In this document: positions 1 to 64,000 of the stretch, piece after piece
Layout: each line of letters opens with the position of its first letter
How positions within the stretch are numbered: position 1 is the first letter of the stretch
Virus record (IMG/VR): IMGVR_UViG_3300037488_001841
Location: 11,555-75,554 of that record
Source of the DNA: a virus
Reading direction: 5' to 3' (one strand)
Length of the DNA: 64,000 nucleotides
Notes under the pieces: model-generated
What the model saw: only the letters and a program-made list of their open reading frames with translations
What the model was told of the DNA's origin: nothing
Databases searched by the model: none
Translations under genes and position numbers: made by a program

Positions 1-1
1 A

Positions 2-3000
2 ACTGCAAGACAATCAATTGAGGAAAATTTAACTGCACAATTGGCGGATCAAATGAGTGATACCTCATCAGGAATTGGGTTCGCACCAACTATGAGAAAT
101 ATTCTTGCGGTGTTCTTTGCTCAAGGTGAAGCGTTTTTACGTTTAATGGATGATGTCCACACTAAAGCGTGGAATTTAAGGGAAGACCCATATCGTAAAG
201 ATGCGGTGTTTGGAAGTAACTCAACGGTACCAAGTGTTGATATAAAAGGTGACGGTATAGAAAATACTCCAATTTATCCTTGGCCTCAATTAATTGTTGA
301 GAATACAAAGAATGATGGTGGTGAAAAATATGAATTAAAATATCCTGGTGACCCTGTTTTATCAAGTAAGTTGAAAGCGTTTATTCCTGAAATATGGCCT
401 GAGGTAGAATTTGTTGAAGAGTTTATTAAAGGTTATACGGAAAGAGAATTACCAATCCCCGATCCTGAATATACAAATAATGGTTTAACAAGGCCAAATA
501 GATTAAGTTTCAATGCTATTGAATTCCCAATTAATAATCAAGTATTTCAAAATACGGAAGAAGTTAAGTTTTTTTACGAAATTTATGAAAGATTAATGTT
601 AAATTCTTTCTATAGTTTAATGAGTAGAGATTCGGCTAAAATTTACAACATGGGATTTTATTCTGCTGAAGCTGAGGTTACGAACATTATAAAGGCGTTG
701 AGTGATGATAACCCATATTTAACAAAAAAATTAAAGGAATATAATATAAACTCTCAAGTTTATTTGGGTTTCCTAAGACATATTTCTAACCAAGGTGAAG
801 GTCAATCTTGGCAAAACTTTATTAGAGGTGAGTTTAATACAACATATATTAAAAATGAATCAACCAATCCTTTTGAACTTTTAGATGGTAAGATATTGGA
901 CAATGAAATATCACAACCAAACGTTGGTTTAGAAAATAGTGAATTAGTTGAAAAATATATTGGTGTTGATAATGTTCCTGAAACATATGGTATATGTGAT
1001 TTATATCCATTAACCAATTTAACTTGGGATAAAAATTATTTGGCAAATGGAACAATATTACAGAATAGTGAATCTGTGTATAAAACTTCGGATGTATTAA
1101 AATATAATTTAAATAACAAATCAATTGTTAATTTTAATGAAAATCAGGTTATAAAACCAATTACTAACTTTAATTATGCTAATAGTGTTTTTGATCAAAC
1201 AGTTTTTACGACTTTCTTAAAAACATTCTACCAAAATAGAGAAATAAAAAATCAATTCATTACTGAGGGTAATATTTTTTATAAAAACTATAATGGTAAT
1301 TTAATTGCGGATCAGACGACATCTATGTTGAATACCCCCTATTTTATAAATGCAATCCAAAAAGGAGTTTATAATTTTAGGTATAATAGTGGTGATCTTG
1401 CTCCGTATAAATTGGCGGCATATTTGTTTTTAAATAGTTTACCTTTAGCAACATTAAAAGAAAGATATAAATTAGTTGATGATACAAACAACACAACAAA
1501 TGAGTTGAGTTATATAATGTCAACAATTAAGAAATTTGGTGTGGTTCATAAATTACCATATGCTTGGGTTTTAAAATATGGTTCACTTTGGCACAGATAT
1601 AAAACTTGGGTTGATACGGGAAATGACATATTAAGTGATGTATGGAAAGATTTTAATTATTCATATAACTATGACCCTATTAATAGTGCGACAACTAAAA
1701 CATATGATGTTACGATTAATGGCGTACCTCAAGAAATAGTATTACAAGACAACTTAACTACAACTGTTGCTGGTAGTAATTACACTAAAACTGTTATAAA
1801 CAATGGGTTCTACCCTAAAACCTTGGATGACTTCAATGTGTTTTATCAAGGGAGAATGTTATTTGATGCGATGGTTCAAATTGGGGGGACCTGTGCGATT
1901 GTTAATGGAAATCAATTAGAAGTATTAACAATAAATGCGAATGAGATTATTGATGGTATGGTAATATCTGGTACAGGATTACAATATAATACAACAATAG
2001 TTTCACAAGTAAGTGGTACAACAGGAGGTGCTGGTAGATATAATATAATACCTAATCAAGTGCCAAACGGAACAACAATAACCCTAAATCAATTAGGACC
2101 TACATTAAACTTTATTATTACAAACCCTAATTCAATTGGATATACAAATCCCGAAGTACAATTAGCGTTAGATACGAAACTATCTATGGTTAAAACAACT
2201 GATTCAGTTATTAATAAAGCCATTGGTTTTGATCCTTTTGTTGTTAATAGGTCTTTAAGTTTAACTCCTTGGTCTTGTTATGTAAAAACAACTGATCCTG
2301 CCTTTGTTTATCCTTTACCTTCATTTGGGGGGTTAGTGAATCAAACAAAAGATGAATGTTTTAATATTAATGGTACTATAAAAACAGAAGTTGTTAATAA
2401 TCCGGCAATGTATAATGGTTCGGTAAGATTATTTTGGAAAGCACCTAACTACGGATACTACGATAATAGTAAGGTGGTCTCACCAGAGCCTGATAGTTAC
2501 TTAAAAGAAATTTACAATAGTGGTACAACACAACAGAATTTCTCTATTAATGGAGATGTTAATGACTACTCCAAATTGGATGAAATGTTTACAACTTTTG
2601 ATAAAGATGCATTAGATATATTGGAAATTGAATTTTTAAATTTTAGTAGATCGGTTTATGATTATGACACTTTAATTACTTCTATTAACGAAAATGAAAC
2701 GGAAAGTGAGAAATCATATAAAAATTTCCAAATGTTAATGAGAATGATGATGAAGGTTCCAACACCAACATCAACAGTGGATAATACAATTGTGGAGGAA
2801 ATACAAAATAGTCAAATTAAATCTTTTAAAACATATTTATCTGGTTTTATGAATTATGAGGTTGTTATGAAATATGGTAACCCATCTAATTTTAATAAAA
2901 AATTATTTTATACGTTCTCCAACAAATATATAGAAGATCCATATGTGTATCAGGGATATAAACAATCATCACCTAATACATTACCAACCGCAACACAAAG

Positions 3001-5044
3001 TCCTGTAACATTGGCTCAATCAAAGGCTAATAATCCTCAAACATGGAAAACGTTAGAGACATATGTTGGATTTTCTGAAATACCACAATTACAATATAAA
3101 AATACCGGTTCATATATAACGGATTTCTTTATTGATTTGGATGTACAATTTAATGAAAAGAATGTAATACAGTTTGCTCCGATTATAAAAATTTATGCGA
3201 CTCAAAAACTTAAAAATAATAATATTACAAGAAGTGAGTTTTACTCATTAATGAATGATTATTTAAATAAAAATGAGGATTATATTGATACTGTTCTTGA
3301 TTTGGAATTAACAAGATTGAGAAATAAATTACCGAATGTTATTGTAACTCCGGATAGAACAAGTGTAAAATCTGATTTACAGGGGGAACAAAGTAGATAC
3401 GAACTTTGGGATACATTCAAATCTATAAACGATAAGTTTATTTCGGGTAATGATTACAAAACTAAAACATTATTTGAGGATATATTATTATTTGATAGAG
3501 CAAGTAGGGATGTGGGTCAAAAAATTTATGCTGACATTTTTAAGGTAAAAGATTTAATTGAGTATGGTAAGTACAGTAATACTATGTTAGATATGGTTAC
3601 CACAATTTTAACTGAAAATAATTTTACTTATTTTACTATGCCGGCATATGCTAATTTTTATAACGTACAAGACGCTAGTAAAAACCCAACACCAAATCCT
3701 GAGGGAACTTTAGAGTTTGCTAATTCGTTATTTGGTACATTTCTAAGTTTGGATTATAGAGATACAACTTCAAAGTTTTTATGTTTATATGCTAACAAAC
3801 CTAGTGAACATTTGGCGTTAAATGATAATGTGGATTATCGTTTTAGGGATGATGCGTTTGATTTAAGAAGGGCAAGTGACAATCCATTACTTGATAATCT
3901 AAATGGAAAAACAGATTGGGACAAATCAAATAAAGTTGTTGGATTTAATGTGGACATTGGACCTCAAAACCAACAAATATTCAAACAGTTTGACATTTCT
4001 CAAGATCCTGGTATGCCAACAACGGAGTCGTTAGAGGTATTAAACCAAATGGCAAACTTGAATCGTAATAGAAGTGAATCAACACAGAGTGTTTCGTTAT
4101 ATAATCTTTATAGAAATAGAAGTTATAAGTGTAACATTGATATGTTAGGTAATGCAATGATTCAACCGATGATGTACTTCAATTTAAGAAATGTTCCTAT
4201 GTTTAGTGGTCCATATATGATTTTAAAGGTATCACATAGAATAAGTGAAAATGGGTTTGATACAGAATTTGAAGGTCAAAGACAACCATTTTATAGTATA
4301 CCGGCAATAGATAAATTTTTACAATCTTTAAGTACTAAAATTTTAGAAACAATACGGGAACAAATTGTAAAAGAAGAAACAGCATTACTTGAATCTGAAA
4401 GTAATATTTTACAAGAACAAAGTGACATTATTAATAATGCAAATAACGGTAATGGATTATTAACAACTAACCAAAACTGTTCGGATAAATTAAATAGTTC
4501 TTATGTGAGTTATACAAATGAAACTCCGATTAAAACAACATTAACTTTAAAAAATGCCATTGATATAATAAAAGTTGAAATGAATAACGCTAATATAACA
4601 ACAAACAATCAAACATTAATGTTGGCATTTTTATTCTCTGTCATGTATATTGATTCGTATAAATCCGATAAATTTGAGGCATATGGTCATAATTATGGAT
4701 CAATAAGATTAGATGTTTCTTATGGAGGAGCGGCTTCTCTTATGGAGAATAAGTACTATTGTGTTAATCAAGGTACTACCCAAAATATACCTCTTGCTAC
4801 TTTTAGCACTGATAGTGCGTTTATTAGATTTGCCATTACCAAATTTAAAGAAAAACTTTCTTATATACAAAATCAACCATTATCAACTGAAGATGAACAA
4901 ATAAAGGCTTTATCAAAAACATTCATATTAAGGTGGCCTGTTAACCAACCTGATAATGTATATGAAAAAATGACCGAACAAGATAAAAAAACAGTAGAGA
5001 ATAAATTCAGGAAGGCATTTGATATTGTTAAATCAATAAACTAA
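2..5044 (+). CDS. Giant virion protein, probable baseplate hub/tail protein (5' end lies upstream of the window)
   Basis: The frame is open from position 2 (TARQSIEENLTAQLADQM...), so the TTG at 41 is not the real start. The C-terminal RSYKCNIDMLGNAMIQPMMYFNLRNVPMFSGPYMILKVSHRISENGFDTEFEG resembles the gpD/gp27/VgrG hub beta-barrel. N/T-rich composition. Confidence 0.55.
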   Translation, partial: TARQSIEENLTAQLADQMSDTSSGIGFAPTMRNILAVFFAQGEAFLRLMDDVHTKAWNLREDPYRKDAVFGSNSTVPSVDIKGDGIENTPIYPWPQLIVENTKNDGGEKYELKYPGDPVLSSKLKAFIPEIWPEVEFVEEFIKGYTERELPIPDPEYTNNGLTRPNRLSFNAIEFPINNQVFQNTEEVKFFYEIYERLMLNSFYSLMSRDSAKIYNMGFYSAEAEVTNIIKALSDDNPYLTKKLKEYNINSQVYLGFLRHISNQGEGQSWQNFIRGEFNTTYIKNESTNPFELLDGKILDNEISQPNVGLENSELVEKYIGVDNVPETYGICDLYPLTNLTWDKNYLANGTILQNSESVYKTSDVLKYNLNNKSIVNFNENQVIKPITNFNYANSVFDQTVFTTFLKTFYQNREIKNQFITEGNIFYKNYNGNLIADQTTSMLNTPYFINAIQKGVYNFRYNSGDLAPYKLAAYLFLNSLPLATLKERYKLVDDTNNTTNELSYIMSTIKKFGVVHKLPYAWVLKYGSLWHRYKTWVDTGNDILSDVWKDFNYSYNYDPINSATTKTYDVTINGVPQEIVLQDNLTTTVAGSNYTKTVINNGFYPKTLDDFNVFYQGRMLFDAMVQIGGTCAIVNGNQLEVLTINANEIIDGMVISGTGLQYNTTIVSQVSGTTGGAGRYNIIPNQVPNGTTITLNQLGPTLNFIITNPNSIGYTNPEVQLALDTKLSMVKTTDSVINKAIGFDPFVVNRSLSLTPWSCYVKTTDPAFVYPLPSFGGLVNQTKDECFNINGTIKTEVVNNPAMYNGSVRLFWKAPNYGYYDNSKVVSPEPDSYLKEIYNSGTTQQNFSINGDVNDYSKLDEMFTTFDKDALDILEIEFLNFSRSVYDYDTLITSINENETESEKSYKNFQMLMRMMMKVPTPTSTVDNTIVEEIQNSQIKSFKTYLSGFMNYEVVMKYGNPSNFNKKLFYTFSNKYIEDPYVYQGYKQSSPNTLPTATQSPVTLAQSKANNPQTWKTLETYVGFSEIPQLQYKNTGSYITDFFIDLDVQFNEKNVIQFAPIIKIYATQKLKNNNITRSEFYSLMNDYLNKNEDYIDTVLDLELTRLRNKLPNVIVTPDRTSVKSDLQGEQSRYELWDTFKSINDKFISGNDYKTKTLFEDILLFDRASRDVGQKIYADIFKVKDLIEYGKYSNTMLDMVTTILTENNFTYFTMPAYANFYNVQDASKNPTPNPEGTLEFANSLFGTFLSLDYRDTTSKFLCLYANKPSEHLALNDNVDYRFRDDAFDLRRASDNPLLDNLNGKTDWDKSNKVVGFNVDIGPQNQQIFKQFDISQDPGMPTTESLEVLNQMANLNRNRSESTQSVSLYNLYRNRSYKCNIDMLGNAMIQPMMYFNLRNVPMFSGPYMILKVSHRISENGFDTEFEGQRQPFYSIPAIDKFLQSLSTKILETIREQIVKEETALLESESNILQEQSDIINNANNGNGLLTTNQNCSDKLNSSYVSYTNETPIKTTLTLKNAIDIIKVEMNNANITTNNQTLMLAFLFSVMYIDSYKSDKFEAYGHNYGSIRLDVSYGGAASLMENKYYCVNQGTTQNIPLATFSTDSAFIRFAITKFKEKLSYIQNQPLSTEDEQIKALSKTFILRWPVNQPDNVYEKMTEQDKKTVENKFRKAFDIVKSIN

Positions 5045-5071
5045 CAAAATGTTTTTTTTTGTTTTATTAGA

Positions 5072-5078
5072 TATTTAT
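5072..5078 (+). promoter_or_regulatory. TATTTAT motif, putative late promoter
   Basis: gaTATTTATaa lies 12 nt before ATG 5091; the same motif precedes many structural genes. Confidence 0.55.
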
Positions 5079-5090
5079 AATAAAAAAACT

Positions 5091-5315
5091 ATGAGCACAA
5101 AATTAATTTTAGACAACTATCTTGGTAAGAATACCAGAATGTCAGAGAAAGATGCGGGTAACGGATTTAAAGAGGTATGTGATTTAGATACCGGAGATTG
5201 TTATACAATAAGAATGAAAGATGGATTAATTGAGCGTGTGGATAATACAATGAACACACATAAAAAAATCCAAGTTGAAACTAAAAGTGGAATTAAACAA
5301 TTATTAAACGGTTAA
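5091..5315 (+). CDS. Hypothetical protein (74 aa, MSTKLILDNYL...)
   Basis: Start moved to ATG 5091, after an A-rich leader and the TATTTAT motif. Confidence 0.75.
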   Translation: MSTKLILDNYLGKNTRMSEKDAGNGFKEVCDLDTGDCYTIRMKDGLIERVDNTMNTHKKIQVETKSGIKQLLNG

Positions 5316-5316
5316 A

Positions 5317-5928
5317 ATGGCAATAGATAAAAAAATTTTAGAAGAAATTAAAAGACATAATAATATTAATAAATATATTATGGAACAAGGTGAATTACCT
5401 CCACCTCCGGCTGAGGCAGCACCTGCAATACCATCTCCTGAGGTTGCACCTGCGGCACCGGTGGCTCCTGAGGTACCACCAACACCACAACCTGTGGATA
5501 TTGAAAATGATCCTGATGTTGAGGAAGTAGGTAATGAAACTGAAGAATTAGACATTACTGATTTAGTTGATACCCAAAAAACTTTTGCCGATAAGCAAGA
5601 AGAGTATTTTAATAATCTTTTTAGTCAATTACAAAATCTTGAAAGTAAATTAGGTGAAATGGATAACTTAGTTAATACCGTTAATAATTTAGAGGTAAAG
5701 ATTGAAAAAATGAGACCTAAAACACCTGAAGAAAAATTAGAACTAAGAAGTTTAGATTCAGGACCCTTCAATCAAAAATTAAGTGAATTCTTTGACGATA
5801 AAGCGGATGATATGGAAAAATCAGGAAAGAATGAATATGTTTTAACTACAGATGAGGTTGAAGAATATTCCCCAAGTGAAATCAAAGGAAGTTTTCGTGA
5901 ATACGATGACGAAGACGAATTTATGTAA
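5317..5928 (+). CDS. Acidic Pro/Ala-rich coiled-coil protein, possible head/scaffold-associated
   Basis: ORF track; N-terminal KKILEEIKR..IMEQ, PAPEV-rich linker, coiled coil. Confidence 0.6.
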   Translation: MAIDKKILEEIKRHNNINKYIMEQGELPPPPAEAAPAIPSPEVAPAAPVAPEVPPTPQPVDIENDPDVEEVGNETEELDITDLVDTQKTFADKQEEYFNNLFSQLQNLESKLGEMDNLVNTVNNLEVKIEKMRPKTPEEKLELRSLDSGPFNQKLSEFFDDKADDMEKSGKNEYVLTTDEVEEYSPSEIKGSFREYDDEDEFM

Positions 5929-5932
5929 TACG

Positions 5933-5960
5933 TGGGGTGTCTAACACCCCAATTTTTTTT
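5933..5960 (+). terminator. Rho-independent terminator
   Basis: Hairpin tggggtgt-cta-acacccca followed by a T run. Confidence 0.85.
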
Positions 5961-5971
5961 AATATACCTTA

Positions 5972-6000
5972 TTGACTACTACTTTTATTTAACTTATATT
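5972..6000 (+). promoter_or_regulatory. Sigma70-type promoter for SSB operon
   Basis: TTGACT-N17-TATATT. Confidence 0.7.
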
Positions 6001-6032
6001 TCTACTGTAAACTTTTAATTAATATATATAAT

Positions 6033-6899
6033 ATGGCGACAAACAATGTTTTAGATGCGGTTTTGGCTCAGTATGAGAACTCAAAACAAAGTGGTTCTTC
6101 TTCCACTTCAAAAATGTCTCAAGAAGAAAGAATGAAAAAGTATTTCGCGGCAATCCTTAAAGACAGCGAAAAACAAGGACAAAGAAAAATCCGTATTTTA
6201 CCTACAACTGATGGATCATCTCCTTTTAAAGAGGTTTGGTTCCACGAAATCAATGTTGATGGAAAATGGCAGAAGTTCTATGATCCGGGAAAAAATGACA
6301 ACGAACGTTCACCTTTGAATGAGGTTTACGAAGAGTTAATGTCAACAGGTCGTGAATCAGACAAACAATTAGCAACACAATACAAAGCTCGTAAGTTTTA
6401 TATTGTTAAAGTGGTTGACCGAGATCACGAAGAAGACGGTGTTAAATTTTGGAGATTTAAACACAACTACAAACAAGAAGGAATCCTTGATAAAATTATT
6501 CCAATTTGGAAAGCAAAGGGAGATGTTACCGATTCAGATAATGGACGTGATTTAATCCTTGAACTTACAAAGGCAAAGACACCAAAAGGTGCAACATATA
6601 CAGTTATTCAAACTGTAATGTATGACGATCCAACACCAACACATGAAGACGCTGAACAAGCATCTACATGGATCAACGATGAGTTGACATGGGAAGACGT
6701 TTATTCTAAAAAACCTGTTGAATATCTTGAAGCAATTGCAAGAGGTGAAACTCCAAGATGGGATACAGATGCGGGTAAATACATCTACTCTAATAGTGAA
6801 CAATCAGAAGTTTCAATGGGAGGATCAACTCCAAAATCAATTAATGAGGTTGCAGATCCTCAGGTAAATGATGTTGAGGACGAAGATTTACCGTTCTAA
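6033..6899 (+). CDS. Single-stranded DNA-binding protein (T4 gp32-like)
   Basis: IRILP..PF.EVWFH, YIVKVVDR, G.DL.LE.TK; acidic C-terminal tail EDEDLPF; heads the replication block. Confidence 0.8.
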   Translation: MATNNVLDAVLAQYENSKQSGSSSTSKMSQEERMKKYFAAILKDSEKQGQRKIRILPTTDGSSPFKEVWFHEINVDGKWQKFYDPGKNDNERSPLNEVYEELMSTGRESDKQLATQYKARKFYIVKVVDRDHEEDGVKFWRFKHNYKQEGILDKIIPIWKAKGDVTDSDNGRDLILELTKAKTPKGATYTVIQTVMYDDPTPTHEDAEQASTWINDELTWEDVYSKKPVEYLEAIARGETPRWDTDAGKYIYSNSEQSEVSMGGSTPKSINEVADPQVNDVEDEDLPF

Positions 6900-6914
6900 T
6901 TAAATTAATAACTT

Positions 6915-6955
6915 ATACTAGGACACTCTGTCTATGTTAGTGTCCTAGTATTTTT
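6915..6955 (+). terminator. Stem-loop terminator/attenuator after SSB
   Basis: 13-bp perfect stem atactaggacact/agtgtcctagtat followed by Ts. Confidence 0.7.
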
Positions 6956-6967
6956 AAATCAAACAAA

Positions 6968-7189
6968 ATGAATAAGATTTCAGAAAAAATGTATGAGGCA
7001 TTGACCTTAAAATATCGCTCAGAAATGGCGGAAACTGAAGCAACTTTATTAGTGTATTTTACAAATCCTGTTGGTATTGGAGAACATCCACAACATATTG
7101 AGGAAATGGATGGTTTAGTTGAAAAAATGGTTAACGCAAAAGATAAACTTGAAATGCTAGAAGTGTTTCACAAATATAATTTAAAATAA
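6968..7189 (+). CDS. Conserved small phage protein (PVGIGEHP motif)
   Basis: NPVGIGEHP motif recalled from small T4-like phage proteins. Confidence 0.7.
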   Translation: MNKISEKMYEALTLKYRSEMAETEATLLVYFTNPVGIGEHPQHIEEMDGLVEKMVNAKDKLEMLEVFHKYNLK

Positions 7190-7190
7190 T

Positions 7191-8198
7191 ATGGCAATTA
7201 AGAAGAATGACTTTAGTTCATTAAAGAAGAAATTTTCCACTTCGGCAAAATACAAACCACAACGTTTCTTTGATTTGGGGTCTGAATTCTTAGATGCTGT
7301 TGGTTTACCTGGCCCTGCGATTGGACACCTTAATATGTTGTTAGGTCACTCTGATACGGGAAAAACTACTGCACTTGTTAAAACTGCGGTAGATGCTCAA
7401 AAGAAAGGTATTCTTCCTGTGTTTATTATTACAGAACAAAAATGGTCCTTTGAACACGCAAAATTGATGGGATTTGAATGTGATGAAGTAGTGGATACAG
7501 AAACAGGGGAAGTAGATTGGGATGGGTTTTATATATTCAATAATGATTTTGATTATATTGAGCAAATTACAGATTATGTTAACCAATTATTGGATGCTCA
7601 AGATAAAGGTGAATTAGATTATTCATTATGTTTCTTATGGGATTCAGTTGGATCGGTTCCTTGTAAAATGACTTATGAGGGTAAAGGAGGTAAACAACAC
7701 AATGCAAGTGTTTTAGCTGACAAAATTGGTATGGGTATTAACCAACGAATTTCAGGATCTCGTAAAGCAGATTCTAAATTTGAAAATACCTTAATCATTG
7801 TTAATCAACCTTGGGTAGAATTACCTGACAATCCATTTGGTCAACCTAAGATCAAAGCAAAAGGTGGTGAAGCAATTTGGTTAAACTCTTCTTTGGTATT
7901 CTTATTTGGTAATCAAAAAGGTGCGGGAACAACAAAGATTACGGCAACAAAAGACAAGAGAACTGTAAAGTTTGCTTCAAGAACAAAAGTGTCGGTTATG
8001 AAAAACCACATCAATGGTCTTGGTTTTGAAGACGGAAGAATTATTGTGACACCACACGGATTCTTACCTGGTAAAGATACCACAGAAGAAAAAGCATCAA
8101 TAGAAAAGTATAAAAAAGAATATGCTGACTATTGGAAAGATATAATCGGAGTAGATGGTGACTTTGATTTGAAAGCAGAAAAAGAAGAAGTTGAGTAG
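7191..8198 (+). CDS. uvsX: RecA/UvsX-like recombinase
   Basis: Walker A GHSDTGKT, Walker B FLWDSVG, IIVNQ, GGEA, KNHI. Confidence 0.85.
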   Translation: MAIKKNDFSSLKKKFSTSAKYKPQRFFDLGSEFLDAVGLPGPAIGHLNMLLGHSDTGKTTALVKTAVDAQKKGILPVFIITEQKWSFEHAKLMGFECDEVVDTETGEVDWDGFYIFNNDFDYIEQITDYVNQLLDAQDKGELDYSLCFLWDSVGSVPCKMTYEGKGGKQHNASVLADKIGMGINQRISGSRKADSKFENTLIIVNQPWVELPDNPFGQPKIKAKGGEAIWLNSSLVFLFGNQKGAGTTKITATKDKRTVKFASRTKVSVMKNHINGLGFEDGRIIVTPHGFLPGKDTTEEKASIEKYKKEYADYWKDIIGVDGDFDLKAEKEEVE

Positions 8199-8218
8199 TA
8201 ACAATTAAATTAAAAAAA

Positions 8219-9226
8219 ATGTCAAAAACCTTATTGGTTGATGGTAACAATTTATTAAAGATAGGATTTCACGGGGCTCGTGACCTTTACAATAAAGGTG
8301 AACACGTCGGTGGTATTTGGCACTTTTTGAATACGTTACGTAAATTCTTAGAAGAAACTAACTTCAATAAAGTAGTTGTATTTTGGGATAGTAAAACAAG
8401 CTCTTCACAGAGAAGAATACTATACCCAAAGTACAAACTAAATCGTAATCCTTTAGAAAACGAAAGTAAGGAAGAATCATTTAGTAATCAAAAACAGAGA
8501 GTTAAACAATATCTTGAAGAGATGTTTGTAAGACAATTGGAGACAGAAAATTCGGAAGCGGATGATCTTATTGCTCACTACTGTAAAGTGTCTTCAGATG
8601 AAGAAAAAACCATATTCTCAAGTGATAGAGATTTAACTCAGTTGATATCAGAAAAGGTATCAATTTATTCCCCCCAAGCAAAAAGATACTTTAAGTTCGG
8701 TGATAAAATTAAACTTAAAGATTATGAATTTCCACATAATAACGTAAAGACCGTTAAAATATTGACGGGAGATAGTTCAGATAACATTGATGGTATATTT
8801 TACCTCGGAGAGAAAACTTTAGTTAAGTTTTTTCCTGAGATACTTGATTCAGAGGTTTCTTTTACCGATATTTTAACAAAAGGTGAAGAGTTACTGAAAG
8901 AAAACAAAGATGTTGTTGTTCTACAAAATTTACTCAGTGGGAAGACAAAAGAGGGGATTTACGGAGATGAGTTTTTTGTTGTTAATCAAAAAATAGTTGA
9001 TTTATCTGAACCTTTAATATCCGATGAGGGAAAAGAATTAGTTGAAATGTACCAATCAGAGTCGATGGATCCCGACGGTAGAGGACATAGAAATCTAATT
9101 AGAATGATGATGGAAGATGGGTTCTTCAAATACCTACCAAAGGGAGATGATAATTGGGTTAATTTCTTAAAACCATTTTTGAAATTATCAAGAAAAGAAA
9201 AAACAAAATTTAGAAACAAAAAGTAA
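8219..9226 (+). CDS. 5'-3' exonuclease / flap endonuclease (T4 RNase H-like)
   Basis: LLVDGNNL, YK.NR, EADDLIA, SSDRDL.QL, GDSSDNIDGI..LGEKT. Confidence 0.9.
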   Translation: MSKTLLVDGNNLLKIGFHGARDLYNKGEHVGGIWHFLNTLRKFLEETNFNKVVVFWDSKTSSSQRRILYPKYKLNRNPLENESKEESFSNQKQRVKQYLEEMFVRQLETENSEADDLIAHYCKVSSDEEKTIFSSDRDLTQLISEKVSIYSPQAKRYFKFGDKIKLKDYEFPHNNVKTVKILTGDSSDNIDGIFYLGEKTLVKFFPEILDSEVSFTDILTKGEELLKENKDVVVLQNLLSGKTKEGIYGDEFFVVNQKIVDLSEPLISDEGKELVEMYQSESMDPDGRGHRNLIRMMMEDGFFKYLPKGDDNWVNFLKPFLKLSRKEKTKFRNKK

Positions 9227-9236
9227 AAACAAAATT

Positions 9237-9686
9237 ATGAGAGATCAAGATGTAACAAAGGTAGAGTTTTTGTTAATGTGTAATGATAACATCGTAGTAC
9301 AACGATTTTTTAATGTGAAAGGTTTTAATAGAAGCGCTCACAAATCAGAAGAGTTTTACGATTATATCCGTAGTTTTACAGAAAAACTACAATACAATTT
9401 AAAGATGAGAAGTATTGTCTATATGCTAGACAATAAATATGAAATAGGGGAGAACCCTGAGATGTTAAATACGTCAATTACTGACGGTCCTGAAAATTTT
9501 AATGTGTATATTAAGGTTGGGGACATGACAATTTGTCAGAGAACTTTTGATGCTAAACTATACCCACCAAAGGTAAGATACACCGTAGACCTACGCCCAC
9601 AACTAAAAGGTATACTAAGTGACCTGACTGACATTTTTTCAGGCAAAAATTTTAATTTTTATTATCCCGAATTTATCCAAAACTAA
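9237..9686 (+). CDS. Hypothetical protein in replication operon
   Basis: ORF track; tight operon spacing. Confidence 0.75.
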   Translation: MRDQDVTKVEFLLMCNDNIVVQRFFNVKGFNRSAHKSEEFYDYIRSFTEKLQYNLKMRSIVYMLDNKYEIGENPEMLNTSITDGPENFNVYIKVGDMTICQRTFDAKLYPPKVRYTVDLRPQLKGILSDLTDIFSGKNFNFYYPEFIQN

Positions 9687-9720
9687 TAGTATTTATCTTT
9701 ACTAACAGAAGGAAAATTAT

Positions 9721-11112
9721 ATGGCGACAAACAAAAATTTTGAGTATTTGGGTAACGTATTCCAATTACAATTATTAAATCAAATGGTCCTAGACAAGGA
9801 CTTTTCACACTCAATTATTGATGTGATAGAGAACAATTATTTTGAGAATAAATATTTTAAAATAATTGTACAAATGATAAGAGAGTATTATACAAAATAC
9901 AATCACACACCATCATTTGAAACATTAGAACAGATTACAAAATCTGAATTACAACAAGAAATTGCGTCTAAAGTTGTATTAGACACAATTAAGAAAATCA
10001 AGGATGCACCTATCGACGGAGTGGATTTTGTACAAGAAAAGGCATTAAAGTTCTGTAAACAACAAGAGTTACAGAAAGTAATGGGTAAGGCACAAAAGAT
10101 CATTGACGGTGGTGAATTTGAGAACTACGATGCCCTTGAAGAGATGGTCAGAGGAGCATTACAAGTTGGAGAAAAAGATACAAGTATTTTGGATGTTTTC
10201 TCCAACATGGATCAGGTGTTAGACGACGATTACAGACATCCAATTCCAATGGGAATACCTGGTATTGACCGATTAATGAAAGGTGGTTTGGCTAAAGGAG
10301 AGATCGGTGTGATTTTAGCACCAACAGGGGTTGGTAAATCAACTGTCTTAACTAAAATTGCTAACCACGCATTTAACTTAGGATTTAACGTATTACAAAT
10401 CTTTTTTGAGGATAACCCAAAGGTAATTCAGAGAAAACATTACACCCTTTGGACTAAGATACATCCTGACGAATTGTCAGAAAAAAGAGATGTGGTTATC
10501 CAAAAAGTTAAAGAGATTGAGGAAACCATGAGTAATAAGTTAATTATGAAAAAATTACCATCCGATACTGTAACAATGTTACAAATTAAGAATCAAATTA
10601 GAAAGATGATTGCGGATGGTTTGAAGGTTGATATGGTTTTACTTGATTACATTGACTGTGTTGTTCCTGATAAGAACTTGGGGGATGAATGGAAGAGTGA
10701 AGGATCTGTAATGAGAGGTTTTGAAGCGATGTGTCACGAACTTAATTTAGTTGGATGGACAGCAACACAAGGAAATAGAAGTTCTATATCTTCTGAGGTT
10801 GTTACCACTGACCAAATGGGTGGATCTATTAAGAAGGCACAAGTTGGGCACGTTATCATTACCGTTGCTAAGACATTACAACAAAAAGAAATGAAATTAG
10901 CAACTATTGCCATCACTAAATCAAGAATAGGTGATGATGGAATTGTCTTTGAAAATTGTAAATTTGATAATGCGATGATTGATATTGACACTGAAAGTTC
11001 AATGACATTCTTAGGATTAGAGGAAAAACAAGAAGAAAGACAAAGACAAAGAGTTAGAGAATTGTTGGAAAAAAGACAACAAAAACAAAAAGACGAAACA
11101 AAAAACAATTAA
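9721..11112 (+). CDS. dnaB: Replicative DnaB-family (gp41-like) helicase
   Basis: APTGVGKS Walker A, LLDYID Walker B, WTATQGNR, KSRIG. Confidence 0.9.
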   Translation: MATNKNFEYLGNVFQLQLLNQMVLDKDFSHSIIDVIENNYFENKYFKIIVQMIREYYTKYNHTPSFETLEQITKSELQQEIASKVVLDTIKKIKDAPIDGVDFVQEKALKFCKQQELQKVMGKAQKIIDGGEFENYDALEEMVRGALQVGEKDTSILDVFSNMDQVLDDDYRHPIPMGIPGIDRLMKGGLAKGEIGVILAPTGVGKSTVLTKIANHAFNLGFNVLQIFFEDNPKVIQRKHYTLWTKIHPDELSEKRDVVIQKVKEIEETMSNKLIMKKLPSDTVTMLQIKNQIRKMIADGLKVDMVLLDYIDCVVPDKNLGDEWKSEGSVMRGFEAMCHELNLVGWTATQGNRSSISSEVVTTDQMGGSIKKAQVGHVIITVAKTLQQKEMKLATIAITKSRIGDDGIVFENCKFDNAMIDIDTESSMTFLGLEEKQEERQRQRVRELLEKRQQKQKDETKNN

Positions 11113-11127
11113 AAAAAATTAAAGAAA

Positions 11128-12075
11128 ATGGAAAAAATATTAGTTGAAAATCCTAATAGGTTTGTCATCTTCCCAATTGAACACAATGATATTTGGGAAT
11201 ATTACAAAATGCATCAAGCTGCTTTTTGGACGGCTGAGGAGGTTGATTTAACGAATGATATTCGTGACTGGGAAAAATTGACGGATAATGAAAAATTCTT
11301 TGTGAAGAACGTATTATCGTTTTTTGCGGCTTCTGATGGAATTGTTAATGAGAATTTGGCGGAAAACTTTTACCGAGAGGTTCAGTATCCTGAAGCGAAA
11401 TTCTTTTATGGGTTCCAATTAGCGATGGAGAATATTCACTCGTTAATGTACTCATTATTGATTGATACTTACATTAGTGACCCAAAAGAGAAAGATGAGT
11501 GTTTTAATGCGATTGAGAACTTACCGGCAGTTAAGAAGAAAGCGACTTGGGCATTAAATTGGATAGATAATTCATCATTCCAAGAAAGATTAGTGGCGTT
11601 TGCGGCAGTTGAAGGGATCTTCTTTTCAGGGTCATTTTGTTCTATCTTTTGGATGAAATCAAGAGGGATCATGCAAGGATTATGTAACGCTAATTCACTA
11701 ATATTTAAAGATGAAAATTTACATTGTGATTTTGCCATCCATTTATTGAATAATCATTGTGATGAAAAACCGTCTGAAAAAAGAATTAAAGAAATTTTGT
11801 TATCCGCTTTGGAGATTGAAAAAGAATTCATTACTGAATCATTACCTGTTTCATTAATTGGAATGAATTCAAACCTAATGAAACAATACTTAGAGTTTGT
11901 TGTTGATGGATTACTTCTTAAGTTTGGATGTAGTAAAGAATTTAATGTTGAACAACCATTTAAGTTCATGGAACAAATTGCGGTTGAAACAAAAGGTAAT
12001 TTCTTTGAATCCAGAACAATGGAATATCAAAAGGCGAAATTAAATGAAACAATTACATTTGAAGAAGATTTTTAA
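11128..12075 (+). CDS. nrdB: Ribonucleotide reductase class Ia beta subunit
   Basis: [30 protein letters not shown] (radical Tyr), [21 protein letters not shown]. Confidence 0.97.
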
Positions 12076-12086
12076 ATAAAAAATAT

Positions 12087-14519
12087 ATGATGTCACTTAA
12101 AATACTTAAAAGAGATGGGGATAATGTATCATTTAACCCACAAAAAATTTACAATCGTGTAAAACGATCAGCAAAAGGTCTGAACGTAAATTCAGATGAG
12201 ATTTTTATTAAAGTTATTACTTCAGTACCTACTGAAGGTGAAATAACAACAAAAGAATTGGATAAACTTGTATATGAGATTGCCGCTTCATATACCGGTA
12301 GTCACCATGATTACTCAAGATTAGCATCTTCAGTTGCTATCTCATCATATCATAAAGAAACAAACCCTAGTTTTTCTGAAACTATGATGTTACTTTATAG
12401 TGATGATATCATTAATGAAAAATTAATTGAAACCATTAAAGAGTATGGTGAAGATAGTATTGATGCGGTTATTAATCACGATAATGATTATAATTTTGAT
12501 TATTTCGCTTGGAGATCACTACAAGAAATGTATCTTTTAAAGAGACCTAATGGTGTTACGGTTGAAAGACCACAACATATGTATATGAGAATAGCATTGT
12601 GGGTTACAGATACGTTTGTTGAAGCGGTAGAGTATTACAAATCACTATCAAATCAACTTATATCTAAAGCAACTCCGATTATGATTAATTCTGGTACAAA
12701 AGTACCTCAATTAGCATCTTGTGTATTACACTATAATAACTCTGACTCAAGAAAAGGGTTGTTAGATACTTTAACGGACATTTCAACGTTCTCATCTGAT
12801 GCGGCAGGTATTGGTTTATCTATGTCAAACATTAGAAGTAAAGAAAGTAGAATTTCAAGTTCAGGTGGATATGCTGGTGGTTTGTTAAAATACCTTAAAA
12901 TTGTTAACGAATCATTACGTTTCTTTAATCAACAAGGTCGTAGACCTGGATCGGCAGCGATTTATCTTGAGCCTTGGCACAAAGATATAATAGATCTATT
13001 AGACATTAAAAAGAACACCGGTGCGGAAGAATTGAGAGCACGTGATTTATTTACAGCGCTTTGGTTACCCGATAACTTCATGAAAGCGGTTAAAGATAAT
13101 ACTGATTGGTATTTGTTCTGTCCTAATGATATTAGTAAGGCAGGTTTAAAACCACTACAAGAATGTTATGGTGATGAATACGAGCAGATGTATGATAAAG
13201 CGGTACAAATGGGGTTAGGTAAAAAAGTTTCAGCACAAACAATTTGGACTAAAATTATTGAATCACAAGTTGAAACTGGTGTTCCATATTTATGTTCTAA
13301 AGATAGTGCTAACAGAAAAACAAACCATCAGAACATCGGAGTAATCAAACAATCAAACCTTTGTAATGAGATTTACCAATACACAGATGAGGAAACAACT
13401 GCGATCTGTACGTTATCTTCAATCGTATTAAAAAACTTTGTTAAAAGTAATAAATTTGATTTTCAATTGTTATTTGAGGAAGTTAGAAAAGTCGTTAGAA
13501 CTTTGAATAAAGTTGTTGATATTAATAACTACTCAACACAAAAAGGATTAAAAGGTGGGCTAGAACAAAGAGCAATTGCTGTAGGTACTCAAGGATTAGC
13601 AGATGTGTTTTATTTACTTGATTTAATCTTTACTGAAGAAGAGGCAAAAACTTTAAACAAACAAATTTTTGAGACCATTTATTATGGGGCGATTTACGAA
13701 AGTAATGATTTGTGTAAAAAAGGTAAGTACAAACCATATAAATTCTTTAAGGGATCGCCAATGTCAAAAGGAGTTTTCCAATACGATATGTGGGGGTTAA
13801 CTGAAAATGATTTATCGGGATATTGGGATTGGAATAAATTAAAGAATGATGTTAGTGAATATGGGGTATGTAATTCATTATTTACGGCACAAATGCCTGT
13901 TGCTTCTTCCGCTAAAATCACAGGATCATTTGAAATGACTGAACCGGCTCACTCGGCTTTATTTAATAGACGTGTGGTTGGGGGTGAGATTATGATTGTA
14001 AACAAATATCTAATCGCTGACTTTGAGAAAATTGGAATATGGTCTGAGGACTTAAAGAATGAGATCATCATGAATGAAGGTTCTATTCAAAACATCAATT
14101 TTAATAATTATTTAGATCCTGAGGATAAGAATTACAATAAGAAAGTGAAACGAATTGAACATTTAATCCCTAAATACAAAACAATTTGGGAGATTTCACA
14201 AAAACAACTTATTGATATGGCGGCAGATAGAGCACCATTTATTGATCAATCACAATCAATGAATATCTATATGTCAAACCCAACATTATCAAAAATTACC
14301 TCATCACACTTCCATTCATGGGAAAAAGGATTGAAAACTTTATGTTATTATGTTAGAACTAAGGCAATCTCAACAGGAGCAAAACACTTGGCGTTGGATA
14401 TGACTAAAAGAGATAAACCAAAAGTTACACCAGAACCACCAAAAGTTGATTATACAAATATGAACTTACCACCAAAACCTGATAGTTCAGAGTTTGAGTG
14501 TTTTGGATGTTCATCGTAA
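12087..14519 (+). CDS. nrdA: Ribonucleotide reductase class Ia alpha subunit with ATP cone
   Basis: KRDG ATP cone, ERPQHMYMR, QLASC, SNLCNEI, CTLSS, KTLCYY.RT, C-terminal CFGCSS. Confidence 0.97.
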   Translation: MMSLKILKRDGDNVSFNPQKIYNRVKRSAKGLNVNSDEIFIKVITSVPTEGEITTKELDKLVYEIAASYTGSHHDYSRLASSVAISSYHKETNPSFSETMMLLYSDDIINEKLIETIKEYGEDSIDAVINHDNDYNFDYFAWRSLQEMYLLKRPNGVTVERPQHMYMRIALWVTDTFVEAVEYYKSLSNQLISKATPIMINSGTKVPQLASCVLHYNNSDSRKGLLDTLTDISTFSSDAAGIGLSMSNIRSKESRISSSGGYAGGLLKYLKIVNESLRFFNQQGRRPGSAAIYLEPWHKDIIDLLDIKKNTGAEELRARDLFTALWLPDNFMKAVKDNTDWYLFCPNDISKAGLKPLQECYGDEYEQMYDKAVQMGLGKKVSAQTIWTKIIESQVETGVPYLCSKDSANRKTNHQNIGVIKQSNLCNEIYQYTDEETTAICTLSSIVLKNFVKSNKFDFQLLFEEVRKVVRTLNKVVDINNYSTQKGLKGGLEQRAIAVGTQGLADVFYLLDLIFTEEEAKTLNKQIFETIYYGAIYESNDLCKKGKYKPYKFFKGSPMSKGVFQYDMWGLTENDLSGYWDWNKLKNDVSEYGVCNSLFTAQMPVASSAKITGSFEMTEPAHSALFNRRVVGGEIMIVNKYLIADFEKIGIWSEDLKNEIIMNEGSIQNINFNNYLDPEDKNYNKKVKRIEHLIPKYKTIWEISQKQLIDMAADRAPFIDQSQSMNIYMSNPTLSKITSSHFHSWEKGLKTLCYYVRTKAISTGAKHLALDMTKRDKPKVTPEPPKVDYTNMNLPPKPDSSEFECFGCSS

Positions 14520-14541
14520 GATGGATCGCGTATCATCAGAG

Positions 14542-14570
14542 AATCCCGGCTAAGTCGGGATTTTTTATTT
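14542..14570 (+). terminator. Rho-independent terminator ending replication block
   Basis: aatcccggc-taa-gtcgggatt followed by a T-rich tail. Confidence 0.85.
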
Positions 14571-14603
14571 TCTAATGTATTTATTCAAAAATTATTGAGA
14601 GTA

Positions 14604-14610
14604 TATTTAT
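14604..14610 (+). promoter_or_regulatory. TATTTAT motif (second copy at 14578-14584) heading baseplate operon
   Basis: Two copies between the terminator and ATG 14616. Confidence 0.55.
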
Positions 14611-14615
14611 TGAAT

Positions 14616-15074
14616 ATGGCAAATGGAATAACATATGGTTTAACTTTCCCGTTTAGAGATTCATTCGTTGGTAGATATTTGGATACTTCTAATGATACTG
14701 ATGAGGAAATAAGAAGTAATCTTGTGCACTTATTATTAAGTAAAAAGGGAACAAGGTATTTTTTACCTGATTTTGGATCAAGATTATATGAATATATCTT
14801 TGAACCATTGGATGGCCCAACATTTAGTGAAATTGAAAGTGAGATAAGGGATTCGGTTGGTAAATATATGCCAGGTATCCTGATTACTAACATTAAGATC
14901 ACAGACGCTTCAATGGGGGATGAAAATCAAGGAACTTATATAAACCAATATGGTGAGAAAGAATTTACAGTTCCAAACATTGCTCAATTAGAACACACGG
15001 CAAAAGTAAGAATTGATTATAGAAACACTAATAATGCTTTCAATTCAAGCGATTTTGTAATTATCAATATTTAA
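14616..15074 (+). CDS. Baseplate wedge subunit, gp25/GPW-like
   Basis: IRSNLVHLLLSKKGTRYFLPDFGSRLYEYIFEP is the gp25 family signature; start ATG 14616. Confidence 0.9.
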   Translation: MANGITYGLTFPFRDSFVGRYLDTSNDTDEEIRSNLVHLLLSKKGTRYFLPDFGSRLYEYIFEPLDGPTFSEIESEIRDSVGKYMPGILITNIKITDASMGDENQGTYINQYGEKEFTVPNIAQLEHTAKVRIDYRNTNNAFNSSDFVIINI

Positions 15075-15080
15075 TAGTAT

Positions 15081-16919
15081 ATGGCGAATAAAAAAATATC
15101 GTACACAACGAGAGATTTTGCGGGAATAAGAACTGAACTTATTAATTTTACAAGAACTTATTACCCTGACCTTGTTCAGAATTTTAATGATGCTGGGGTA
15201 TTCTCGGTATTATTAGATTTAAATGCTGCGGTAACAGACAACTTACAGTTTCAAATTGATAGAAGTATTCAAGAAACTGTTTTACAATACGCTCAACAAA
15301 AATCATCAATTTATAATATTGCAAGAACATATGGTTTAAAAATCCCCGGATCAAGACCATCTGTCGCTTTAGTTGATTTTTCTATTACTGTTCCTGCTTT
15401 TGGGGATAAGGAAGATTTAAGATACTGTGGTATTTTAAGACGAGGATCTCAAGTAAATGGTGCAGGACAACCATTTGAAACTGTTTATGATATTGACTTT
15501 GCTTCCCCAACAAATGCGGAAGGGTCTCCAAATAGATTAAAAGTTCCAAATTTTGATTCTAATAATAATTTAATTAATTATACGATTACAAAAAGAGAAG
15601 TTGTTGTTAATGGTATAACGAAAGTTTTTAAAAGAGTAATCACCCCAAATGATGTTAAACCATTCTTTGAATTATTTTTACCTGAAAAAAATGTTTTAGG
15701 TATTACAAGTGTTTTACTTAAAGATGGGACACAATACACTTCGCCGCCTTCGGCTCAAGAATTTTTGGGATTAGAGAATAGATGGTATGAAGTACAAGCG
15801 TTAGCAGAAGACAGGGTTTTTATTGAAGACCCAACTAAACCGTCTGATCAGCCCGGTATTAAGGTTGGTAAATATATTGTAACAAATACAAAATTTATTA
15901 GTGAGTTTACACCTGAAGGATTTTGTAAATTAACCTTCGGTGGGGGAAATGTGTCTGCTGAAGAACAATTAAGAGAATTTGCGAGAGACGGTGTAGGGTT
16001 TGACTTAAACAAATATGTAAATAATTTTGCTTTGGGTAGTGCGTTGAAATCAAATTCAACTTTATTCGTACAATATAGAGTCGGTGGAGGTCAAGCAACA
16101 AACTTGGGGGTTAATATAATTACTCAAATAGGTACGGTGTCATTTTTTGTTAATGGACCATCAGAGTCCGTTAATTCGACGGTAGTAAATTCACTTAGAG
16201 TAAATAACGTAACTGCGGCGATTGGAGGATCTAATCCGCCAACAACAGAAGAAGTAAGGCAATATGTGACTTATAATTTTGCCGCACAAAATAGAGCCGT
16301 TACCATTAATGATTATGAGTCAGCATTAAGAACAATGCCTTCTCAATTCGGAGCACCTGGTAAAGTTTCTATTGTTGAGGAAAATAATAAAGTTAAGATT
16401 AAAATGTTATCTTACGACACTAGTGGTAATTTAACGGAGGTAGTTTCAAACACACTTAAGAATAATGTTGCTAATTATTTGTCAAATTATAGAATGATTA
16501 ACGATTACATATCGGTTGAAACTGCAAATGTAATTGATTTAGCGATTGATGTTGATGTTATTTTGGATTCAAGTCAAAATCAAGGATCTATTGTCGCTAA
16601 GATAATTAATATTATAACCGCTTATTTTAGTCCGGCGGTTAGAGGGTTAGGCCAAAACGTTTATGTGTCTGAAATAAGACGATTAATACAAAGTGAAAAT
16701 GGGGTAATATCTATTTCAGATATTTTTGTTTATAATAAGGTTGGGGGACAGTATTCATCATCCCAAACATCACAACCATATGAGGACCCCTCAACAAAAC
16801 AAATCAAATTAGTTGCTGATACGGTATTTGCGGAACCAACCCAAATATATCAAATTAGGTATCCAAATAAGGATATTACGGTTAATGTTCTTAACTTCAG
16901 AACGATTAATTTCTCCTGA
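15081..16919 (+). CDS. Baseplate wedge protein, T4 gp6/baseplate J-like
   Basis: YTTRDF..IR..L, YRVGGG...N, AIGGS.P.T.EEVR, AQNRAVTINDY. Confidence 0.88.
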   Translation: MANKKISYTTRDFAGIRTELINFTRTYYPDLVQNFNDAGVFSVLLDLNAAVTDNLQFQIDRSIQETVLQYAQQKSSIYNIARTYGLKIPGSRPSVALVDFSITVPAFGDKEDLRYCGILRRGSQVNGAGQPFETVYDIDFASPTNAEGSPNRLKVPNFDSNNNLINYTITKREVVVNGITKVFKRVITPNDVKPFFELFLPEKNVLGITSVLLKDGTQYTSPPSAQEFLGLENRWYEVQALAEDRVFIEDPTKPSDQPGIKVGKYIVTNTKFISEFTPEGFCKLTFGGGNVSAEEQLREFARDGVGFDLNKYVNNFALGSALKSNSTLFVQYRVGGGQATNLGVNIITQIGTVSFFVNGPSESVNSTVVNSLRVNNVTAAIGGSNPPTTEEVRQYVTYNFAAQNRAVTINDYESALRTMPSQFGAPGKVSIVEENNKVKIKMLSYDTSGNLTEVVSNTLKNNVANYLSNYRMINDYISVETANVIDLAIDVDVILDSSQNQGSIVAKIINIITAYFSPAVRGLGQNVYVSEIRRLIQSENGVISISDIFVYNKVGGQYSSSQTSQPYEDPSTKQIKLVADTVFAEPTQIYQIRYPNKDITVNVLNFRTINFS

Positions 16920-16969
16920 TAATTTATTTTTCAAATAAAAGAATTATTTTTTGAAAATAGGAAATAAAC

Positions 16970-16976
16970 TATTTAT
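16970..16976 (+). promoter_or_regulatory. TATTTAT motif, putative late promoter
   Basis: 16 nt before ATG 16993. Confidence 0.55.
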
Positions 16977-16992
16977 CAAGAAAGAATAAATA

Positions 16993-19900
16993 ATGCCAAA
17001 ATCATATAGAATACGTACAACACCTGGTACTGAGAAGACAATTAATATTCAATTAGAACAGGATTTTGAATTCTTGGAGATATTATCGCTAAAGATTAAT
17101 CAGGGAGACATCTATAATAGAATGTGTTCTGATTATGGTGTTATTATTGGCAGGGTGTTGGTTAACAACGGATACGGAGTTCCAAATGCTAGAGTTTCGG
17201 TTTTTATACCAATCGATGACATTGACATTGACAACCCAATAATCTCTGAACTTTATCCATATCGAACATTATCAGATGTGAGTGAGGATGGATATAGGTA
17301 TAATTTATTACCAAAAGAACCATCATATACTGGTCATGCGGCAACAGGGACTTTCCCAAATAAAGAAGAAATATTAATTGATCAGTCATATGTTGAGGTT
17401 TATGACAAATATTATAGATTCTCTGTAAGAACAAATGATAGTGGTGACTACATGATATTTGGTGTTCCAACAGGAACCCAAACAATATTGATGGATGTTG
17501 ATTTATCGGATATTGGTTGTTTTTCACTTTCACCACAAGATTTAATTGATTCGGGAGTTGCGGTTGAGTCACAAGTTAATGGGTCTAAATTTAAAACATC
17601 CACTAATCTTAGTGAATTACCTCAAATTGTGACATTAAATAAGATAATTGAAGTTGCGCCGTTATGGGGTGAACCTGAGATATGTTTATTGGGTATCACT
17701 AGAGCTGATTTTGATTTAACGTCAAGCGCGAATATTACCATAAAACCTAATGCGGTATTTATGGGTTCATTAATATCAACTACAGATGATGATGCTGTTA
17801 GAGCAATAACTTGTATGCCAAAAAATGATACGGGTAATTTATGTGAGTTAATTTCGGGTCCTGGTCAAATACTAACAATTAGACAAACTATAAATGTTGA
17901 TCAAGATGGGAGACCAATTCTTGAAACACATGAATTAGATGAGGATGGTAAAGTCATTGATGCTGATGGAGCATTTTTAATAAATGTTCCGATGAACTTA
18001 AATTATATTGTGACGAATGAATTTGGCGAACAAGTTTTATCTAATGACCCTAAAAAAGGTATACCAACTAAAGGTAAATATAGATTTAAATTTAAGTGGC
18101 AAAATGAACAGGGGTTACAAAACCCATTTTTAAGGGGTCATTATTTGGTTCCTAACATAAAAGAACACGGGTGGGTAACTTCAGTTATAGATCCGTTAAT
18201 AAACTATCCTACAACACAATATCAATTTACATTACCAGGGGGTACCTTTACTACAACAGTTACATTAAATAACACCTCAACAGGTGGGTTAGTTTTAGAC
18301 AACAAGATTAATGTTGAAAGTTTTACCGTTTTATTAAATGGTATTCCTTATTTTGGTGACTTAGAAAGTATTCCAATAACAGTTATACCGACAACTATTA
18401 CGATAAATGTTGTACCTATTAACCCTGGTACTTTAACTCAATTTAATTATACATTCTACCAACAACCGACATTTGATGCTTTAAGATCATATGCGTTTAG
18501 TTTAGATTGGAATGATTACGGTGACAATACAACTGTTGTTGGTCAACAAATGATACAAGAAGCAATTGATTGTGAGGATAAATTTTATGAGTTTAATTAC
18601 AATAAAGTTTACACCACCTCAATGTTTTTGGATCGTTATAAAAAAGGTGCGGGTAGGGCAAAACATTTGGGTATTAAAGAAATTGACGATAGAACTTGTA
18701 AATCTACAGTTAATACATTTCCTGTTAATGATATCATCCGAAATTTTGATTTTATATTTTTTGTATTTAATTTATTAATCAATATCCTTGCAATACCAAT
18801 ATTGGTTATATTATTTGTTGCTCACTTTATTGCATTTATTTGGCCTGTTTTAAAATATTTATTAATTGTTTTAGGTGTTTATTTTGCTTATCAGGCAATA
18901 TCAGATGGGGTTGAATTAACAAACTGGATTATTTCGGCAACTTCTACCGTATCTGTTCCTGGCGGACCTGTATTTAGTGCGGGTCTTATATTACAAATTG
19001 CTTTGTATTATGCAAAACTTCTTTTTAAACTAGGGTTATCATTAGCGTTTATTGCATTTACCGTAAAATACCTAATAAAAATAACTAATTTCCCAAGAAT
19101 AGGATTACCTATGATGTCGTATCCTGAATGTACAAGTTGTGATTGTGATTGTGGTAATGCGGAATTAGATGATGATATTGATGAGAATACAGTTAATGCA
19201 AGTATAGAAGAACAACAAAATGGTTTAGACGACAGTGGAATACAATATGCTCAATCAACATCTTTTATAGCTCCTCTTAACTTAACCTCGTCTTATGATG
19301 TTAATCACCCTAATTTAAATAACTTTCCTGGTGAAGATAGTGATGATAATGACAAAGGTTATTTTTTCGCGGGAGCATCTCTCTCAACAAACAAACAATA
19401 TAAATCACTTATTAATAGAGTTGTAGATGATCAAGTAGGTGGAGATGTTATTATAGATGCGATTTTTGATTTTAAACGATTATTTTCTGGATTTGATATT
19501 TTATCAAGTACGACTGACCCTAATGCATTTAATAAGTTTCACGCACCACAACCATTCTTATTTGCTGCGGAAAAAACCAATGGTGCGGACGATAGATGGT
19601 TTGGACATCCGTTAAGTGAGACATATCCTCAAAAATTAAATGAATTTAATACTAGAGATAAATATTTTGGTAATATTGGTGTTGGAGGTGGAGGTTCAAA
19701 TATAATACGAACTACGGTAAACCCTCAATTAAGTGTTGCCCCATATAACTTAGGTACCCAACCAACATTTACCGATCAAATTGTTGTTGTTTTAGCAAAT
19801 GCGGGAACTGCGCAAACATTAGGTATTGGTGAATTAGTAACATTCCAAGACCCTAATTTTAATAACGGACAGGTAATATCAAGAAAAATAAATTTAACAG

Positions 19901-22632
19901 GTGCAACAACAAATACTTTTGGTAATAATGCGGTCACGGGAACAACAATATTATCTGCGGCGCCAAATACAACATCTAACGTTGTCCCTATTGCGTCTAA
20001 CGTTGTTTATGCAAATCCTATAAATGGACAAACGTCCTCAGTTAGTATTAATATTTTACAAACAGGAGATACAATAACTGATTCCATTAAAGATGATTTC
20101 CTAAAATACCCAACCGACATGGAGTATTTCCAAGTGATTACAGGTGTGAGCGTTTCTGATTTTATTAATATGTCTAGTACTTCAAATACTAATTTATTCC
20201 CTAAAAGATTTTTAAGACATCAAATTGTATATACAATAAGTGATCCTTCAGATGTATCAAACATATCGTTTTCATGGTCATCTCCTATTATACCACCGGC
20301 AACAGTATATGAAAATACATATAATAATGCGAATGGTTCATCGGCAATTGATGCGAATTACTTTGACTGTTTAGATAGTTTATCAGATGGTTTAAATTAC
20401 GAGGTTCTTATGTTTGTAAGGGGAGTTGATCCGCACACTGAAAAACAAAAAGTAAAATATGATCTTTCTCGTATCTTTGGATTTACAGGGTGGAACCAAC
20501 CTGGATTGAACATAACTGGAGATTATTATTTAAATCAACCAATAAAACCGGTTGGGGTTGCACCATTAACACATAATACTCCAACAAATACGTTTAATAA
20601 TTTATATTTCCCTTCTTTTACTTTTAATATTAGTCCATCAATACCGGGTAATCAAAATTATACAGGGTTTACATCTACATTACCATATTATTATTTATCA
20701 ACAGATGATAATTTTGCAACAGGATATATACCTGTCAACGGGTTTCCAACTAAAGGATTGTTATCTGCGACTTTACAGACGTTAATTGCCAACAGTAATT
20801 ATACCTTACCAAGACAACAAACAGATTATATAGGTGGTGGACCATTTATTGCGTCATCGTTTAATACACCATATACGATTAATGGTATGTATTATGGTCA
20901 AGTTTCATCTGAGGATGATTACGGTTATCCAAATGTAATACCTAATCAGTTCTTTGCGTTATATTCTACCGCATATTTTAAATATCCGGCATTAGTTGGT
21001 GTTAATTTTAACAATAGAAATAGAATAGTGATGAGGAGTGATAGATTACCAACATCAACCTGTGTTGAAAATGCTCCGGGTAATAGAACCGCATATGCTT
21101 TACATCAAAATAATGATTTTTGTTATTACAAAACTGACGGAGTTGGAAGTCAACAATCAAATAGTTTTAGTAGTATATATGAAATTGCGGGTAATCTTGA
21201 TCAATTTAGTGGTAGTACGGGGTTAACGCAAACACTTACTTGTGATGGGTTAGTGTCATTAGAATGTTATTCAGGTACTGGTACTAATGTGGGTGTGATT
21301 CCCGCTAATCAATGTTCTGTTCCTGAAAATAGGGTAACTAAAGGTTGTTATTGTTTATTAAATAAGACATATCTCCTTGAATTTGGTTCGGACGCTAGAT
21401 TATTTATGGAATGGAAAACAAGATTTACGTTAGTATTTGCAACCTGTAGAGGTGTTTTTGCTCAGACATTCCAAAACAATTGGATTAATGGTACATTATA
21501 TATGCCATCTTTTAATAAGAGATCAATATATCCTACAAATAATCTTACAAATATATCAACACCTAATTATGTGTATTGTAAAGATATTGTCGTTTACAAT
21601 AACATAAGTAATAATTTTTACTATAGAAGTTCCCCTTGGAGTGACAATGTACAAGAGTTTATTGGTAAAGAAATACCTCAACCACCAAATTGGATAACGC
21701 TTAATTTTAATCCGGGATATAACGAAAAGAATATAATGTTCCCGACTACAATATTAGACATGGGGCCAAGAGATTCATATATAAGTGAAATATGTAATAA
21801 CCCAAGTTTTAAAGGATACATGAGTGATCAATTTAGATCAACTAGTTATAATGAAAATGGTGATATAATACAATTAGGGTTTTTATCTAGAATTTTAAAT
21901 GAAAATTTTAGACAAGTAATGATACCTATTACTACAGGTGGTAATAATTCGGAAGGTAAGGGACTTGCACAATTCTTTAATAGTGGTAGAGGTGGAGATA
22001 GAATTGATGGTGATTTTGCACAAGCATTATCAATAAATTCTGAATTTAAAATTAATCCATTTATTGATGAAAACTACGGTAATGTGGATATTTTTATTGG
22101 TGATGACGGACAATTACCATCACCAAGTAAACCTGTTTTTGGTGTATTTTATAGATCATCAAATATTGAATATTCATATAGAAGAAAATTAACTCCAGGA
22201 ATTGAAATTTATAACATATCACCTTTATTACAAGACGCTTATGGACACCCTAAAACTCAAGTGGTACCACATTATAAATGGATATTACAACCATCTAATG
22301 TTATTTTTGGTGCGGAATCTAATAATTGGTGGACAATTCCTAATCAAAGTGGTGGTGTTGGATTCTTCAAAAAAGGGTATCAAGATTTAGATTATAGTGT
22401 TGATCCTTATTTTACAACACCGGCATTACAACCTGGTAATCCATTACCGTTATTACCTCAAGGTTTTATAACAAATTTTAATCAAAATACAGGATTACCT
22501 GAGCCTTCATTCACAGTAAATGGTAATCTTTATTTGGTTGGAGCTCCAAGTCATTTTTATTTTGGGTTAAATAATGGAAAAACGGCAATGAATAGATTCA
22601 TAAAAAAATATATTGATACTGCAGACATATAA
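16993..22632 (+). CDS. Giant baseplate/tail-associated protein with N-terminal carboxypeptidase-regulatory-like beta domain and internal hydrophobic helices
   Basis: GRVLVNNGYGVPNARVSVF...TNDSGDYMIFGVPTG; hydrophobic block around aa 585-700; located in the baseplate operon. Confidence 0.6.
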   Translation: MPKSYRIRTTPGTEKTINIQLEQDFEFLEILSLKINQGDIYNRMCSDYGVIIGRVLVNNGYGVPNARVSVFIPIDDIDIDNPIISELYPYRTLSDVSEDGYRYNLLPKEPSYTGHAATGTFPNKEEILIDQSYVEVYDKYYRFSVRTNDSGDYMIFGVPTGTQTILMDVDLSDIGCFSLSPQDLIDSGVAVESQVNGSKFKTSTNLSELPQIVTLNKIIEVAPLWGEPEICLLGITRADFDLTSSANITIKPNAVFMGSLISTTDDDAVRAITCMPKNDTGNLCELISGPGQILTIRQTINVDQDGRPILETHELDEDGKVIDADGAFLINVPMNLNYIVTNEFGEQVLSNDPKKGIPTKGKYRFKFKWQNEQGLQNPFLRGHYLVPNIKEHGWVTSVIDPLINYPTTQYQFTLPGGTFTTTVTLNNTSTGGLVLDNKINVESFTVLLNGIPYFGDLESIPITVIPTTITINVVPINPGTLTQFNYTFYQQPTFDALRSYAFSLDWNDYGDNTTVVGQQMIQEAIDCEDKFYEFNYNKVYTTSMFLDRYKKGAGRAKHLGIKEIDDRTCKSTVNTFPVNDIIRNFDFIFFVFNLLINILAIPILVILFVAHFIAFIWPVLKYLLIVLGVYFAYQAISDGVELTNWIISATSTVSVPGGPVFSAGLILQIALYYAKLLFKLGLSLAFIAFTVKYLIKITNFPRIGLPMMSYPECTSCDCDCGNAELDDDIDENTVNASIEEQQNGLDDSGIQYAQSTSFIAPLNLTSSYDVNHPNLNNFPGEDSDDNDKGYFFAGASLSTNKQYKSLINRVVDDQVGGDVIIDAIFDFKRLFSGFDILSSTTDPNAFNKFHAPQPFLFAAEKTNGADDRWFGHPLSETYPQKLNEFNTRDKYFGNIGVGGGGSNIIRTTVNPQLSVAPYNLGTQPTFTDQIVVVLANAGTAQTLGIGELVTFQDPNFNNGQVISRKINLTGATTNTFGNNAVTGTTILSAAPNTTSNVVPIASNVVYANPINGQTSSVSINILQTGDTITDSIKDDFLKYPTDMEYFQVITGVSVSDFINMSSTSNTNLFPKRFLRHQIVYTISDPSDVSNISFSWSSPIIPPATVYENTYNNANGSSAIDANYFDCLDSLSDGLNYEVLMFVRGVDPHTEKQKVKYDLSRIFGFTGWNQPGLNITGDYYLNQPIKPVGVAPLTHNTPTNTFNNLYFPSFTFNISPSIPGNQNYTGFTSTLPYYYLSTDDNFATGYIPVNGFPTKGLLSATLQTLIANSNYTLPRQQTDYIGGGPFIASSFNTPYTINGMYYGQVSSEDDYGYPNVIPNQFFALYSTAYFKYPALVGVNFNNRNRIVMRSDRLPTSTCVENAPGNRTAYALHQNNDFCYYKTDGVGSQQSNSFSSIYEIAGNLDQFSGSTGLTQTLTCDGLVSLECYSGTGTNVGVIPANQCSVPENRVTKGCYCLLNKTYLLEFGSDARLFMEWKTRFTLVFATCRGVFAQTFQNNWINGTLYMPSFNKRSIYPTNNLTNISTPNYVYCKDIVVYNNISNNFYYRSSPWSDNVQEFIGKEIPQPPNWITLNFNPGYNEKNIMFPTTILDMGPRDSYISEICNNPSFKGYMSDQFRSTSYNENGDIIQLGFLSRILNENFRQVMIPITTGGNNSEGKGLAQFFNSGRGGDRIDGDFAQALSINSEFKINPFIDENYGNVDIFIGDDGQLPSPSKPVFGVFYRSSNIEYSYRRKLTPGIEIYNISPLLQDAYGHPKTQVVPHYKWILQPSNVIFGAESNNWWTIPNQSGGVGFFKKGYQDLDYSVDPYFTTPALQPGNPLPLLPQGFITNFNQNTGLPEPSFTVNGNLYLVGAPSHFYFGLNNGKTAMNRFIKKYIDTADI

Positions 22633-24398
22633 TGGGAGTAAATGATACAACAAAAATTGTTTTAGGATCTTTGAGATACAAAGCGTCTCCAAATACGGTA
22701 TTGTCCGTAAATGTTGATTTAAATCAAAATGAAAAAGAATTAATTGAATTTGATAGAAATGTTGATTTAAGTTTACAACAAGTTTTTACTGATGAGAGAC
22801 AATTAGGTACAATATTTAGACCTGTTACCAAATATTCGGTCATCTTTAAGAATGAGTATACTGGTACAACAAATTATAATCCTTTTAAGGATAATTTATA
22901 TTACACCAATGCTATTGCTAACACAATATCAACATTCCCTAATGGTAATTTACCTCCAATACAACCTAACTTAAATGTACTTTGGGAGGGTTATCCACAA
23001 TATTTTGAATTTGATTTTATTAGAACTGATAACAATGTTGTTGGTTATACGGTACCGCCAAATAACCATATAAATTTTGTTAATAAAAGTGCTAGTACAT
23101 ATAATTGGACTCATTATATGAGTTATGCGTTTACTAATGAACCAAATAGACAAATGTATGCTATTGATAGTATTACAACTACAAGTTGGGCTTGGGTTGC
23201 TTCCGATGGTATACCATTCATTATCAATGAAGGTAATGATGATTTTGGTCCGGTCATTTCATTCAGATGCCCAATGAAACACGGGTTAAACGTAAATGAA
23301 TTTGTTGAATTATCATTAACATATAACAACACTAATGTGTTTCAGGTTATAAGTTTAGGTGACCCCGCTTTCGGTAGTGATGAATATATTTTCAACATAT
23401 ATAATATTGGGTATATTGGAACAACTTTTAATAATGGTAATACAGGTACCTTTAAACGAGTTATTAATAGAAGTAACCTCAATGAAACTAGATCTGAATA
23501 TTATGTTAGAGTACATAAAATTTTAACAAATGCTGAAGATGCGGTTTTAGTTAAAGCGGGGTTTGAACAAAATATTTTTAATCCTAAAACTAAATTTGAA
23601 ACGGCGGTATTAACTCCAAATGGAGTATCAAGGTCATCTGTTAAAGAAGGTGGTCAAGCATATTCACTTTCTTTTAATGTGGATGTTGATGTACAACCAC
23701 TTAGGGATAATCAAAACAGACCAATATCTGAATTATACTTTACAACAGTGTGGAAAGGGTATTTTGGGTGGACAAAAAAATTAAAACAAGGTTGGGGGTT
23801 CAATATACCACTTAGCAATTCAATCCCAAACCCTTGGTGGGATGTTTCAAATCCACTATCAAACACTAATATTGTTACTAACACATATAATAGTTTAACT
23901 ATTCCACCTTCAGGATTTACGTATAATGAAAACCTTAAACCGGGAGATCTAATTGATGGTGATTATTGTGAGTGGAATGATTATGAGCAAACCGAGAGAG
24001 TTATTTCAAGATATAATCAAAAAATTACTTTTAACCAAACTTATTTTTGGTTAAATACAGATGCTCCCCAATCCAACCAATTTGGATATTATTATAACCC
24101 TCACGACCCAATAGTGATAAGAAGATATTCAACATATATTGAGGAAGGAGATCCATTAAAGGTGATTAACATTCCTGATTATGCTTTTTATTCAAACTTA
24201 TCAAATAGTTTTAGATGGAGAGATATATATCCATATGGGTTTGTTGATAATGATGGGGTTGGTGTTGACTATCCGTTTATCAATGGAAAACATTACCCAT
24301 TTGTGAATACCATTTTTAGAATAACACCTGAAGGAAGTAATGTGGGTGTAGATGACATAACCGTAATAGCAGAACCAATAGTAGATGATTGTGAATAA
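22632..24398 (+). CDS. Putative virion structural protein
   Basis: ORF track; translationally coupled within the baseplate operon; N/Y-rich. Confidence 0.6.
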   Translation: MGVNDTTKIVLGSLRYKASPNTVLSVNVDLNQNEKELIEFDRNVDLSLQQVFTDERQLGTIFRPVTKYSVIFKNEYTGTTNYNPFKDNLYYTNAIANTISTFPNGNLPPIQPNLNVLWEGYPQYFEFDFIRTDNNVVGYTVPPNNHINFVNKSASTYNWTHYMSYAFTNEPNRQMYAIDSITTTSWAWVASDGIPFIINEGNDDFGPVISFRCPMKHGLNVNEFVELSLTYNNTNVFQVISLGDPAFGSDEYIFNIYNIGYIGTTFNNGNTGTFKRVINRSNLNETRSEYYVRVHKILTNAEDAVLVKAGFEQNIFNPKTKFETAVLTPNGVSRSSVKEGGQAYSLSFNVDVDVQPLRDNQNRPISELYFTTVWKGYFGWTKKLKQGWGFNIPLSNSIPNPWWDVSNPLSNTNIVTNTYNSLTIPPSGFTYNENLKPGDLIDGDYCEWNDYEQTERVISRYNQKITFNQTYFWLNTDAPQSNQFGYYYNPHDPIVIRRYSTYIEEGDPLKVINIPDYAFYSNLSNSFRWRDIYPYGFVDNDGVGVDYPFINGKHYPFVNTIFRITPEGSNVGVDDITVIAEPIVDDCE

Positions 24399-25206
24399 AT
24401 ATAAAATAGTACTACCAGAGAACGATCAGTATCTTAACATACCTTTAGAAATGAATTGGGATTTTCTTGGTAGGGACGATAGTATTGAAGTTTATCAAGA
24501 AACAATGGTTAAGGAGGTTGTTGGTGGGGTTAATGATTTTGAGGTCCTTCAATTTTCACACAATGAATACGTTAATAATTCAAATTTTGAAAAGACAAAT
24601 ATAAATTATGAATTTTATTTTTATGATAATGTTATACCAATAACGTCACCATTAGTTAATAGTACGAATTGGAATAATAGTTATTTAGACGAAGGTTTTA
24701 CGGTTGATGAGGTTTATTATTATACAAAACCATTCACAAAGTCATTTTTTAAGTTGGATTTATATGATACGGATGATGAAAAAACTCAAGTATTATATCT
24801 AACTATTATTTTACCCGTACAACAAGGATTTACTCAAACGGCATCATTATCATCATTATTGACTAACGTTGATATAAGAATACCAAAGTTTAGTTTGGAT
24901 TATGTGGGGGATAAAGAAGGATTCCATATATATTGGTTAAGAAAACAATTATATATTGATATTAGTGAATTCTATATGACGGCTAAATTTTTTGATGGTA
25001 GATTGGGTGTTTATGTTAGAATGACAAACACACCACAATCAAACATTGCTAATAAATTCACATTTAATCCGAATGATTATTTCTATTACAAGGTTAATTT
25101 GGATTACACAAATAAAACTTATGAAGTTTATGCAACTTCTAATCTAACACAAAGAGTTGGTATTGATGGATTTCCAATTTTGTGGTATGAATATGTAAAC
25201 CCGTAA
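24385..25206 (+). CDS. Putative virion structural protein (start may be GTG 24391)
   Basis: ORF track; overlaps the upstream stop. Confidence 0.6.
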   Translation: MIVNKYKIVLPENDQYLNIPLEMNWDFLGRDDSIEVYQETMVKEVVGGVNDFEVLQFSHNEYVNNSNFEKTNINYEFYFYDNVIPITSPLVNSTNWNNSYLDEGFTVDEVYYYTKPFTKSFFKLDLYDTDDEKTQVLYLTIILPVQQGFTQTASLSSLLTNVDIRIPKFSLDYVGDKEGFHIYWLRKQLYIDISEFYMTAKFFDGRLGVYVRMTNTPQSNIANKFTFNPNDYFYYKVNLDYTNKTYEVYATSNLTQRVGIDGFPILWYEYVNP

Positions 25207-25207
25207 G

Positions 25208-26380
25208 ATGGAAGAACAAAAATATTATTTTAAAATATCACCTGAAAATGTTAAACGAGACATTGTGGAAGTTACCTATGTTGAGAATACTGGATATGCG
25301 TATAGTGCCGACCCTTGTTGTTCAATTACCTCAGTAACCCCCACTTCATTAACTGGTTTTACCGGTGTTTATTCGGGTATGTCTCAGATTTTATCGGGAG
25401 GAACTAATGGGCAATCATTATTAACGGGATTAACGGTTCCAATCCTTTTAACGGAGGTGGCAACAGATCTTGGGTATTATTCGGTTTTTGATGGGGCGAT
25501 ATTACAAAAAGAAGTTATTACGAATTTTTTATTTTCGGCAACAACAAGTAATCCATATACGTTTTATTTCTTTAATACTTCGGATACGGAGTTTAAGAAG
25601 TTTTTGTCCGTCTCAACATATACTGTTGATTGGGGTGATGGATCACCAATACAAACTGTAACAAGTCCAACACAATATACTCATGTTTACCCTGTTGTTA
25701 ATCAAACTTTTACAATTACATTAAAGGCAACTTCACCTTGGGGGATATCTATTATAACCAAAACGGTTACGGTACCATTTACTAATGTTCCAATTTTGAA
25801 CCCTAATGGTGTGGCAACTTTTACTCCTGCTGGTGGTAGTTGGGCAAATACATCATTTAGTTATGATTACATTTTTTCGGGGGATTCAAATACAGATGTA
25901 AATGATTATATAAGTTCTAATTATACTACGGTACCATTTGTGATTACGGGATTAACACAATCAAATGTTAATGATTTAAGGGTATATGGTCCAACATATA
26001 ATTTATTTGCGGGTAAATACAAATTAGGGATACAAGTTACGGGAACATCAGAATCTGTTGGGACTTATTGGGGTCCTGATCCAACAAATACATACACTGC
26101 TTATACAATTAATGACATTCTTTACTATGATTACAATGATGGTACAACAATATACATTATTGAATCATCAGGATTTACACAAAATGATTTGATATTGTCG
26201 GCTATAACCAAGAACGAGGCATTACTTAATGTTATTGATCAACCCGAAATTCAAACAGATGTGTATGTAGAAAGAGGTAAAAACTCGGCATTAGAATTTG
26301 TTGAACGACTTGGTGAGGTAGATAATGTTGGGGATTTAGAAAAATATGGATATGGATTTTTTAATGTTGAAAAACAATGA
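25208..26380 (+). CDS. Virion protein with PKD-like domain
   Basis: YTVDWGDGS...THVYP...FTITLKATSPWG matches the PKD WDFGDG-type pattern. Confidence 0.65.
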   Translation: MEEQKYYFKISPENVKRDIVEVTYVENTGYAYSADPCCSITSVTPTSLTGFTGVYSGMSQILSGGTNGQSLLTGLTVPILLTEVATDLGYYSVFDGAILQKEVITNFLFSATTSNPYTFYFFNTSDTEFKKFLSVSTYTVDWGDGSPIQTVTSPTQYTHVYPVVNQTFTITLKATSPWGISIITKTVTVPFTNVPILNPNGVATFTPAGGSWANTSFSYDYIFSGDSNTDVNDYISSNYTTVPFVITGLTQSNVNDLRVYGPTYNLFAGKYKLGIQVTGTSESVGTYWGPDPTNTYTAYTINDILYYDYNDGTTIYIIESSGFTQNDLILSAITKNEALLNVIDQPEIQTDVYVERGKNSALEFVERLGEVDNVGDLEKYGYGFFNVEKQ

Positions 26381-26387
26381 TTTTGAG

Positions 26388-26394
26388 TATTTAT
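26388..26394 (+). promoter_or_regulatory. TATTTAT motif, putative late promoter
   Basis: In the 50-nt gap before GTG 26431. Confidence 0.5.
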
Positions 26395-26430
26395 ATTTAA
26401 ACGATAAACAAACTTTAAAAACTAATAATT

Positions 26431-27339
26431 GTGGCTACAGGTAATTACGGAACAATAAGAAGTGCAGATGTTAGCCCTGATGACGTAGAAATAATTTTAA
26501 ATTATACACCATCAAGAGACGAGACAGACAATTTCGTACTAACAAAATTAAACGCTAGTACGGTATTACGACCATATTTCCACAATGGAACTACTGGTGG
26601 TAATGCGAATGTTGAAATACTTGGGGGTTTATATAATCTTAAGTTACCTACCGACCAATTCAACCAATTAGGGATATACACACTTTATATTAGACCCGCA
26701 GAAATTAGAACTAAAATTCTTGACTGTGGTATTTTATCTGCATTACCAAATGTTAAAGGTATTGTTGTGGATATTAATAATGTTCCTGCTAACTTTAGAA
26801 ACAAATTTATTAATCAAGGTTTAGTAGGTTTTAGAGTTGAGTATTTGAATTCAGATGGAACAAAAATACCTAATTTCTTTAGGATAATAACCTCATCGTT
26901 TTATTGTGAACCTGTGGTTGAAAATTTAACAAACACTAGTCAAAAGGCGATAAGATATAGATATGTGGAAGCATCAACAAACTTGATTTTTTGTACATTA
27001 TCCCCATCATCATCACCAACCAATAAACCAAATGCAACACCATTTATTGGACAACCCGATCAAAATATAATAATCTCAAATACATTCTTCAACCCAACAA
27101 CGGTTGAAATTGAAATTGTTGAACACGATATATCAACATTGGCAATTGCGTTATACGGTAATCAAACCAAATCTATGGATGATGGTATATACACCATTTA
27201 CGATAGTGATAACAATATCTACAAACAATACAACCTTTATGAGATTAGAGATCAATTTAATAATTTATTATATGAGGTAAGACAAGATAGAGGTGATAAC
27301 ATTGATTTTAGTAAAAACTTCTCAAATATAACTTCATAA
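26431..27339 (+). CDS. Putative baseplate/structural protein
   Basis: ORF track; context. Confidence 0.6.
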   Translation: MATGNYGTIRSADVSPDDVEIILNYTPSRDETDNFVLTKLNASTVLRPYFHNGTTGGNANVEILGGLYNLKLPTDQFNQLGIYTLYIRPAEIRTKILDCGILSALPNVKGIVVDINNVPANFRNKFINQGLVGFRVEYLNSDGTKIPNFFRIITSSFYCEPVVENLTNTSQKAIRYRYVEASTNLIFCTLSPSSSPTNKPNATPFIGQPDQNIIISNTFFNPTTVEIEIVEHDISTLAIALYGNQTKSMDDGIYTIYDSDNNIYKQYNLYEIRDQFNNLLYEVRQDRGDNIDFSKNFSNITS

Positions 27340-30300
27340 TGGCGGTAAATAATTATAAATGTCCTCCTCAGCCTGCCAGCGGTCAAGGCACTTTTTCTGA
27401 CAACTTAGTTGGTTTACAATTAGTTGATGGGGGAGGTCTTACCCAAGCGAATTTTGAGTTTACTACAAATATTACTGAAAAACAAAATAGAACATTTTCA
27501 ATTGGGTCATTTTCTGATCCGATATCCTTAGATAGTTTAAATATTAATAGTATTGAGGAATCAAAAAAATTAATTGCCGATAACTTTAGAGTTTATCCTA
27601 ATTTTGATTTAAGTCAGGTTACTAATTTCACCATGTTTGGTTCTTTAACAAAAAGGATGTCAACTTCGGTGACTAACATAATAAATTTTTTCCCTGCGGC
27701 TTTAGATGTACAAAGTACTCAGCCTAATTTCGTAACTTCTATCACGGTTCAAAATGCGTCGTATGATAGTGTTGAGGACGAAACATATTTTGAGATACCT
27801 ATTTCTGTTATTAGAAATCCATTTGGAATTGATTATACGGTTAATGCAACAAGAAACTTAGAATTAAGAGAAATACCTGTTTCTTATTTAAGAAACTTTA
27901 CCACACAATATTTAAAGTATTCATTATTCTTTAATGATGTTGAATATCCTGTGTCTGATTTTATACCGGCGCAACCAACAGATACAGTATTAAAAATTTA
28001 TGTTAATGGTAATCCATTTTTAGGTGTTCCAAGTGTTAGTGATAACTTTATAATAAGACCAAAACAACTTTATGTTAATAAGGTCTTCAATGAGAATTTA
28101 GATCAAGTTGAGAATTTCTTACTTAATAGAAATATCGTCCCTATTTATAGTGCGTATTTCCAAGTCCCTAAAGAAAATGAGGATGGGACATATTCTTACA
28201 GTCAAGAAGTTGCGATATTTCCATTAGTTGGTACATGGAACTTAGATATCGTATCTCCAAGATTTACAAATTATTTAACAAAATTAAATAATATTTCGGA
28301 ATACATTGATTTATATAAAACAAACTTAATTACAAGATTTTTAACTGCGGATGCAATCAAAGAGTTTGATACCGCGGACAGAAAAATGGAAAAGGTTTTA
28401 CAAATCTATGGTAGAAGTTTTGATGAAACAAGAAAATTCATTACGGCTCTTGCTAATATGAATTCTGTAAATTATAATATTAAAAATGATATACCATCAC
28501 AATTACTTAAAAATTTAGCACAAACATTAGGTTGGAATATAAATATTTCCCCAATAACTAATGATCAATTATTAAGTTCTGTGTTTAGTGATGGTAGTAA
28601 TGCTTTTACGGGGTTACCTCAAGGACAAACACCTGAGGAGTTAAACTACCAATATTTTAGAAACTTAATATTAAATTCCGCCTTTTTATTCAAATCAAAA
28701 GGTACGAGAAAGTCAATTGAAATTTTATTAAGAATGGTTGGGGCTCCTGAAGCATTAACCGAATTTAACGAACACGTATATGTTGCGGATCAAAAAATCA
28801 ATTTAAGACAATTTGGAATACAATACGCTCAAATATCGGGAGGAACTTATTCCCAAGAATTACCCGTTTTAGATACGAATGATTTGTTTTCTATAATGGG
28901 TGTTCAGTACACAGGGTTTACAACAACAACCATCACACAAGATGTGTCATTAACGATAAATGATTATCCTATTGATAGTTTTGGTTACCCAAGTATGCCT
29001 GTCCCAACAGACACATACTTCTTCCAAATTGGTGGAGGTTGGTTTGAGTCAACACCACAACATAGGATGCCGGCTCAAGCGGATTTAACAAATAGTGTGT
29101 TTACGGGAGCAAATCCAAACTATCAAACAAAATTACTTCCGTTTAATTATGGTCAGGAATACTTAGAAAGATATCGTAGTTTCCCTTACATGGATTTAGG
29201 GTTTAATCTTCGAAAAACGGTGGATAATAAGAAAAGTTGGACTGATAATGAGAAGTATTTAAGAAAGAATTTTGATGGGAACTTTAATGCTTATTATGGG
29301 GTTTCTGATGATAGGTTAGTTATAAATGTAAAAAATGTTGATCTTTTTATGAATCCGGCTCAAGGGTTGGTTTATGATGTGTGGACAATGTCAAGAAGAT
29401 ATAATTATCCGATACCTGAAGAAGGTTTGTTCTATGTGGATCCAACTTACTGTAATCCATATCCAAATATTGAATACCCAAATAGAGGTGGTATAGATTG
29501 GACTGTAATTGTACCTAAACCAAAACAAAAAACATTCTTTGAGTTTGCTCAAACTTTTTGGAAGAATATGATTAATGTTAGGAATAGACAGTTTATGACC
29601 GACGGTAAAACTAGTGGGTATCCAACATTATCCTCAATATATTGGAAATATTTAGAATCTGAACAAGCAATTAATGTTCGTAATGACAACTTCAATTATC
29701 AAACAATGATTGATTATGTTGATGGAATGGGAGATTATTGGATTAGATTGGTAGAACAAATGATTCCGGCGACAACAATATGGAATACCGGTGTTAAATA
29801 TGAGAATTCAATTTTCCATAGACAAAAATTTGTATGGAGAAGACAACGAGGATGTGAAATTATTCCTGTTCCTTGTAAACCTTGTAAGTTAATTACTCAA
29901 ATATTCTCATATGACTGTCCTGTACAAGAAACTGTTGTTGGTTTATATCCTTGGGATACAAACCCATCAATAACTTCATTTGGGGCTCTTTTAGGTAGTT
30001 CATTAACCACATATGGAAATGCCAATAATGTGAATATTAATAATGATTGTTTATTGAATACATTAGAAAGTGATTGGTATATTGATATTAGAATCGATGG
30101 TACTCCGATCTTAATTTATGAATTCTTCAATGGGGTAGGATACTCAAATCCTGCTTTAAGTGCTCCAACGGCGAATGATTGGCTTAACGGATTATATGAT
30201 GCTTTAGTTGGTTTACTTGATTATGGTTTAGATTATATTATTGATACCACTAATCAAACCATAACAATTTATAATAATAATTGTTTACCGATAAATAAAA

Positions 30301-30356
30301 CCCAAAATTTTGAAATAAATGTGGGTATAAACTTTGATATACTATGTAATCCGTGA
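27339..30356 (+). CDS. Baseplate wedge protein with P2 gpI / T4 gp7-like domain
   Basis: IPSQLLKNLAQTLGW...FRNLILNSAFLFKSKGTRKSIEILLRMVG follows the tail protein I pattern (L..LA..G..KGT..+..+L). Confidence 0.7.
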   Translation: MAVNNYKCPPQPASGQGTFSDNLVGLQLVDGGGLTQANFEFTTNITEKQNRTFSIGSFSDPISLDSLNINSIEESKKLIADNFRVYPNFDLSQVTNFTMFGSLTKRMSTSVTNIINFFPAALDVQSTQPNFVTSITVQNASYDSVEDETYFEIPISVIRNPFGIDYTVNATRNLELREIPVSYLRNFTTQYLKYSLFFNDVEYPVSDFIPAQPTDTVLKIYVNGNPFLGVPSVSDNFIIRPKQLYVNKVFNENLDQVENFLLNRNIVPIYSAYFQVPKENEDGTYSYSQEVAIFPLVGTWNLDIVSPRFTNYLTKLNNISEYIDLYKTNLITRFLTADAIKEFDTADRKMEKVLQIYGRSFDETRKFITALANMNSVNYNIKNDIPSQLLKNLAQTLGWNINISPITNDQLLSSVFSDGSNAFTGLPQGQTPEELNYQYFRNLILNSAFLFKSKGTRKSIEILLRMVGAPEALTEFNEHVYVADQKINLRQFGIQYAQISGGTYSQELPVLDTNDLFSIMGVQYTGFTTTTITQDVSLTINDYPIDSFGYPSMPVPTDTYFFQIGGGWFESTPQHRMPAQADLTNSVFTGANPNYQTKLLPFNYGQEYLERYRSFPYMDLGFNLRKTVDNKKSWTDNEKYLRKNFDGNFNAYYGVSDDRLVINVKNVDLFMNPAQGLVYDVWTMSRRYNYPIPEEGLFYVDPTYCNPYPNIEYPNRGGIDWTVIVPKPKQKTFFEFAQTFWKNMINVRNRQFMTDGKTSGYPTLSSIYWKYLESEQAINVRNDNFNYQTMIDYVDGMGDYWIRLVEQMIPATTIWNTGVKYENSIFHRQKFVWRRQRGCEIIPVPCKPCKLITQIFSYDCPVQETVVGLYPWDTNPSITSFGALLGSSLTTYGNANNVNINNDCLLNTLESDWYIDIRIDGTPILIYEFFNGVGYSNPALSAPTANDWLNGLYDALVGLLDYGLDYIIDTTNQTITIYNNNCLPINKTQNFEINVGINFDILCNP

Positions 30357-33300
30357 GTTGTGGACAAATACTATATAACCTTTATATAACCGGCGATTGT
30401 ACTAATACAAACGTTGGGGAAATTTACGTTGAAATAACGGGAGGTACGTCTCCGTATACTGTTTATGAGGTTACATCAACAGGATTATTACCAACATCGG
30501 CGGCAACAACCACATATTATTATAGTGGTCTTTCTGCTGATACCTATGTTTTGGCGATACAAGATTCTTGTATTTCTGGAGTGACTACCGAATATCTTAA
30601 TATACCGATATCTTCGGGAACTTCAATAAGTGTTGAATCCTCAACAAATACAATATGTGGTGTTGATAATGGTGAAATTACTTTTGGGTTTACTCCTTTT
30701 TATGGTTATGGTGAAGGTCTATTATACGAAACAACAAATGGTTATATAACCAGTGGATCAACAGGAACCAGCGGGTTAACATTTTCAAATTTATCAGGGG
30801 GTACTTATTATATTATTGGTGATAATGGAGCTGGTTGTACAGGATCAAGTGCTAGTGTTATTATTTTAACCTCAACAACATTAGATTATGGTTTTTATGT
30901 TGTTGATGATGCTAGTTGTAATGTGGCAAGTGGGTCAGGTAAAATATTTGTGACAGGTCAAACAGGTATTGGACCATATACTTACATTTGGAGTAATGGT
31001 CAAACAGGGTCTACCGCAACAGGGTTAACAATAGGGTTTTACGACGTAACCGTAACCGATTCAACGGGATGTTCTGCAACTAGTGGGACATCGGTTAATA
31101 ATGTACCACCAATTGGAATTGCATCATTTACCACAACGGGAAGTACTTGTTTTAATAGTGATGGGGCGGTTGAAGTAACGGTAACTGGTGGTACGGCTCC
31201 GTTTTTTTTCTCAGGATCCAACGGGGATACAATAATAACGTTTGGTAATTCATACACGTTTGAAAATTTACCTTCAGGTACATTAACGGTAACAGTTAAA
31301 GATGCTGGTTTGTGTAGTGATACCCAATCGGTATCGTTAATAACTCCTAATGGATTTGCGGTATCTTCAATATCTTCAACTAATTCAATTTGTGGAAGTA
31401 ATGGGTCAATTAATATTTTAGTTAATACGGGGTCTCCAACGGGAACATTTACGTATACTATATTGGATTCTTCGGGAAATACTGTTAACACAATTACGGT
31501 AGGTACTAATGCGACATTTAATAATTTACCTTCAGATACATATACAATATTAATTGATAATAATTCGGGTTGTGTTTATACAGGATCAACAACTATTACA
31601 AATGTTAATTTATTTACAATAACTGCGGTAACAACTAATACAACTTGTGGGTTAAATAATGGGTCTATTCAGATCTTAACTACCACGGGAGGAACTTTAC
31701 CTTATAGTTATCAAATAACTGGATATGCGGTTTCACCTATTAATAGTTATAATAACTTACCTTCAGGATTTTATACGGTTACTGTTACTGATGCAAATGG
31801 GTGTTCTCAGGTGACTACAACATATGTTGGGACATCAAGTTCGGTATTCTGTAATTTATATACAATACAACCGGTTAATGGTAATGATGGTGAAATAACC
31901 GCATTTGTTAGTAGTGGTACTCCTCCTTTTACGTATAATTGGAGTCCAAATGTTAATTCCCAAACTGGTGATACTGTTACAAATTTAAGTGCGGGAACAT
32001 ATACATTACAAGTTGTGGATGATCTTGGATGTGTCACAACTAAAAGTGTTATCTTACAGGGGACTATTCTTTTAGGTGATTATCAAGTTTATAATATTAG
32101 CGATACTAATTTTGTTGATAGTGGAGTTGATGGTAGAAGGGGAATAGGTCAAATGTATAATGAAGGATTTTTTGATCTAACTGATAATGATACAAATTGT
32201 ATTGTTAATAGTGGTCAATTTATAATAGAAACAATTGTTAATGGTGAGGTTAAACAAAATTTATTTTATACCTCAACAGGAATATACGATTACCCTACAG
32301 ATACTGAATGGACTAATATTGTTAAAAGTACTTTGTTAAGTTATCCTGATATTGGTGAGGTTGATATTGATATTACTAAAAATAAAATGACAATTGTTAA
32401 TGATTGTAAAGATATTAACAAAAGTTGTGTTCAAACAAAATTTAACACATTAGCAGATGCTAAAGTGATAGTTAATTTAATAATTAATTATGATATTTCT
32501 TGTGTTCAATGTGATCTACCGGTAATTACTCCTACCCCGACGCCAACTAACACTGTGACACCAACAAACACACCAACTAACACTGTGACACCAACAAACA
32601 CACCAACAAATACATTAACACCAACAAACACATTAACACCAGGGTTATCACCAACAAGTACTCCGACAATGACAATGACTAACACGGTTACATCAACTCC
32701 GACTATAACACCTACGAATACAAATACCGCAACTCCGACTATAACACCTACAAATACAATTACGCCAACAAATACAACAACGCCAACAAATACCAAAACT
32801 CCAACCTCAACCGCAAGTAATACTCCAACGCCAACAAATACAATTACGCCAACAAATACAATTACGACAACAAATACTGAAACGCCAACACAAACACCAA
32901 CTAATACCATAACACCTACAAACACCGAAACACCAACACAAACACCAACAAATACAAATACACCAACAAATACGGAAACTCCAACCAATACGCCAACGAC
33001 AACAAACACCGAGACGCCTACAAATACACCAACAAATACAATGACATCTACCCCAGCTGCGACCCCAAATAATAGTCCAACTGCTACTTCAATCCCAACA
33101 ACAACTCCAACCCCAACAAACACTGAAACACCTACAAATACGCCAACAAATACCATAACTCCAACTAACACTGAAACGCCAACAACAACTCCAACACCTA
33201 CAAATACGCCAACAAATACTATAACACCAACTAACACTGAAACGCCAACACAAACACCAACACCTACTGTAACTCCAACTAACACTATAACTCCAACAAA

Positions 33301-33958
33301 CACCATAACACCAACAAACACTGAAACACCTACAAATACGCCAACAAATACTCCAACTCCAACAAGAACTCCTACACCAACAACAGATTATATTTTTGCA
33401 AATGCGGATCCTTGTTGTGGAGGACCAACACAAGTGATGTATTTACCAAGTGTTTACCAAAACCTTTCAATCTTATATATTGTGGGAGCAACAAATGGAC
33501 AATGTTATACGATTGGTGGACCAACAACTGGCCCGGCAAATATAACTTGGGATGGTAATCTACCATATGGTGAAGATGATTGTAACGCTTGTCCATACTT
33601 ATGTCTTACACCAACACCAACAAATACCATAACTCCAACAAACACTGAAACACCTACAAATACGCCAACAAATACCATAACTCCAACTAACACTGAAACA
33701 CCAACTAATACACCAACACCAACTCAAACTCCACCAACTCCTGTGAGTTGTAAACAAGGATCTATCCCTGAATTTACACCATATAGTTTCTATGATTGTT
33801 GTGGTATTCTACAAACAGGAACCACTAACGGAACAACGGCATTTGATTGCTATGATTCAAATCAACCATACTCAGGTATCTCAGGTGGAAGTGATTGTGC
33901 GTCACCACCTTCATGTACCGTAACACCTACACCAACGAATACTCCAACCCCAAAATAA
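30353..33958 (+). CDS. Tail-fibre/adhesin-like protein: tandem SprB-like repeats + long Thr-Pro mucin-like region + Cys-rich modules
   Basis: Repeated C...G.I.V..TGGT.PY.Y.W.....NL..GTY.V.V.D..GC units; about 285 aa of TPTNT(I/E) repeats. Confidence 0.75.
32528..33385 (+). repeat. Coding tandem repeat encoding (TPTNT[I/E/V]) / (TP)n; shorter blocks at ~33608-33740 and ~33915-33955
   Basis: Degenerate 12/18-nt units such as acaccaacaaat / ccaacaaacactgaa. Confidence 0.95.
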
Positions 33959-34057
33959 TAAGAGAATTGGGTAACACTATATAACAAGAACTAAACCATA
34001 CTTAATTCCAAAGTGGATAAAATACACTTTTAAAAAATAATAAGTATCTTTTAAGTT

Positions 34058-35038
34058 ATGAAAGATATAATTTTTGTTACGGCACAACCTGATGTTCCTT
34101 ATTTTCATTGGCAGGTTAAATTATATACACATAATTTCATTGAGATGGGTATTGAACCATGTCAAATTCACGTCATTTTTGGATTAACAAATGGTCAAAA
34201 AGAACCTTCTAAAGGTGCTTTAGAATTATGTGATTATGGTTTTAATGTTCATTTTTATTATGATGATAGAATTGGTAAAAATTACATACCAAGTATAAAA
34301 CCATATTTAATATCAAGATGGTTATATGAACATCCACAATATGGTAAAGTATTTTTCTTACACGATGCTGATATAATTTTTAGGGAATTACCTGATTTTG
34401 ATAAATTAATGTCTGATAACGTTTGTTATTTATCTGATACAATTGGTTATATTGGATACAATTACATTATGGATTGTTGTAAAAGATATGAGAATGTTCA
34501 CCCAAAATCAGAAAAAGGTCAATTGTTAAGTGAAATGGCTGGTATTGTTGGATTAGATGTTGATACAATTAAAAATAATCAAGAAAGTTCGGGAGGTGGT
34601 CAATATCTCTTAAAAAATATGACATACGATCTTTGGGAAAAAATATACTTAGATTGTGTTCCTCTTTATAAACAAATGCATGATTACCATAAAAGACATC
34701 CAATAAGTCCTGGTGAAATACAATTTTGGACTGCGGAAATGTGGTCTTTATTGTGGAATTTATGGTTACATAATTATGAGACCAAAGTGGTTGATGATTT
34801 AAATTTTTCTTGGGCTACAGATGATATTAAAATATATGAAGAAAGACCAATATTACACATGGCTGGTGTTACAGATAATTTAAGAGGAACTAAATTTTAT
34901 AAGGGGGAATATATAAATGTTGATCCAATAGAAAAGTTGAAAGAGAACCCATTACATTTTGATTACATTGAAAAGAATAGTACGACAATAAAATATATTG
35001 AAGTAATGAAATCATTTATTCAAAAAACAATAAATTGA
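34058..35038 (+). CDS. GT-A fold glycosyltransferase resembling plant peptidyl-serine galactosyltransferase / hydroxyproline arabinosyltransferase (GT96/GT95)
   Basis: Colinear motifs YFHWQ, YIPSIKPYLISRWL, HDADIIFR (DxD), SGGG, WTAEMW, KVVDDL, ILHMAG. Confidence 0.7.
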   Translation: MKDIIFVTAQPDVPYFHWQVKLYTHNFIEMGIEPCQIHVIFGLTNGQKEPSKGALELCDYGFNVHFYYDDRIGKNYIPSIKPYLISRWLYEHPQYGKVFFLHDADIIFRELPDFDKLMSDNVCYLSDTIGYIGYNYIMDCCKRYENVHPKSEKGQLLSEMAGIVGLDVDTIKNNQESSGGGQYLLKNMTYDLWEKIYLDCVPLYKQMHDYHKRHPISPGEIQFWTAEMWSLLWNLWLHNYETKVVDDLNFSWATDDIKIYEERPILHMAGVTDNLRGTKFYKGEYINVDPIEKLKENPLHFDYIEKNSTTIKYIEVMKSFIQKTIN

Positions 35039-35039
35039 T

Positions 35040-35046
35040 TATTTAT
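35040..35046 (+). promoter_or_regulatory. TATTTAT motif, putative late promoter
   Basis: Immediately after the GT stop, 20 nt before ATG 35067. Confidence 0.55.
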
Positions 35047-35066
35047 ATATTAAACAAATAACTTAA

Positions 35067-37127
35067 ATGGCGATAATATATAAGGTAGAAAATATAAACC
35101 CGGTTATATACAATAACTTCACATTTGTTGATGGTAATGGGGTTAGTAAATCAATGGATTTATTACCAAATGTATCATATTACATCAATGGTAATAGTGT
35201 CATTTCGCCCGCGTTATTTATTACGGTACTTAATTTAGGTAAAGAAACTATTAGATACTGTTTCCAAAGTTGTTGTAATAATGACATTATTGATTTTGAT
35301 GGGAGTAATCAATTCCCATTTAGTACTTACCAAGTTGGCGATACCATATATTTTGATCAAGCAATCACATCTTCAAATCCTAATAACTATAAAACAGGTT
35401 GTTATGAGTTAATAAGTTTCGGACCCACTAATACACACTCATGTTCAATAGCCGGATCTGAAAATGTTAGTGTTGTTTCTTTTGAAAGTAACCCATATGA
35501 TAGTTGTAATAACTGTATTGTTGATCACAGTTGTTGTGTGAGTTATATAGTTACAAACCAATCATCAACGAATGTTAAAACATCAATTGAATTTACTCCT
35601 TGTTGTGATGAAACTAAAACATCTCCATATTTCATACCATTCCAAACAGGTATATTAGTATGTAGTTCAACAGGTATAAAAGTTTTGGGTGGTGACGTTC
35701 AAGTTATAAATAATGGGAATTGTCCTGATTGTCCTGTTATCACAACAACAACAACGGGACCTGTAGTAACAACCACAACAACATTTGCTCCTCCAATACC
35801 ACCAATTGAGCCTCTTAATGAATGTTCTGTAATAACTATTTTCCCTCTTGGGGTTGAATGTTTTACAGTTGACCCAACAACAAGTGGATCTTTCGATGGT
35901 GCGGTCACTTTAGGTATAACGGGAGGGACACCACCATATGAGGTTGTTTGGGAAAATGGATCATTATCTCAATCGTTAAGTAATATTGGAGTTGGGGAAT
36001 ACAATTCAATTGTTACAGATTATTATGGTGATTTTACTGCATATACCACTTGTGTATTAACCGCTGAAACACCGGTTACAACAACTACAACAACTCAAGA
36101 ACCATTACCATCTTATGAAGATATATGTATAACAATTATTAGAGGTAACAAACTATTTTCTTACGCTGAATATTACCAATTTGATTTTAATAATTATATC
36201 GGAGATTATCCTACTTGGACTAATACAATAGATGGGTTAGATATTGTGTGGGGCGAAACTAACAATCAATGGGAGGTTTCTGGATGGACTATAGGTCAAA
36301 TTATTAATACTAATCCGGCAATACCACCACTAAATGGGTGGGATTCTTTAGGGCCTACATTACCTGATAGAGTATTATCAATAACTGCGGTTTCAGGACT
36401 ATGTCAATTATTAAGTATGCCTAACTTAACGATACGTGTTAATCAACCTGAGTGTGGTTGTGACGGAAGTTTAATCTTAACTCCTTTTGGAGGTACTCCA
36501 CCTTACACTTTTTCTATTGATGGTGGTACGACTTATGCTGCAACAACAATATATAATGATTTATGTCAAGGAACTTATATTGTTTATGTGAAAGATTCTT
36601 CAGGATTTACATATAGTGAAACTGTTACTTTATCGGCACCTACATCATCGGTTAATTATATTTTAACTATGGCATATTTGGGTGGTAATACATTTGGTGT
36701 TAGTATATCTCCTTCATTATCTATTGGGACCACAGTTACTTTTGATGTTATACATACTAACACATTTATTGTTGGACCTTTACAGTCAAGTGCAACTTAT
36801 AATAATACGGTTACATTAAACGTTAATGGGGTTCCGGTTTCTTATACTCCACCACCTGTACTAACCCAACTTTCACCGGTACCTCAACAATTCCCTTGTC
36901 AAGGATCTTTCCAATACACAACAACAAAACAGTTTACGTGGGTTGGTTTAAGTATGACGTTTGGTACAATAATAAATGGTTCGTTTACTAATACAATATC
37001 GCCTGTTTTACCAACACCACAATGTTTTGTTGCAACTACATCATATTATATTTATATAAATAATGTAAGAATAAATAATGATTGTGATACGATAAGAGTT
37101 GTTAACCCTAAACCACCAAAAATTTAA
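35067..37127 (+). CDS. Cys-rich virion protein with SprB-like repeats and poly-Thr linkers
   Basis: DGAVTLGITGGTPPYEVVW, DGSLILTPFGGTPPYTFSIDGG; three TTTTT tracts. Confidence 0.7.
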   Translation: MAIIYKVENINPVIYNNFTFVDGNGVSKSMDLLPNVSYYINGNSVISPALFITVLNLGKETIRYCFQSCCNNDIIDFDGSNQFPFSTYQVGDTIYFDQAITSSNPNNYKTGCYELISFGPTNTHSCSIAGSENVSVVSFESNPYDSCNNCIVDHSCCVSYIVTNQSSTNVKTSIEFTPCCDETKTSPYFIPFQTGILVCSSTGIKVLGGDVQVINNGNCPDCPVITTTTTGPVVTTTTTFAPPIPPIEPLNECSVITIFPLGVECFTVDPTTSGSFDGAVTLGITGGTPPYEVVWENGSLSQSLSNIGVGEYNSIVTDYYGDFTAYTTCVLTAETPVTTTTTTQEPLPSYEDICITIIRGNKLFSYAEYYQFDFNNYIGDYPTWTNTIDGLDIVWGETNNQWEVSGWTIGQIINTNPAIPPLNGWDSLGPTLPDRVLSITAVSGLCQLLSMPNLTIRVNQPECGCDGSLILTPFGGTPPYTFSIDGGTTYAATTIYNDLCQGTYIVYVKDSSGFTYSETVTLSAPTSSVNYILTMAYLGGNTFGVSISPSLSIGTTVTFDVIHTNTFIVGPLQSSATYNNTVTLNVNGVPVSYTPPPVLTQLSPVPQQFPCQGSFQYTTTKQFTWVGLSMTFGTIINGSFTNTISPVLPTPQCFVATTSYYIYINNVRINNDCDTIRVVNPKPPKI

Positions 37128-37135
37128 TAATTAAC

Positions 37136-37142
37136 TATTTAT
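37136..37142 (+). promoter_or_regulatory. TATTTAT motif, putative late promoter
   Basis: 7 nt before ATG 37150, in a 22-nt gap. Confidence 0.55.
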
Positions 37143-37149
37143 ATACAAA

Positions 37150-39684
37150 ATGGCATATATAATAAAAAATACATCAGGACTTGTTAATACTAGAATGACA
37201 GATACAGGTAGATTGAAGATGTCTCAGGGCAATTTCAATATATCATATTTCCAAATTGGTGATAGTGAAGTTTCTTACGATAAAGTTTCTAGTACTTATA
37301 ATCAAGCAAATAGTTTTGTATTAATACCACCATTTGGTAGTCAAAATAGTGATGGGATACCAAAATCAAACAAACAAAATGTTAAATATCCATATTATGT
37401 TGACGGTAATGCAGGAAACACATATGGTATTCCATATATGGATTCTACGGTTGAAAATGTTTTTAACAGAGCGCCATTGAGGGGGTTTTTTACCGGTAAT
37501 ACCACGGCAAGTACAATAACATGGAGTGCATTAACAAGTAGTAATTATGTTAAAACATCTAACTATTTGGTTGATCCTTTTTCGTTAAACGGGACTAATG
37601 AAATAACATTAATTTATTCTGGTTGTAATACCTCATCATTTGGTTCATTTGATGTGGGTGATTTTATTACAATTTATTTTGATGGGTTAGGTTGTCATAA
37701 TTGTACTTGTACTAATTTACCAACTCCAACACCTACGGCATCACAAGGATCAACCCCGACACCTACTCCAACACCTTCGGCAACTAGTGGAACTATTAAT
37801 TGTGCTAGTCCAACTCCAACCCCAACACCTTCAAAAACACAATGTTTAACCCCAACACCAAGTAGACAATGTCCGGCACCGCCAGATCCTGTTTGTTTAA
37901 TGGATATGTATAGTTGTTATCCAATATTAACATATAGAATTATTGCGATTTGTGATAATAAAATAACTTTAGATAGAACTACTCCAAACTTTGGGTTAAT
38001 TAGTAATGAATGTTGTTTTAGGGCTTTAGTGTATCCTAAAACTATGACAGAATTATATGATAGTATAACACCAAGTCCACATTGGGATAATGATGTTATT
38101 AACTATGAAACAATATGTGATGTTGATCAGTTTGATGTTAAAATTTGGAATATGAATATTCCTTGGACTGAAAGTCCTGCGGGTCTAAGATCAACTCAAT
38201 TTGAGGACTATACTTATTTTGGATCAGTTAATTATATAGGAAGTAAGGAGTATTTTGGTTATAATTCAAATTCAGGACAAACTTTCTATGTTAATTCAAC
38301 TTTAAGTGCTGAAACTACTGACACATATTACTACAACTCATTTGATGAGGTGGTAAAAGTTGAACCTGAAGAACAAAAAGCGATTGCGATAATACATTAT
38401 ACAAATCAAACGATTGACTTCTTCTATGGTGAGAAATTTGCGTTAGAACCGTATGATCCATCTAACCCTGACGATACAACAGGGCAAGCAAGAAACTTTA
38501 AATTACATATTCCTTGGATTATGTGGCATAAAAATCCTGAATGTTGTTTTGGAGATACATTTTGGGTAGACCCTCCGGGATTTGATGGTAAGGGATTATT
38601 TGAGGTTCATTTTATGGAATCTAATCTTAATAATGACATGAATAATCCTGGTTTAAGATATTACCATTTATGGGACACACACCCTAATTCTAATGGATTA
38701 CCAAGTAGAATAGGTAAAGTTTTCCCTGATAGTCAAACTATTATTATTGATGATGAAGAAATTGTTGCGGCAATGTCATATAAGGCAAATCGAAATTGGA
38801 CATTACCGGCACCTCAAGTATCATTAATAACTCCAAACATATGTGATACAACCTCATCTACAATTAATGGTATATTAACAGGTAATAATGAAACTATGTA
38901 TATTACATATCGTTTAACTAACGAATATGGATTTACTAATTCATTACATTCAAATTATTATATAAAAATTACAGGTAATAATAATGATTGTTTCCCTGAT
39001 ACGTCTAAGAACGTTGCAATAAGATTCGGGGGAGAGTTTGGTTGTTTGGTGGTACCTGGTTATAACCCAACGACTACAACAACAACTTATAGTCCAATTA
39101 CTACTACTACAACAACATATATTCCTGTAACAACTACAACAACAATATGTCCTACCTGTGACATACCAAATGGATTTTACGCCACAAAATTTGAGGTTTT
39201 AGCTCAGAAGGTACCAACAGGAACCAGACCTAACCCATCTAATTGGAGATTAATTGATTTTACAAATAGTATAAGTGCGGATACAATTAATGGTTATATA
39301 ACTGAGGATGCTTTAACAGGTACTACATTTATAGTGACGGAAACATTATATAATTCGGCACCATATTATAATCTAAATGATTATATTGATTTAACACCAC
39401 TTGGTAATACAAGTCCGAAGTTAAATTTTGGGGATGAGTATTATTTTTATGGTGGAATTGAAACAGATATTCAGGCAACAATATATGAAATGATGTATAA
39501 AGTTAACTTAAATTATACAGAATTCCAAAATACTTCAAACCCAACATGGACTCCTGGCACAAAATCTTACATTACCGAAATTGCATTATTGGACGACAAG
39601 AAAGATGTTTTGGTGGTTTCAAAACTACAATCACCGGTGTTAAGACAAGGGATACAACAGTTTTTAGTTAAGTTTGATTTATAG
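37150..39684 (+). CDS. Tail-fibre/baseplate attachment protein with TP and poly-Thr inserts
   Basis: N-terminal MTDTGRLKMSQG..I.YFQIGD and C-terminal ITEIALLDDKKDVLVVSKL resemble the two halves of the P2 gpH-type fibre-attachment domain. Confidence 0.6.
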   Translation: MAYIIKNTSGLVNTRMTDTGRLKMSQGNFNISYFQIGDSEVSYDKVSSTYNQANSFVLIPPFGSQNSDGIPKSNKQNVKYPYYVDGNAGNTYGIPYMDSTVENVFNRAPLRGFFTGNTTASTITWSALTSSNYVKTSNYLVDPFSLNGTNEITLIYSGCNTSSFGSFDVGDFITIYFDGLGCHNCTCTNLPTPTPTASQGSTPTPTPTPSATSGTINCASPTPTPTPSKTQCLTPTPSRQCPAPPDPVCLMDMYSCYPILTYRIIAICDNKITLDRTTPNFGLISNECCFRALVYPKTMTELYDSITPSPHWDNDVINYETICDVDQFDVKIWNMNIPWTESPAGLRSTQFEDYTYFGSVNYIGSKEYFGYNSNSGQTFYVNSTLSAETTDTYYYNSFDEVVKVEPEEQKAIAIIHYTNQTIDFFYGEKFALEPYDPSNPDDTTGQARNFKLHIPWIMWHKNPECCFGDTFWVDPPGFDGKGLFEVHFMESNLNNDMNNPGLRYYHLWDTHPNSNGLPSRIGKVFPDSQTIIIDDEEIVAAMSYKANRNWTLPAPQVSLITPNICDTTSSTINGILTGNNETMYITYRLTNEYGFTNSLHSNYYIKITGNNNDCFPDTSKNVAIRFGGEFGCLVVPGYNPTTTTTTYSPITTTTTTYIPVTTTTTICPTCDIPNGFYATKFEVLAQKVPTGTRPNPSNWRLIDFTNSISADTINGYITEDALTGTTFIVTETLYNSAPYYNLNDYIDLTPLGNTSPKLNFGDEYYFYGGIETDIQATIYEMMYKVNLNYTEFQNTSNPTWTPGTKSYITEIALLDDKKDVLVVSKLQSPVLRQGIQQFLVKFDL

Positions 39685-39738
39685 CAAAAACTTTAGTTTT
39701 ACATTCGTCCAATTATATTATAATAAAATAATCATTAT

Positions 39739-40347
39739 ATGAGAACACCAATTAAAAACTCACCTAAAGTTTTAGGATTAGATATTTCCACTAAAACCAT
39801 AGGTTGGGCTCTTTTTGACATAAAAACTCAAGAACTATTAGAATTAACTCACGTATCCCCACGACCAAAATCAAAAGATACTGAAGAAAATAAAATGTTA
39901 GAATTAATACTTAAATCTGAAATTTTTAAGACAAAATTAGAGGACTATAAAAAATTAGGTATTGTTAGTGTTATTATTGAAGAACCACTACTTAATTCAA
40001 ATAATGTTTATACCATTCAAACCTTATTAAGATTTAACACATTAATATGTAAAACGATTTATGATATTATTGGGATCGTCCCCGAATTCATATCCACATA
40101 TAATTCAAGAAAGTTTGCGTTCCCTGAATTGGTTAAAGAAAATGATAAGAAGAAACACGTACTATTTGGGGGGTTACCAAAAGACATTGATAAGAAAATG
40201 GTTATATGGGAACTTGTTGCAAAAAGAGAACCACAGATCCAATGGCAGTATACTAAAAATCAAACACTTAAGAAAGAAAACTTTGATCAAACCGATGCTT
40301 ATACCTGTGTATTAGGTTATATGAGAAGTAAAGGAATTTGGGCTTAA
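39739..40347 (+). CDS. ruvC: RuvC-like Holliday junction resolvase
   Basis: VLGLDISTKTIGWA, IIEEP, DQTDA: RNase H-fold acidic residues. Confidence 0.8.
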   Translation: MRTPIKNSPKVLGLDISTKTIGWALFDIKTQELLELTHVSPRPKSKDTEENKMLELILKSEIFKTKLEDYKKLGIVSVIIEEPLLNSNNVYTIQTLLRFNTLICKTIYDIIGIVPEFISTYNSRKFAFPELVKENDKKKHVLFGGLPKDIDKKMVIWELVAKREPQIQWQYTKNQTLKKENFDQTDAYTCVLGYMRSKGIWA

Positions 40348-40372
40348 TATCGTTTAATATACCGATAATTTG

Positions 40373-40403
40373 AAATATCGTCTTTATGGACGATATTTTT
40401 TTT
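40373..40403. terminator. Terminator between convergent genes
   Basis: aaatatcgtct-ttat-ggacgatattt followed by a T run. Confidence 0.75.
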
Positions 40404-41989
40404 TATGGACAAAGTATAACATCAATTATTGTACCTGTTGAATCTACTTGTACTGCATAAACTACAACTGCTGGTGCTAATACAGATGATATTGCAATCC
40501 ATTGATTATTTTGACCTGTTATTGGTAAATTTGATAAAGCATCAATTAATGGAATTCCGACAACAGGTAATGAAGTAGATGTAATCCATCCATTACTTGC
40601 AAATGATACATAATTACTACAAGCCAATATATCCGTAGACCACCAATTTGCTCCACTAGTCCAATTATAACTTGTAATTTGGTTTGTGGATGATGGTGTT
40701 GGTGTGTGTGTTGGAGTAGGTGTTGGACTTGGGAAACAAGGGACTCCCGTTTCACTAACATCTATTGATCCAAGTAACGAATATGGTGTTGATAATGAAT
40801 TAACAATTATACTCTGATATGCGTTTAATGTTTGAATTGTTGATAACCCTGATAAATCAGTGAAAACATATGTTTGATTGTTAATAGGGCTATTATTAGT
40901 TAATAAATATTGAACACAAAGAGTATTGTTACAACATACTCCCACATTGGTTATTATTGCGGTTCCTATTGAGATTGTTGGCACTGTGGTAGAACAAATG
41001 TGAATTACACGATCTCCCCAAGATTGTGCACCTACAGATGATGGTCTTAAATCAACCAATCTATTATCCGAACAATCATTAAATGTTATAACTGTGTTTT
41101 GAGCGGTACCATCAAAATTCGATATAGTGTAAGCATTACATGAACACGGTTTTGTTGGTGTTGGGGTCATTGTTGGGGTCATTGTTGGAGTAGAAGTAAT
41201 AGGAATACAATTTAAGCAACTACCATCACTTGACGGACCATATTCTGTGGTTATAACAACCTTATCCCCACCACTTATATTATCAACTATTGTTTGGAAT
41301 ATAAAACAAGATGATTTACCATTTATTGTTCCACCATAAACATCTCCAATAACTAATAAGTTTCCAATGGAGTCAAATAGAGTTTGTGTTGTGTAGTACT
41401 CAATACCGGTAAAACAATCCTCAAATTTCTTACTTGTTGCACAAACAATAAATCCATCAACGTTATTAAATTTTGCCACCCCATCATAATTACATGGTCT
41501 ATCAATTGGTGATGAAGGGGTTGGAGTATTAGTAGGTGTTGGAGTTGGGGTTGGTGAGTATGTATTTGCCGTTACGTTTAATGAAACACCACCACATACA
41601 TTGGTTGGGGTTGGTGTCATAGTTGGAGTTGGTGTTATAGTTGAGGTAGGGGTAGGTGTTGGTGTCGGTGGAACATCACAATCAAACTCTGCGTTAAAAT
41701 CAATATCACAAGGTACTGGTGGTGGTGGAGTTGGTGGACAAGGCCCATTAGATAAAATTGATGTGTAGAAATCGGGACAACTACTTGATGTTGGGGTTGG
41801 ACCAAATAAGAGACAAGGGTCTCCTAAATTAGCCGCTAAACACCATCTATTTTCTGTTATTGAATAAAAAACGTAGTAACCATTTGTTGCTCCAGTATAA
41901 TAATCTAAACTATAGTATTGGCCATCAATGGTATATGTGTCATCATATATTCCCGCATTACTTATACAAATATCTGTACTACAACTCAT
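40403..41989 (-). CDS. Cys-rich virion-like protein with four Thr-Pro tracts
   Basis: PTPTPTPT linkers between Cys-bracketed beta modules. Confidence 0.7.
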   Translation of the reverse strand: MSCSTDICISNAGIYDDTYTIDGQYYSLDYYTGATNGYYVFYSITENRWCLAANLGDPCLLFGPTPTSSSCPDFYTSILSNGPCPPTPPPPVPCDIDFNAEFDCDVPPTPTPTPTSTITPTPTMTPTPTNVCGGVSLNVTANTYSPTPTPTPTNTPTPSSPIDRPCNYDGVAKFNNVDGFIVCATSKKFEDCFTGIEYYTTQTLFDSIGNLLVIGDVYGGTINGKSSCFIFQTIVDNISGGDKVVITTEYGPSSDGSCLNCIPITSTPTMTPTMTPTPTKPCSCNAYTISNFDGTAQNTVITFNDCSDNRLVDLRPSSVGAQSWGDRVIHICSTTVPTISIGTAIITNVGVCCNNTLCVQYLLTNNSPINNQTYVFTDLSGLSTIQTLNAYQSIIVNSLSTPYSLLGSIDVSETGVPCFPSPTPTPTHTPTPSSTNQITSYNWTSGANWWSTDILACSNYVSFASNGWITSTSLPVVGIPLIDALSNLPITGQNNQWIAISSVLAPAVVVYAVQVDSTGTIIDVILCP

Positions 41990-41990
41990 A

Positions 41991-42212
41991 TTATATATTT
42001 AAAGTATCTGTTACGATACAATCATTATTATCCACCACTTTTACAACAAATTGAGTTAAACTTCCATATACTACCGGAATATTAAAACTATATGGTAAAT
42101 CAACCGTATTAATGGTTGAAACATAAATACAAGTTGTTATAGGAGAATCACACACATAAACATCAAATGGTTGTGCTCCGGTAACATTGTTAATTGTTAT
42201 ATTTGTTGGCAT
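41991..42212 (-). CDS. Small protein resembling a single SprB-like repeat (73 aa)
   Basis: MPTNITINNVTGAQPFDVYVC...VKVVDNNDC; start ATG at 42212, with TATTTAT at 42217-42223 (minus). Confidence 0.65.
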   Translation of the reverse strand: MPTNITINNVTGAQPFDVYVCDSPITTCIYVSTINTVDLPYSFNIPVVYGSLTQFVVKVVDNNDCIVTDTLNI

Positions 42213-42248
42213 ATCTATAAATATAGAACTTATCAAAAACTTGTGAAG

Positions 42249-42277
42249 TTGATATGTTCTTTTATTTTGTCTATATT
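42249..42277 (+). promoter_or_regulatory. Sigma70-type promoter for primase operon
   Basis: TTGATA-N17-TATATT. Confidence 0.65.
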
Positions 42278-42284
42278 ACTAAAA

Positions 42285-43184
42285 ATGGATGAAAGCGAAG
42301 CAATAGTTGAATTACTTGAGGATCTTTTAGGGGATCATGGATTACATTATCCAAATAGGGGACAAATATCCTTTAATTGTCCTGTGTGCGATGAGGGTAG
42401 AAATAAACATAACTTAGAAATTAACTATATAAATAATGTTTATAAATGTTGGTCGTGTGGTGATGTTGATGGAACTCACGGTTCTTTAGGTAAATTGTTT
42501 GATAAGTATGGTAACAGAAAATTAAAAAAATTATTCAATGTATTAAAACCTGAAACCGTACTACCAAAAAAACGAAGAACAAAAAAATTAACTTTACCTG
42601 AAGGATTTACCTTATTTAAAGAATCAAGTCCGGTATATCCTGTGAGAAGACAGGCGTATAATTACTTAATGAGTAGGGGTATAACCGATGAAATTATTGA
42701 AAAGTATAATATTGGTTTTTGTGATCGTGGGGATCATTTAGGTAGAATTGTTGTTCCATCGTATAATAGTAATGGAGATTTAAATTATTACATTGCAAGA
42801 AGTTGGGATCCAAAAAGTAGATTTAAATATAAAAACCCTGAGGCAGAAAAAGATAAAATCATCTTCAACGAAAGATTAATTGATTGGGATAAAGACATTT
42901 ATTTAGTGGAAGGGGTTTTTGATGGGTTCTTCTTAGATAATTCAATCCCGATGTTAGGTAAACATATGTCGGAAGTTTTATTTGAGAAAATTTACACAAA
43001 GTCAAAAGGTGATATAATTATAACTCTTGATGGTGATGCTTGGGATAATGCAGTTAAACTGTATCGTGAGTTAAATGGTGGTGAATTATATGATAGAATA
43101 AAAATTGTTCATTTACCATTAGATAAGGATGTTTGTGATTTAAGAGGAAAAATTGAAGATTTTTTTGTAAAAATTAGGGATTAA
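42285..43184 (+). CDS. dnaG: DNA primase (Zn finger + TOPRIM)
   Basis: CPVC...CWSC Zn finger, YLMSRGI, KYKNP, LVEGVFD, LDGDA, KDVCD; start ATG 42285. Confidence 0.88.
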   Translation: MDESEAIVELLEDLLGDHGLHYPNRGQISFNCPVCDEGRNKHNLEINYINNVYKCWSCGDVDGTHGSLGKLFDKYGNRKLKKLFNVLKPETVLPKKRRTKKLTLPEGFTLFKESSPVYPVRRQAYNYLMSRGITDEIIEKYNIGFCDRGDHLGRIVVPSYNSNGDLNYYIARSWDPKSRFKYKNPEAEKDKIIFNERLIDWDKDIYLVEGVFDGFFLDNSIPMLGKHMSEVLFEKIYTKSKGDIIITLDGDAWDNAVKLYRELNGGELYDRIKIVHLPLDKDVCDLRGKIEDFFVKIRD

Positions 43185-43224
43185 TGAAAAAAAGTATTAT
43201 CTTTGTTGGATTAAACATATAATT

Positions 43225-44079
43225 ATGGATTTAAAAGAAGTTGCTAAAGAGATAAGAGAGATTATTTCTCACAAACAAAAAGAACTTAATTTGACTTTTG
43301 AGGAAGATTCTCACAAGTATACAATGATAGATGTTGATGGTAAATTAAGAGACGATTTCCCATCGGTATCAAAAGTTTTAAAATCTTTTTATGAAGAGTT
43401 TGACTCTGAAGGTATTTCATATAGAAAGGCAAATGGTGATCCTTATGAACAACAACGATTATTGGAAGAGTGGGCGGCCGCTGGTGAATATTCGGTTAAC
43501 ATAGGATCTCGTTCTCACTTCTTCTTAGAAGAACATACCTTAAATGAATTTGGTCTTGAAAAAGAATTAAGACAACCTGTTTTTAAGTGTGATGCCGAAC
43601 AAATAGTTAAGAGTGATACTATGATTGTTGCGGGTAAAAATTACATTGAGTTACTTAAAGAACGAGGATGTGTATTATTAGATACGGAGATTGTTTTAGG
43701 ACACCCTGAATTAGGGTATACGGGTCAACCTGATAAGGTTTGGTTAGTTATTGGTGTTAATGGTCAAGTTGGTATTTTAATTACCGACTGGAAGACAAAC
43801 AAACCGAAAAACTTTGAGACAAATAAATTTACAAAACAGATGAAAAAACCATTAACTCATCTACCTGATAATGCTCTTGGTCACTATAAAACTCAATTAC
43901 CATTATACGGTAAGTTATTACTTAAAATGTTGGAAGGGTCTAAATACGAGAATATTCCGTTGTTAGGTTGTATTATTGTTTTGATAACTGAAGAAAGAGA
44001 GTATGTTGAACATAGAGTTGATAAAAAGACAATTAATACTATCTTAGAGATGGATGTTAAACAATATTTGAAAAAATAA
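43225..44079 (+). CDS. PD-(D/E)XK exonuclease (RecB/Cas4-like)
   Basis: SVSKV, G...H, GQPDKV, ITDWKT, QLPLY; TATCTTTG box upstream at 43198-43205. Confidence 0.8.
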   Translation: MDLKEVAKEIREIISHKQKELNLTFEEDSHKYTMIDVDGKLRDDFPSVSKVLKSFYEEFDSEGISYRKANGDPYEQQRLLEEWAAAGEYSVNIGSRSHFFLEEHTLNEFGLEKELRQPVFKCDAEQIVKSDTMIVAGKNYIELLKERGCVLLDTEIVLGHPELGYTGQPDKVWLVIGVNGQVGILITDWKTNKPKNFETNKFTKQMKKPLTHLPDNALGHYKTQLPLYGKLLLKMLEGSKYENIPLLGCIIVLITEEREYVEHRVDKKTINTILEMDVKQYLKK

Positions 44080-44098
44080 ACTTAAAAAAATATATTAA

Positions 44099-44311
44099 AT
44101 GGATGATATTTTAAAACCTAGAATTGACCTTAAACAACAACCAACAATCACTTGTGAGGATTGTGGATCAAAGTACTTCAAAGAAGTAGTATTATTAAAA
44201 AAAGTACCAAAATTATTAACCGGAAGTTCAGAAGATACAATTGTACCATTCCCAACATATATGTGTAATTCGTGTGGGTTTGTTAATGAAGACTTCATAT
44301 TATTTGATTAA
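44099..44311 (+). CDS. Small zinc-ribbon protein
   Basis: CEDC...CNSC. Confidence 0.75.
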   Translation: MDDILKPRIDLKQQPTITCEDCGSKYFKEVVLLKKVPKLLTGSSEDTIVPFPTYMCNSCGFVNEDFILFD

Positions 44312-44312
44312 A

Positions 44313-44459
44313 ATGGAAATTGGAAAAATGACAATAAGTGAGGTGTATCCTCATTTGAAAACTATATCGCTTGCGTATGGTTTAAGATTAAACAGATCTA
44401 AAGATTTTAAGTTAGCAAGAATTATTTTAGCAAACCTTTATAGTAGAGAATTAGTATGA
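44313..44459 (+). CDS. Hypothetical protein (48 aa)
   Basis: ATG 44313 directly follows the previous stop and overlaps the next start. Confidence 0.6.
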   Translation: MEIGKMTISEVYPHLKTISLAYGLRLNRSKDFKLARIILANLYSRELV

Positions 44460-44698
44460 CACATAAAGAATTTTACATTTGGTTAGATGGGTATCTAACA
44501 GGTAAACTTGAAAATAAACACATAGATATTGTACCTATTGTTGAAAAAATGAATGAGGTTAAAGATGAACCACAGGAGTCAGTTAAGATTACTCCATTTG
44601 AAAGAATACCAGTACCAATTAACCCTTTTCCAAAGATAGATCCATACTCACCACCATATGAAGTTTATTGTGGAACAAAAGAACAATTAAACGATTAA
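44456..44698 (+). CDS. Hypothetical protein
   Basis: ORF track; MT..EF..WL.GY N-terminus typical of small phage ORFs. Confidence 0.7.
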   Translation: MTHKEFYIWLDGYLTGKLENKHIDIVPIVEKMNEVKDEPQESVKITPFERIPVPINPFPKIDPYSPPYEVYCGTKEQLND

Positions 44699-44713
44699 AC
44701 GATTAAAAAAAAT

Positions 44714-44908
44714 ATGAAACAAGAAATTAATGAGTTGTCAATAACTCAACAAATTAAAACCCAATTAGAAAACTCTAACTTAGATGTTGTTATCACACCG
44801 GTTATGTATGACCCAAACGACTTTACACCTGTGTTAGGTGTATTAGTAAAAAACGAAGATTCAAGTTATAGTAGAAAATACACAATAACGGTTAAACCGA
44901 ACAATTAA
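44714..44908 (+). CDS. Hypothetical protein
   Basis: ORF track; operon spacing. Confidence 0.65.
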   Translation: MKQEINELSITQQIKTQLENSNLDVVITPVMYDPNDFTPVLGVLVKNEDSSYSRKYTITVKPNN

Positions 44909-45688
44909 ATGATTAAGAAAATAGTACACTTTTCTGATTTACATATCAGATTATTTAAAGATCACGATTTATACCGATCAATATTAGAGACGGCAATTGA
45001 ACAATGGAGAGAATTAGAGCCTGACCGTATTATATTTACGGGTGATTTAGTTCATTCTAAAAACCAAATAACACCCGAACTTATTGAGATTGTGGCTTGG
45101 ATTTTAACTGAATGTTCATTCATTGCTAAAACTGTTATTATACCTGGTAACCACGACTTTTTGGTAAACAATACCGAAAGATTAGATGCTCTTACTCCTA
45201 TTATTAATTCATTAAGAAATGAGGATATTGTGTACTACCGAGATAGAGGTGTGTATGAGGATGAGAATATTAGTTGGTGTGTCTATTCACAATATCAGGC
45301 GAACATTCCACCAGATTTGAATGTTGCTACGGGAATTAAAATTGGTTTATTTCACGGACCAATCCAAGGAATGAAAACCGATCTTGGTTTTGATTTTGGA
45401 GAAGAAGCGTATGATGTGGATAAGTTCAACGGACTTGAAGCAGTACTATGTGGTGATATACATAAAAGACAGGAATTCAAATTCAAAACCGGTAAAGGTT
45501 ATATGATTGGAAGCCCTATTCAACAGAATATTGGAGAAAGTATTGGCAAACATGGATATGGTATTTATGACATTGTCACAAAAGAATATTCGTATGTTGA
45601 TCTACCGAACCCAAAACCATTTTTAAAGTTCTCCATAAAATCATTTGAAGACATTGAAAATGGAACAGAAAAACTCCAAAATATTTAG
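44909..45688 (+). CDS. sbcD: Mre11/SbcD-like metallophosphoesterase nuclease (gp47-like)
   Basis: SDLH, TGDLVH, PGNHD, LFHG, GDIH, GSPIQQNIGE. Confidence 0.88.
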   Translation: MIKKIVHFSDLHIRLFKDHDLYRSILETAIEQWRELEPDRIIFTGDLVHSKNQITPELIEIVAWILTECSFIAKTVIIPGNHDFLVNNTERLDALTPIINSLRNEDIVYYRDRGVYEDENISWCVYSQYQANIPPDLNVATGIKIGLFHGPIQGMKTDLGFDFGEEAYDVDKFNGLEAVLCGDIHKRQEFKFKTGKGYMIGSPIQQNIGESIGKHGYGIYDIVTKEYSYVDLPNPKPFLKFSIKSFEDIENGTEKLQNI

Positions 45689-46274
45689 TAAGGAAACGAT
45701 TCAGTCAGTAACGGCATTTTGTGAATCCCAAGAAATAAAAGACGTAAACAACTTTATGTATTTATGTTTCAAACAAGGGTTTGATATAAAGAAATATGGA
45801 TTTTTAGGGGAAACCGAACAAGAAAAAATAATAGAAGTTCCTATTGAAATCATTAAAGAGGTTGAGAAAATAGTTGAGGTTCCTGTTGAAAAAGTTGTCA
45901 CAAAAATAGAATACATTCGTGACAAAAATAATGAAAACGAACTTGGTGAAAAAATTACCAAGTTGGAAAAAGAAATGTCTAAAAAGGATGAAGAATTAGA
46001 TCAACTTAGACGTAATTTAGACATTATTTTAGACGAACCACCAGTTGAAATAATCAAAGAGGTGGAGAAAATAGTAGAAGTCATTAAAGAGGTTGAGAAA
46101 CCGAATGATAGGATGGAAATGTTACAAGAAACATTACTTACCTTAAGAAAAGAACTTCAAACAAAAAACGAAAGAATAAAAGAATTAGAAAAAATAAACC
46201 GAGATCTTGAGAATCTCAGTTCACAAAAAGGTGCTGTTTTTCTTAGGGGATCAAATTTAAACAATAGATTATGA
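45660..46274 (+). CDS. Coiled-coil protein with EKIVEVPVE repeats
   Basis: ATG 45660; EKIIEVPIEIIKEVEKIVEVPVEKV. Confidence 0.7.
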   Translation: MEQKNSKIFSKETIQSVTAFCESQEIKDVNNFMYLCFKQGFDIKKYGFLGETEQEKIIEVPIEIIKEVEKIVEVPVEKVVTKIEYIRDKNNENELGEKITKLEKEMSKKDEELDQLRRNLDIILDEPPVEIIKEVEKIVEVIKEVEKPNDRMEMLQETLLTLRKELQTKNERIKELEKINRDLENLSSQKGAVFLRGSNLNNRL

Positions 46275-46624
46275 TAGAATTATTAATTTGGATGATTGTG
46301 GCATATGGTATGACCACAATATTAGTGTATGGATCAATCTTTAATGGGTTGAGAAATAATATTAAAAAAGCGGGTAGTAATGAAGGATGGTTCTTAACTA
46401 GACCATTTTTTAAATTTGTATCTGACTTAATTTCTTGTATGTTATGTACGGGAACATGGGTAGGGTTTTTCCTATCATTAACTTTTTATTCACCAATTTC
46501 ACATTTTATTGGACTTAATGAATATTATTCTGTATTCTTTGATGGAATGTTATCCGCAGGTTCAGTTTGGGGGATTAACGCAATAATTGAATGGTTTGAG
46601 GAAAATAGACCAAGTAATAAATAA
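46271..46624 (+). CDS. Membrane protein (DUF1360-like, CxxC-x-G-x-W)
   Basis: Three hydrophobic segments; LISCMLCTGTWVG. Confidence 0.65.
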   Translation: MIELLIWMIVAYGMTTILVYGSIFNGLRNNIKKAGSNEGWFLTRPFFKFVSDLISCMLCTGTWVGFFLSLTFYSPISHFIGLNEYYSVFFDGMLSAGSVWGINAIIEWFEENRPSNK

Positions 46625-46641
46625 TAACAAATAATATAACA

Positions 46642-46884
46642 ATGGGAAAAGCGGCAAAGGCTCACAGAGCAAAAGTGGAAAAACGAAACAGAATAATTGC
46701 ACAAGACAAATACGCAATGAATAAGGCGATTGAACGAATGTTTGAGGCACGAAAAATGGCAATGGAAAATGAAGAAAACCTAAATGTTGAGTTAAACGGA
46801 CAAGAATTAGGGTTTCAAGTTGTTGAAGAAGTAGAGGTTAATGAACCACAAGTTGAAGACCAAGTTTCTGAGTTAGAAAAATAA
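46642..46884 (+). CDS. Hypothetical protein (basic N-terminus, acidic C-terminus)
   Basis: ORF track. Confidence 0.7.
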   Translation: MGKAAKAHRAKVEKRNRIIAQDKYAMNKAIERMFEARKMAMENEENLNVELNGQELGFQVVEEVEVNEPQVEDQVSELEK

Positions 46885-46886
46885 AA

Positions 46887-49262
46887 ATGGATTTATTTAA
46901 TCCCCCAAAATTATTTAATTACAATATAATGATAAAAGATTTAGATTTTTCTACGTTTGAAAACCCATCAATACAAGTTGTATGGGAAGACTTACCTGAA
47001 AATTTCACACAAGACAAGATTAAGAGTGTTAAACATTATTTCCAAAAGAAATATAACACGACTAATGTGAATGTATTAACTAAGGTTAAAAACATTGAGA
47101 AAGATAGTATGCAAACTATTGATGTATCGGTGAATGTTGCTGATGTTAATTACCAACTTGACTTGTTGAAAAAATTCTTGGAATCAAAAGGTTATGACGG
47201 TCACTTGGATGATGTTTTAGGGATCAACAGAATGGTTGAGAACAAAATGCAAGAAGAGGAAGTTGAAACCACACAATTCAAGAAATGGTATATCAGAAAC
47301 ATAGAGTTCTCTAATTTCTTATCATATGGTGAGAACCAAAGATTGGATTTTGATAAGTGTGATGGTGTTGTGGTTGTAGAATCAAACCCACCAAACTTTG
47401 GGGGAAAAACAGTTCTTACGGTGGATTTGTTAATGTTCTTATTTTTTAATGAGACGACAAAAACTACTAAAGCGGAGGAGATCTTCAACCGATTTACTGA
47501 CAAAAATAAAGTAACGGTTAAAGGTGAAATCACAATTGATGGTGAGGAGTACATTATAGTTAGAAACATTGAAAGAAAACTTTCTAAGAAAGGTGAATGG
47601 AATGTTAAGACGGAATTGGACTTCTTTAAAAAATTGGCTGACGGTAGTTTACAAAACTTCACCGGAGAACAAAGAAGGGAAACTGAGGCGTTCATTAAGA
47701 ATTCCATCGGTACAAAGGAAGATTTCCTTATGACCATTTTAACTACGGCAACAAACCTTGAGGAATTGTTGGAATCAAAACCAACGGCAAGAGGTCAAGT
47801 GTTGTCTCGTTTTATGGGACTTGAGTTTTTGAAACGGAAAGAGGAAGTTGCAAAAGAAGTTTATTCGGACTTTAACAAATCAAAATTATCTAATCTTTAT
47901 AATTCTGAAATGTTGAAAACGGATAATAAAACTTATGTAACTCAAATCGCTGAATTAAATGATCAAATTGAGGTATTAAAAACAGAGATTGGTGATGTTG
48001 ATGAGAAAATCCTGAAAGGGAAAGAGTATCGCGACGATATGTTGAAGAAAAAACACGGAGACATTGACCATGAAATCAGTTTGATGAACCCGACTAAAAC
48101 TCAGGAGGAAATTGATTCTTTGGAACGAGAGAAAACAGGGTTTCAAAATAAATCAGAAGAACTTAAAGTTATTGAACCAAAAGAATTTTATCACGAAGAC
48201 CAACATGATAAAATTAAAGAGGAGTATAACGATACCTTTAAGTTGAAAATTGAGCTTGATACACAGATCAATGAAATTGAGAAATTGAAAAGTTCTGTGA
48301 GTGATGGTATCAAATGTGAGCACTGTGGAATTGAGTTAATGAATGCTTCAATAACCCAACAAAAAATTAGTCAACTTGCCGATTATATCATGCATAGAGA
48401 CCAAAAAACAACCTTAATGACGGATTTATCAGGCAGAGAACAACAGTTCGTACAACTTAAGAAAGATTTTGATGAGTATGAAAAAAATAAACTTATCAAA
48501 GAAAAATATGAGTTAAGTGTTGAAAGTTGTGATTTGAAGATTGGGACTTTAAAAGGTAAATTGGATAGTTGGGGTAAAGTTCAGGATAAAATCAAAGAGA
48601 ACACTAAAATTGATGAAATGTTGATTAAGGCGGATCTAAGATTGGATGAACTTGAAAACATTAAAAAGAATAAAAATTCTCAAATTTCAAATAACGAATA
48701 TCAAATCAAATCTTTGGATGAAAAGATTGTTAATAACAAAGGGTTGATTGATAAGATTAAGTTAGAAGAGGGTAGAGAAAAAATCTACAAGATTTATTTA
48801 GAGGCGTACGGTAAAAATGGGTTATCAAAAATCATTATGAAAACAATGATGCCGTTGATTAACTCAGAACTACAAAGATTGATGGAAGATAGTTGTTACT
48901 TCAAATTAGAAATTAGAATTAATGACAAAAATGAAGTTGAATTTTTGATGGTGGATAATAGTACTGGTATTGAAAAATTAATGGTTTCAGGATCGGGTTA
49001 CGAAAGAACAATTGCTTCTTTAGCTTTACGTTCTGTACTTACTAAGATCTGTACTTTACCCAAACCAAATTTGGTCGTTATGGATGAGGTGTTTGGAAAA
49101 ATATCTAATGATAACCTAGAAATGGTATCTGAGTTCTTCCAAAAAATTAAAGAGTATTTTGGTAAAGTGTTCCTAATTAGCCATAACCCAATGATTAGTC
49201 AGTGGGGTGATACTATTGTAAAAATTGAAAAGGAAAATAATGTGTCAAGAGTGTTAAATTAA
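46887..49262 (+). CDS. sbcC: Rad50/SbcC-like ATPase (gp46-like) with N-terminal extension
   Basis: IEFSNFLSYG, NFGGKT Walker A, CEHC zinc hook, SGYE signature, VMDEVFG, ISH. Confidence 0.9.
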   Translation: MDLFNPPKLFNYNIMIKDLDFSTFENPSIQVVWEDLPENFTQDKIKSVKHYFQKKYNTTNVNVLTKVKNIEKDSMQTIDVSVNVADVNYQLDLLKKFLESKGYDGHLDDVLGINRMVENKMQEEEVETTQFKKWYIRNIEFSNFLSYGENQRLDFDKCDGVVVVESNPPNFGGKTVLTVDLLMFLFFNETTKTTKAEEIFNRFTDKNKVTVKGEITIDGEEYIIVRNIERKLSKKGEWNVKTELDFFKKLADGSLQNFTGEQRRETEAFIKNSIGTKEDFLMTILTTATNLEELLESKPTARGQVLSRFMGLEFLKRKEEVAKEVYSDFNKSKLSNLYNSEMLKTDNKTYVTQIAELNDQIEVLKTEIGDVDEKILKGKEYRDDMLKKKHGDIDHEISLMNPTKTQEEIDSLEREKTGFQNKSEELKVIEPKEFYHEDQHDKIKEEYNDTFKLKIELDTQINEIEKLKSSVSDGIKCEHCGIELMNASITQQKISQLADYIMHRDQKTTLMTDLSGREQQFVQLKKDFDEYEKNKLIKEKYELSVESCDLKIGTLKGKLDSWGKVQDKIKENTKIDEMLIKADLRLDELENIKKNKNSQISNNEYQIKSLDEKIVNNKGLIDKIKLEEGREKIYKIYLEAYGKNGLSKIIMKTMMPLINSELQRLMEDSCYFKLEIRINDKNEVEFLMVDNSTGIEKLMVSGSGYERTIASLALRSVLTKICTLPKPNLVVMDEVFGKISNDNLEMVSEFFQKIKEYFGKVFLISHNPMISQWGDTIVKIEKENNVSRVLN

Positions 49263-49270
49263 TATAAAAA

Positions 49271-49882
49271 ATGTCTTTAGTAAAAATTTCTAATAAGTAT
49301 TATAAATTAGATAAAATATCAAATCCTTGGATTGGATCTAAATATGAATATATTAGAGATGCGGGTACCGACATAACGGGTAAAATTGGTGAGGAATTTA
49401 TTTATGAATTATTCTTAAAAATATTTGATGGTTGGGAAATATTTTGGGATAAAGATAAAAATACCGGACAAAAAGATGGTGTTTACGATATTAAATTAAT
49501 TAATAGTAAATATAATATAACTTTAAGGATTGAGGTAAAAACTGCAACCCAAGGAAAGGACGGTGGGTTCCAACATGAAAAAATATTAGGTAATGAATTT
49601 TGTGATAAATTATTATTTTTAGATATTAACCCAAATGATTTCTACATAACAATATTAGATGTTAATGAAATAGACTTTAATTGTAATGAAAAAACTATTT
49701 TAGGTAGAAAACTTCATAAACGATCTAATAGTGATCAAACTAAATTAGATTTTGGAGATAAAACAATTAAAAATGGTTTAAAGTTGGGGAAAACTATTTA
49801 TATTACAGATGATGAGAATCTAAAACAAATAAAAAATTTAAAAGGATTCTTAATAAAAAGTCTAACTGAAAAATATGGATAA
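49271..49882 (+). CDS. Putative type II restriction endonuclease (PD-(D/E)XK)
   Basis: GKIGEEF...YDI...IEVKTA; overlaps the downstream MTase. Confidence 0.65.
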   Translation: MSLVKISNKYYKLDKISNPWIGSKYEYIRDAGTDITGKIGEEFIYELFLKIFDGWEIFWDKDKNTGQKDGVYDIKLINSKYNITLRIEVKTATQGKDGGFQHEKILGNEFCDKLLFLDINPNDFYITILDVNEIDFNCNEKTILGRKLHKRSNSDQTKLDFGDKTIKNGLKLGKTIYITDDENLKQIKNLKGFLIKSLTEKYG

Positions 49883-50906
49883 TATATATGAATTTTTTAT
49901 TGAAATATTAAGTAAATATTCGATAGATCATATAAAAAAAGAATTGGATGTTAATAAAAATACGATTGAAAGGTGGAAAAAATTAAAAAAAATTCCTAAA
50001 CAATATTATTTTGATCTTTGTAGGATTGATAATATCCCTATAAATTATTCTGAATTTTCGGAAAAAGACAAAGATCAATTTTATACTAGTGTTGAAGATG
50101 CTAAAAAATGTATATTAATATCAAAAACAATTGTTGAAAAATTTGGAGATAATTTTGATAATTATAATTTTATAGAGCCATCCGCTGGAAATGGTAGTTT
50201 TTTTAATTTATTACCCCAAGATAAAGTGGTTGGGATAGACATTGAGCCAAAGTTGGATCAAATTATAGAAGGTGATTTCTTAAAATGGTACCCTGAAACT
50301 AATAATAATTTAACAATTGGTAATCCTCCATTTGGGTTAAGAGGTAATTTGGCTTTGAAATTTATAAATCGAGCGGCTAAATTCTCAGAGTATGTGTGTT
50401 TTATACTACCTCAATTATTTGATAGTAATGGTAAAGGATCTTGTAAAAAAAGAGTTAGGGGTTTAAATTTAATACATACTGAAAATATTGGATCAACATA
50501 TTTTTTACCGAATGGAGATGAAGTAATAGTTAATGCTATATTCCAAATATGGTCTAAAAGACATAAAATTGATGAAAATGAGGTTGACATATCTGAATAT
50601 GTGAAAATATTTTCATTATCTGATGGGGGTACTCCAGGGTCAACAAGAAATAAAGATATGTTAGATATGTGTGATTTTTATTTGCCGTCAACTTGTTTTG
50701 GGGTAGATAAAGTTAAAATTTATAATGACTTTGAATCTTTACCTCAAAGAAGAGGTTACGGTCTTAAAGTGGTTGATGGAAATGAAAGAATTGCGAAAAT
50801 AATAACAGAAATAGAATGGAGTAACGTGGCATTCACCTCAACAAATGGAGCTTATAATTTACGCTTTGATTTAATAGAATGGGCAATCTTTAAAAAAATA
50901 GTATAA
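49875..50906 (+). CDS. Amino (N6-adenine) DNA methyltransferase with N-terminal HTH
   Basis: IEPSAGNGSF (motif I), GNPPFG (motif IV); N-terminal IKKELDVNKNTIERW is HTH-like. Confidence 0.85.
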   Translation: MDNIYEFFIEILSKYSIDHIKKELDVNKNTIERWKKLKKIPKQYYFDLCRIDNIPINYSEFSEKDKDQFYTSVEDAKKCILISKTIVEKFGDNFDNYNFIEPSAGNGSFFNLLPQDKVVGIDIEPKLDQIIEGDFLKWYPETNNNLTIGNPPFGLRGNLALKFINRAAKFSEYVCFILPQLFDSNGKGSCKKRVRGLNLIHTENIGSTYFLPNGDEVIVNAIFQIWSKRHKIDENEVDISEYVKIFSLSDGGTPGSTRNKDMLDMCDFYLPSTCFGVDKVKIYNDFESLPQRRGYGLKVVDGNERIAKIITEIEWSNVAFTSTNGAYNLRFDLIEWAIFKKIV

Positions 50907-50933
50907 ATACCCAAAAAAATAGTATAAATACCC
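50892..50933. repeat. Exact 21-bp tandem duplication (aaaaaaatagtataaataccc x2)
   Basis: Copies at 50892-50912 and 50913-50933; the first contains the MTase stop codon. Confidence 0.95.
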
Positions 50934-50995
50934 AAAAAAATTAGTACTTATTCTATTTTTTGAGTATTTTTGTTGAAATAATTAAAACATAATAT

Positions 50996-51487
50996 ATGAA
51001 GTACTTACTTTTTATCTATTATTCGGAAGGAGAAAAAACCGAAGATGATATTTACCAAATTGCTGAAGAATTGGCACCCATCGTTGATTCAGACGAGATT
51101 AAATATGTGTACGGACCGTCACACGTAGTTTTTAACTTTGTGACCGAGATGTCTCAAAGTGAATTATCAATGTATGTTGATATTATAACAGAAGATATCG
51201 GTTATTTTAAGTATATTTTAATACCAACACCAAAGGTGATTGCATCAAACATGGAACCAGAGCATCTTAAACATCTTATGGAGGTTAATGGTCAAAATGA
51301 AGATAGTGGAGACGTATCACCCAACTTTATTGAGTTTCTAAAGGAGAGTTTTGGTGGGTCAAATCACAGTGTATGTAATTTAACAATAGATGAGATTTTA
51401 GAGAAAATTAAAGATCAGGGAGTACAATCCTTAACAAAAGAAGAAAAAGAAAAATTAGATAATTATTCACAATCAATCAAAAATTAA
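50996..51487 (+). CDS. Hypothetical protein with C-terminal DUF6576-like helical motif
   Basis: IDEILEKIKDQGVQSLTKEEKEKL resembles the tail on Bacteroidota rhomboid proteins; TATTTTTG at 50965-50972. Confidence 0.65.
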   Translation: MKYLLFIYYSEGEKTEDDIYQIAEELAPIVDSDEIKYVYGPSHVVFNFVTEMSQSELSMYVDIITEDIGYFKYILIPTPKVIASNMEPEHLKHLMEVNGQNEDSGDVSPNFIEFLKESFGGSNHSVCNLTIDEILEKIKDQGVQSLTKEEKEKLDNYSQSIKN

Positions 51488-51490
51488 TAA

Positions 51491-52291
51491 ATGAAGGACA
51501 AAAACTTAGGAATACCTATTAACCAAGACGAAGTTTACCACTACCTTAAAGATATCAGAAAAATTAAAGTAATGACTCCCGACAGAGAACGTGAGTTAGC
51601 CGTTAAAATGAAATCAAATGAGATTTCAGACAAAGAGAGAAAACAAATTGAGGAAGAACTTCTTATAGGTAACTTAAGATTTGTCATTACTGTGGCGAAG
51701 CAGTATCAAAACCAAGGTTTAGATTTACAAGATCTAATTGCTGAGGGTAATTATGGTTTGATGAAAGCAATCAAAAACTTTGATTGGGGGAAGGACCTTA
51801 GATTTATATCTTATGCGGTGTGGTGGGTTAAACAATCAATCATTCAATCGTTAAATGATAACGCAAGAACAATACGATTACCGGTGAATGTTGTTCAAGA
51901 TCTTCATAGAGCAAAGAAAGAGTTGGAACAGACAGGTAAGAAGTTGGAAGACAAATTTTCCACATTACCATCAATCATTGATTTGGACATGAGAATTAAT
52001 GATGAGGGAGATACTCTTATTGATATGATTGCGAATCAAGATGCTGAGGCTCCTGATGCTTCTTTTCATACAAAAGATATTCTAAAAGAAAAAATGATGA
52101 CCTTGTTGGATGTTTTAGATGATCGTGAGAAGTCAATCATTGGGGATTACTTTGGGTTAACAGGAACTCCAAGAACTTTAGAGGACATTGGTAGTGATTT
52201 TGGCCTCACAAAAGAAAGAGTACGTCAGATTAAAGAAAAGGCGTTAAGACGATTAAGAAACGATAGTTCGGAACTATTTGATTATTTGTAA
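51491..52291 (+). CDS. Phage-encoded RpoD-family sigma-70 factor, Bacteroidota type
   Basis: YLKDI (region 1.2), NLRFVITVAKQYQNQG..DLIAEGNYGL, FISYAVWWVKQSI, RTIRLP, TLEDIG..GLTKERVRQIKEKALRRLR. Confidence 0.93.
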   Translation: MKDKNLGIPINQDEVYHYLKDIRKIKVMTPDRERELAVKMKSNEISDKERKQIEEELLIGNLRFVITVAKQYQNQGLDLQDLIAEGNYGLMKAIKNFDWGKDLRFISYAVWWVKQSIIQSLNDNARTIRLPVNVVQDLHRAKKELEQTGKKLEDKFSTLPSIIDLDMRINDEGDTLIDMIANQDAEAPDASFHTKDILKEKMMTLLDVLDDREKSIIGDYFGLTGTPRTLEDIGSDFGLTKERVRQIKEKALRRLRNDSSELFDYL

Positions 52292-52294
52292 GAA

Positions 52295-52390
52295 AAGGGT
52301 TGAACCGAGATTACCCTTATAACTCGGCGGAATGGGACACGAGGTTCCCTGGGTGAAATTCCTCAACTATATCTATATGGTATAGTGAAA
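52295..52390 (+). ncRNA. Candidate structured RNA (H-type pseudoknot + two hairpins) downstream of sigma gene
   Basis: aagggt/accctt and ccgag/ctcgg crossed stems; ggaat-gggac..gttccc..attcc; actatatc/ggtatagt; GC-rich relative to other spacers. Confidence 0.4.
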
Positions 52391-52396
52391 CTACAT

Positions 52397-52426
52397 CCCC
52401 TCACTGGTACCGGTGGGGGGTTTTTT
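52397..52426 (+). terminator. Rho-independent terminator
   Basis: ccctcactg-gtac-cggtggggg followed by a T run. Confidence 0.8.
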
Positions 52427-52874
52427 ATACCCATATAACTGTTTGCCAACCGGCAACTCTAAATGGATTTTCTTTTGATTCTCTAAAAACGGTAATTACA
52501 TTTAATATCCATTTTAAGTCATTTTTTTGAACAGGTTGAATTGCAATTGCAATCTCCCATTTTAATGATTTAACAACAAATCTTTCATTTGCGACTATCT
52601 TGTGGGAAACTATTTTTTCCGCAATTTTATTTCTTGCTTTCAGTAATACTTCGTTTATTTCCCAATTAGTTATTTCTCTTTGATTATAATCGTAACTATA
52701 TTTGCCGGTCAATTCCTCACCTTTACCTTCTAAATCGGGTCTGGTTCTTCTTTTCCAAGAGTGAGGCTCTCTAAATATCTCTAAATAAAAATCGGAATTT
52801 AAATTAACAGACATATTACCGATTGTTTTCTCAATAAGTAAATGTTTTAATATTGTGTTCCTAAGTGATGACAT
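52425..52874 (-). CDS. Hypothetical protein
   Basis: ORF track; TATTTAT at 52881-52887 (minus). Confidence 0.7.
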   Translation of the reverse strand: MSSLRNTILKHLLIEKTIGNMSVNLNSDFYLEIFREPHSWKRRTRPDLEGKGEELTGKYSYDYNQREITNWEINEVLLKARNKIAEKIVSHKIVANERFVVKSLKWEIAIAIQPVQKNDLKWILNVITVFRESKENPFRVAGWQTVIWV

Positions 52875-52880
52875 ATGATT

Positions 52881-52906
52881 ATAAATATATTATTATTGAT
52901 ATTTAT
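52881..52906. promoter_or_regulatory. Back-to-back divergent TATTTAT motifs
   Basis: Minus copy 52881-52887 serves 52874; plus copy 52900-52906 serves 52925. Confidence 0.6.
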
Positions 52907-52924
52907 AAACACATAACAATTATT

Positions 52925-53998
52925 ATGAAAGAAAAATTTTTACCTTGGTTTTTATTATTCTGTGCTCTTGGTCTGTCGGGTACGGCAGCATATTACAGTG
53001 TGGTTGGACTATCAATAGTGTTTGTGGGAGTTGCTATACCTGTTATTATTATGGGTGGGTTTTTGGAAGTTTCCAAGATAGCAATAGCAACTTATTTACA
53101 CGATAAATGGAAAGAAACTTACGGAGCATTGAAGATTTATTTAACAATGGCATTAATTATTTTGTCAGTCATTACATCAATAGGGATATACGGTTTATTA
53201 AGTACTGGATTCCAATCAAACATTGCTAAATTAGAGATCAATGATAAACAGATTAAAAACATTGAAGTTAAAAAAGACAGGTTTGAGGAGATCAAATTAG
53301 AGTATACTAAAGAAAAAACAATATTGGATAAGGACATCTCAAAGTTGAGAGATGGGTTATCAAGTAATACAACAACTCAAACTGTGGATAGACAAACAGG
53401 TCAAATTGTAACAAGGGCAAATAATGCAAATAGACAATCATTTGAGAAACAGTTAAAATCTGCTCAAGACAACCGAGATATTGTGTCGGGTAAAATTGAT
53501 GCAATGAACGACAGCATAACTAGATTAGACATTAAAATATTGGACATGGAATCTCAAGAGATTGAGGGTAATGAACTTGGAGCGATTAAATATGTGAGTG
53601 AGTTAAGTGGTTGGGGTCTCAATGAAGTTGCGAATTTATTTATTCTTATTTTGATCTTTGTGTTTGATCCATTGGCAATCACATTAGTTATTGCAACCAA
53701 TCAGGCGTTTAAGGCAAATAAAAAACGCAAAGAGGATGATGTAACTATTGAAGAGAAAATAGTAGAAGTTGAGAAAATAGTTGAAGTACCTGTTGAAGTA
53801 ATTAAAGAGGTTGAGAAGATTGTTGAGGTTCCTGTTGAGGTATTTGTGGAGAAGGGAAAGGTAGTTCCTAATGTTGAGGAATTATTTGAATCTAACGATT
53901 TGTATATAGACATAATGTTAGATGATGAAATTACAACTACAACAACGACCCAAGAAGGTCCTAAAGTTTTAAGATACACTAAAAATAATGTTGGATGA
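52925..53998 (+). CDS. Membrane protein: 3 N-terminal TM helices, coiled coil, TM, EKIVEVPVE repeats
   Basis: ATG 52925; hydrophobic segments, ELGAIKYV...LILIFVFDPLAI. Confidence 0.75.
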   Translation: MKEKFLPWFLLFCALGLSGTAAYYSVVGLSIVFVGVAIPVIIMGGFLEVSKIAIATYLHDKWKETYGALKIYLTMALIILSVITSIGIYGLLSTGFQSNIAKLEINDKQIKNIEVKKDRFEEIKLEYTKEKTILDKDISKLRDGLSSNTTTQTVDRQTGQIVTRANNANRQSFEKQLKSAQDNRDIVSGKIDAMNDSITRLDIKILDMESQEIEGNELGAIKYVSELSGWGLNEVANLFILILIFVFDPLAITLVIATNQAFKANKKRKEDDVTIEEKIVEVEKIVEVPVEVIKEVEKIVEVPVEVFVEKGKVVPNVEELFESNDLYIDIMLDDEITTTTTTQEGPKVLRYTKNNVG

Positions 53999-54587
53999 AC
54001 TGATGAAATACGGGAACTTCCAATCAGTAGGGAAGAACCAAAACAAAAAACAAATTATCCTAACCAACACATCCCGAAACGTAAAGGATTATTTACAATC
54101 ACTAAAATATAGATATAACGGTAAGTACGATAAGATACCAAACTACATAGTTACCAGAGAAGGTAAGATTTTACAGTTATTGGATAACGATGAGTATGGT
54201 AAATATAACGGTAATGATAAGGTTGATATGAACTCTATTGTTATATCGTTAGAGAATTTAGGGTGGTTGGAAAAAGAACCATTAAAAAATTCACACATTA
54301 ATTGGATTGGGGATATTTATAATCAAAAGGTTTTTGAACGTAAATGGAGAGATTATTTCTTTTGGCAACCTTATGTTGAGGAACAGTTAAAATTAACTGC
54401 CAAACTATGTGTTGAAATAACAAAAGAAACGTCAATTCCTTTAAAAAGTGTTGAACATAATACGAAAATAAATGGTGTAGAAAAAGTTGAAGGTATTGTG
54501 ACAAGAAGTAATTTTGATAGCGATTTTACTGATGTTAGTCCGGCTTTTAATTTTGAATATTTTATAAAACAATTATACGATGAGTAA
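53988..54587 (+). CDS. Amidase_2/PGRP-fold protein, Zn ligands apparently lost
   Basis: IILTNT, PNYIVTREGKILQL, NSIVISLEN, YVEEQ...AKLC, TDVSPAFNF. Confidence 0.7.
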   Translation: MLDELMKYGNFQSVGKNQNKKQIILTNTSRNVKDYLQSLKYRYNGKYDKIPNYIVTREGKILQLLDNDEYGKYNGNDKVDMNSIVISLENLGWLEKEPLKNSHINWIGDIYNQKVFERKWRDYFFWQPYVEEQLKLTAKLCVEITKETSIPLKSVEHNTKINGVEKVEGIVTRSNFDSDFTDVSPAFNFEYFIKQLYDE

Positions 54588-55209
54588 TTACGAAGAATTA
54601 AAACAATTATTATCGGCTTCAAGAAAATTAATTGGGGGTGATAAATTAAATGAAGATTATAATCGCATAAGAAAAACTTATGGGTTATTAACGGAACAAC
54701 CGGTTGAATATCCTGATGCGGGAATTAATATAATGAAAGATATTGATGATAAAATTAAGGATGATACCGAATATGAAACCGCTGAAAAACCTGAAGAAGA
54801 CGAAGATTATGATGAAATAAAATCAGATAAAAAAAAGGCGTATAGAATTTCAGGTGGGATTTTAGTAATTCACAGTAAAAATACAAGTGACTTACAATTA
54901 ACAACAGATGATAAATTAGCGTTCCAAGAAACTATGGATGAGTTTAAACAAGGAGTTACCGAAATGGCTGACTTCAATAAATTAAATTTATACCCAACAA
55001 ATGTTGAGTGGTCAGGTAAGATCACAGAATTGGATATTGAGTTTTTCTTTTCAATCGCCGAAACAAATGGAGTTTATATAAATGGTACCATGATTAAACT
55101 TGATGAAGAATTTACTGAAATGTCGACAAAATTAAAGTCGTATTATGAGAAGTTCAAAGCAAAGTGGTCAAAAATTGTATCAACAAGAAAAGAAACAAGT
55201 GAATTATGA
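54580..55209 (+). CDS. Hypothetical protein
   Basis: ORF track; coupled overlaps. Confidence 0.75.
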   Translation: MSNYEELKQLLSASRKLIGGDKLNEDYNRIRKTYGLLTEQPVEYPDAGINIMKDIDDKIKDDTEYETAEKPEEDEDYDEIKSDKKKAYRISGGILVIHSKNTSDLQLTTDDKLAFQETMDEFKQGVTEMADFNKLNLYPTNVEWSGKITELDIEFFFSIAETNGVYINGTMIKLDEEFTEMSTKLKSYYEKFKAKWSKIVSTRKETSEL

Positions 55210-55559
55210 GAAAGTTTTTAAGTGAAAATTTCAAATATATTATGGTACCAATATTATTATTCTTAATTGGGTTATTAATATATGATCTTACAAGTAAAGA
55301 TAATGGTATGTCTAAGGAAGATAAAAAAAGAATTGAACAACTTGATAAAGATATTAACAGTATGATTGAATATCAGAAACAGTTAGATGAAAAAATAACC
55401 GAATACAATAAAGAGATTTTGAAGATAGATTCAACAATCTCAAATATAAAAGTTAAAAAAGAAGTTGTTAATAATTACTACGAACAAAAAGGTAAAGAAA
55501 TTAAAAACTCTAACGCTAAACAAGTTGATAGTTTATTACGATCAAGATATAATTTTTAA
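55206..55559 (+). CDS. Single-TM coiled-coil protein (i-spanin-like)
   Basis: N-terminal hydrophobic helix followed by a coiled coil. Confidence 0.5.
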   Translation: MRKFLSENFKYIMVPILLFLIGLLIYDLTSKDNGMSKEDKKRIEQLDKDINSMIEYQKQLDEKITEYNKEILKIDSTISNIKVKKEVVNNYYEQKGKEIKNSNAKQVDSLLRSRYNF

Positions 55560-55562
55560 AAA

Positions 55563-55976
55563 ATGAAAAATTTATTATTAATAGTATTCATGGCGATTGG
55601 GATTACCTCTTTCGGTCAAACAATTAAGAAGGAAGATACAACTGAAATTTGTTTACCGTATACTGTGGGAAAACAAATTATGTTGGATTTAAATAAATTA
55701 GATTCAACTACAGCAATTTTAAAATTAACTGAGGAGGAAGTGATTGAGTTAAATAAAAAAATTGATTTACAACAATCGGTGATTACCACCATGGAAGAAA
55801 AGGTTAAAACAAGTGAAACCATTATACAAAAAACAAATGAGAAGTTTCAAATTGTGGATAACATCAATAAAGACCTTACTTCAGATAACAAAAAATTAAA
55901 GAGAAAAAATACAATCATACAGATAGTTTCCGCTGTAATTATAGGGGCATTAACATACGAAGTAGTAAGTAATTGA
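55563..55976 (+). CDS. Signal-peptide coiled-coil protein with C-terminal TM (spanin-like candidate)
   Basis: MKNLLLIVFMAIGITSFGQ is a Bacteroidota-style signal peptide ending before Q; C-terminal IIQIVSAVIIGAL. Confidence 0.5.
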   Translation: MKNLLLIVFMAIGITSFGQTIKKEDTTEICLPYTVGKQIMLDLNKLDSTTAILKLTEEEVIELNKKIDLQQSVITTMEEKVKTSETIIQKTNEKFQIVDNINKDLTSDNKKLKRKNTIIQIVSAVIIGALTYEVVSN

Positions 55977-55977
55977 G

Positions 55978-56223
55978 ATGGCATTAACACAGGCAGATAA
56001 AAGAGAAATTGAAACACTTATTAAAAAAGAAATTAAAGATTTCTTAGGATCTTCTACTGCTAAACAATTTGAGGACAAATTGGTGGAAAGAATCTCTAAG
56101 GAGATGAAAAGAGGTAAGTTGGAAAAAGACGTTAAAGAATTAATTATTAAATCATTTAGGGAGTTTTATACCATAATGTACCAGCAAAGAAGTTTCTGGG
56201 AATCTAAATTCAAAAGTTCATAA
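55978..56223 (+). CDS. Hypothetical protein
   Basis: ORF track. Confidence 0.75.
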   Translation: MALTQADKREIETLIKKEIKDFLGSSTAKQFEDKLVERISKEMKRGKLEKDVKELIIKSFREFYTIMYQQRSFWESKFKSS

Positions 56224-56987
56224 TGGATTTAATTGATTTATTTAAGAAAGAATATAATAAAAATGCCATTGATATAGGTGTTACCGGAACCGAATTGGCT
56301 AAACAAAGAAAAAATTTCCAACCAATGGCTGAAGAAAACGAAAAAAAGAAAAAAATAAAACCTCAAGATTTTCTTAAAGATAAGAATGATCTAAAAGACA
56401 TATTAATGTTGGTAAAAAATAAAAAATTATCGGCAAATAAAACAAGGGCTGAATTGAAAAAAATGTTGGAAGATCCGTCAGATCTTAATGATTTCCTTAA
56501 TTCGTTATTGAAAGTAACTAAAGGTAATAAAGAAGAAACAAAAGAACAAGGTGCGGTGGCTGCTGGGGGTTATTCAGGTCAATTATTTACGTCCAAAGAG
56601 ATGAAAGAAGAAGAGTATTGTGATTCTTGTGATAGAGTTAAATCTAAATGTGTTTGTAATAAACCAAAAAAGATTGAAACAAAAGAAGGGGCTAGTACAA
56701 CATCATCGGGTCAATACTTAGGTCCCAAGATGTGGGCGAAGTCAACTAAGAAAAAAGATTGGGGACCGAGCCGTAAAACACAAATTCCTGGTGGTAAGTT
56801 TGTCCAAGTTAAGAAAAAGTGTAAAAAATTTCCTTATTGTAATCAGGGAGATATTAATGCACTTAAAATTTTTGAAAATGAAGGATTAAGGAAGGTAATT
56901 ACAAATATAAGTGAATCTTATGGTCTTACAGAAAATTATATTAGAAACATAATTTATTTGGAGATGGAAAAATTGAATAAACATTGA
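56223..56987 (+). CDS. Hypothetical Lys/Glu-rich protein with Cys motifs
   Basis: CDSC...CVC, KKKCKKFPYCNQG; repeated ETKE. Confidence 0.7.
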   Translation: MDLIDLFKKEYNKNAIDIGVTGTELAKQRKNFQPMAEENEKKKKIKPQDFLKDKNDLKDILMLVKNKKLSANKTRAELKKMLEDPSDLNDFLNSLLKVTKGNKEETKEQGAVAAGGYSGQLFTSKEMKEEEYCDSCDRVKSKCVCNKPKKIETKEGASTTSSGQYLGPKMWAKSTKKKDWGPSRKTQIPGGKFVQVKKKCKKFPYCNQGDINALKIFENEGLRKVITNISESYGLTENYIRNIIYLEMEKLNKH

Positions 56988-56994
56988 TATTTAT
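56988..56994 (+). promoter_or_regulatory. TATTTAT motif, putative late promoter
   Basis: 15 nt before ATG 57010. Confidence 0.55.
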
Positions 56995-57009
56995 ATAAAA
57001 AACAAGAAA

Positions 57010-58389
57010 ATGAAAGATAACAAATATTATGATGTTTTGTTGAAAAAAATCCTCAACGAAACTTTAGAAGATAAGGCAAATGAGGTAATGGAAAAATTAA
57101 ATTTTACTCCTGGCAAATCATTTGATTATGTTGAAGAAGGTGAAACTTGTGAATGTGGATCACCTATGGTTGAAGGTCAATGTATGGAATGTGGTTATAT
57201 GAAAGATGGTGAAGTTTTAGAAATAGGTCCGGATGATCTTGAAATTGGTAAGAAATATAAGTATAACCCAAAAAAGTTTAAAGATATGGAAGGAAGAAGG
57301 AATGTTACTTATAAGGGTAAAACCAATTATAGTCAGGGTAGTCAACATAATATATTCCATGACGATAATTTTGGTATGTTATTACCGGATAATGATTTAG
57401 ATGATTTAGATATTGAAGAATTAGCCGAAAGATTAATTGGTAAACAAAAAAATATTGATAAAAACCATAATGGTAAGATTGATCGTGAAGATTTTAAAAT
57501 GTTAAGAAACAAAAAAGAAACAAAAGAAAATCGTGGTGAATGTATGGAGTGTGGAGACAAATATTCAATGGAAGAAGAAGAGACACATGAAGGAAATGCT
57601 TTTACAGATAAGTTAAGACATACACCTAAAGGAGGTAAATTCAAGATGGGTAATAAAGAATATACTGACAATTCTTCATTAGAAGAAGAGGTTTTGTATA
57701 AGTTACAATCAGGTGATGATTCTGAATTATTTACTGAAAGTGAAATTGTAGACATGATAGAACAAATTATCATGGAAGAAAAAGATAATATTAAAAAAGG
57801 TAAAACACCAGCTGGTTTGGAGGCTTATGAAAAGGCACATAAAGGATCCGGTAAAGAGAATAAAGATTACATGAAAGAATTCACAAAGAAAATTACTGAA
57901 TATCAGAAAGATGGGTCTAAAGAGAAATTTACGACAGATCCAAAACATTTCCCTAAAGGTAATGGTGAATTAGAAAAGATGAGTAAAAAGGCTTATGTTA
58001 TGTCTGATGGTGGGAAAGAATTTTTAGATGATTATATGAGTCCTGGTTTGGAGGATTTTGTACCTGAAGAAATCACATATGATGAAGATTGGGTATCTGA
58101 CAACATTAAAGGATCCTCAAGAACAGGAAACAACCCTGAATGGGCAAATGGTGAAGAAACTGACTTAGGTAAAAAATTGGTTAAGAAACAAAAGGCTAAA
58201 AAATTCCACAAAGCCAAAGAAACGGCATATAGAAAATCAAAACAACCTGTAACTGACGGTACTGGTGAAAATTCAGGTAGTGGTGTAAATATTAAACTTG
58301 AGAGTGTTGATAACAAAAAAACTGAAAAATTAAACGAAGAGTTTAACAGAATGAAAAGTTTAATTGGATATAACCAAAAGACCCAATAA
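57010..58389 (+). CDS. Charged protein with CxC/CxxC motifs and an EF-hand-like loop; possible head-internal protein
   Basis: CECG, CMECG x2, DKNHNGKIDREDF, C-terminal LNEEFNRMKSLIGY. Confidence 0.7.
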   Translation: MKDNKYYDVLLKKILNETLEDKANEVMEKLNFTPGKSFDYVEEGETCECGSPMVEGQCMECGYMKDGEVLEIGPDDLEIGKKYKYNPKKFKDMEGRRNVTYKGKTNYSQGSQHNIFHDDNFGMLLPDNDLDDLDIEELAERLIGKQKNIDKNHNGKIDREDFKMLRNKKETKENRGECMECGDKYSMEEEETHEGNAFTDKLRHTPKGGKFKMGNKEYTDNSSLEEEVLYKLQSGDDSELFTESEIVDMIEQIIMEEKDNIKKGKTPAGLEAYEKAHKGSGKENKDYMKEFTKKITEYQKDGSKEKFTTDPKHFPKGNGELEKMSKKAYVMSDGGKEFLDDYMSPGLEDFVPEEITYDEDWVSDNIKGSSRTGNNPEWANGEETDLGKKLVKKQKAKKFHKAKETAYRKSKQPVTDGTGENSGSGVNIKLESVDNKKTEKLNEEFNRMKSLIGYNQKTQ

Positions 58390-58437
58390 TTTACATATAT
58401 CATAACTTTATTATAATTTCTCCATAGACATAAATCT

Positions 58438-58905
58438 ATGGAGAATTTTTTTAACTATATAACCCAACCAATGAAACCTGAAGATGTTGACATTTGGTTT
58501 AGGATTAATAATATAATTCCTGAAAAAATGGATTTATATTATGACTTCACCTTTTCGCTATATTATTTGATAGTTGAGACATATTTGGGTGATGACGACA
58601 ACGGATCTGAAACAAAGATCAACATGACAGATGAGGACAAGAAAAATCATTTTCAATGGTGTTGGAAAAAAACAATAGAAAATTTTAATAAGGAAAGCCT
58701 CATTTTTAATGAAAAGGGAGATCATCTTGATTACTTCTTAGATTTCTTTATGGAGATATTTTATTTACAAAAAGAGGATAAGATAAAGAATTCTATACCT
58801 ACTTTTTTTACGGATGTTTTTGATAGAAAAAAACCGTTTACAAAATCTGATTTAGATATGATATCTAGTATATATAAGTCGTTAGATAAAAATATACTCT
58901 TATAG
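58438..58905 (+). CDS. Hypothetical protein
   Basis: ORF track; TTTACA-N16-TATAAT at 58390-58417. Confidence 0.75.
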   Translation: MENFFNYITQPMKPEDVDIWFRINNIIPEKMDLYYDFTFSLYYLIVETYLGDDDNGSETKINMTDEDKKNHFQWCWKKTIENFNKESLIFNEKGDHLDYFLDFFMEIFYLQKEDKIKNSIPTFFTDVFDRKKPFTKSDLDMISSIYKSLDKNILL

Positions 58906-58907
58906 TA

Positions 58908-58938
58908 TTTACAAACGACATTTATTGATTTAGATTTG
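58908..58938 (+). promoter_or_regulatory. Sigma70/Bacteroidota-type promoter
   Basis: TTTACA-N17-TAGATTTG; the -10 matches TAnnTTTG. Confidence 0.65.
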
Positions 58939-58972
58939 ATTATATAAAAATAAACAATTATTATTTTAAACA

Positions 58973-59146
58973 ATGGAAACTTTAGAAAAAATTAAAACAT
59001 TGACAGAAGAATTAAATGTTGATGTAACTAAATTCTACGGTGGTAATAAAAGTGCTGGAACACGTGCTAGAAAAACATCACAAGAATTGAAAGCGTTGTT
59101 ACAAACACTTAGAGGTGAGATTTTGGAAACAAGAAAAAATGACTAA
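58973..59146 (+). CDS. Histone H1-like (Hc1 family) nucleoid protein, 57 aa; absent from ORF track
   Basis: METLEKIKTLTEELNVDVTKFYGGNKSAGTRARKTSQELKALLQTLRGEILETRKND; GNKxAGTRARK is the Hc1/Bacteroidota 'histone H1' signature. Confidence 0.85.
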   Translation: METLEKIKTLTEELNVDVTKFYGGNKSAGTRARKTSQELKALLQTLRGEILETRKND

Positions 59147-59327
59147 TATTAATACAATATATTTATTTGTTTTTGTTTTCTCGGCAATCTTATTGGTGAG
59201 AACAACGTTCAAATTTATTATCTCCTTATTACAAACAAATCCTGAAAGAATGGTTTTAAGTAATAAGGAGATTTTATTCAACGGTTTAGCATTAAGTTAT
59301 ATAATAACATATTTAATACAAGTATAA
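59139..59327 (+). CDS. Small two-TM membrane protein
   Basis: ATG 59139 overlaps the Hc1 stop; hydrophobic. Confidence 0.65.
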   Translation: MTNINTIYLFVFVFSAILLVRTTFKFIISLLQTNPERMVLSNKEILFNGLALSYIITYLIQV

Positions 59328-59765
59328 ATGAGCTTATTTAAGGAATTTACAATATTATTCCCATATTTACAATCGGTTAGGAAATTAAAGACATACTTAT
59401 CGTTTGATATTGAATTTCCCGATAATTGGAAATTACCTAAAAAATATGTGAATGAGGAAAAAGTGGTTGAAAATGATAAATCTAAACAAGGGTTTAGATT
59501 CTTTTCATTTGTTTCAGAATTTGATGAAAAATCAGTTGATGAGATTATATCAAACATTAAAAATATAATTGCATATAATAAGGAAAGAGAAGAAAAAGAA
59601 AAATTATTCCAAGTAAAGGTGGATGAACTTAAAAAGATGTTTGAAAAAGAAAAGTTAGATGATCTACAAGCATTAAAATTTGAAATCATTGAAGAAAAAA
59701 TTATGTTAGATGACACAGAAGAAACCATCAAGCCGGTTGGAGGGAATGCAACAATGGCTAAATAA
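59328..59765 (+). CDS. Hypothetical protein
   Basis: ORF track. Confidence 0.75.
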   Translation: MSLFKEFTILFPYLQSVRKLKTYLSFDIEFPDNWKLPKKYVNEEKVVENDKSKQGFRFFSFVSEFDEKSVDEIISNIKNIIAYNKEREEKEKLFQVKVDELKKMFEKEKLDDLQALKFEIIEEKIMLDDTEETIKPVGGNATMAK

Positions 59766-59916
59766 TGAAATTGAAAAAGACCAAATTGATTTGATAAGTG
59801 AAAAAAATCGTTTCATTAATCAAATTAAAAAAATTAATAAAGAAGATATTATTCCTGTTAAAAAGGAAATAAAACTAACCATATGGCAGAAGATCAAAAA
59901 AGTATTGATGGGATAA
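59710..59916 (+). CDS. Hypothetical protein
   Basis: ORF track; overlaps neighbours; amphipathic C-terminus WQKIKKVLMG. Confidence 0.55.
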   Translation: MTQKKPSSRLEGMQQWLNNEIEKDQIDLISEKNRFINQIKKINKEDIIPVKKEIKLTIWQKIKKVLMG

Positions 59917-60203
59917 TTGAAAAGTTGGCAATGATAACAGATGCAACACAAACATTATTTCCAAATGGTAAAAGTGCTATAGTTCTTGAATTGCCTTTTG
60001 ATGATTTTAAAAAAGTACAATCAAATTTTAGACAAATAGATCAAGGGTTTAAACAATTTAAAATTGATCTATCCGGTGTTGAAGTTATTTTTATTTTGGA
60101 TGGTACATTTAAAATTGTTGAACCACCAAAAGAAATTAAAAAACAAGGGTTTTTTTCTAAAGTACTATCTCTTATACGTGGTAAATCTACGGTAAAGAAC
60201 TGA
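59883..60203 (+). CDS. Hypothetical protein
   Basis: ORF track; amphipathic C-terminus GFFSKVLSLI. Confidence 0.7.
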   Translation: MAEDQKSIDGIIEKLAMITDATQTLFPNGKSAIVLELPFDDFKKVQSNFRQIDQGFKQFKIDLSGVEVIFILDGTFKIVEPPKEIKKQGFFSKVLSLIRGKSTVKN

Positions 60204-60800
60204 TTTAGAATAACCATTTTCCGACAAAAGATCATACATATATTTCTTTTGTTCTTTTGAAGAATCTTTAACCAAAAGACAATCAATCCTTCCTTCGTTT
60301 AACATATGGGAAGAAAGACAATCCATTAACCTATCGCAATCATCCTCACTTTTAAGTGAAAAAAGAGATATCTTATCATCGTTTTGTATTACAATTTTGT
60401 TGTTGAGTTTAGATATTAGTTTAACCCCAACTTTAGGTAAGTATTGTTTTAATAATGTGGGAACGGTTATCTTCTTTGATTTATTAACATCATATATTAA
60501 TTCTTCTTTATTGTATTGGTTAATAACCGTGATGTTAAAATCAGGGTCATCAAGATCAATTTTAATTTGTCTACCAAATTGGTCTCTCACAAAATAAGGT
60601 CTGTGAGCAATTACTCGTTCCAAAAAACCAATTTCATATTCACACGGTTTACCATTCTCCGTCTTCATTCCAAATATAACCGATTGACTTTCCTTAACTA
60701 AATTATCATAAAATTTTTTAGCCCTATCAAATGTCTTAAATTTCTTGATAATTTTCTTTTTTGTTTTATTTTTAAACAATACGATTATATAGTTATCCAT
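60165..60800 (-). CDS. Hypothetical protein (start ATG 60800)
   Basis: MDNYIIVLFKNK...; TTTACA-N17-TATAAT on the minus strand at 60836-60808. Confidence 0.7.
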   Translation of the reverse strand: MDNYIIVLFKNKTKKKIIKKFKTFDRAKKFYDNLVKESQSVIFGMKTENGKPCEYEIGFLERVIAHRPYFVRDQFGRQIKIDLDDPDFNITVINQYNKEELIYDVNKSKKITVPTLLKQYLPKVGVKLISKLNNKIVIQNDDKISLFSLKSEDDCDRLMDCLSSHMLNEGRIDCLLVKDSSKEQKKYMYDLLSENGYSKSVLYRRFTTYKR

Positions 60801-60801
60801 T

Positions 60802-60836
60802 TTGATTATTATATATCTGTTAAATATAAGTGTAAA
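60802..60836. promoter_or_regulatory. Overlapping divergent sigma70-type promoters
   Basis: Plus TTGATT-N17-TATAAG (60802-60830); minus TTTACA-N17-TATAAT (60836-60808). Confidence 0.55.
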
Positions 60837-60851
60837 TAAGTTAAAATAAAT

Positions 60852-61781
60852 ATGGAAGATTATTATAGTGTCTTGGGGGTTAATGAAAGTGCAACCCAAG
60901 AGGAGATTAAAAGAGAATATAGAAAGTTAGTAAAAGAGAACCACCCTGATAAAGGTGGGGATGAAGAGAAGTTCAAAAAAATCTCAACGGCATATGATAC
61001 GATAGGTGATGAAACTAAACGTAGGCAATATGATCAACAAAAAAACAATCCATTTGGTAACATGGGTGGATTTGGTGGGGCATCTATGGAAGATATGATG
61101 AACAGTATGTTTGGTGGTAATCGTAGACAACAAACTAGAGTTCACGATACTGTTGTTGATGTTCATATTGGTGTATTAGAATCTTATAGAGGTGGAAAGA
61201 AAACAATAACATATAATAGAAAGGATAAATGTAACCCTTGTAATGGAACAGGTGGTGAAAAGAAAGTATGTCACACTTGTGGAGGACAAGGATATACAGT
61301 TAAACAAATGGGTTCAGGTATGTTTATCCAAATTGTACAGGTTGCTTGTGGAACTTGTAACGGTGTTGGAAAAATAACAACTGCCGCTTGTTATGCGTGT
61401 GGTGGTCAAGGGGCTAAAAACGCAATAAATACAATAGAAGTACAATTACCACATGGTATTGATGACGGGCAATTTTTAAGATTACAAGGACTTGGTGATT
61501 ATAGAAATGGGGGTTACGGTAATTTGGTGGTAAGAATAAGATCAATCAACGAAGGTAATTTTGAAAAGGATGGACCTAATTTAATTTATAATGCGTTTTT
61601 AAGTATTGAGGATTTCCAAAAAGGGTCTTTTGAGGTACCTCATCCAGATGGATCAATGAGTATTAAATTTCCTAATAATATTGATACCTCAATGCCGTTA
61701 AGAGTTAAGGGCAAAGGTTTCAAATATCAACCACAAGGTGATTTGTTAATTAATCAATATTTGAAATACAATAGAGGTTAG
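60852..61781 (+). CDS. dnaJ: DnaJ (Hsp40) co-chaperone, type I
   Basis: DYY.VLGV, HPD, G/F region, four CxxCxGxG repeats, C-terminal domain. Confidence 0.95.
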   Translation: MEDYYSVLGVNESATQEEIKREYRKLVKENHPDKGGDEEKFKKISTAYDTIGDETKRRQYDQQKNNPFGNMGGFGGASMEDMMNSMFGGNRRQQTRVHDTVVDVHIGVLESYRGGKKTITYNRKDKCNPCNGTGGEKKVCHTCGGQGYTVKQMGSGMFIQIVQVACGTCNGVGKITTAACYACGGQGAKNAINTIEVQLPHGIDDGQFLRLQGLGDYRNGGYGNLVVRIRSINEGNFEKDGPNLIYNAFLSIEDFQKGSFEVPHPDGSMSIKFPNNIDTSMPLRVKGKGFKYQPQGDLLINQYLKYNRG

Positions 61782-61945
61782 AATAAAGATTTAATGTCAT
61801 ATATTAAAGACACTAAACCATAAATTGATAATCCAAAAACTAATCCTCCGGCAATAAAAACAAATCTTTGTGTTTTTCCTGAGGTTTGATTACATTTTCT
61901 ACATCCGGTTACTTGAGTTGCTTCAGTTTTCATTTCTTCTTCCAT
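61778..61945 (-). CDS. Small membrane protein, 55 aa; absent from ORF track
   Basis: MEEEMKTEATQVTGCRKCNQTSGKTQRFVFIAGGLVFGLSIYGLVSLIYDIKSLF; TATTTAT at 61964-61970 (minus). Confidence 0.65.
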   Translation of the reverse strand: MEEEMKTEATQVTGCRKCNQTSGKTQRFVFIAGGLVFGLSIYGLVSLIYDIKSLF

Positions 61946-61977
61946 ATTTCTTTTTTATTAATAATAAATACTATTAA

Positions 61978-62008
61978 TTGACATATAAACATAAAATAAC
62001 TATTTTTG
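61978..62008 (+). promoter_or_regulatory. Sigma70/Bacteroidota-type promoter
   Basis: TTGACA-N17-TATTTTTG. Confidence 0.7.
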
Positions 62009-62022
62009 TAATAAAAAAAATT

Positions 62023-62862
62023 ATGCTATCATATATTGGAGGTAAAAGTAAAATTGGAAAGTGGATTGTCCCTTTCTATGATAAAAATATGGAAACATAT
62101 CTTGAAACATTTGGGGGTATGTTTTGGTGTTTTTATAACATGGATTTGAAACAATTCCCCAATTTAAATAAAGTTGTGTATAACGACTTTAACCCACTCA
62201 ACCACAATTTATTTAAGTGTGTTCAAAACCCAACTGAATTATTAAGATCAATCAACTCAATTGACTGTCAAAAATTTGGTAATGAGGTAACACCTGAAAT
62301 GTATCGTGAACAATTTGTTTCTTTCCAAAGCGAGTTATTTAATGACGGATTCAAAATTGATGGAATTGATTATGATGCGGCGGCAAAATATGTTTACGTG
62401 TTAACTCAGGTTTTTAGTGGGTCAAAACCAGAAACGTCAAAATTTATTGACTTAAAAGGAAAATATAAGTCAAAATACCTTACCTTTAGAGACAAGTTAA
62501 TGAAACCTGATTGGGTAGATCATTTCTTAAAGATTACAGATGTTGAAAACATGGATTTTGCGGACGTAATCAATAAGTACGACTCACCATCAACATACAT
62601 TTATTTGGACCCACCATATTGGAAGACGGAGAACTATTATTCAAACCACGACTTTGATCGTGACGATCATGAGCGTTTAGCAAATGTGTTAGATGAGGTT
62701 AAAGGTAAGTTTTCATTATCTTATTATGACTTTGATTTACTTAGTGAATGGTTCCCTGAGGATAAATATACTTGGGTTAGAAAAGAGTTTGCAAAGGCGG
62801 CGTCGGCTAAGAAAGGTGAGAAACAAAATATGGGTGAGGAGTTACTTATAATGAATTATTAA
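62023..62862 (+). CDS. dam: Dam/D12-class N6-adenine DNA methyltransferase
   Basis: YIGGKS, YLETFGG, YNDFN, YLDPPY, LSY, ELLIMNY; start ATG 62023. Confidence 0.88.
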   Translation: MLSYIGGKSKIGKWIVPFYDKNMETYLETFGGMFWCFYNMDLKQFPNLNKVVYNDFNPLNHNLFKCVQNPTELLRSINSIDCQKFGNEVTPEMYREQFVSFQSELFNDGFKIDGIDYDAAAKYVYVLTQVFSGSKPETSKFIDLKGKYKSKYLTFRDKLMKPDWVDHFLKITDVENMDFADVINKYDSPSTYIYLDPPYWKTENYYSNHDFDRDDHERLANVLDEVKGKFSLSYYDFDLLSEWFPEDKYTWVRKEFAKAASAKKGEKQNMGEELLIMNY

Positions 62863-62879
62863 ATTTTTTATTTTTTGGA

Positions 62880-62886
62880 TATTTAT
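62880..62886 (+). promoter_or_regulatory. TATTTAT motif, putative late promoter
   Basis: 15 nt before ATG 62902. Confidence 0.55.
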
Positions 62887-62901
62887 ATTAAAAAAGTCAA
62901 T

Positions 62902-64000
62902 ATGGAACTAGTTGGAATTTTATCAAAAGTTGTTAAAGAAAACGTAAACGTTAAAAAAATATTATTGGAGTATCCTGAATCCACAGTAAAGAAATTGTTG
63001 GATAAGTTTACTAAAGAGACAGATGAAACTGAGGATGAAATCAAGAAAACGATATCTGACTTTGAAAGATTTAAAGCGGCATTTGATAATGAAGATAAAG
63101 ACATCTTCAAACACAGTTATGACAGAGTTAAGCAACTTGTTGCGGATAAATCCACAAAACAAAAAACTAAAAAAGATCTTGAAAGTATCGCACAAGAATT
63201 CGTTACTAAACACAGAGGTGCTGACTTACAATTAGTAAAAACAAATATTAAAAAATATTTTGAGTTAAAAACATTGTTCCCTGATCAAAAGTTATTCAAA
63301 AAAGATGTTACCGATTTAAACCCATCTCAGTTGAGTGATTTAGTTGGCAGATTTTTTAGTAGATTTGATGACAATGGTGAAAATGAATTAACAAAAAGAA
63401 TGACCCAAAAATTCATGAAAGATAATCCGGATGATGACCCATTAACGGTTATTCTCCCAAGGGTTAAAAGATTTGTGAGACACTTTGAATCAATTCCATT
63501 AAATGCTAAATTAACGGCATTTATGACTTTTGATGAATTTGAACATTTGGTTGACGGTTACACACCAATGGGTGAGGACGAATATAGTTTGCCGGATATT
63601 GATTTAGAGGATGTTGATATTGCTTATGAGGATGATAACGTATTGATTTTTGCTCCTGATGAAAAACAAAAATGTATTAACATTAGAAAAAAACACGCTC
63701 CTGATAGAAGATGGTGTACATCTTGGGAAGGATCAAGTAATTACTACTACAATTATAGGTTAACTCAAAACTTAACATTATACTATGTTATTAGTAAAAA
63801 TTTACCTGAATCAGATGTTAATTATGCTGTTGTTGTCCTTGTTGATAGATGGGGGGGAATGAGATTAGCGGATGGTACCAATTCAGGTAGATTTGCTGGA
63901 GCACAAGAAATTGATTGGGATGAAATTACTAGAAAAGTTCCTGCATTACAAGGTAAAAAAGAATATCTTGAAGCAAAACCATTTAGTAATGATGATCAAG
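62902..64000 (+). CDS. Hypothetical protein, runs off the window; absent from ORF track
   Basis: MELVGILSKVVKENVNVKKILLEYPES... open to the end; contains KC...WCTS..SNYYYNY..LYYV. Confidence 0.8.
   Translation, partial: MELVGILSKVVKENVNVKKILLEYPESTVKKLLDKFTKETDETEDEIKKTISDFERFKAAFDNEDKDIFKHSYDRVKQLVADKSTKQKTKKDLESIAQEFVTKHRGADLQLVKTNIKKYFELKTLFPDQKLFKKDVTDLNPSQLSDLVGRFFSRFDDNGENELTKRMTQKFMKDNPDDDPLTVILPRVKRFVRHFESIPLNAKLTAFMTFDEFEHLVDGYTPMGEDEYSLPDIDLEDVDIAYEDDNVLIFAPDEKQKCINIRKKHAPDRRWCTSWEGSSNYYYNYRLTQNLTLYYVISKNLPESDVNYAVVVLVDRWGGMRLADGTNSGRFAGAQEIDWDEITRKVPALQGKKEYLEAKPFSNDDQ

What the first reader, a model, noticed from the sequence alone, without database searches (positions are those of the whole stretch)
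30353..41989. Candidate phage protein O-glycosylation system: a plant-extensin-type glycosyltransferase among mucin-like tail genes
Seen: the only non-structural gene inside the 14.6-39.7 kb tail block (34058-35038) is a DxD glycosyltransferase. It lies directly after a gene with about 285 aa of TPTNT repeats and before genes with poly-Thr and TP tracts (35067, 37150, and 40403 minus). Knowledge, recalled rather than searched: its motifs YFHWQ / YIPSIKP..I..WL / HDADIIFR / GG / WTAEMW / KVVDDL align in order with plant peptidyl-serine alpha-galactosyltransferase SERGT1 (YFDWQ / YPAINKP..V..WL / LDADMIIR / GG / WISEMY / KINDDL). That family (GT96, with the related GT95 HPATs) glycosylates Pro/Ser-rich extensins. 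Inference: the phage O-glycosylates Thr in its own fibre linkers to build stiff, protease-resistant mucin-like stalks. Virion glycosylation is known in some actinobacteriophages; I do not know of a described GT95/96-like enzyme paired with mucin-type substrates.
Basis: partly seen in the sequence, partly recalled or inferred. Interest (0 to 1): 0.92.

Follow-up and report, generated by a model that had tools for sequence, protein, structure and literature searches.

The report
Phage glycosyltransferase paired with threonine-rich fibres
A large uncultured phage carries, among its tail-fibre genes, a soluble sugar-adding enzyme from an unnamed family that in many unrelated phages is present exactly when capsid, tail-tube or fibre proteins carry threonine-rich tracts, so these phages very probably sugar-coat their own particles, although no sugar has yet been measured.

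Summary
ORF 34058-35038 (326 aa) folds with very high confidence as a GT-A glycosyltransferase with a DxD motif, and it lies between four large genes that hold nearly all the Thr/Pro-rich tracts of the 64-kb window.

The enzyme has no Pfam name (PHROG 4417, unknown function). Its closest solved folds are retaining GT8-type enzymes. A profile-profile comparison links its family to bacterial members of Pfam HPAT (PF23452; probability 90%, catalytic motifs in register).

The strongest evidence is co-variation in other phages:
- I tested three unrelated capsid or tail-tube protein families from IMG/VR.
- A poly-Thr C-terminal tail was present in 62 of 63 loci that carry the enzyme gene and in 0 of 74 that lack it.
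- Gains and losses are interleaved among close relatives.

In orthologues of window ORF 37150, TP repeats and poly-Thr runs occupy the same linker positions.

Best reading (about 0.7): a cytoplasmic O-glycosyltransferase that decorates Thr-rich tracts of the phage's own virion proteins. Nothing is shown biochemically.

The scan has reached the same conclusion before on related DNA. I found no paper describing this family. It is a new variant of virion glycosylation, which has been shown only in mycobacteriophages.

The parts
34058..35038 (+). 326-aa soluble GT-A glycosyltransferase (PHROG 4417). DxD is D103/D105. Family-invariant residues: Y76, Y131, G180, Q222, W224, F250, H267, G270, K282.
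   Evidence: ORF. PHROG 4417 at E 3e-69. AF2 model pLDDT 97.5. GT8-like fold, Z up to 15. Invariant residues. No membrane segment: maximum 19-residue hydropathy 0.83. HPAT-family link.
30353..33958 (+). 1201-aa protein with Ig-like repeats. T/P/N-rich tracts lie at nt 32519-33391 (291 aa of TPTNT-type repeats), 33605-33751 and 33902-33955. Candidate acceptor.
   Evidence: Translation. Weak Ig-like Pfam hits and virion structural PHROG 26672. Tract coordinates. DNA tandem repeats.
35067..37127 (+). 686-aa protein with SprB repeats. Poly-Thr linkers lie at nt 35742-35804 (T5..T5) and 36060-36113 (T6). Candidate acceptor.
   Evidence: SprB repeat at E 2e-8. Tracts. In 80 related loci the gene at +1 is T-rich in 75%.
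37150..39684 (+). 844-aa conserved protein of unknown fold. A TP linker lies at nt 37720-37845 and a poly-Thr linker at nt 39061-39144 (T6, T6, T5). Candidate acceptor.
   Evidence: Tracts. Orthologues sit next to the enzyme gene in 62 of 80 loci, and nearly all carry T5-T11 runs. TP and poly-T types are interchangeable at the same alignment positions.
40403..41989 (-). 528-aa protein on the opposite strand with three TP linkers (nt 41504-41680, 41141-41206, 40670-40738). Candidate acceptor.
   Evidence: Translation. Tracts. A T-rich minus-strand ORF is conserved at +4/+5 in related loci.

Best explanation
ORF 34058-35038 encodes a soluble, cytoplasmic, metal-dependent (DxD plus His) GT-A glycosyltransferase. 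It transfers a sugar from a nucleotide sugar onto the hydroxyl of Thr (and perhaps Ser) in low-complexity Thr-rich tracts of the phage's own structural proteins, before or during assembly.

In this jumbo phage, probably of Flavobacteriia-type hosts, the acceptors would be the poly-Thr and TP/TPTNT linkers of four neighbouring fibre-like or adhesin-like proteins. The result would be mucin-like, glycan-covered linkers on the particle surface. In small phages of Firmicutes the same enzyme family would decorate poly-Thr tails at the C-termini of the major capsid and tail-tube proteins.

Shown here: the fold, the conserved catalytic-type residues, the lack of a membrane anchor, the gene position and the co-variation.

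Inferred: catalytic activity, Thr as the acceptor atom, the sugar, the retaining stereochemistry suggested by the GT8-like fold, and the benefit (shielding, protease resistance, stiffness or adhesion).
For: Enzyme:
- AF2 model pLDDT 97.5.
- GT-A fold closest to glycogenin (Z 15.0), Skp1 alpha-GalT (14.2), LgtC (14.1), UGGT (14.0) and GlyE (13.5).
- D103/D105, H267 and K282 are conserved across 62 diverse relatives.
- No hydrophobic segment.
- Fused relatives carry second GT domains: PF11397, O-FucT, GT6, GT2.
- HPAT-family homology at 89.8% probability with motifs in register.
- 10 of 47 members of that HPAT family are fused to PqqD. From published work, not tested here, PqqD-type domains bind peptides.

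Context in the window's lineage:
- T-rich tracts in the window are confined to the four neighbours of the enzyme gene.
- In 80 related loci, T-rich ORFs sit at +1 and +2 in 75%, and none lies beyond 6 genes away.

Co-variation in other phages:
- In phiFL1A and phiCTP1 the gene directly follows a tail-tube protein ending in poly-Thr. In 1706 it follows the major structural protein orf13, which ends T10HHD. In R3.3 it follows a capsid protein with such a tail.
- VPE25, bIL285, SA2, TPWB06, Iacchus and Chryseobacterium phage MA9V-3 show the same pairing.
- phiFL1-type tail-tube family: tail present in 12 of 12 loci with the gene and 0 of 15 without, interleaved at 82-88% and at 66% identity.
- bIL285-type tail-tube family: 14 of 14 against 0 of 58.
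- R3.3-type capsid family: 36 of 37. The one locus without the gene has an Ig-like domain in place of the tail.
- Four whole genomes without the gene have no Thr run of 5 or more.
- In 80 bacterial-genome loci, T-rich genes peak at position -1 (30 of 75) and at -6/-5, as expected for prophage capsid and tail genes.
Against: - There is no biochemical or mass-spectrometric evidence for any member of the family.
- The co-variation was shown for C-terminal poly-Thr tails in small phages whose enzymes are only 33-36% identical to this one. No relative of the window's own lineage that lacks the enzyme gene was found, so the link to internal TP/TPTNT linkers rests on position-equivalence with poly-Thr and on synteny.
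- T/P linkers are common in fibre and adhesin proteins without any known modification.
- In two herelleviruses with distant homologues (SAC12B, LP65) no Thr run lies within 7 kb.
- Two clades of long fused bacterial homologues have no T-rich neighbours. One of them is the nearest sister of the window's clade on a quick tree.
- Some GT8-like GT-A enzymes of phages extend glycans on DNA (bioRxiv 10.1101/2023.12.21.572611).
- The loci counted are not phylogenetically independent, so the Fisher values overstate the evidence.
Confidence: 0.7

Rival explanations
1. The enzyme glycosylates something other than virion proteins: phage DNA (a hypermodified base or its glycan) or a host envelope polymer (superinfection exclusion or serotype conversion). 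On this reading its place among T-rich genes is incidental.
For: - Phage GT-A enzymes with GT8-like folds add secondary sugars to DNA glycans.
- LgtC and WbbM, which act on LPS, are among the structural neighbours.
- The two fused bacterial clades have no T-rich neighbours.
- The phage record is only about 26% complete, so base-modification genes could lie elsewhere.
Against: - The gene sits inside late structural operons, often starting within a few bases of the stop of a tail-tube or capsid gene.
- Many carriers are temperate prophages, for which DNA hypermodification is unlikely.
- The tight presence/absence coupling with poly-Thr tails in three protein families has no explanation under this reading.
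- No thymidylate-synthase or hydroxymethylase homologue occurs in the record.
- The enzyme has no membrane segment.
Confidence: 0.1
2. The enzyme does act on virion proteins that carry Thr tracts, but the chemistry differs from simple Thr O-glycosylation. The tract could be only a docking tag, with modification elsewhere. Alternatively the transfer could be of a sugar-phosphate or another group, or the enzyme could only extend a glycan started by a host enzyme.
For: - The only profile match to solved chains, far from significant (E 0.63), is to GlcNAc-1-phosphotransferase. That enzyme also appears among the folds at Z 9.7.
- Several GT8-like neighbours (GlyE, XXYLT1, LARGE1, Skp1 GalT) extend existing glycans rather than start them.
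- Fused forms with a second GT domain suggest multi-step glycans.
Against: - In most small phages this is the only GT next to the tagged proteins.
- No other GT was found in the window by Pfam.
- The feature that co-varies is a homopolymer of the acceptor residue itself.
- HPAT-family relatives are initiating peptide glycosyltransferases (knowledge of GT95/96, not tested here).
Confidence: 0.12
3. The T/P tracts of this window are plain flexible linkers maintained by replication slippage. The enzyme is a moron gene, inactive or irrelevant to them. The association seen in Firmicutes phages does not carry over to this lineage.
For: - TP linkers are widespread in fibre and adhesin proteins.
- Tract length and type vary freely among orthologues.
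- Enzyme identity to the Firmicutes phage enzymes is only 33-36%.
Against: - The enzyme is conserved at 57-87% identity with fixed synteny in 80 loci.
- All family-invariant residues are retained.
- Poly-Thr runs persist in nearly all orthologues despite sequence turnover.
- The Bacteroidota phage MA9V-3 and several Bacteroidota or proteobacterial phage-like loci show the same pairing with internal Thr runs.
Confidence: 0.08

Closest known systems
Virion glycosylation of mycobacteriophages (Che8, Corndog, Myrna; Freeman et al. 2023, Cell Host Microbe 31:1216; cited from PMC12619734, paper itself not held)
   Same: Phage-encoded glycosyltransferase genes sit in or beside the structural operon. 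The acceptors are C-terminal extensions of the capsid and tail-tube subunits. The modification is made in the cytoplasm on the phage's own particle proteins.
   Different: - The enzyme family is a different, unnamed one (PHROG 4417; I found no paper on it).
- The predicted acceptors are homopolymeric Thr tags or TP linkers.
- The hosts are Firmicutes, Bacteroidota and others rather than Actinobacteria.
- In this window the acceptors are internal linkers of fibre-like proteins, not capsid or tail-tube tails.
- No glycan has been measured.
Plant/algal HPAT (CAZy GT95) and peptidyl-serine alpha-galactosyltransferase SERGT1 (GT96); Pfam PF23452
   Same: - Distant homology: hhalign 89.8% over 261 columns to a bacterial family in which 46 of 47 members match PF23452.
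- The PYxxWQ, DxD, WxxxM, His and YKxxY blocks are in register.
- Both target hydroxyl groups in Pro/Ser/Thr-rich repetitive structural proteins.
   Different: - The window protein does not reach the Pfam model.
- It has no membrane anchor, whereas the plant enzymes are Golgi/ER type II membrane proteins.
- The acceptor would be Thr, not Hyp or Ser.
- SERGT1 itself could not be compared here.
GT8-type retaining GT-A enzymes (glycogenin, LgtC, Skp1 alpha-GalT, GlyE of the pneumococcal serine-rich-repeat protein pathway)
   Same: - These are the closest solved folds (Z 13.5-15, 210-230 aligned residues).
- DxD plus a C-terminal His...Lys block resembles the GT8 metal/UDP site.
- GlyE and glycogenin act on proteins.
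   Different: - Sequence identity is about 10%.
- There is no Pfam GT8 match.
- GlyE extends a glycan started by another enzyme on Ser-rich repeats of a secreted adhesin.
PBCV-1 A64R and other giant-virus capsid glycosyltransferases
   Same: Virus-encoded cytoplasmic GT-A enzymes that glycosylate the virus's own capsid protein independently of host machinery. A64R appears among the fold matches (Z 11.0).
   Different: A64R belongs to a eukaryotic virus, builds N-linked atypical glycans and belongs to a different GT family.

Membership tests
GT-A fold nucleotide-sugar glycosyltransferases | Single Rossmann-like alpha/beta/alpha domain with a DxD motif after the fourth strand | tested here: met
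   AF2 model pLDDT 97.5. More than 300 PDB GT-A chains match at Foldseek E below 1e-3. VIA Z reaches 15. HDAD 102-105 follows strand 98-101.
CAZy GT8 (Pfam PF01501) | Sequence match to the family model | tested here: not met
   No Pfam family at E up to 1. Identity to GT8 structures is about 10%. The resemblance is of fold and of the metal-site pattern only.
HPAT / SERGT1 (GT95/GT96; Pfam PF23452) | Sequence match of the protein itself to the HPAT model above its cut-off | tested here: not met
   No hit at E up to 1. No hit in six-frame searches of the record or of five phage records. Only 3 of 62 relatives match, best E 1.3e-4.
HPAT / SERGT1 (GT95/GT96; Pfam PF23452) | Homology at superfamily level, with catalytic motif blocks conserved in order | tested here: met
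   hhalign of A1 against A3 gives probability 89.8%, E 1.8e-6 over 261 columns. 46 of 47 A3 members match PF23452, best E 1e-16. 19 of the 30 nearest named Atlas clusters carry PF23452 on 10-58% of members.
HPAT / SERGT1 (GT95/GT96; Pfam PF23452) | Type II membrane anchor and Golgi/ER location; Hyp or Ser acceptor in extensin motifs | tested here: not met
   There is no hydrophobic segment and the protein starts directly in strand 1. The acceptor chemistry is not testable with these tools.
Phage virion glycosylation systems (mycobacteriophage type) | Phage-encoded GT within or beside the structural gene block | tested here: met
   Window. Small phages.
Phage virion glycosylation systems (mycobacteriophage type) | Dedicated acceptor extensions on virion proteins that depend on the GT | tested here: met
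   Co-variation only: 62 of 63 loci with the gene have the tail, against 0 of 74 without it. In the window the tracts are internal linkers.
Phage virion glycosylation systems (mycobacteriophage type) | Glycans detected on virion proteins | not testable with these tools
   This needs mass spectrometry or glycan staining of virions.

The most novel reading that the evidence does not exclude
A portable two-part cassette, an HPAT-like soluble glycosyltransferase plus a poly-Thr or TP tag, is a widespread and so far undescribed way for tailed phages of Firmicutes, Bacteroidota and other phyla to coat capsids, tail tubes and fibres with O-glycans. The cassette is gained and lost as a unit. In at least one case it is exchanged for an Ig-like decoration domain. 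In jumbo phages it turns fibre linkers into mucin-like stalks. If true, any protein could be glycosylated in the bacterial cytoplasm by adding a short Thr tag.
Probability: 0.55. Interest if true: 0.85.

Novelty: new variant of a known kind. Interest (0 to 1): 0.75.

Why it matters
Virion glycosylation by phage-encoded enzymes has been demonstrated only in mycobacteriophages. There it alters antibody recognition, which matters for phage therapy.

The family studied here is found in hundreds of protein clusters: 825 at 50% identity. Its carriers include cultured, genetically tractable phages of Enterococcus (VPE25, phiFL1), Lactococcus (bIL285, 1706), Lacticaseibacillus (PLE3), Staphylococcus and Clostridium. 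The prediction can therefore be tested at once by mass spectrometry and gene deletion.

If it holds:
- It explains a recurrent unannotated gene in structural operons.
- It explains the odd poly-Thr tails on capsid and tail proteins.
- It extends phage self-glycosylation to several bacterial phyla and to jumbo-phage fibres.
- It offers a simple cytoplasmic tag-and-enzyme system for protein O-glycosylation in bacteria.
- It gives a bacterial and viral context for the plant HPAT/SERGT enzyme family.

Tried and rejected
- Direct sequence searches of the enzyme and of its family profile against PDB chains gave nothing significant.
- Six-frame searches with Pfam HPAT on the phage record and on five carrier phage records gave nothing.
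- Ten bacterial homologues, mostly the long fused forms, gave no HPAT hit, only second GT domains.
- The search for longer relatives found fused bacterial forms but no SERGT1-like protein.
- A single HPAT-positive sequence gave only 36% hhalign probability, and the family HMM missed it. The link appeared only profile against profile.
- The AF2 model of ORF 37150 built from 12 orthologues failed (pLDDT 41). The fold and virion role of that protein remain unknown.
- The T4 late-promoter motif TATAAATA is not enriched (19 found, 16.6 expected), and none precedes the enzyme gene on its strand.
- No thymidylate-synthase or hydroxymethylase homologue occurs in the record, but the record is only about 26% complete.
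- Literature searches on phage virion glycosylation, poly-threonine, HPAT in phages and glycosylated capsid or tail proteins found no description of this family. Freeman et al. 2023 is not held.
- I did not look for relatives of the window's own lineage that lack the enzyme gene.

Full report
**What is there.** The window comes from a 75.5-kb IMG/VR virus record that CheckV rates about 26% complete, which implies a genome near 290 kb. It encodes these identifiable functions:
- gp32-like SSB, a UvsX/RecA-like recombinase, DnaB helicase, and class I ribonucleotide reductase;
- a baseplate J/wedge protein at 15081;
- an SbcCD-like nuclease, a sigma-70 factor, an amidase, DnaJ and a Dam-type methylase.

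G+C is about 31%. SprB repeats, DnaJ and the best cultured match of the enzyme (Chryseobacterium phage MA9V-3) point to a Bacteroidota host. The phage resembles the large aquatic 'moraphages' described in PMC12619734, but I did not test membership of that group.

**The observation.**
- ORF 34058-35038 gives a 326-aa protein.
- The preceding 1201-aa ORF has a 291-aa T/P/N repeat (142 Thr, 58 Pro, 39 Asn) and two shorter TP tracts.
- The next two ORFs carry T5-T6 runs and a TP tract.
- The minus-strand ORF 40403-41989 has three TP tracts.
- The repeats are tandem at DNA level, period 18 and multiples.
- Of about 58 ORFs in the window, only these four have T/P-rich segments. The 11.5 kb upstream of the window has none.

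**The enzyme.** It has no Pfam match at E up to 1 and belongs to PHROG 4417, of unknown function (E 3e-69).
- *Size of the family.* It is very large: 1330 clusters at 90% identity within the length range searched and 825 at 50% identity.
- *Model.* An AlphaFold2 model built on 62 diverse relatives has pLDDT 97.5.
- *Nearest folds.* Foldseek and VIA-align place it among GT-A enzymes, closest to the retaining GT8 type:

| Solved structure | Z |
|---|---|
| glycogenin | 15.0 |
| Skp1 alpha-galactosyltransferase | 14.2 |
| LgtC | 14.1 |
| UGGT | 14.0 |
| GlyE | 13.5 |

  The chlorovirus capsid glycosyltransferase A64R scores Z 11.0. Viral predicted structures tell the same story.
- *Conserved residues.* D103 and D105 (HDAD, directly after a strand), H267, G270 and K282 are invariant or nearly so. 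This pattern resembles the GT8 metal and UDP site, which is my reading from the known GT8 motif, not a test.
- *Location.* There is no hydrophobic segment, so the enzyme is cytoplasmic, where tailed phages assemble.
- *Fusions.* Fused relatives carry a second GT domain (PF11397, O-FucT, GT6, GT2, Glyco_transf_7C), a methyltransferase or a radical-SAM/SPASM domain. These fusions fit a role in glycan building.

**The plant-type resemblance.** I could not obtain SERGT1 itself. Three lines converge:
1. Pfam HPAT (PF23452) is the top family among the 62 relatives, but with only 3 hits (best E 1.3e-4).
2. 19 of the 30 nearest named ESM-Atlas clusters carry PF23452 on 10-58% of their members.
3. A search of bacterial genomes with PF23452 found a 321-aa protein above the curated cut-off. 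In an alignment of 47 of its relatives, 46 match HPAT (best E 1e-16). hhalign of my family against that alignment gives 89.8% probability and E 1.8e-6 over 261 columns. The PYxxWQ, Tyr76, DxD..F.R, W-x-[AS]-[DE]-M, His267 and YKxxY blocks all align in register.

Ten of those 47 proteins are fused to PqqD. PqqD-type domains are known peptide-binding modules of RiPP pathways, so this suggests peptide substrates for the superfamily. That point rests on published knowledge, not on a test here.

Membership of GT95/96 is not established, and the phage enzymes lack the membrane anchor of the plant ones.

**Co-variation with Thr-rich virion proteins.** This is the key evidence, and I tested it in several independent ways.

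*(a) The window's own lineage.* In 80 IMG/VR loci (enzyme 57-87% identical), T-rich ORFs occur at +1 and +2 in 75% of loci and never beyond six genes away. Orthologues of ORF 37150 almost always keep T5-T11 runs.

*(b) Cultured phages of other lineages.* The homologue is embedded in the structural operon next to proteins with poly-Thr C-terminal tails:
- phiFL1A: tail-tube gp50 ends T5ST6SST7, and the capsid-position protein gp45 (annotated only as conserved hypothetical) ends T5/T5/T7. The enzyme gene overlaps the gp50 stop.
- phiCTP1: gp18 and gp11 carry the tails.
- VPE25: the tail-tube protein ends T10.
- R3.3: the capsid protein and a tail-tube-sized protein (208 aa) carry tails and end ...SHA.
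- bIL285: T9RHD.
- 1706: the capsid protein ends T9HHD and the major structural protein ends T10HHD, directly upstream of the enzyme gene.
- SA2 and TPWB06: T8-9P.
- Iacchus: T7..T7.
- Chryseobacterium MA9V-3: internal runs of 21 and 41 residues.
- Two herelleviruses with distant homologues show no run within 7 kb.

*(c) Presence/absence contrasts within single structural-protein families from IMG/VR.*

| Family | Tail present, enzyme gene present | Tail present, enzyme gene absent |
|---|---|---|
| phiFL1-type tail tube | 12 of 12 | 0 of 15 |
| bIL285-type tail tube | 14 of 14 | 0 of 58 |
| R3.3-type capsid | 36 of 37 | 0 of 1 |
| Total | 62 of 63 | 0 of 74 |

  - In the phiFL1-type family the two states are interleaved at 82-88% and at about 66% identity, so at least two or three coupled events occurred.
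  - In the R3.3-type family the single exception with the enzyme gene looks like a frameshifted tail with a truncated enzyme gene. The one locus without the gene has a 94%-identical capsid protein that carries an Ig-like C-terminal domain instead.
  - Fisher's test on the totals gives p about 1e-38. The loci are related, so this overstates the evidence.

*(d) Whole genomes without the enzyme gene.* Four genomes with homologous tail-tube proteins have no Thr run of 5 or more anywhere.

*(e) Bacterial-genome loci.* In 80 loci, stand-alone enzymes of 290-365 aa usually have T-rich genes nearby (by my hand count about 31 of 43, including short contigs). The peaks are at gene -1 (30 of 75) and at -6/-5, the capsid and tail positions of prophages. 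Long fused forms almost never do.

A quick tree places the window's clade among the poly-Thr-associated stand-alone enzymes. The two fused clades appear as derived groups (midpoint root, quick search, so the order of events is not settled).

**Carry-over to the TP and TPTNT tracts of this window.** In an alignment of 12 orthologues of ORF 37150, both inter-domain linkers are TPTPTP- or TPTNT-type in some phages and pure poly-Thr in others, at the same positions. This makes the two tract types functionally interchangeable. It links the window's tracts to the feature that co-varies with the enzyme elsewhere. It is still an inference, because no relative of this lineage without the enzyme gene was available for a contrast.

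**Rivals.**
- *DNA or cell-envelope glycosylation.* The fold alone cannot exclude this, since some DNA-glycan-extending phage enzymes are GT8-like. It does not explain the operon position, the presence in temperate prophages or the coupling with poly-Thr tails.
- *Different chemistry on the same targets.* Docking tag only, glycan extension only, or sugar-phosphate transfer all remain possible.
- *Plain unmodified linkers with an irrelevant enzyme.* This is the least likely, given the conservation and synteny.

**Novelty.**
- Nine full-text searches found no description of this family or of poly-Thr tags as phage glycosylation sites.
- The concept of a phage-encoded GT that decorates C-terminal extensions of capsid and tail-tube subunits is established for mycobacteriophages (Freeman et al. 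2023, seen only through citation).
- I therefore rate this as a new variant of a known kind: a different enzyme family, acceptor type, host range and, in this window, target (fibre linkers).
- Earlier agents of this scan reached the same reading on related genomes. I formed mine before reading those notes and re-tested the co-variation and the HPAT link myself.

**Verdict.** My confidence is about 0.7 that the enzyme O-glycosylates Thr-rich tracts of the phage's own virion proteins. Interest is 0.75.

Noticed in passing
L204 (IMG/VR 3300044857_000298), compared with L205-L241: One phage has a capsid protein 94% identical to the R3.3 type but lacks both the poly-Thr tail and the enzyme gene. 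It carries an Ig-like C-terminal domain instead (...TITATSGSFTATVAVTVTE). This suggests that a glycosylated tail and an Ig-like decoration domain are interchangeable surface features.
   Followed up: partly
A3 (P0376-P0399), bacterial HPAT-family proteins: About a fifth of a bacterial PF23452 (HPAT) family is fused to a PqqD-type domain, the peptide-recognition element of RiPP pathways. These look like uncharacterised peptide glycosyltransferases.
   Followed up: no
L135, L141, L143 and similar (Chitinophaga, Pedobacter, Mucilaginibacter); L127, L134 (Acidimicrobiia): Two clades of chromosomal homologues are bifunctional fusions. One is 450-830 aa with a GT2/Glyco_transf_7C-like second domain. 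The other is 1000-1380 aa with discoidin and PF11397 GlcNAc-transferase domains. Neither has T-rich neighbours, so their targets are probably different.
   Followed up: partly
L091:6658-6930 (Staphylococcus phage SA2); similar in L095 (TPWB06): A 90-aa ORF overlaps the 3' end of the tail-tube gene and consists mostly of poly-Thr/Ser runs. It may be a frameshift extension of the tail-tube protein, as in SPP1 gp17.1*, carrying a much longer acceptor tract.
   Followed up: no
window 52865-53998 (+): A 377-aa protein of unknown family carries a T6 run 15 residues from its C-terminus (...DDEITTTTTTQEGPK...), just before an amidase gene. It is a possible fifth tagged protein, away from the fibre block.
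   Followed up: no
window 60852-61781, 51491-52291, 61978-62862: The phage encodes a full-length DnaJ (J, zinc-finger and C-terminal domains), a sigma-70 family factor and a Dam-type N6-adenine methylase. DnaJ/DnaK genes were reported for the large aquatic 'moraphages' with predicted Flavobacteriia hosts (PMC12619734).
   Followed up: partly
window 32506-33321 (-) and 33089-33433 (-): The long minus-strand ORFs of 271 and 114 aa (V/G-rich, C/W-rich) are mirror artefacts of the TP-repeat DNA, not genes.
   Followed up: yes
L124 (CAYGYN010000024.1): A 5.3-kb contig binned as 'Candidatus Woesearchaeota archaeon' carries an enzyme 67% identical to the window's, next to a poly-Thr protein. It is most likely a mis-binned fragment of this phage lineage.
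   Followed up: no
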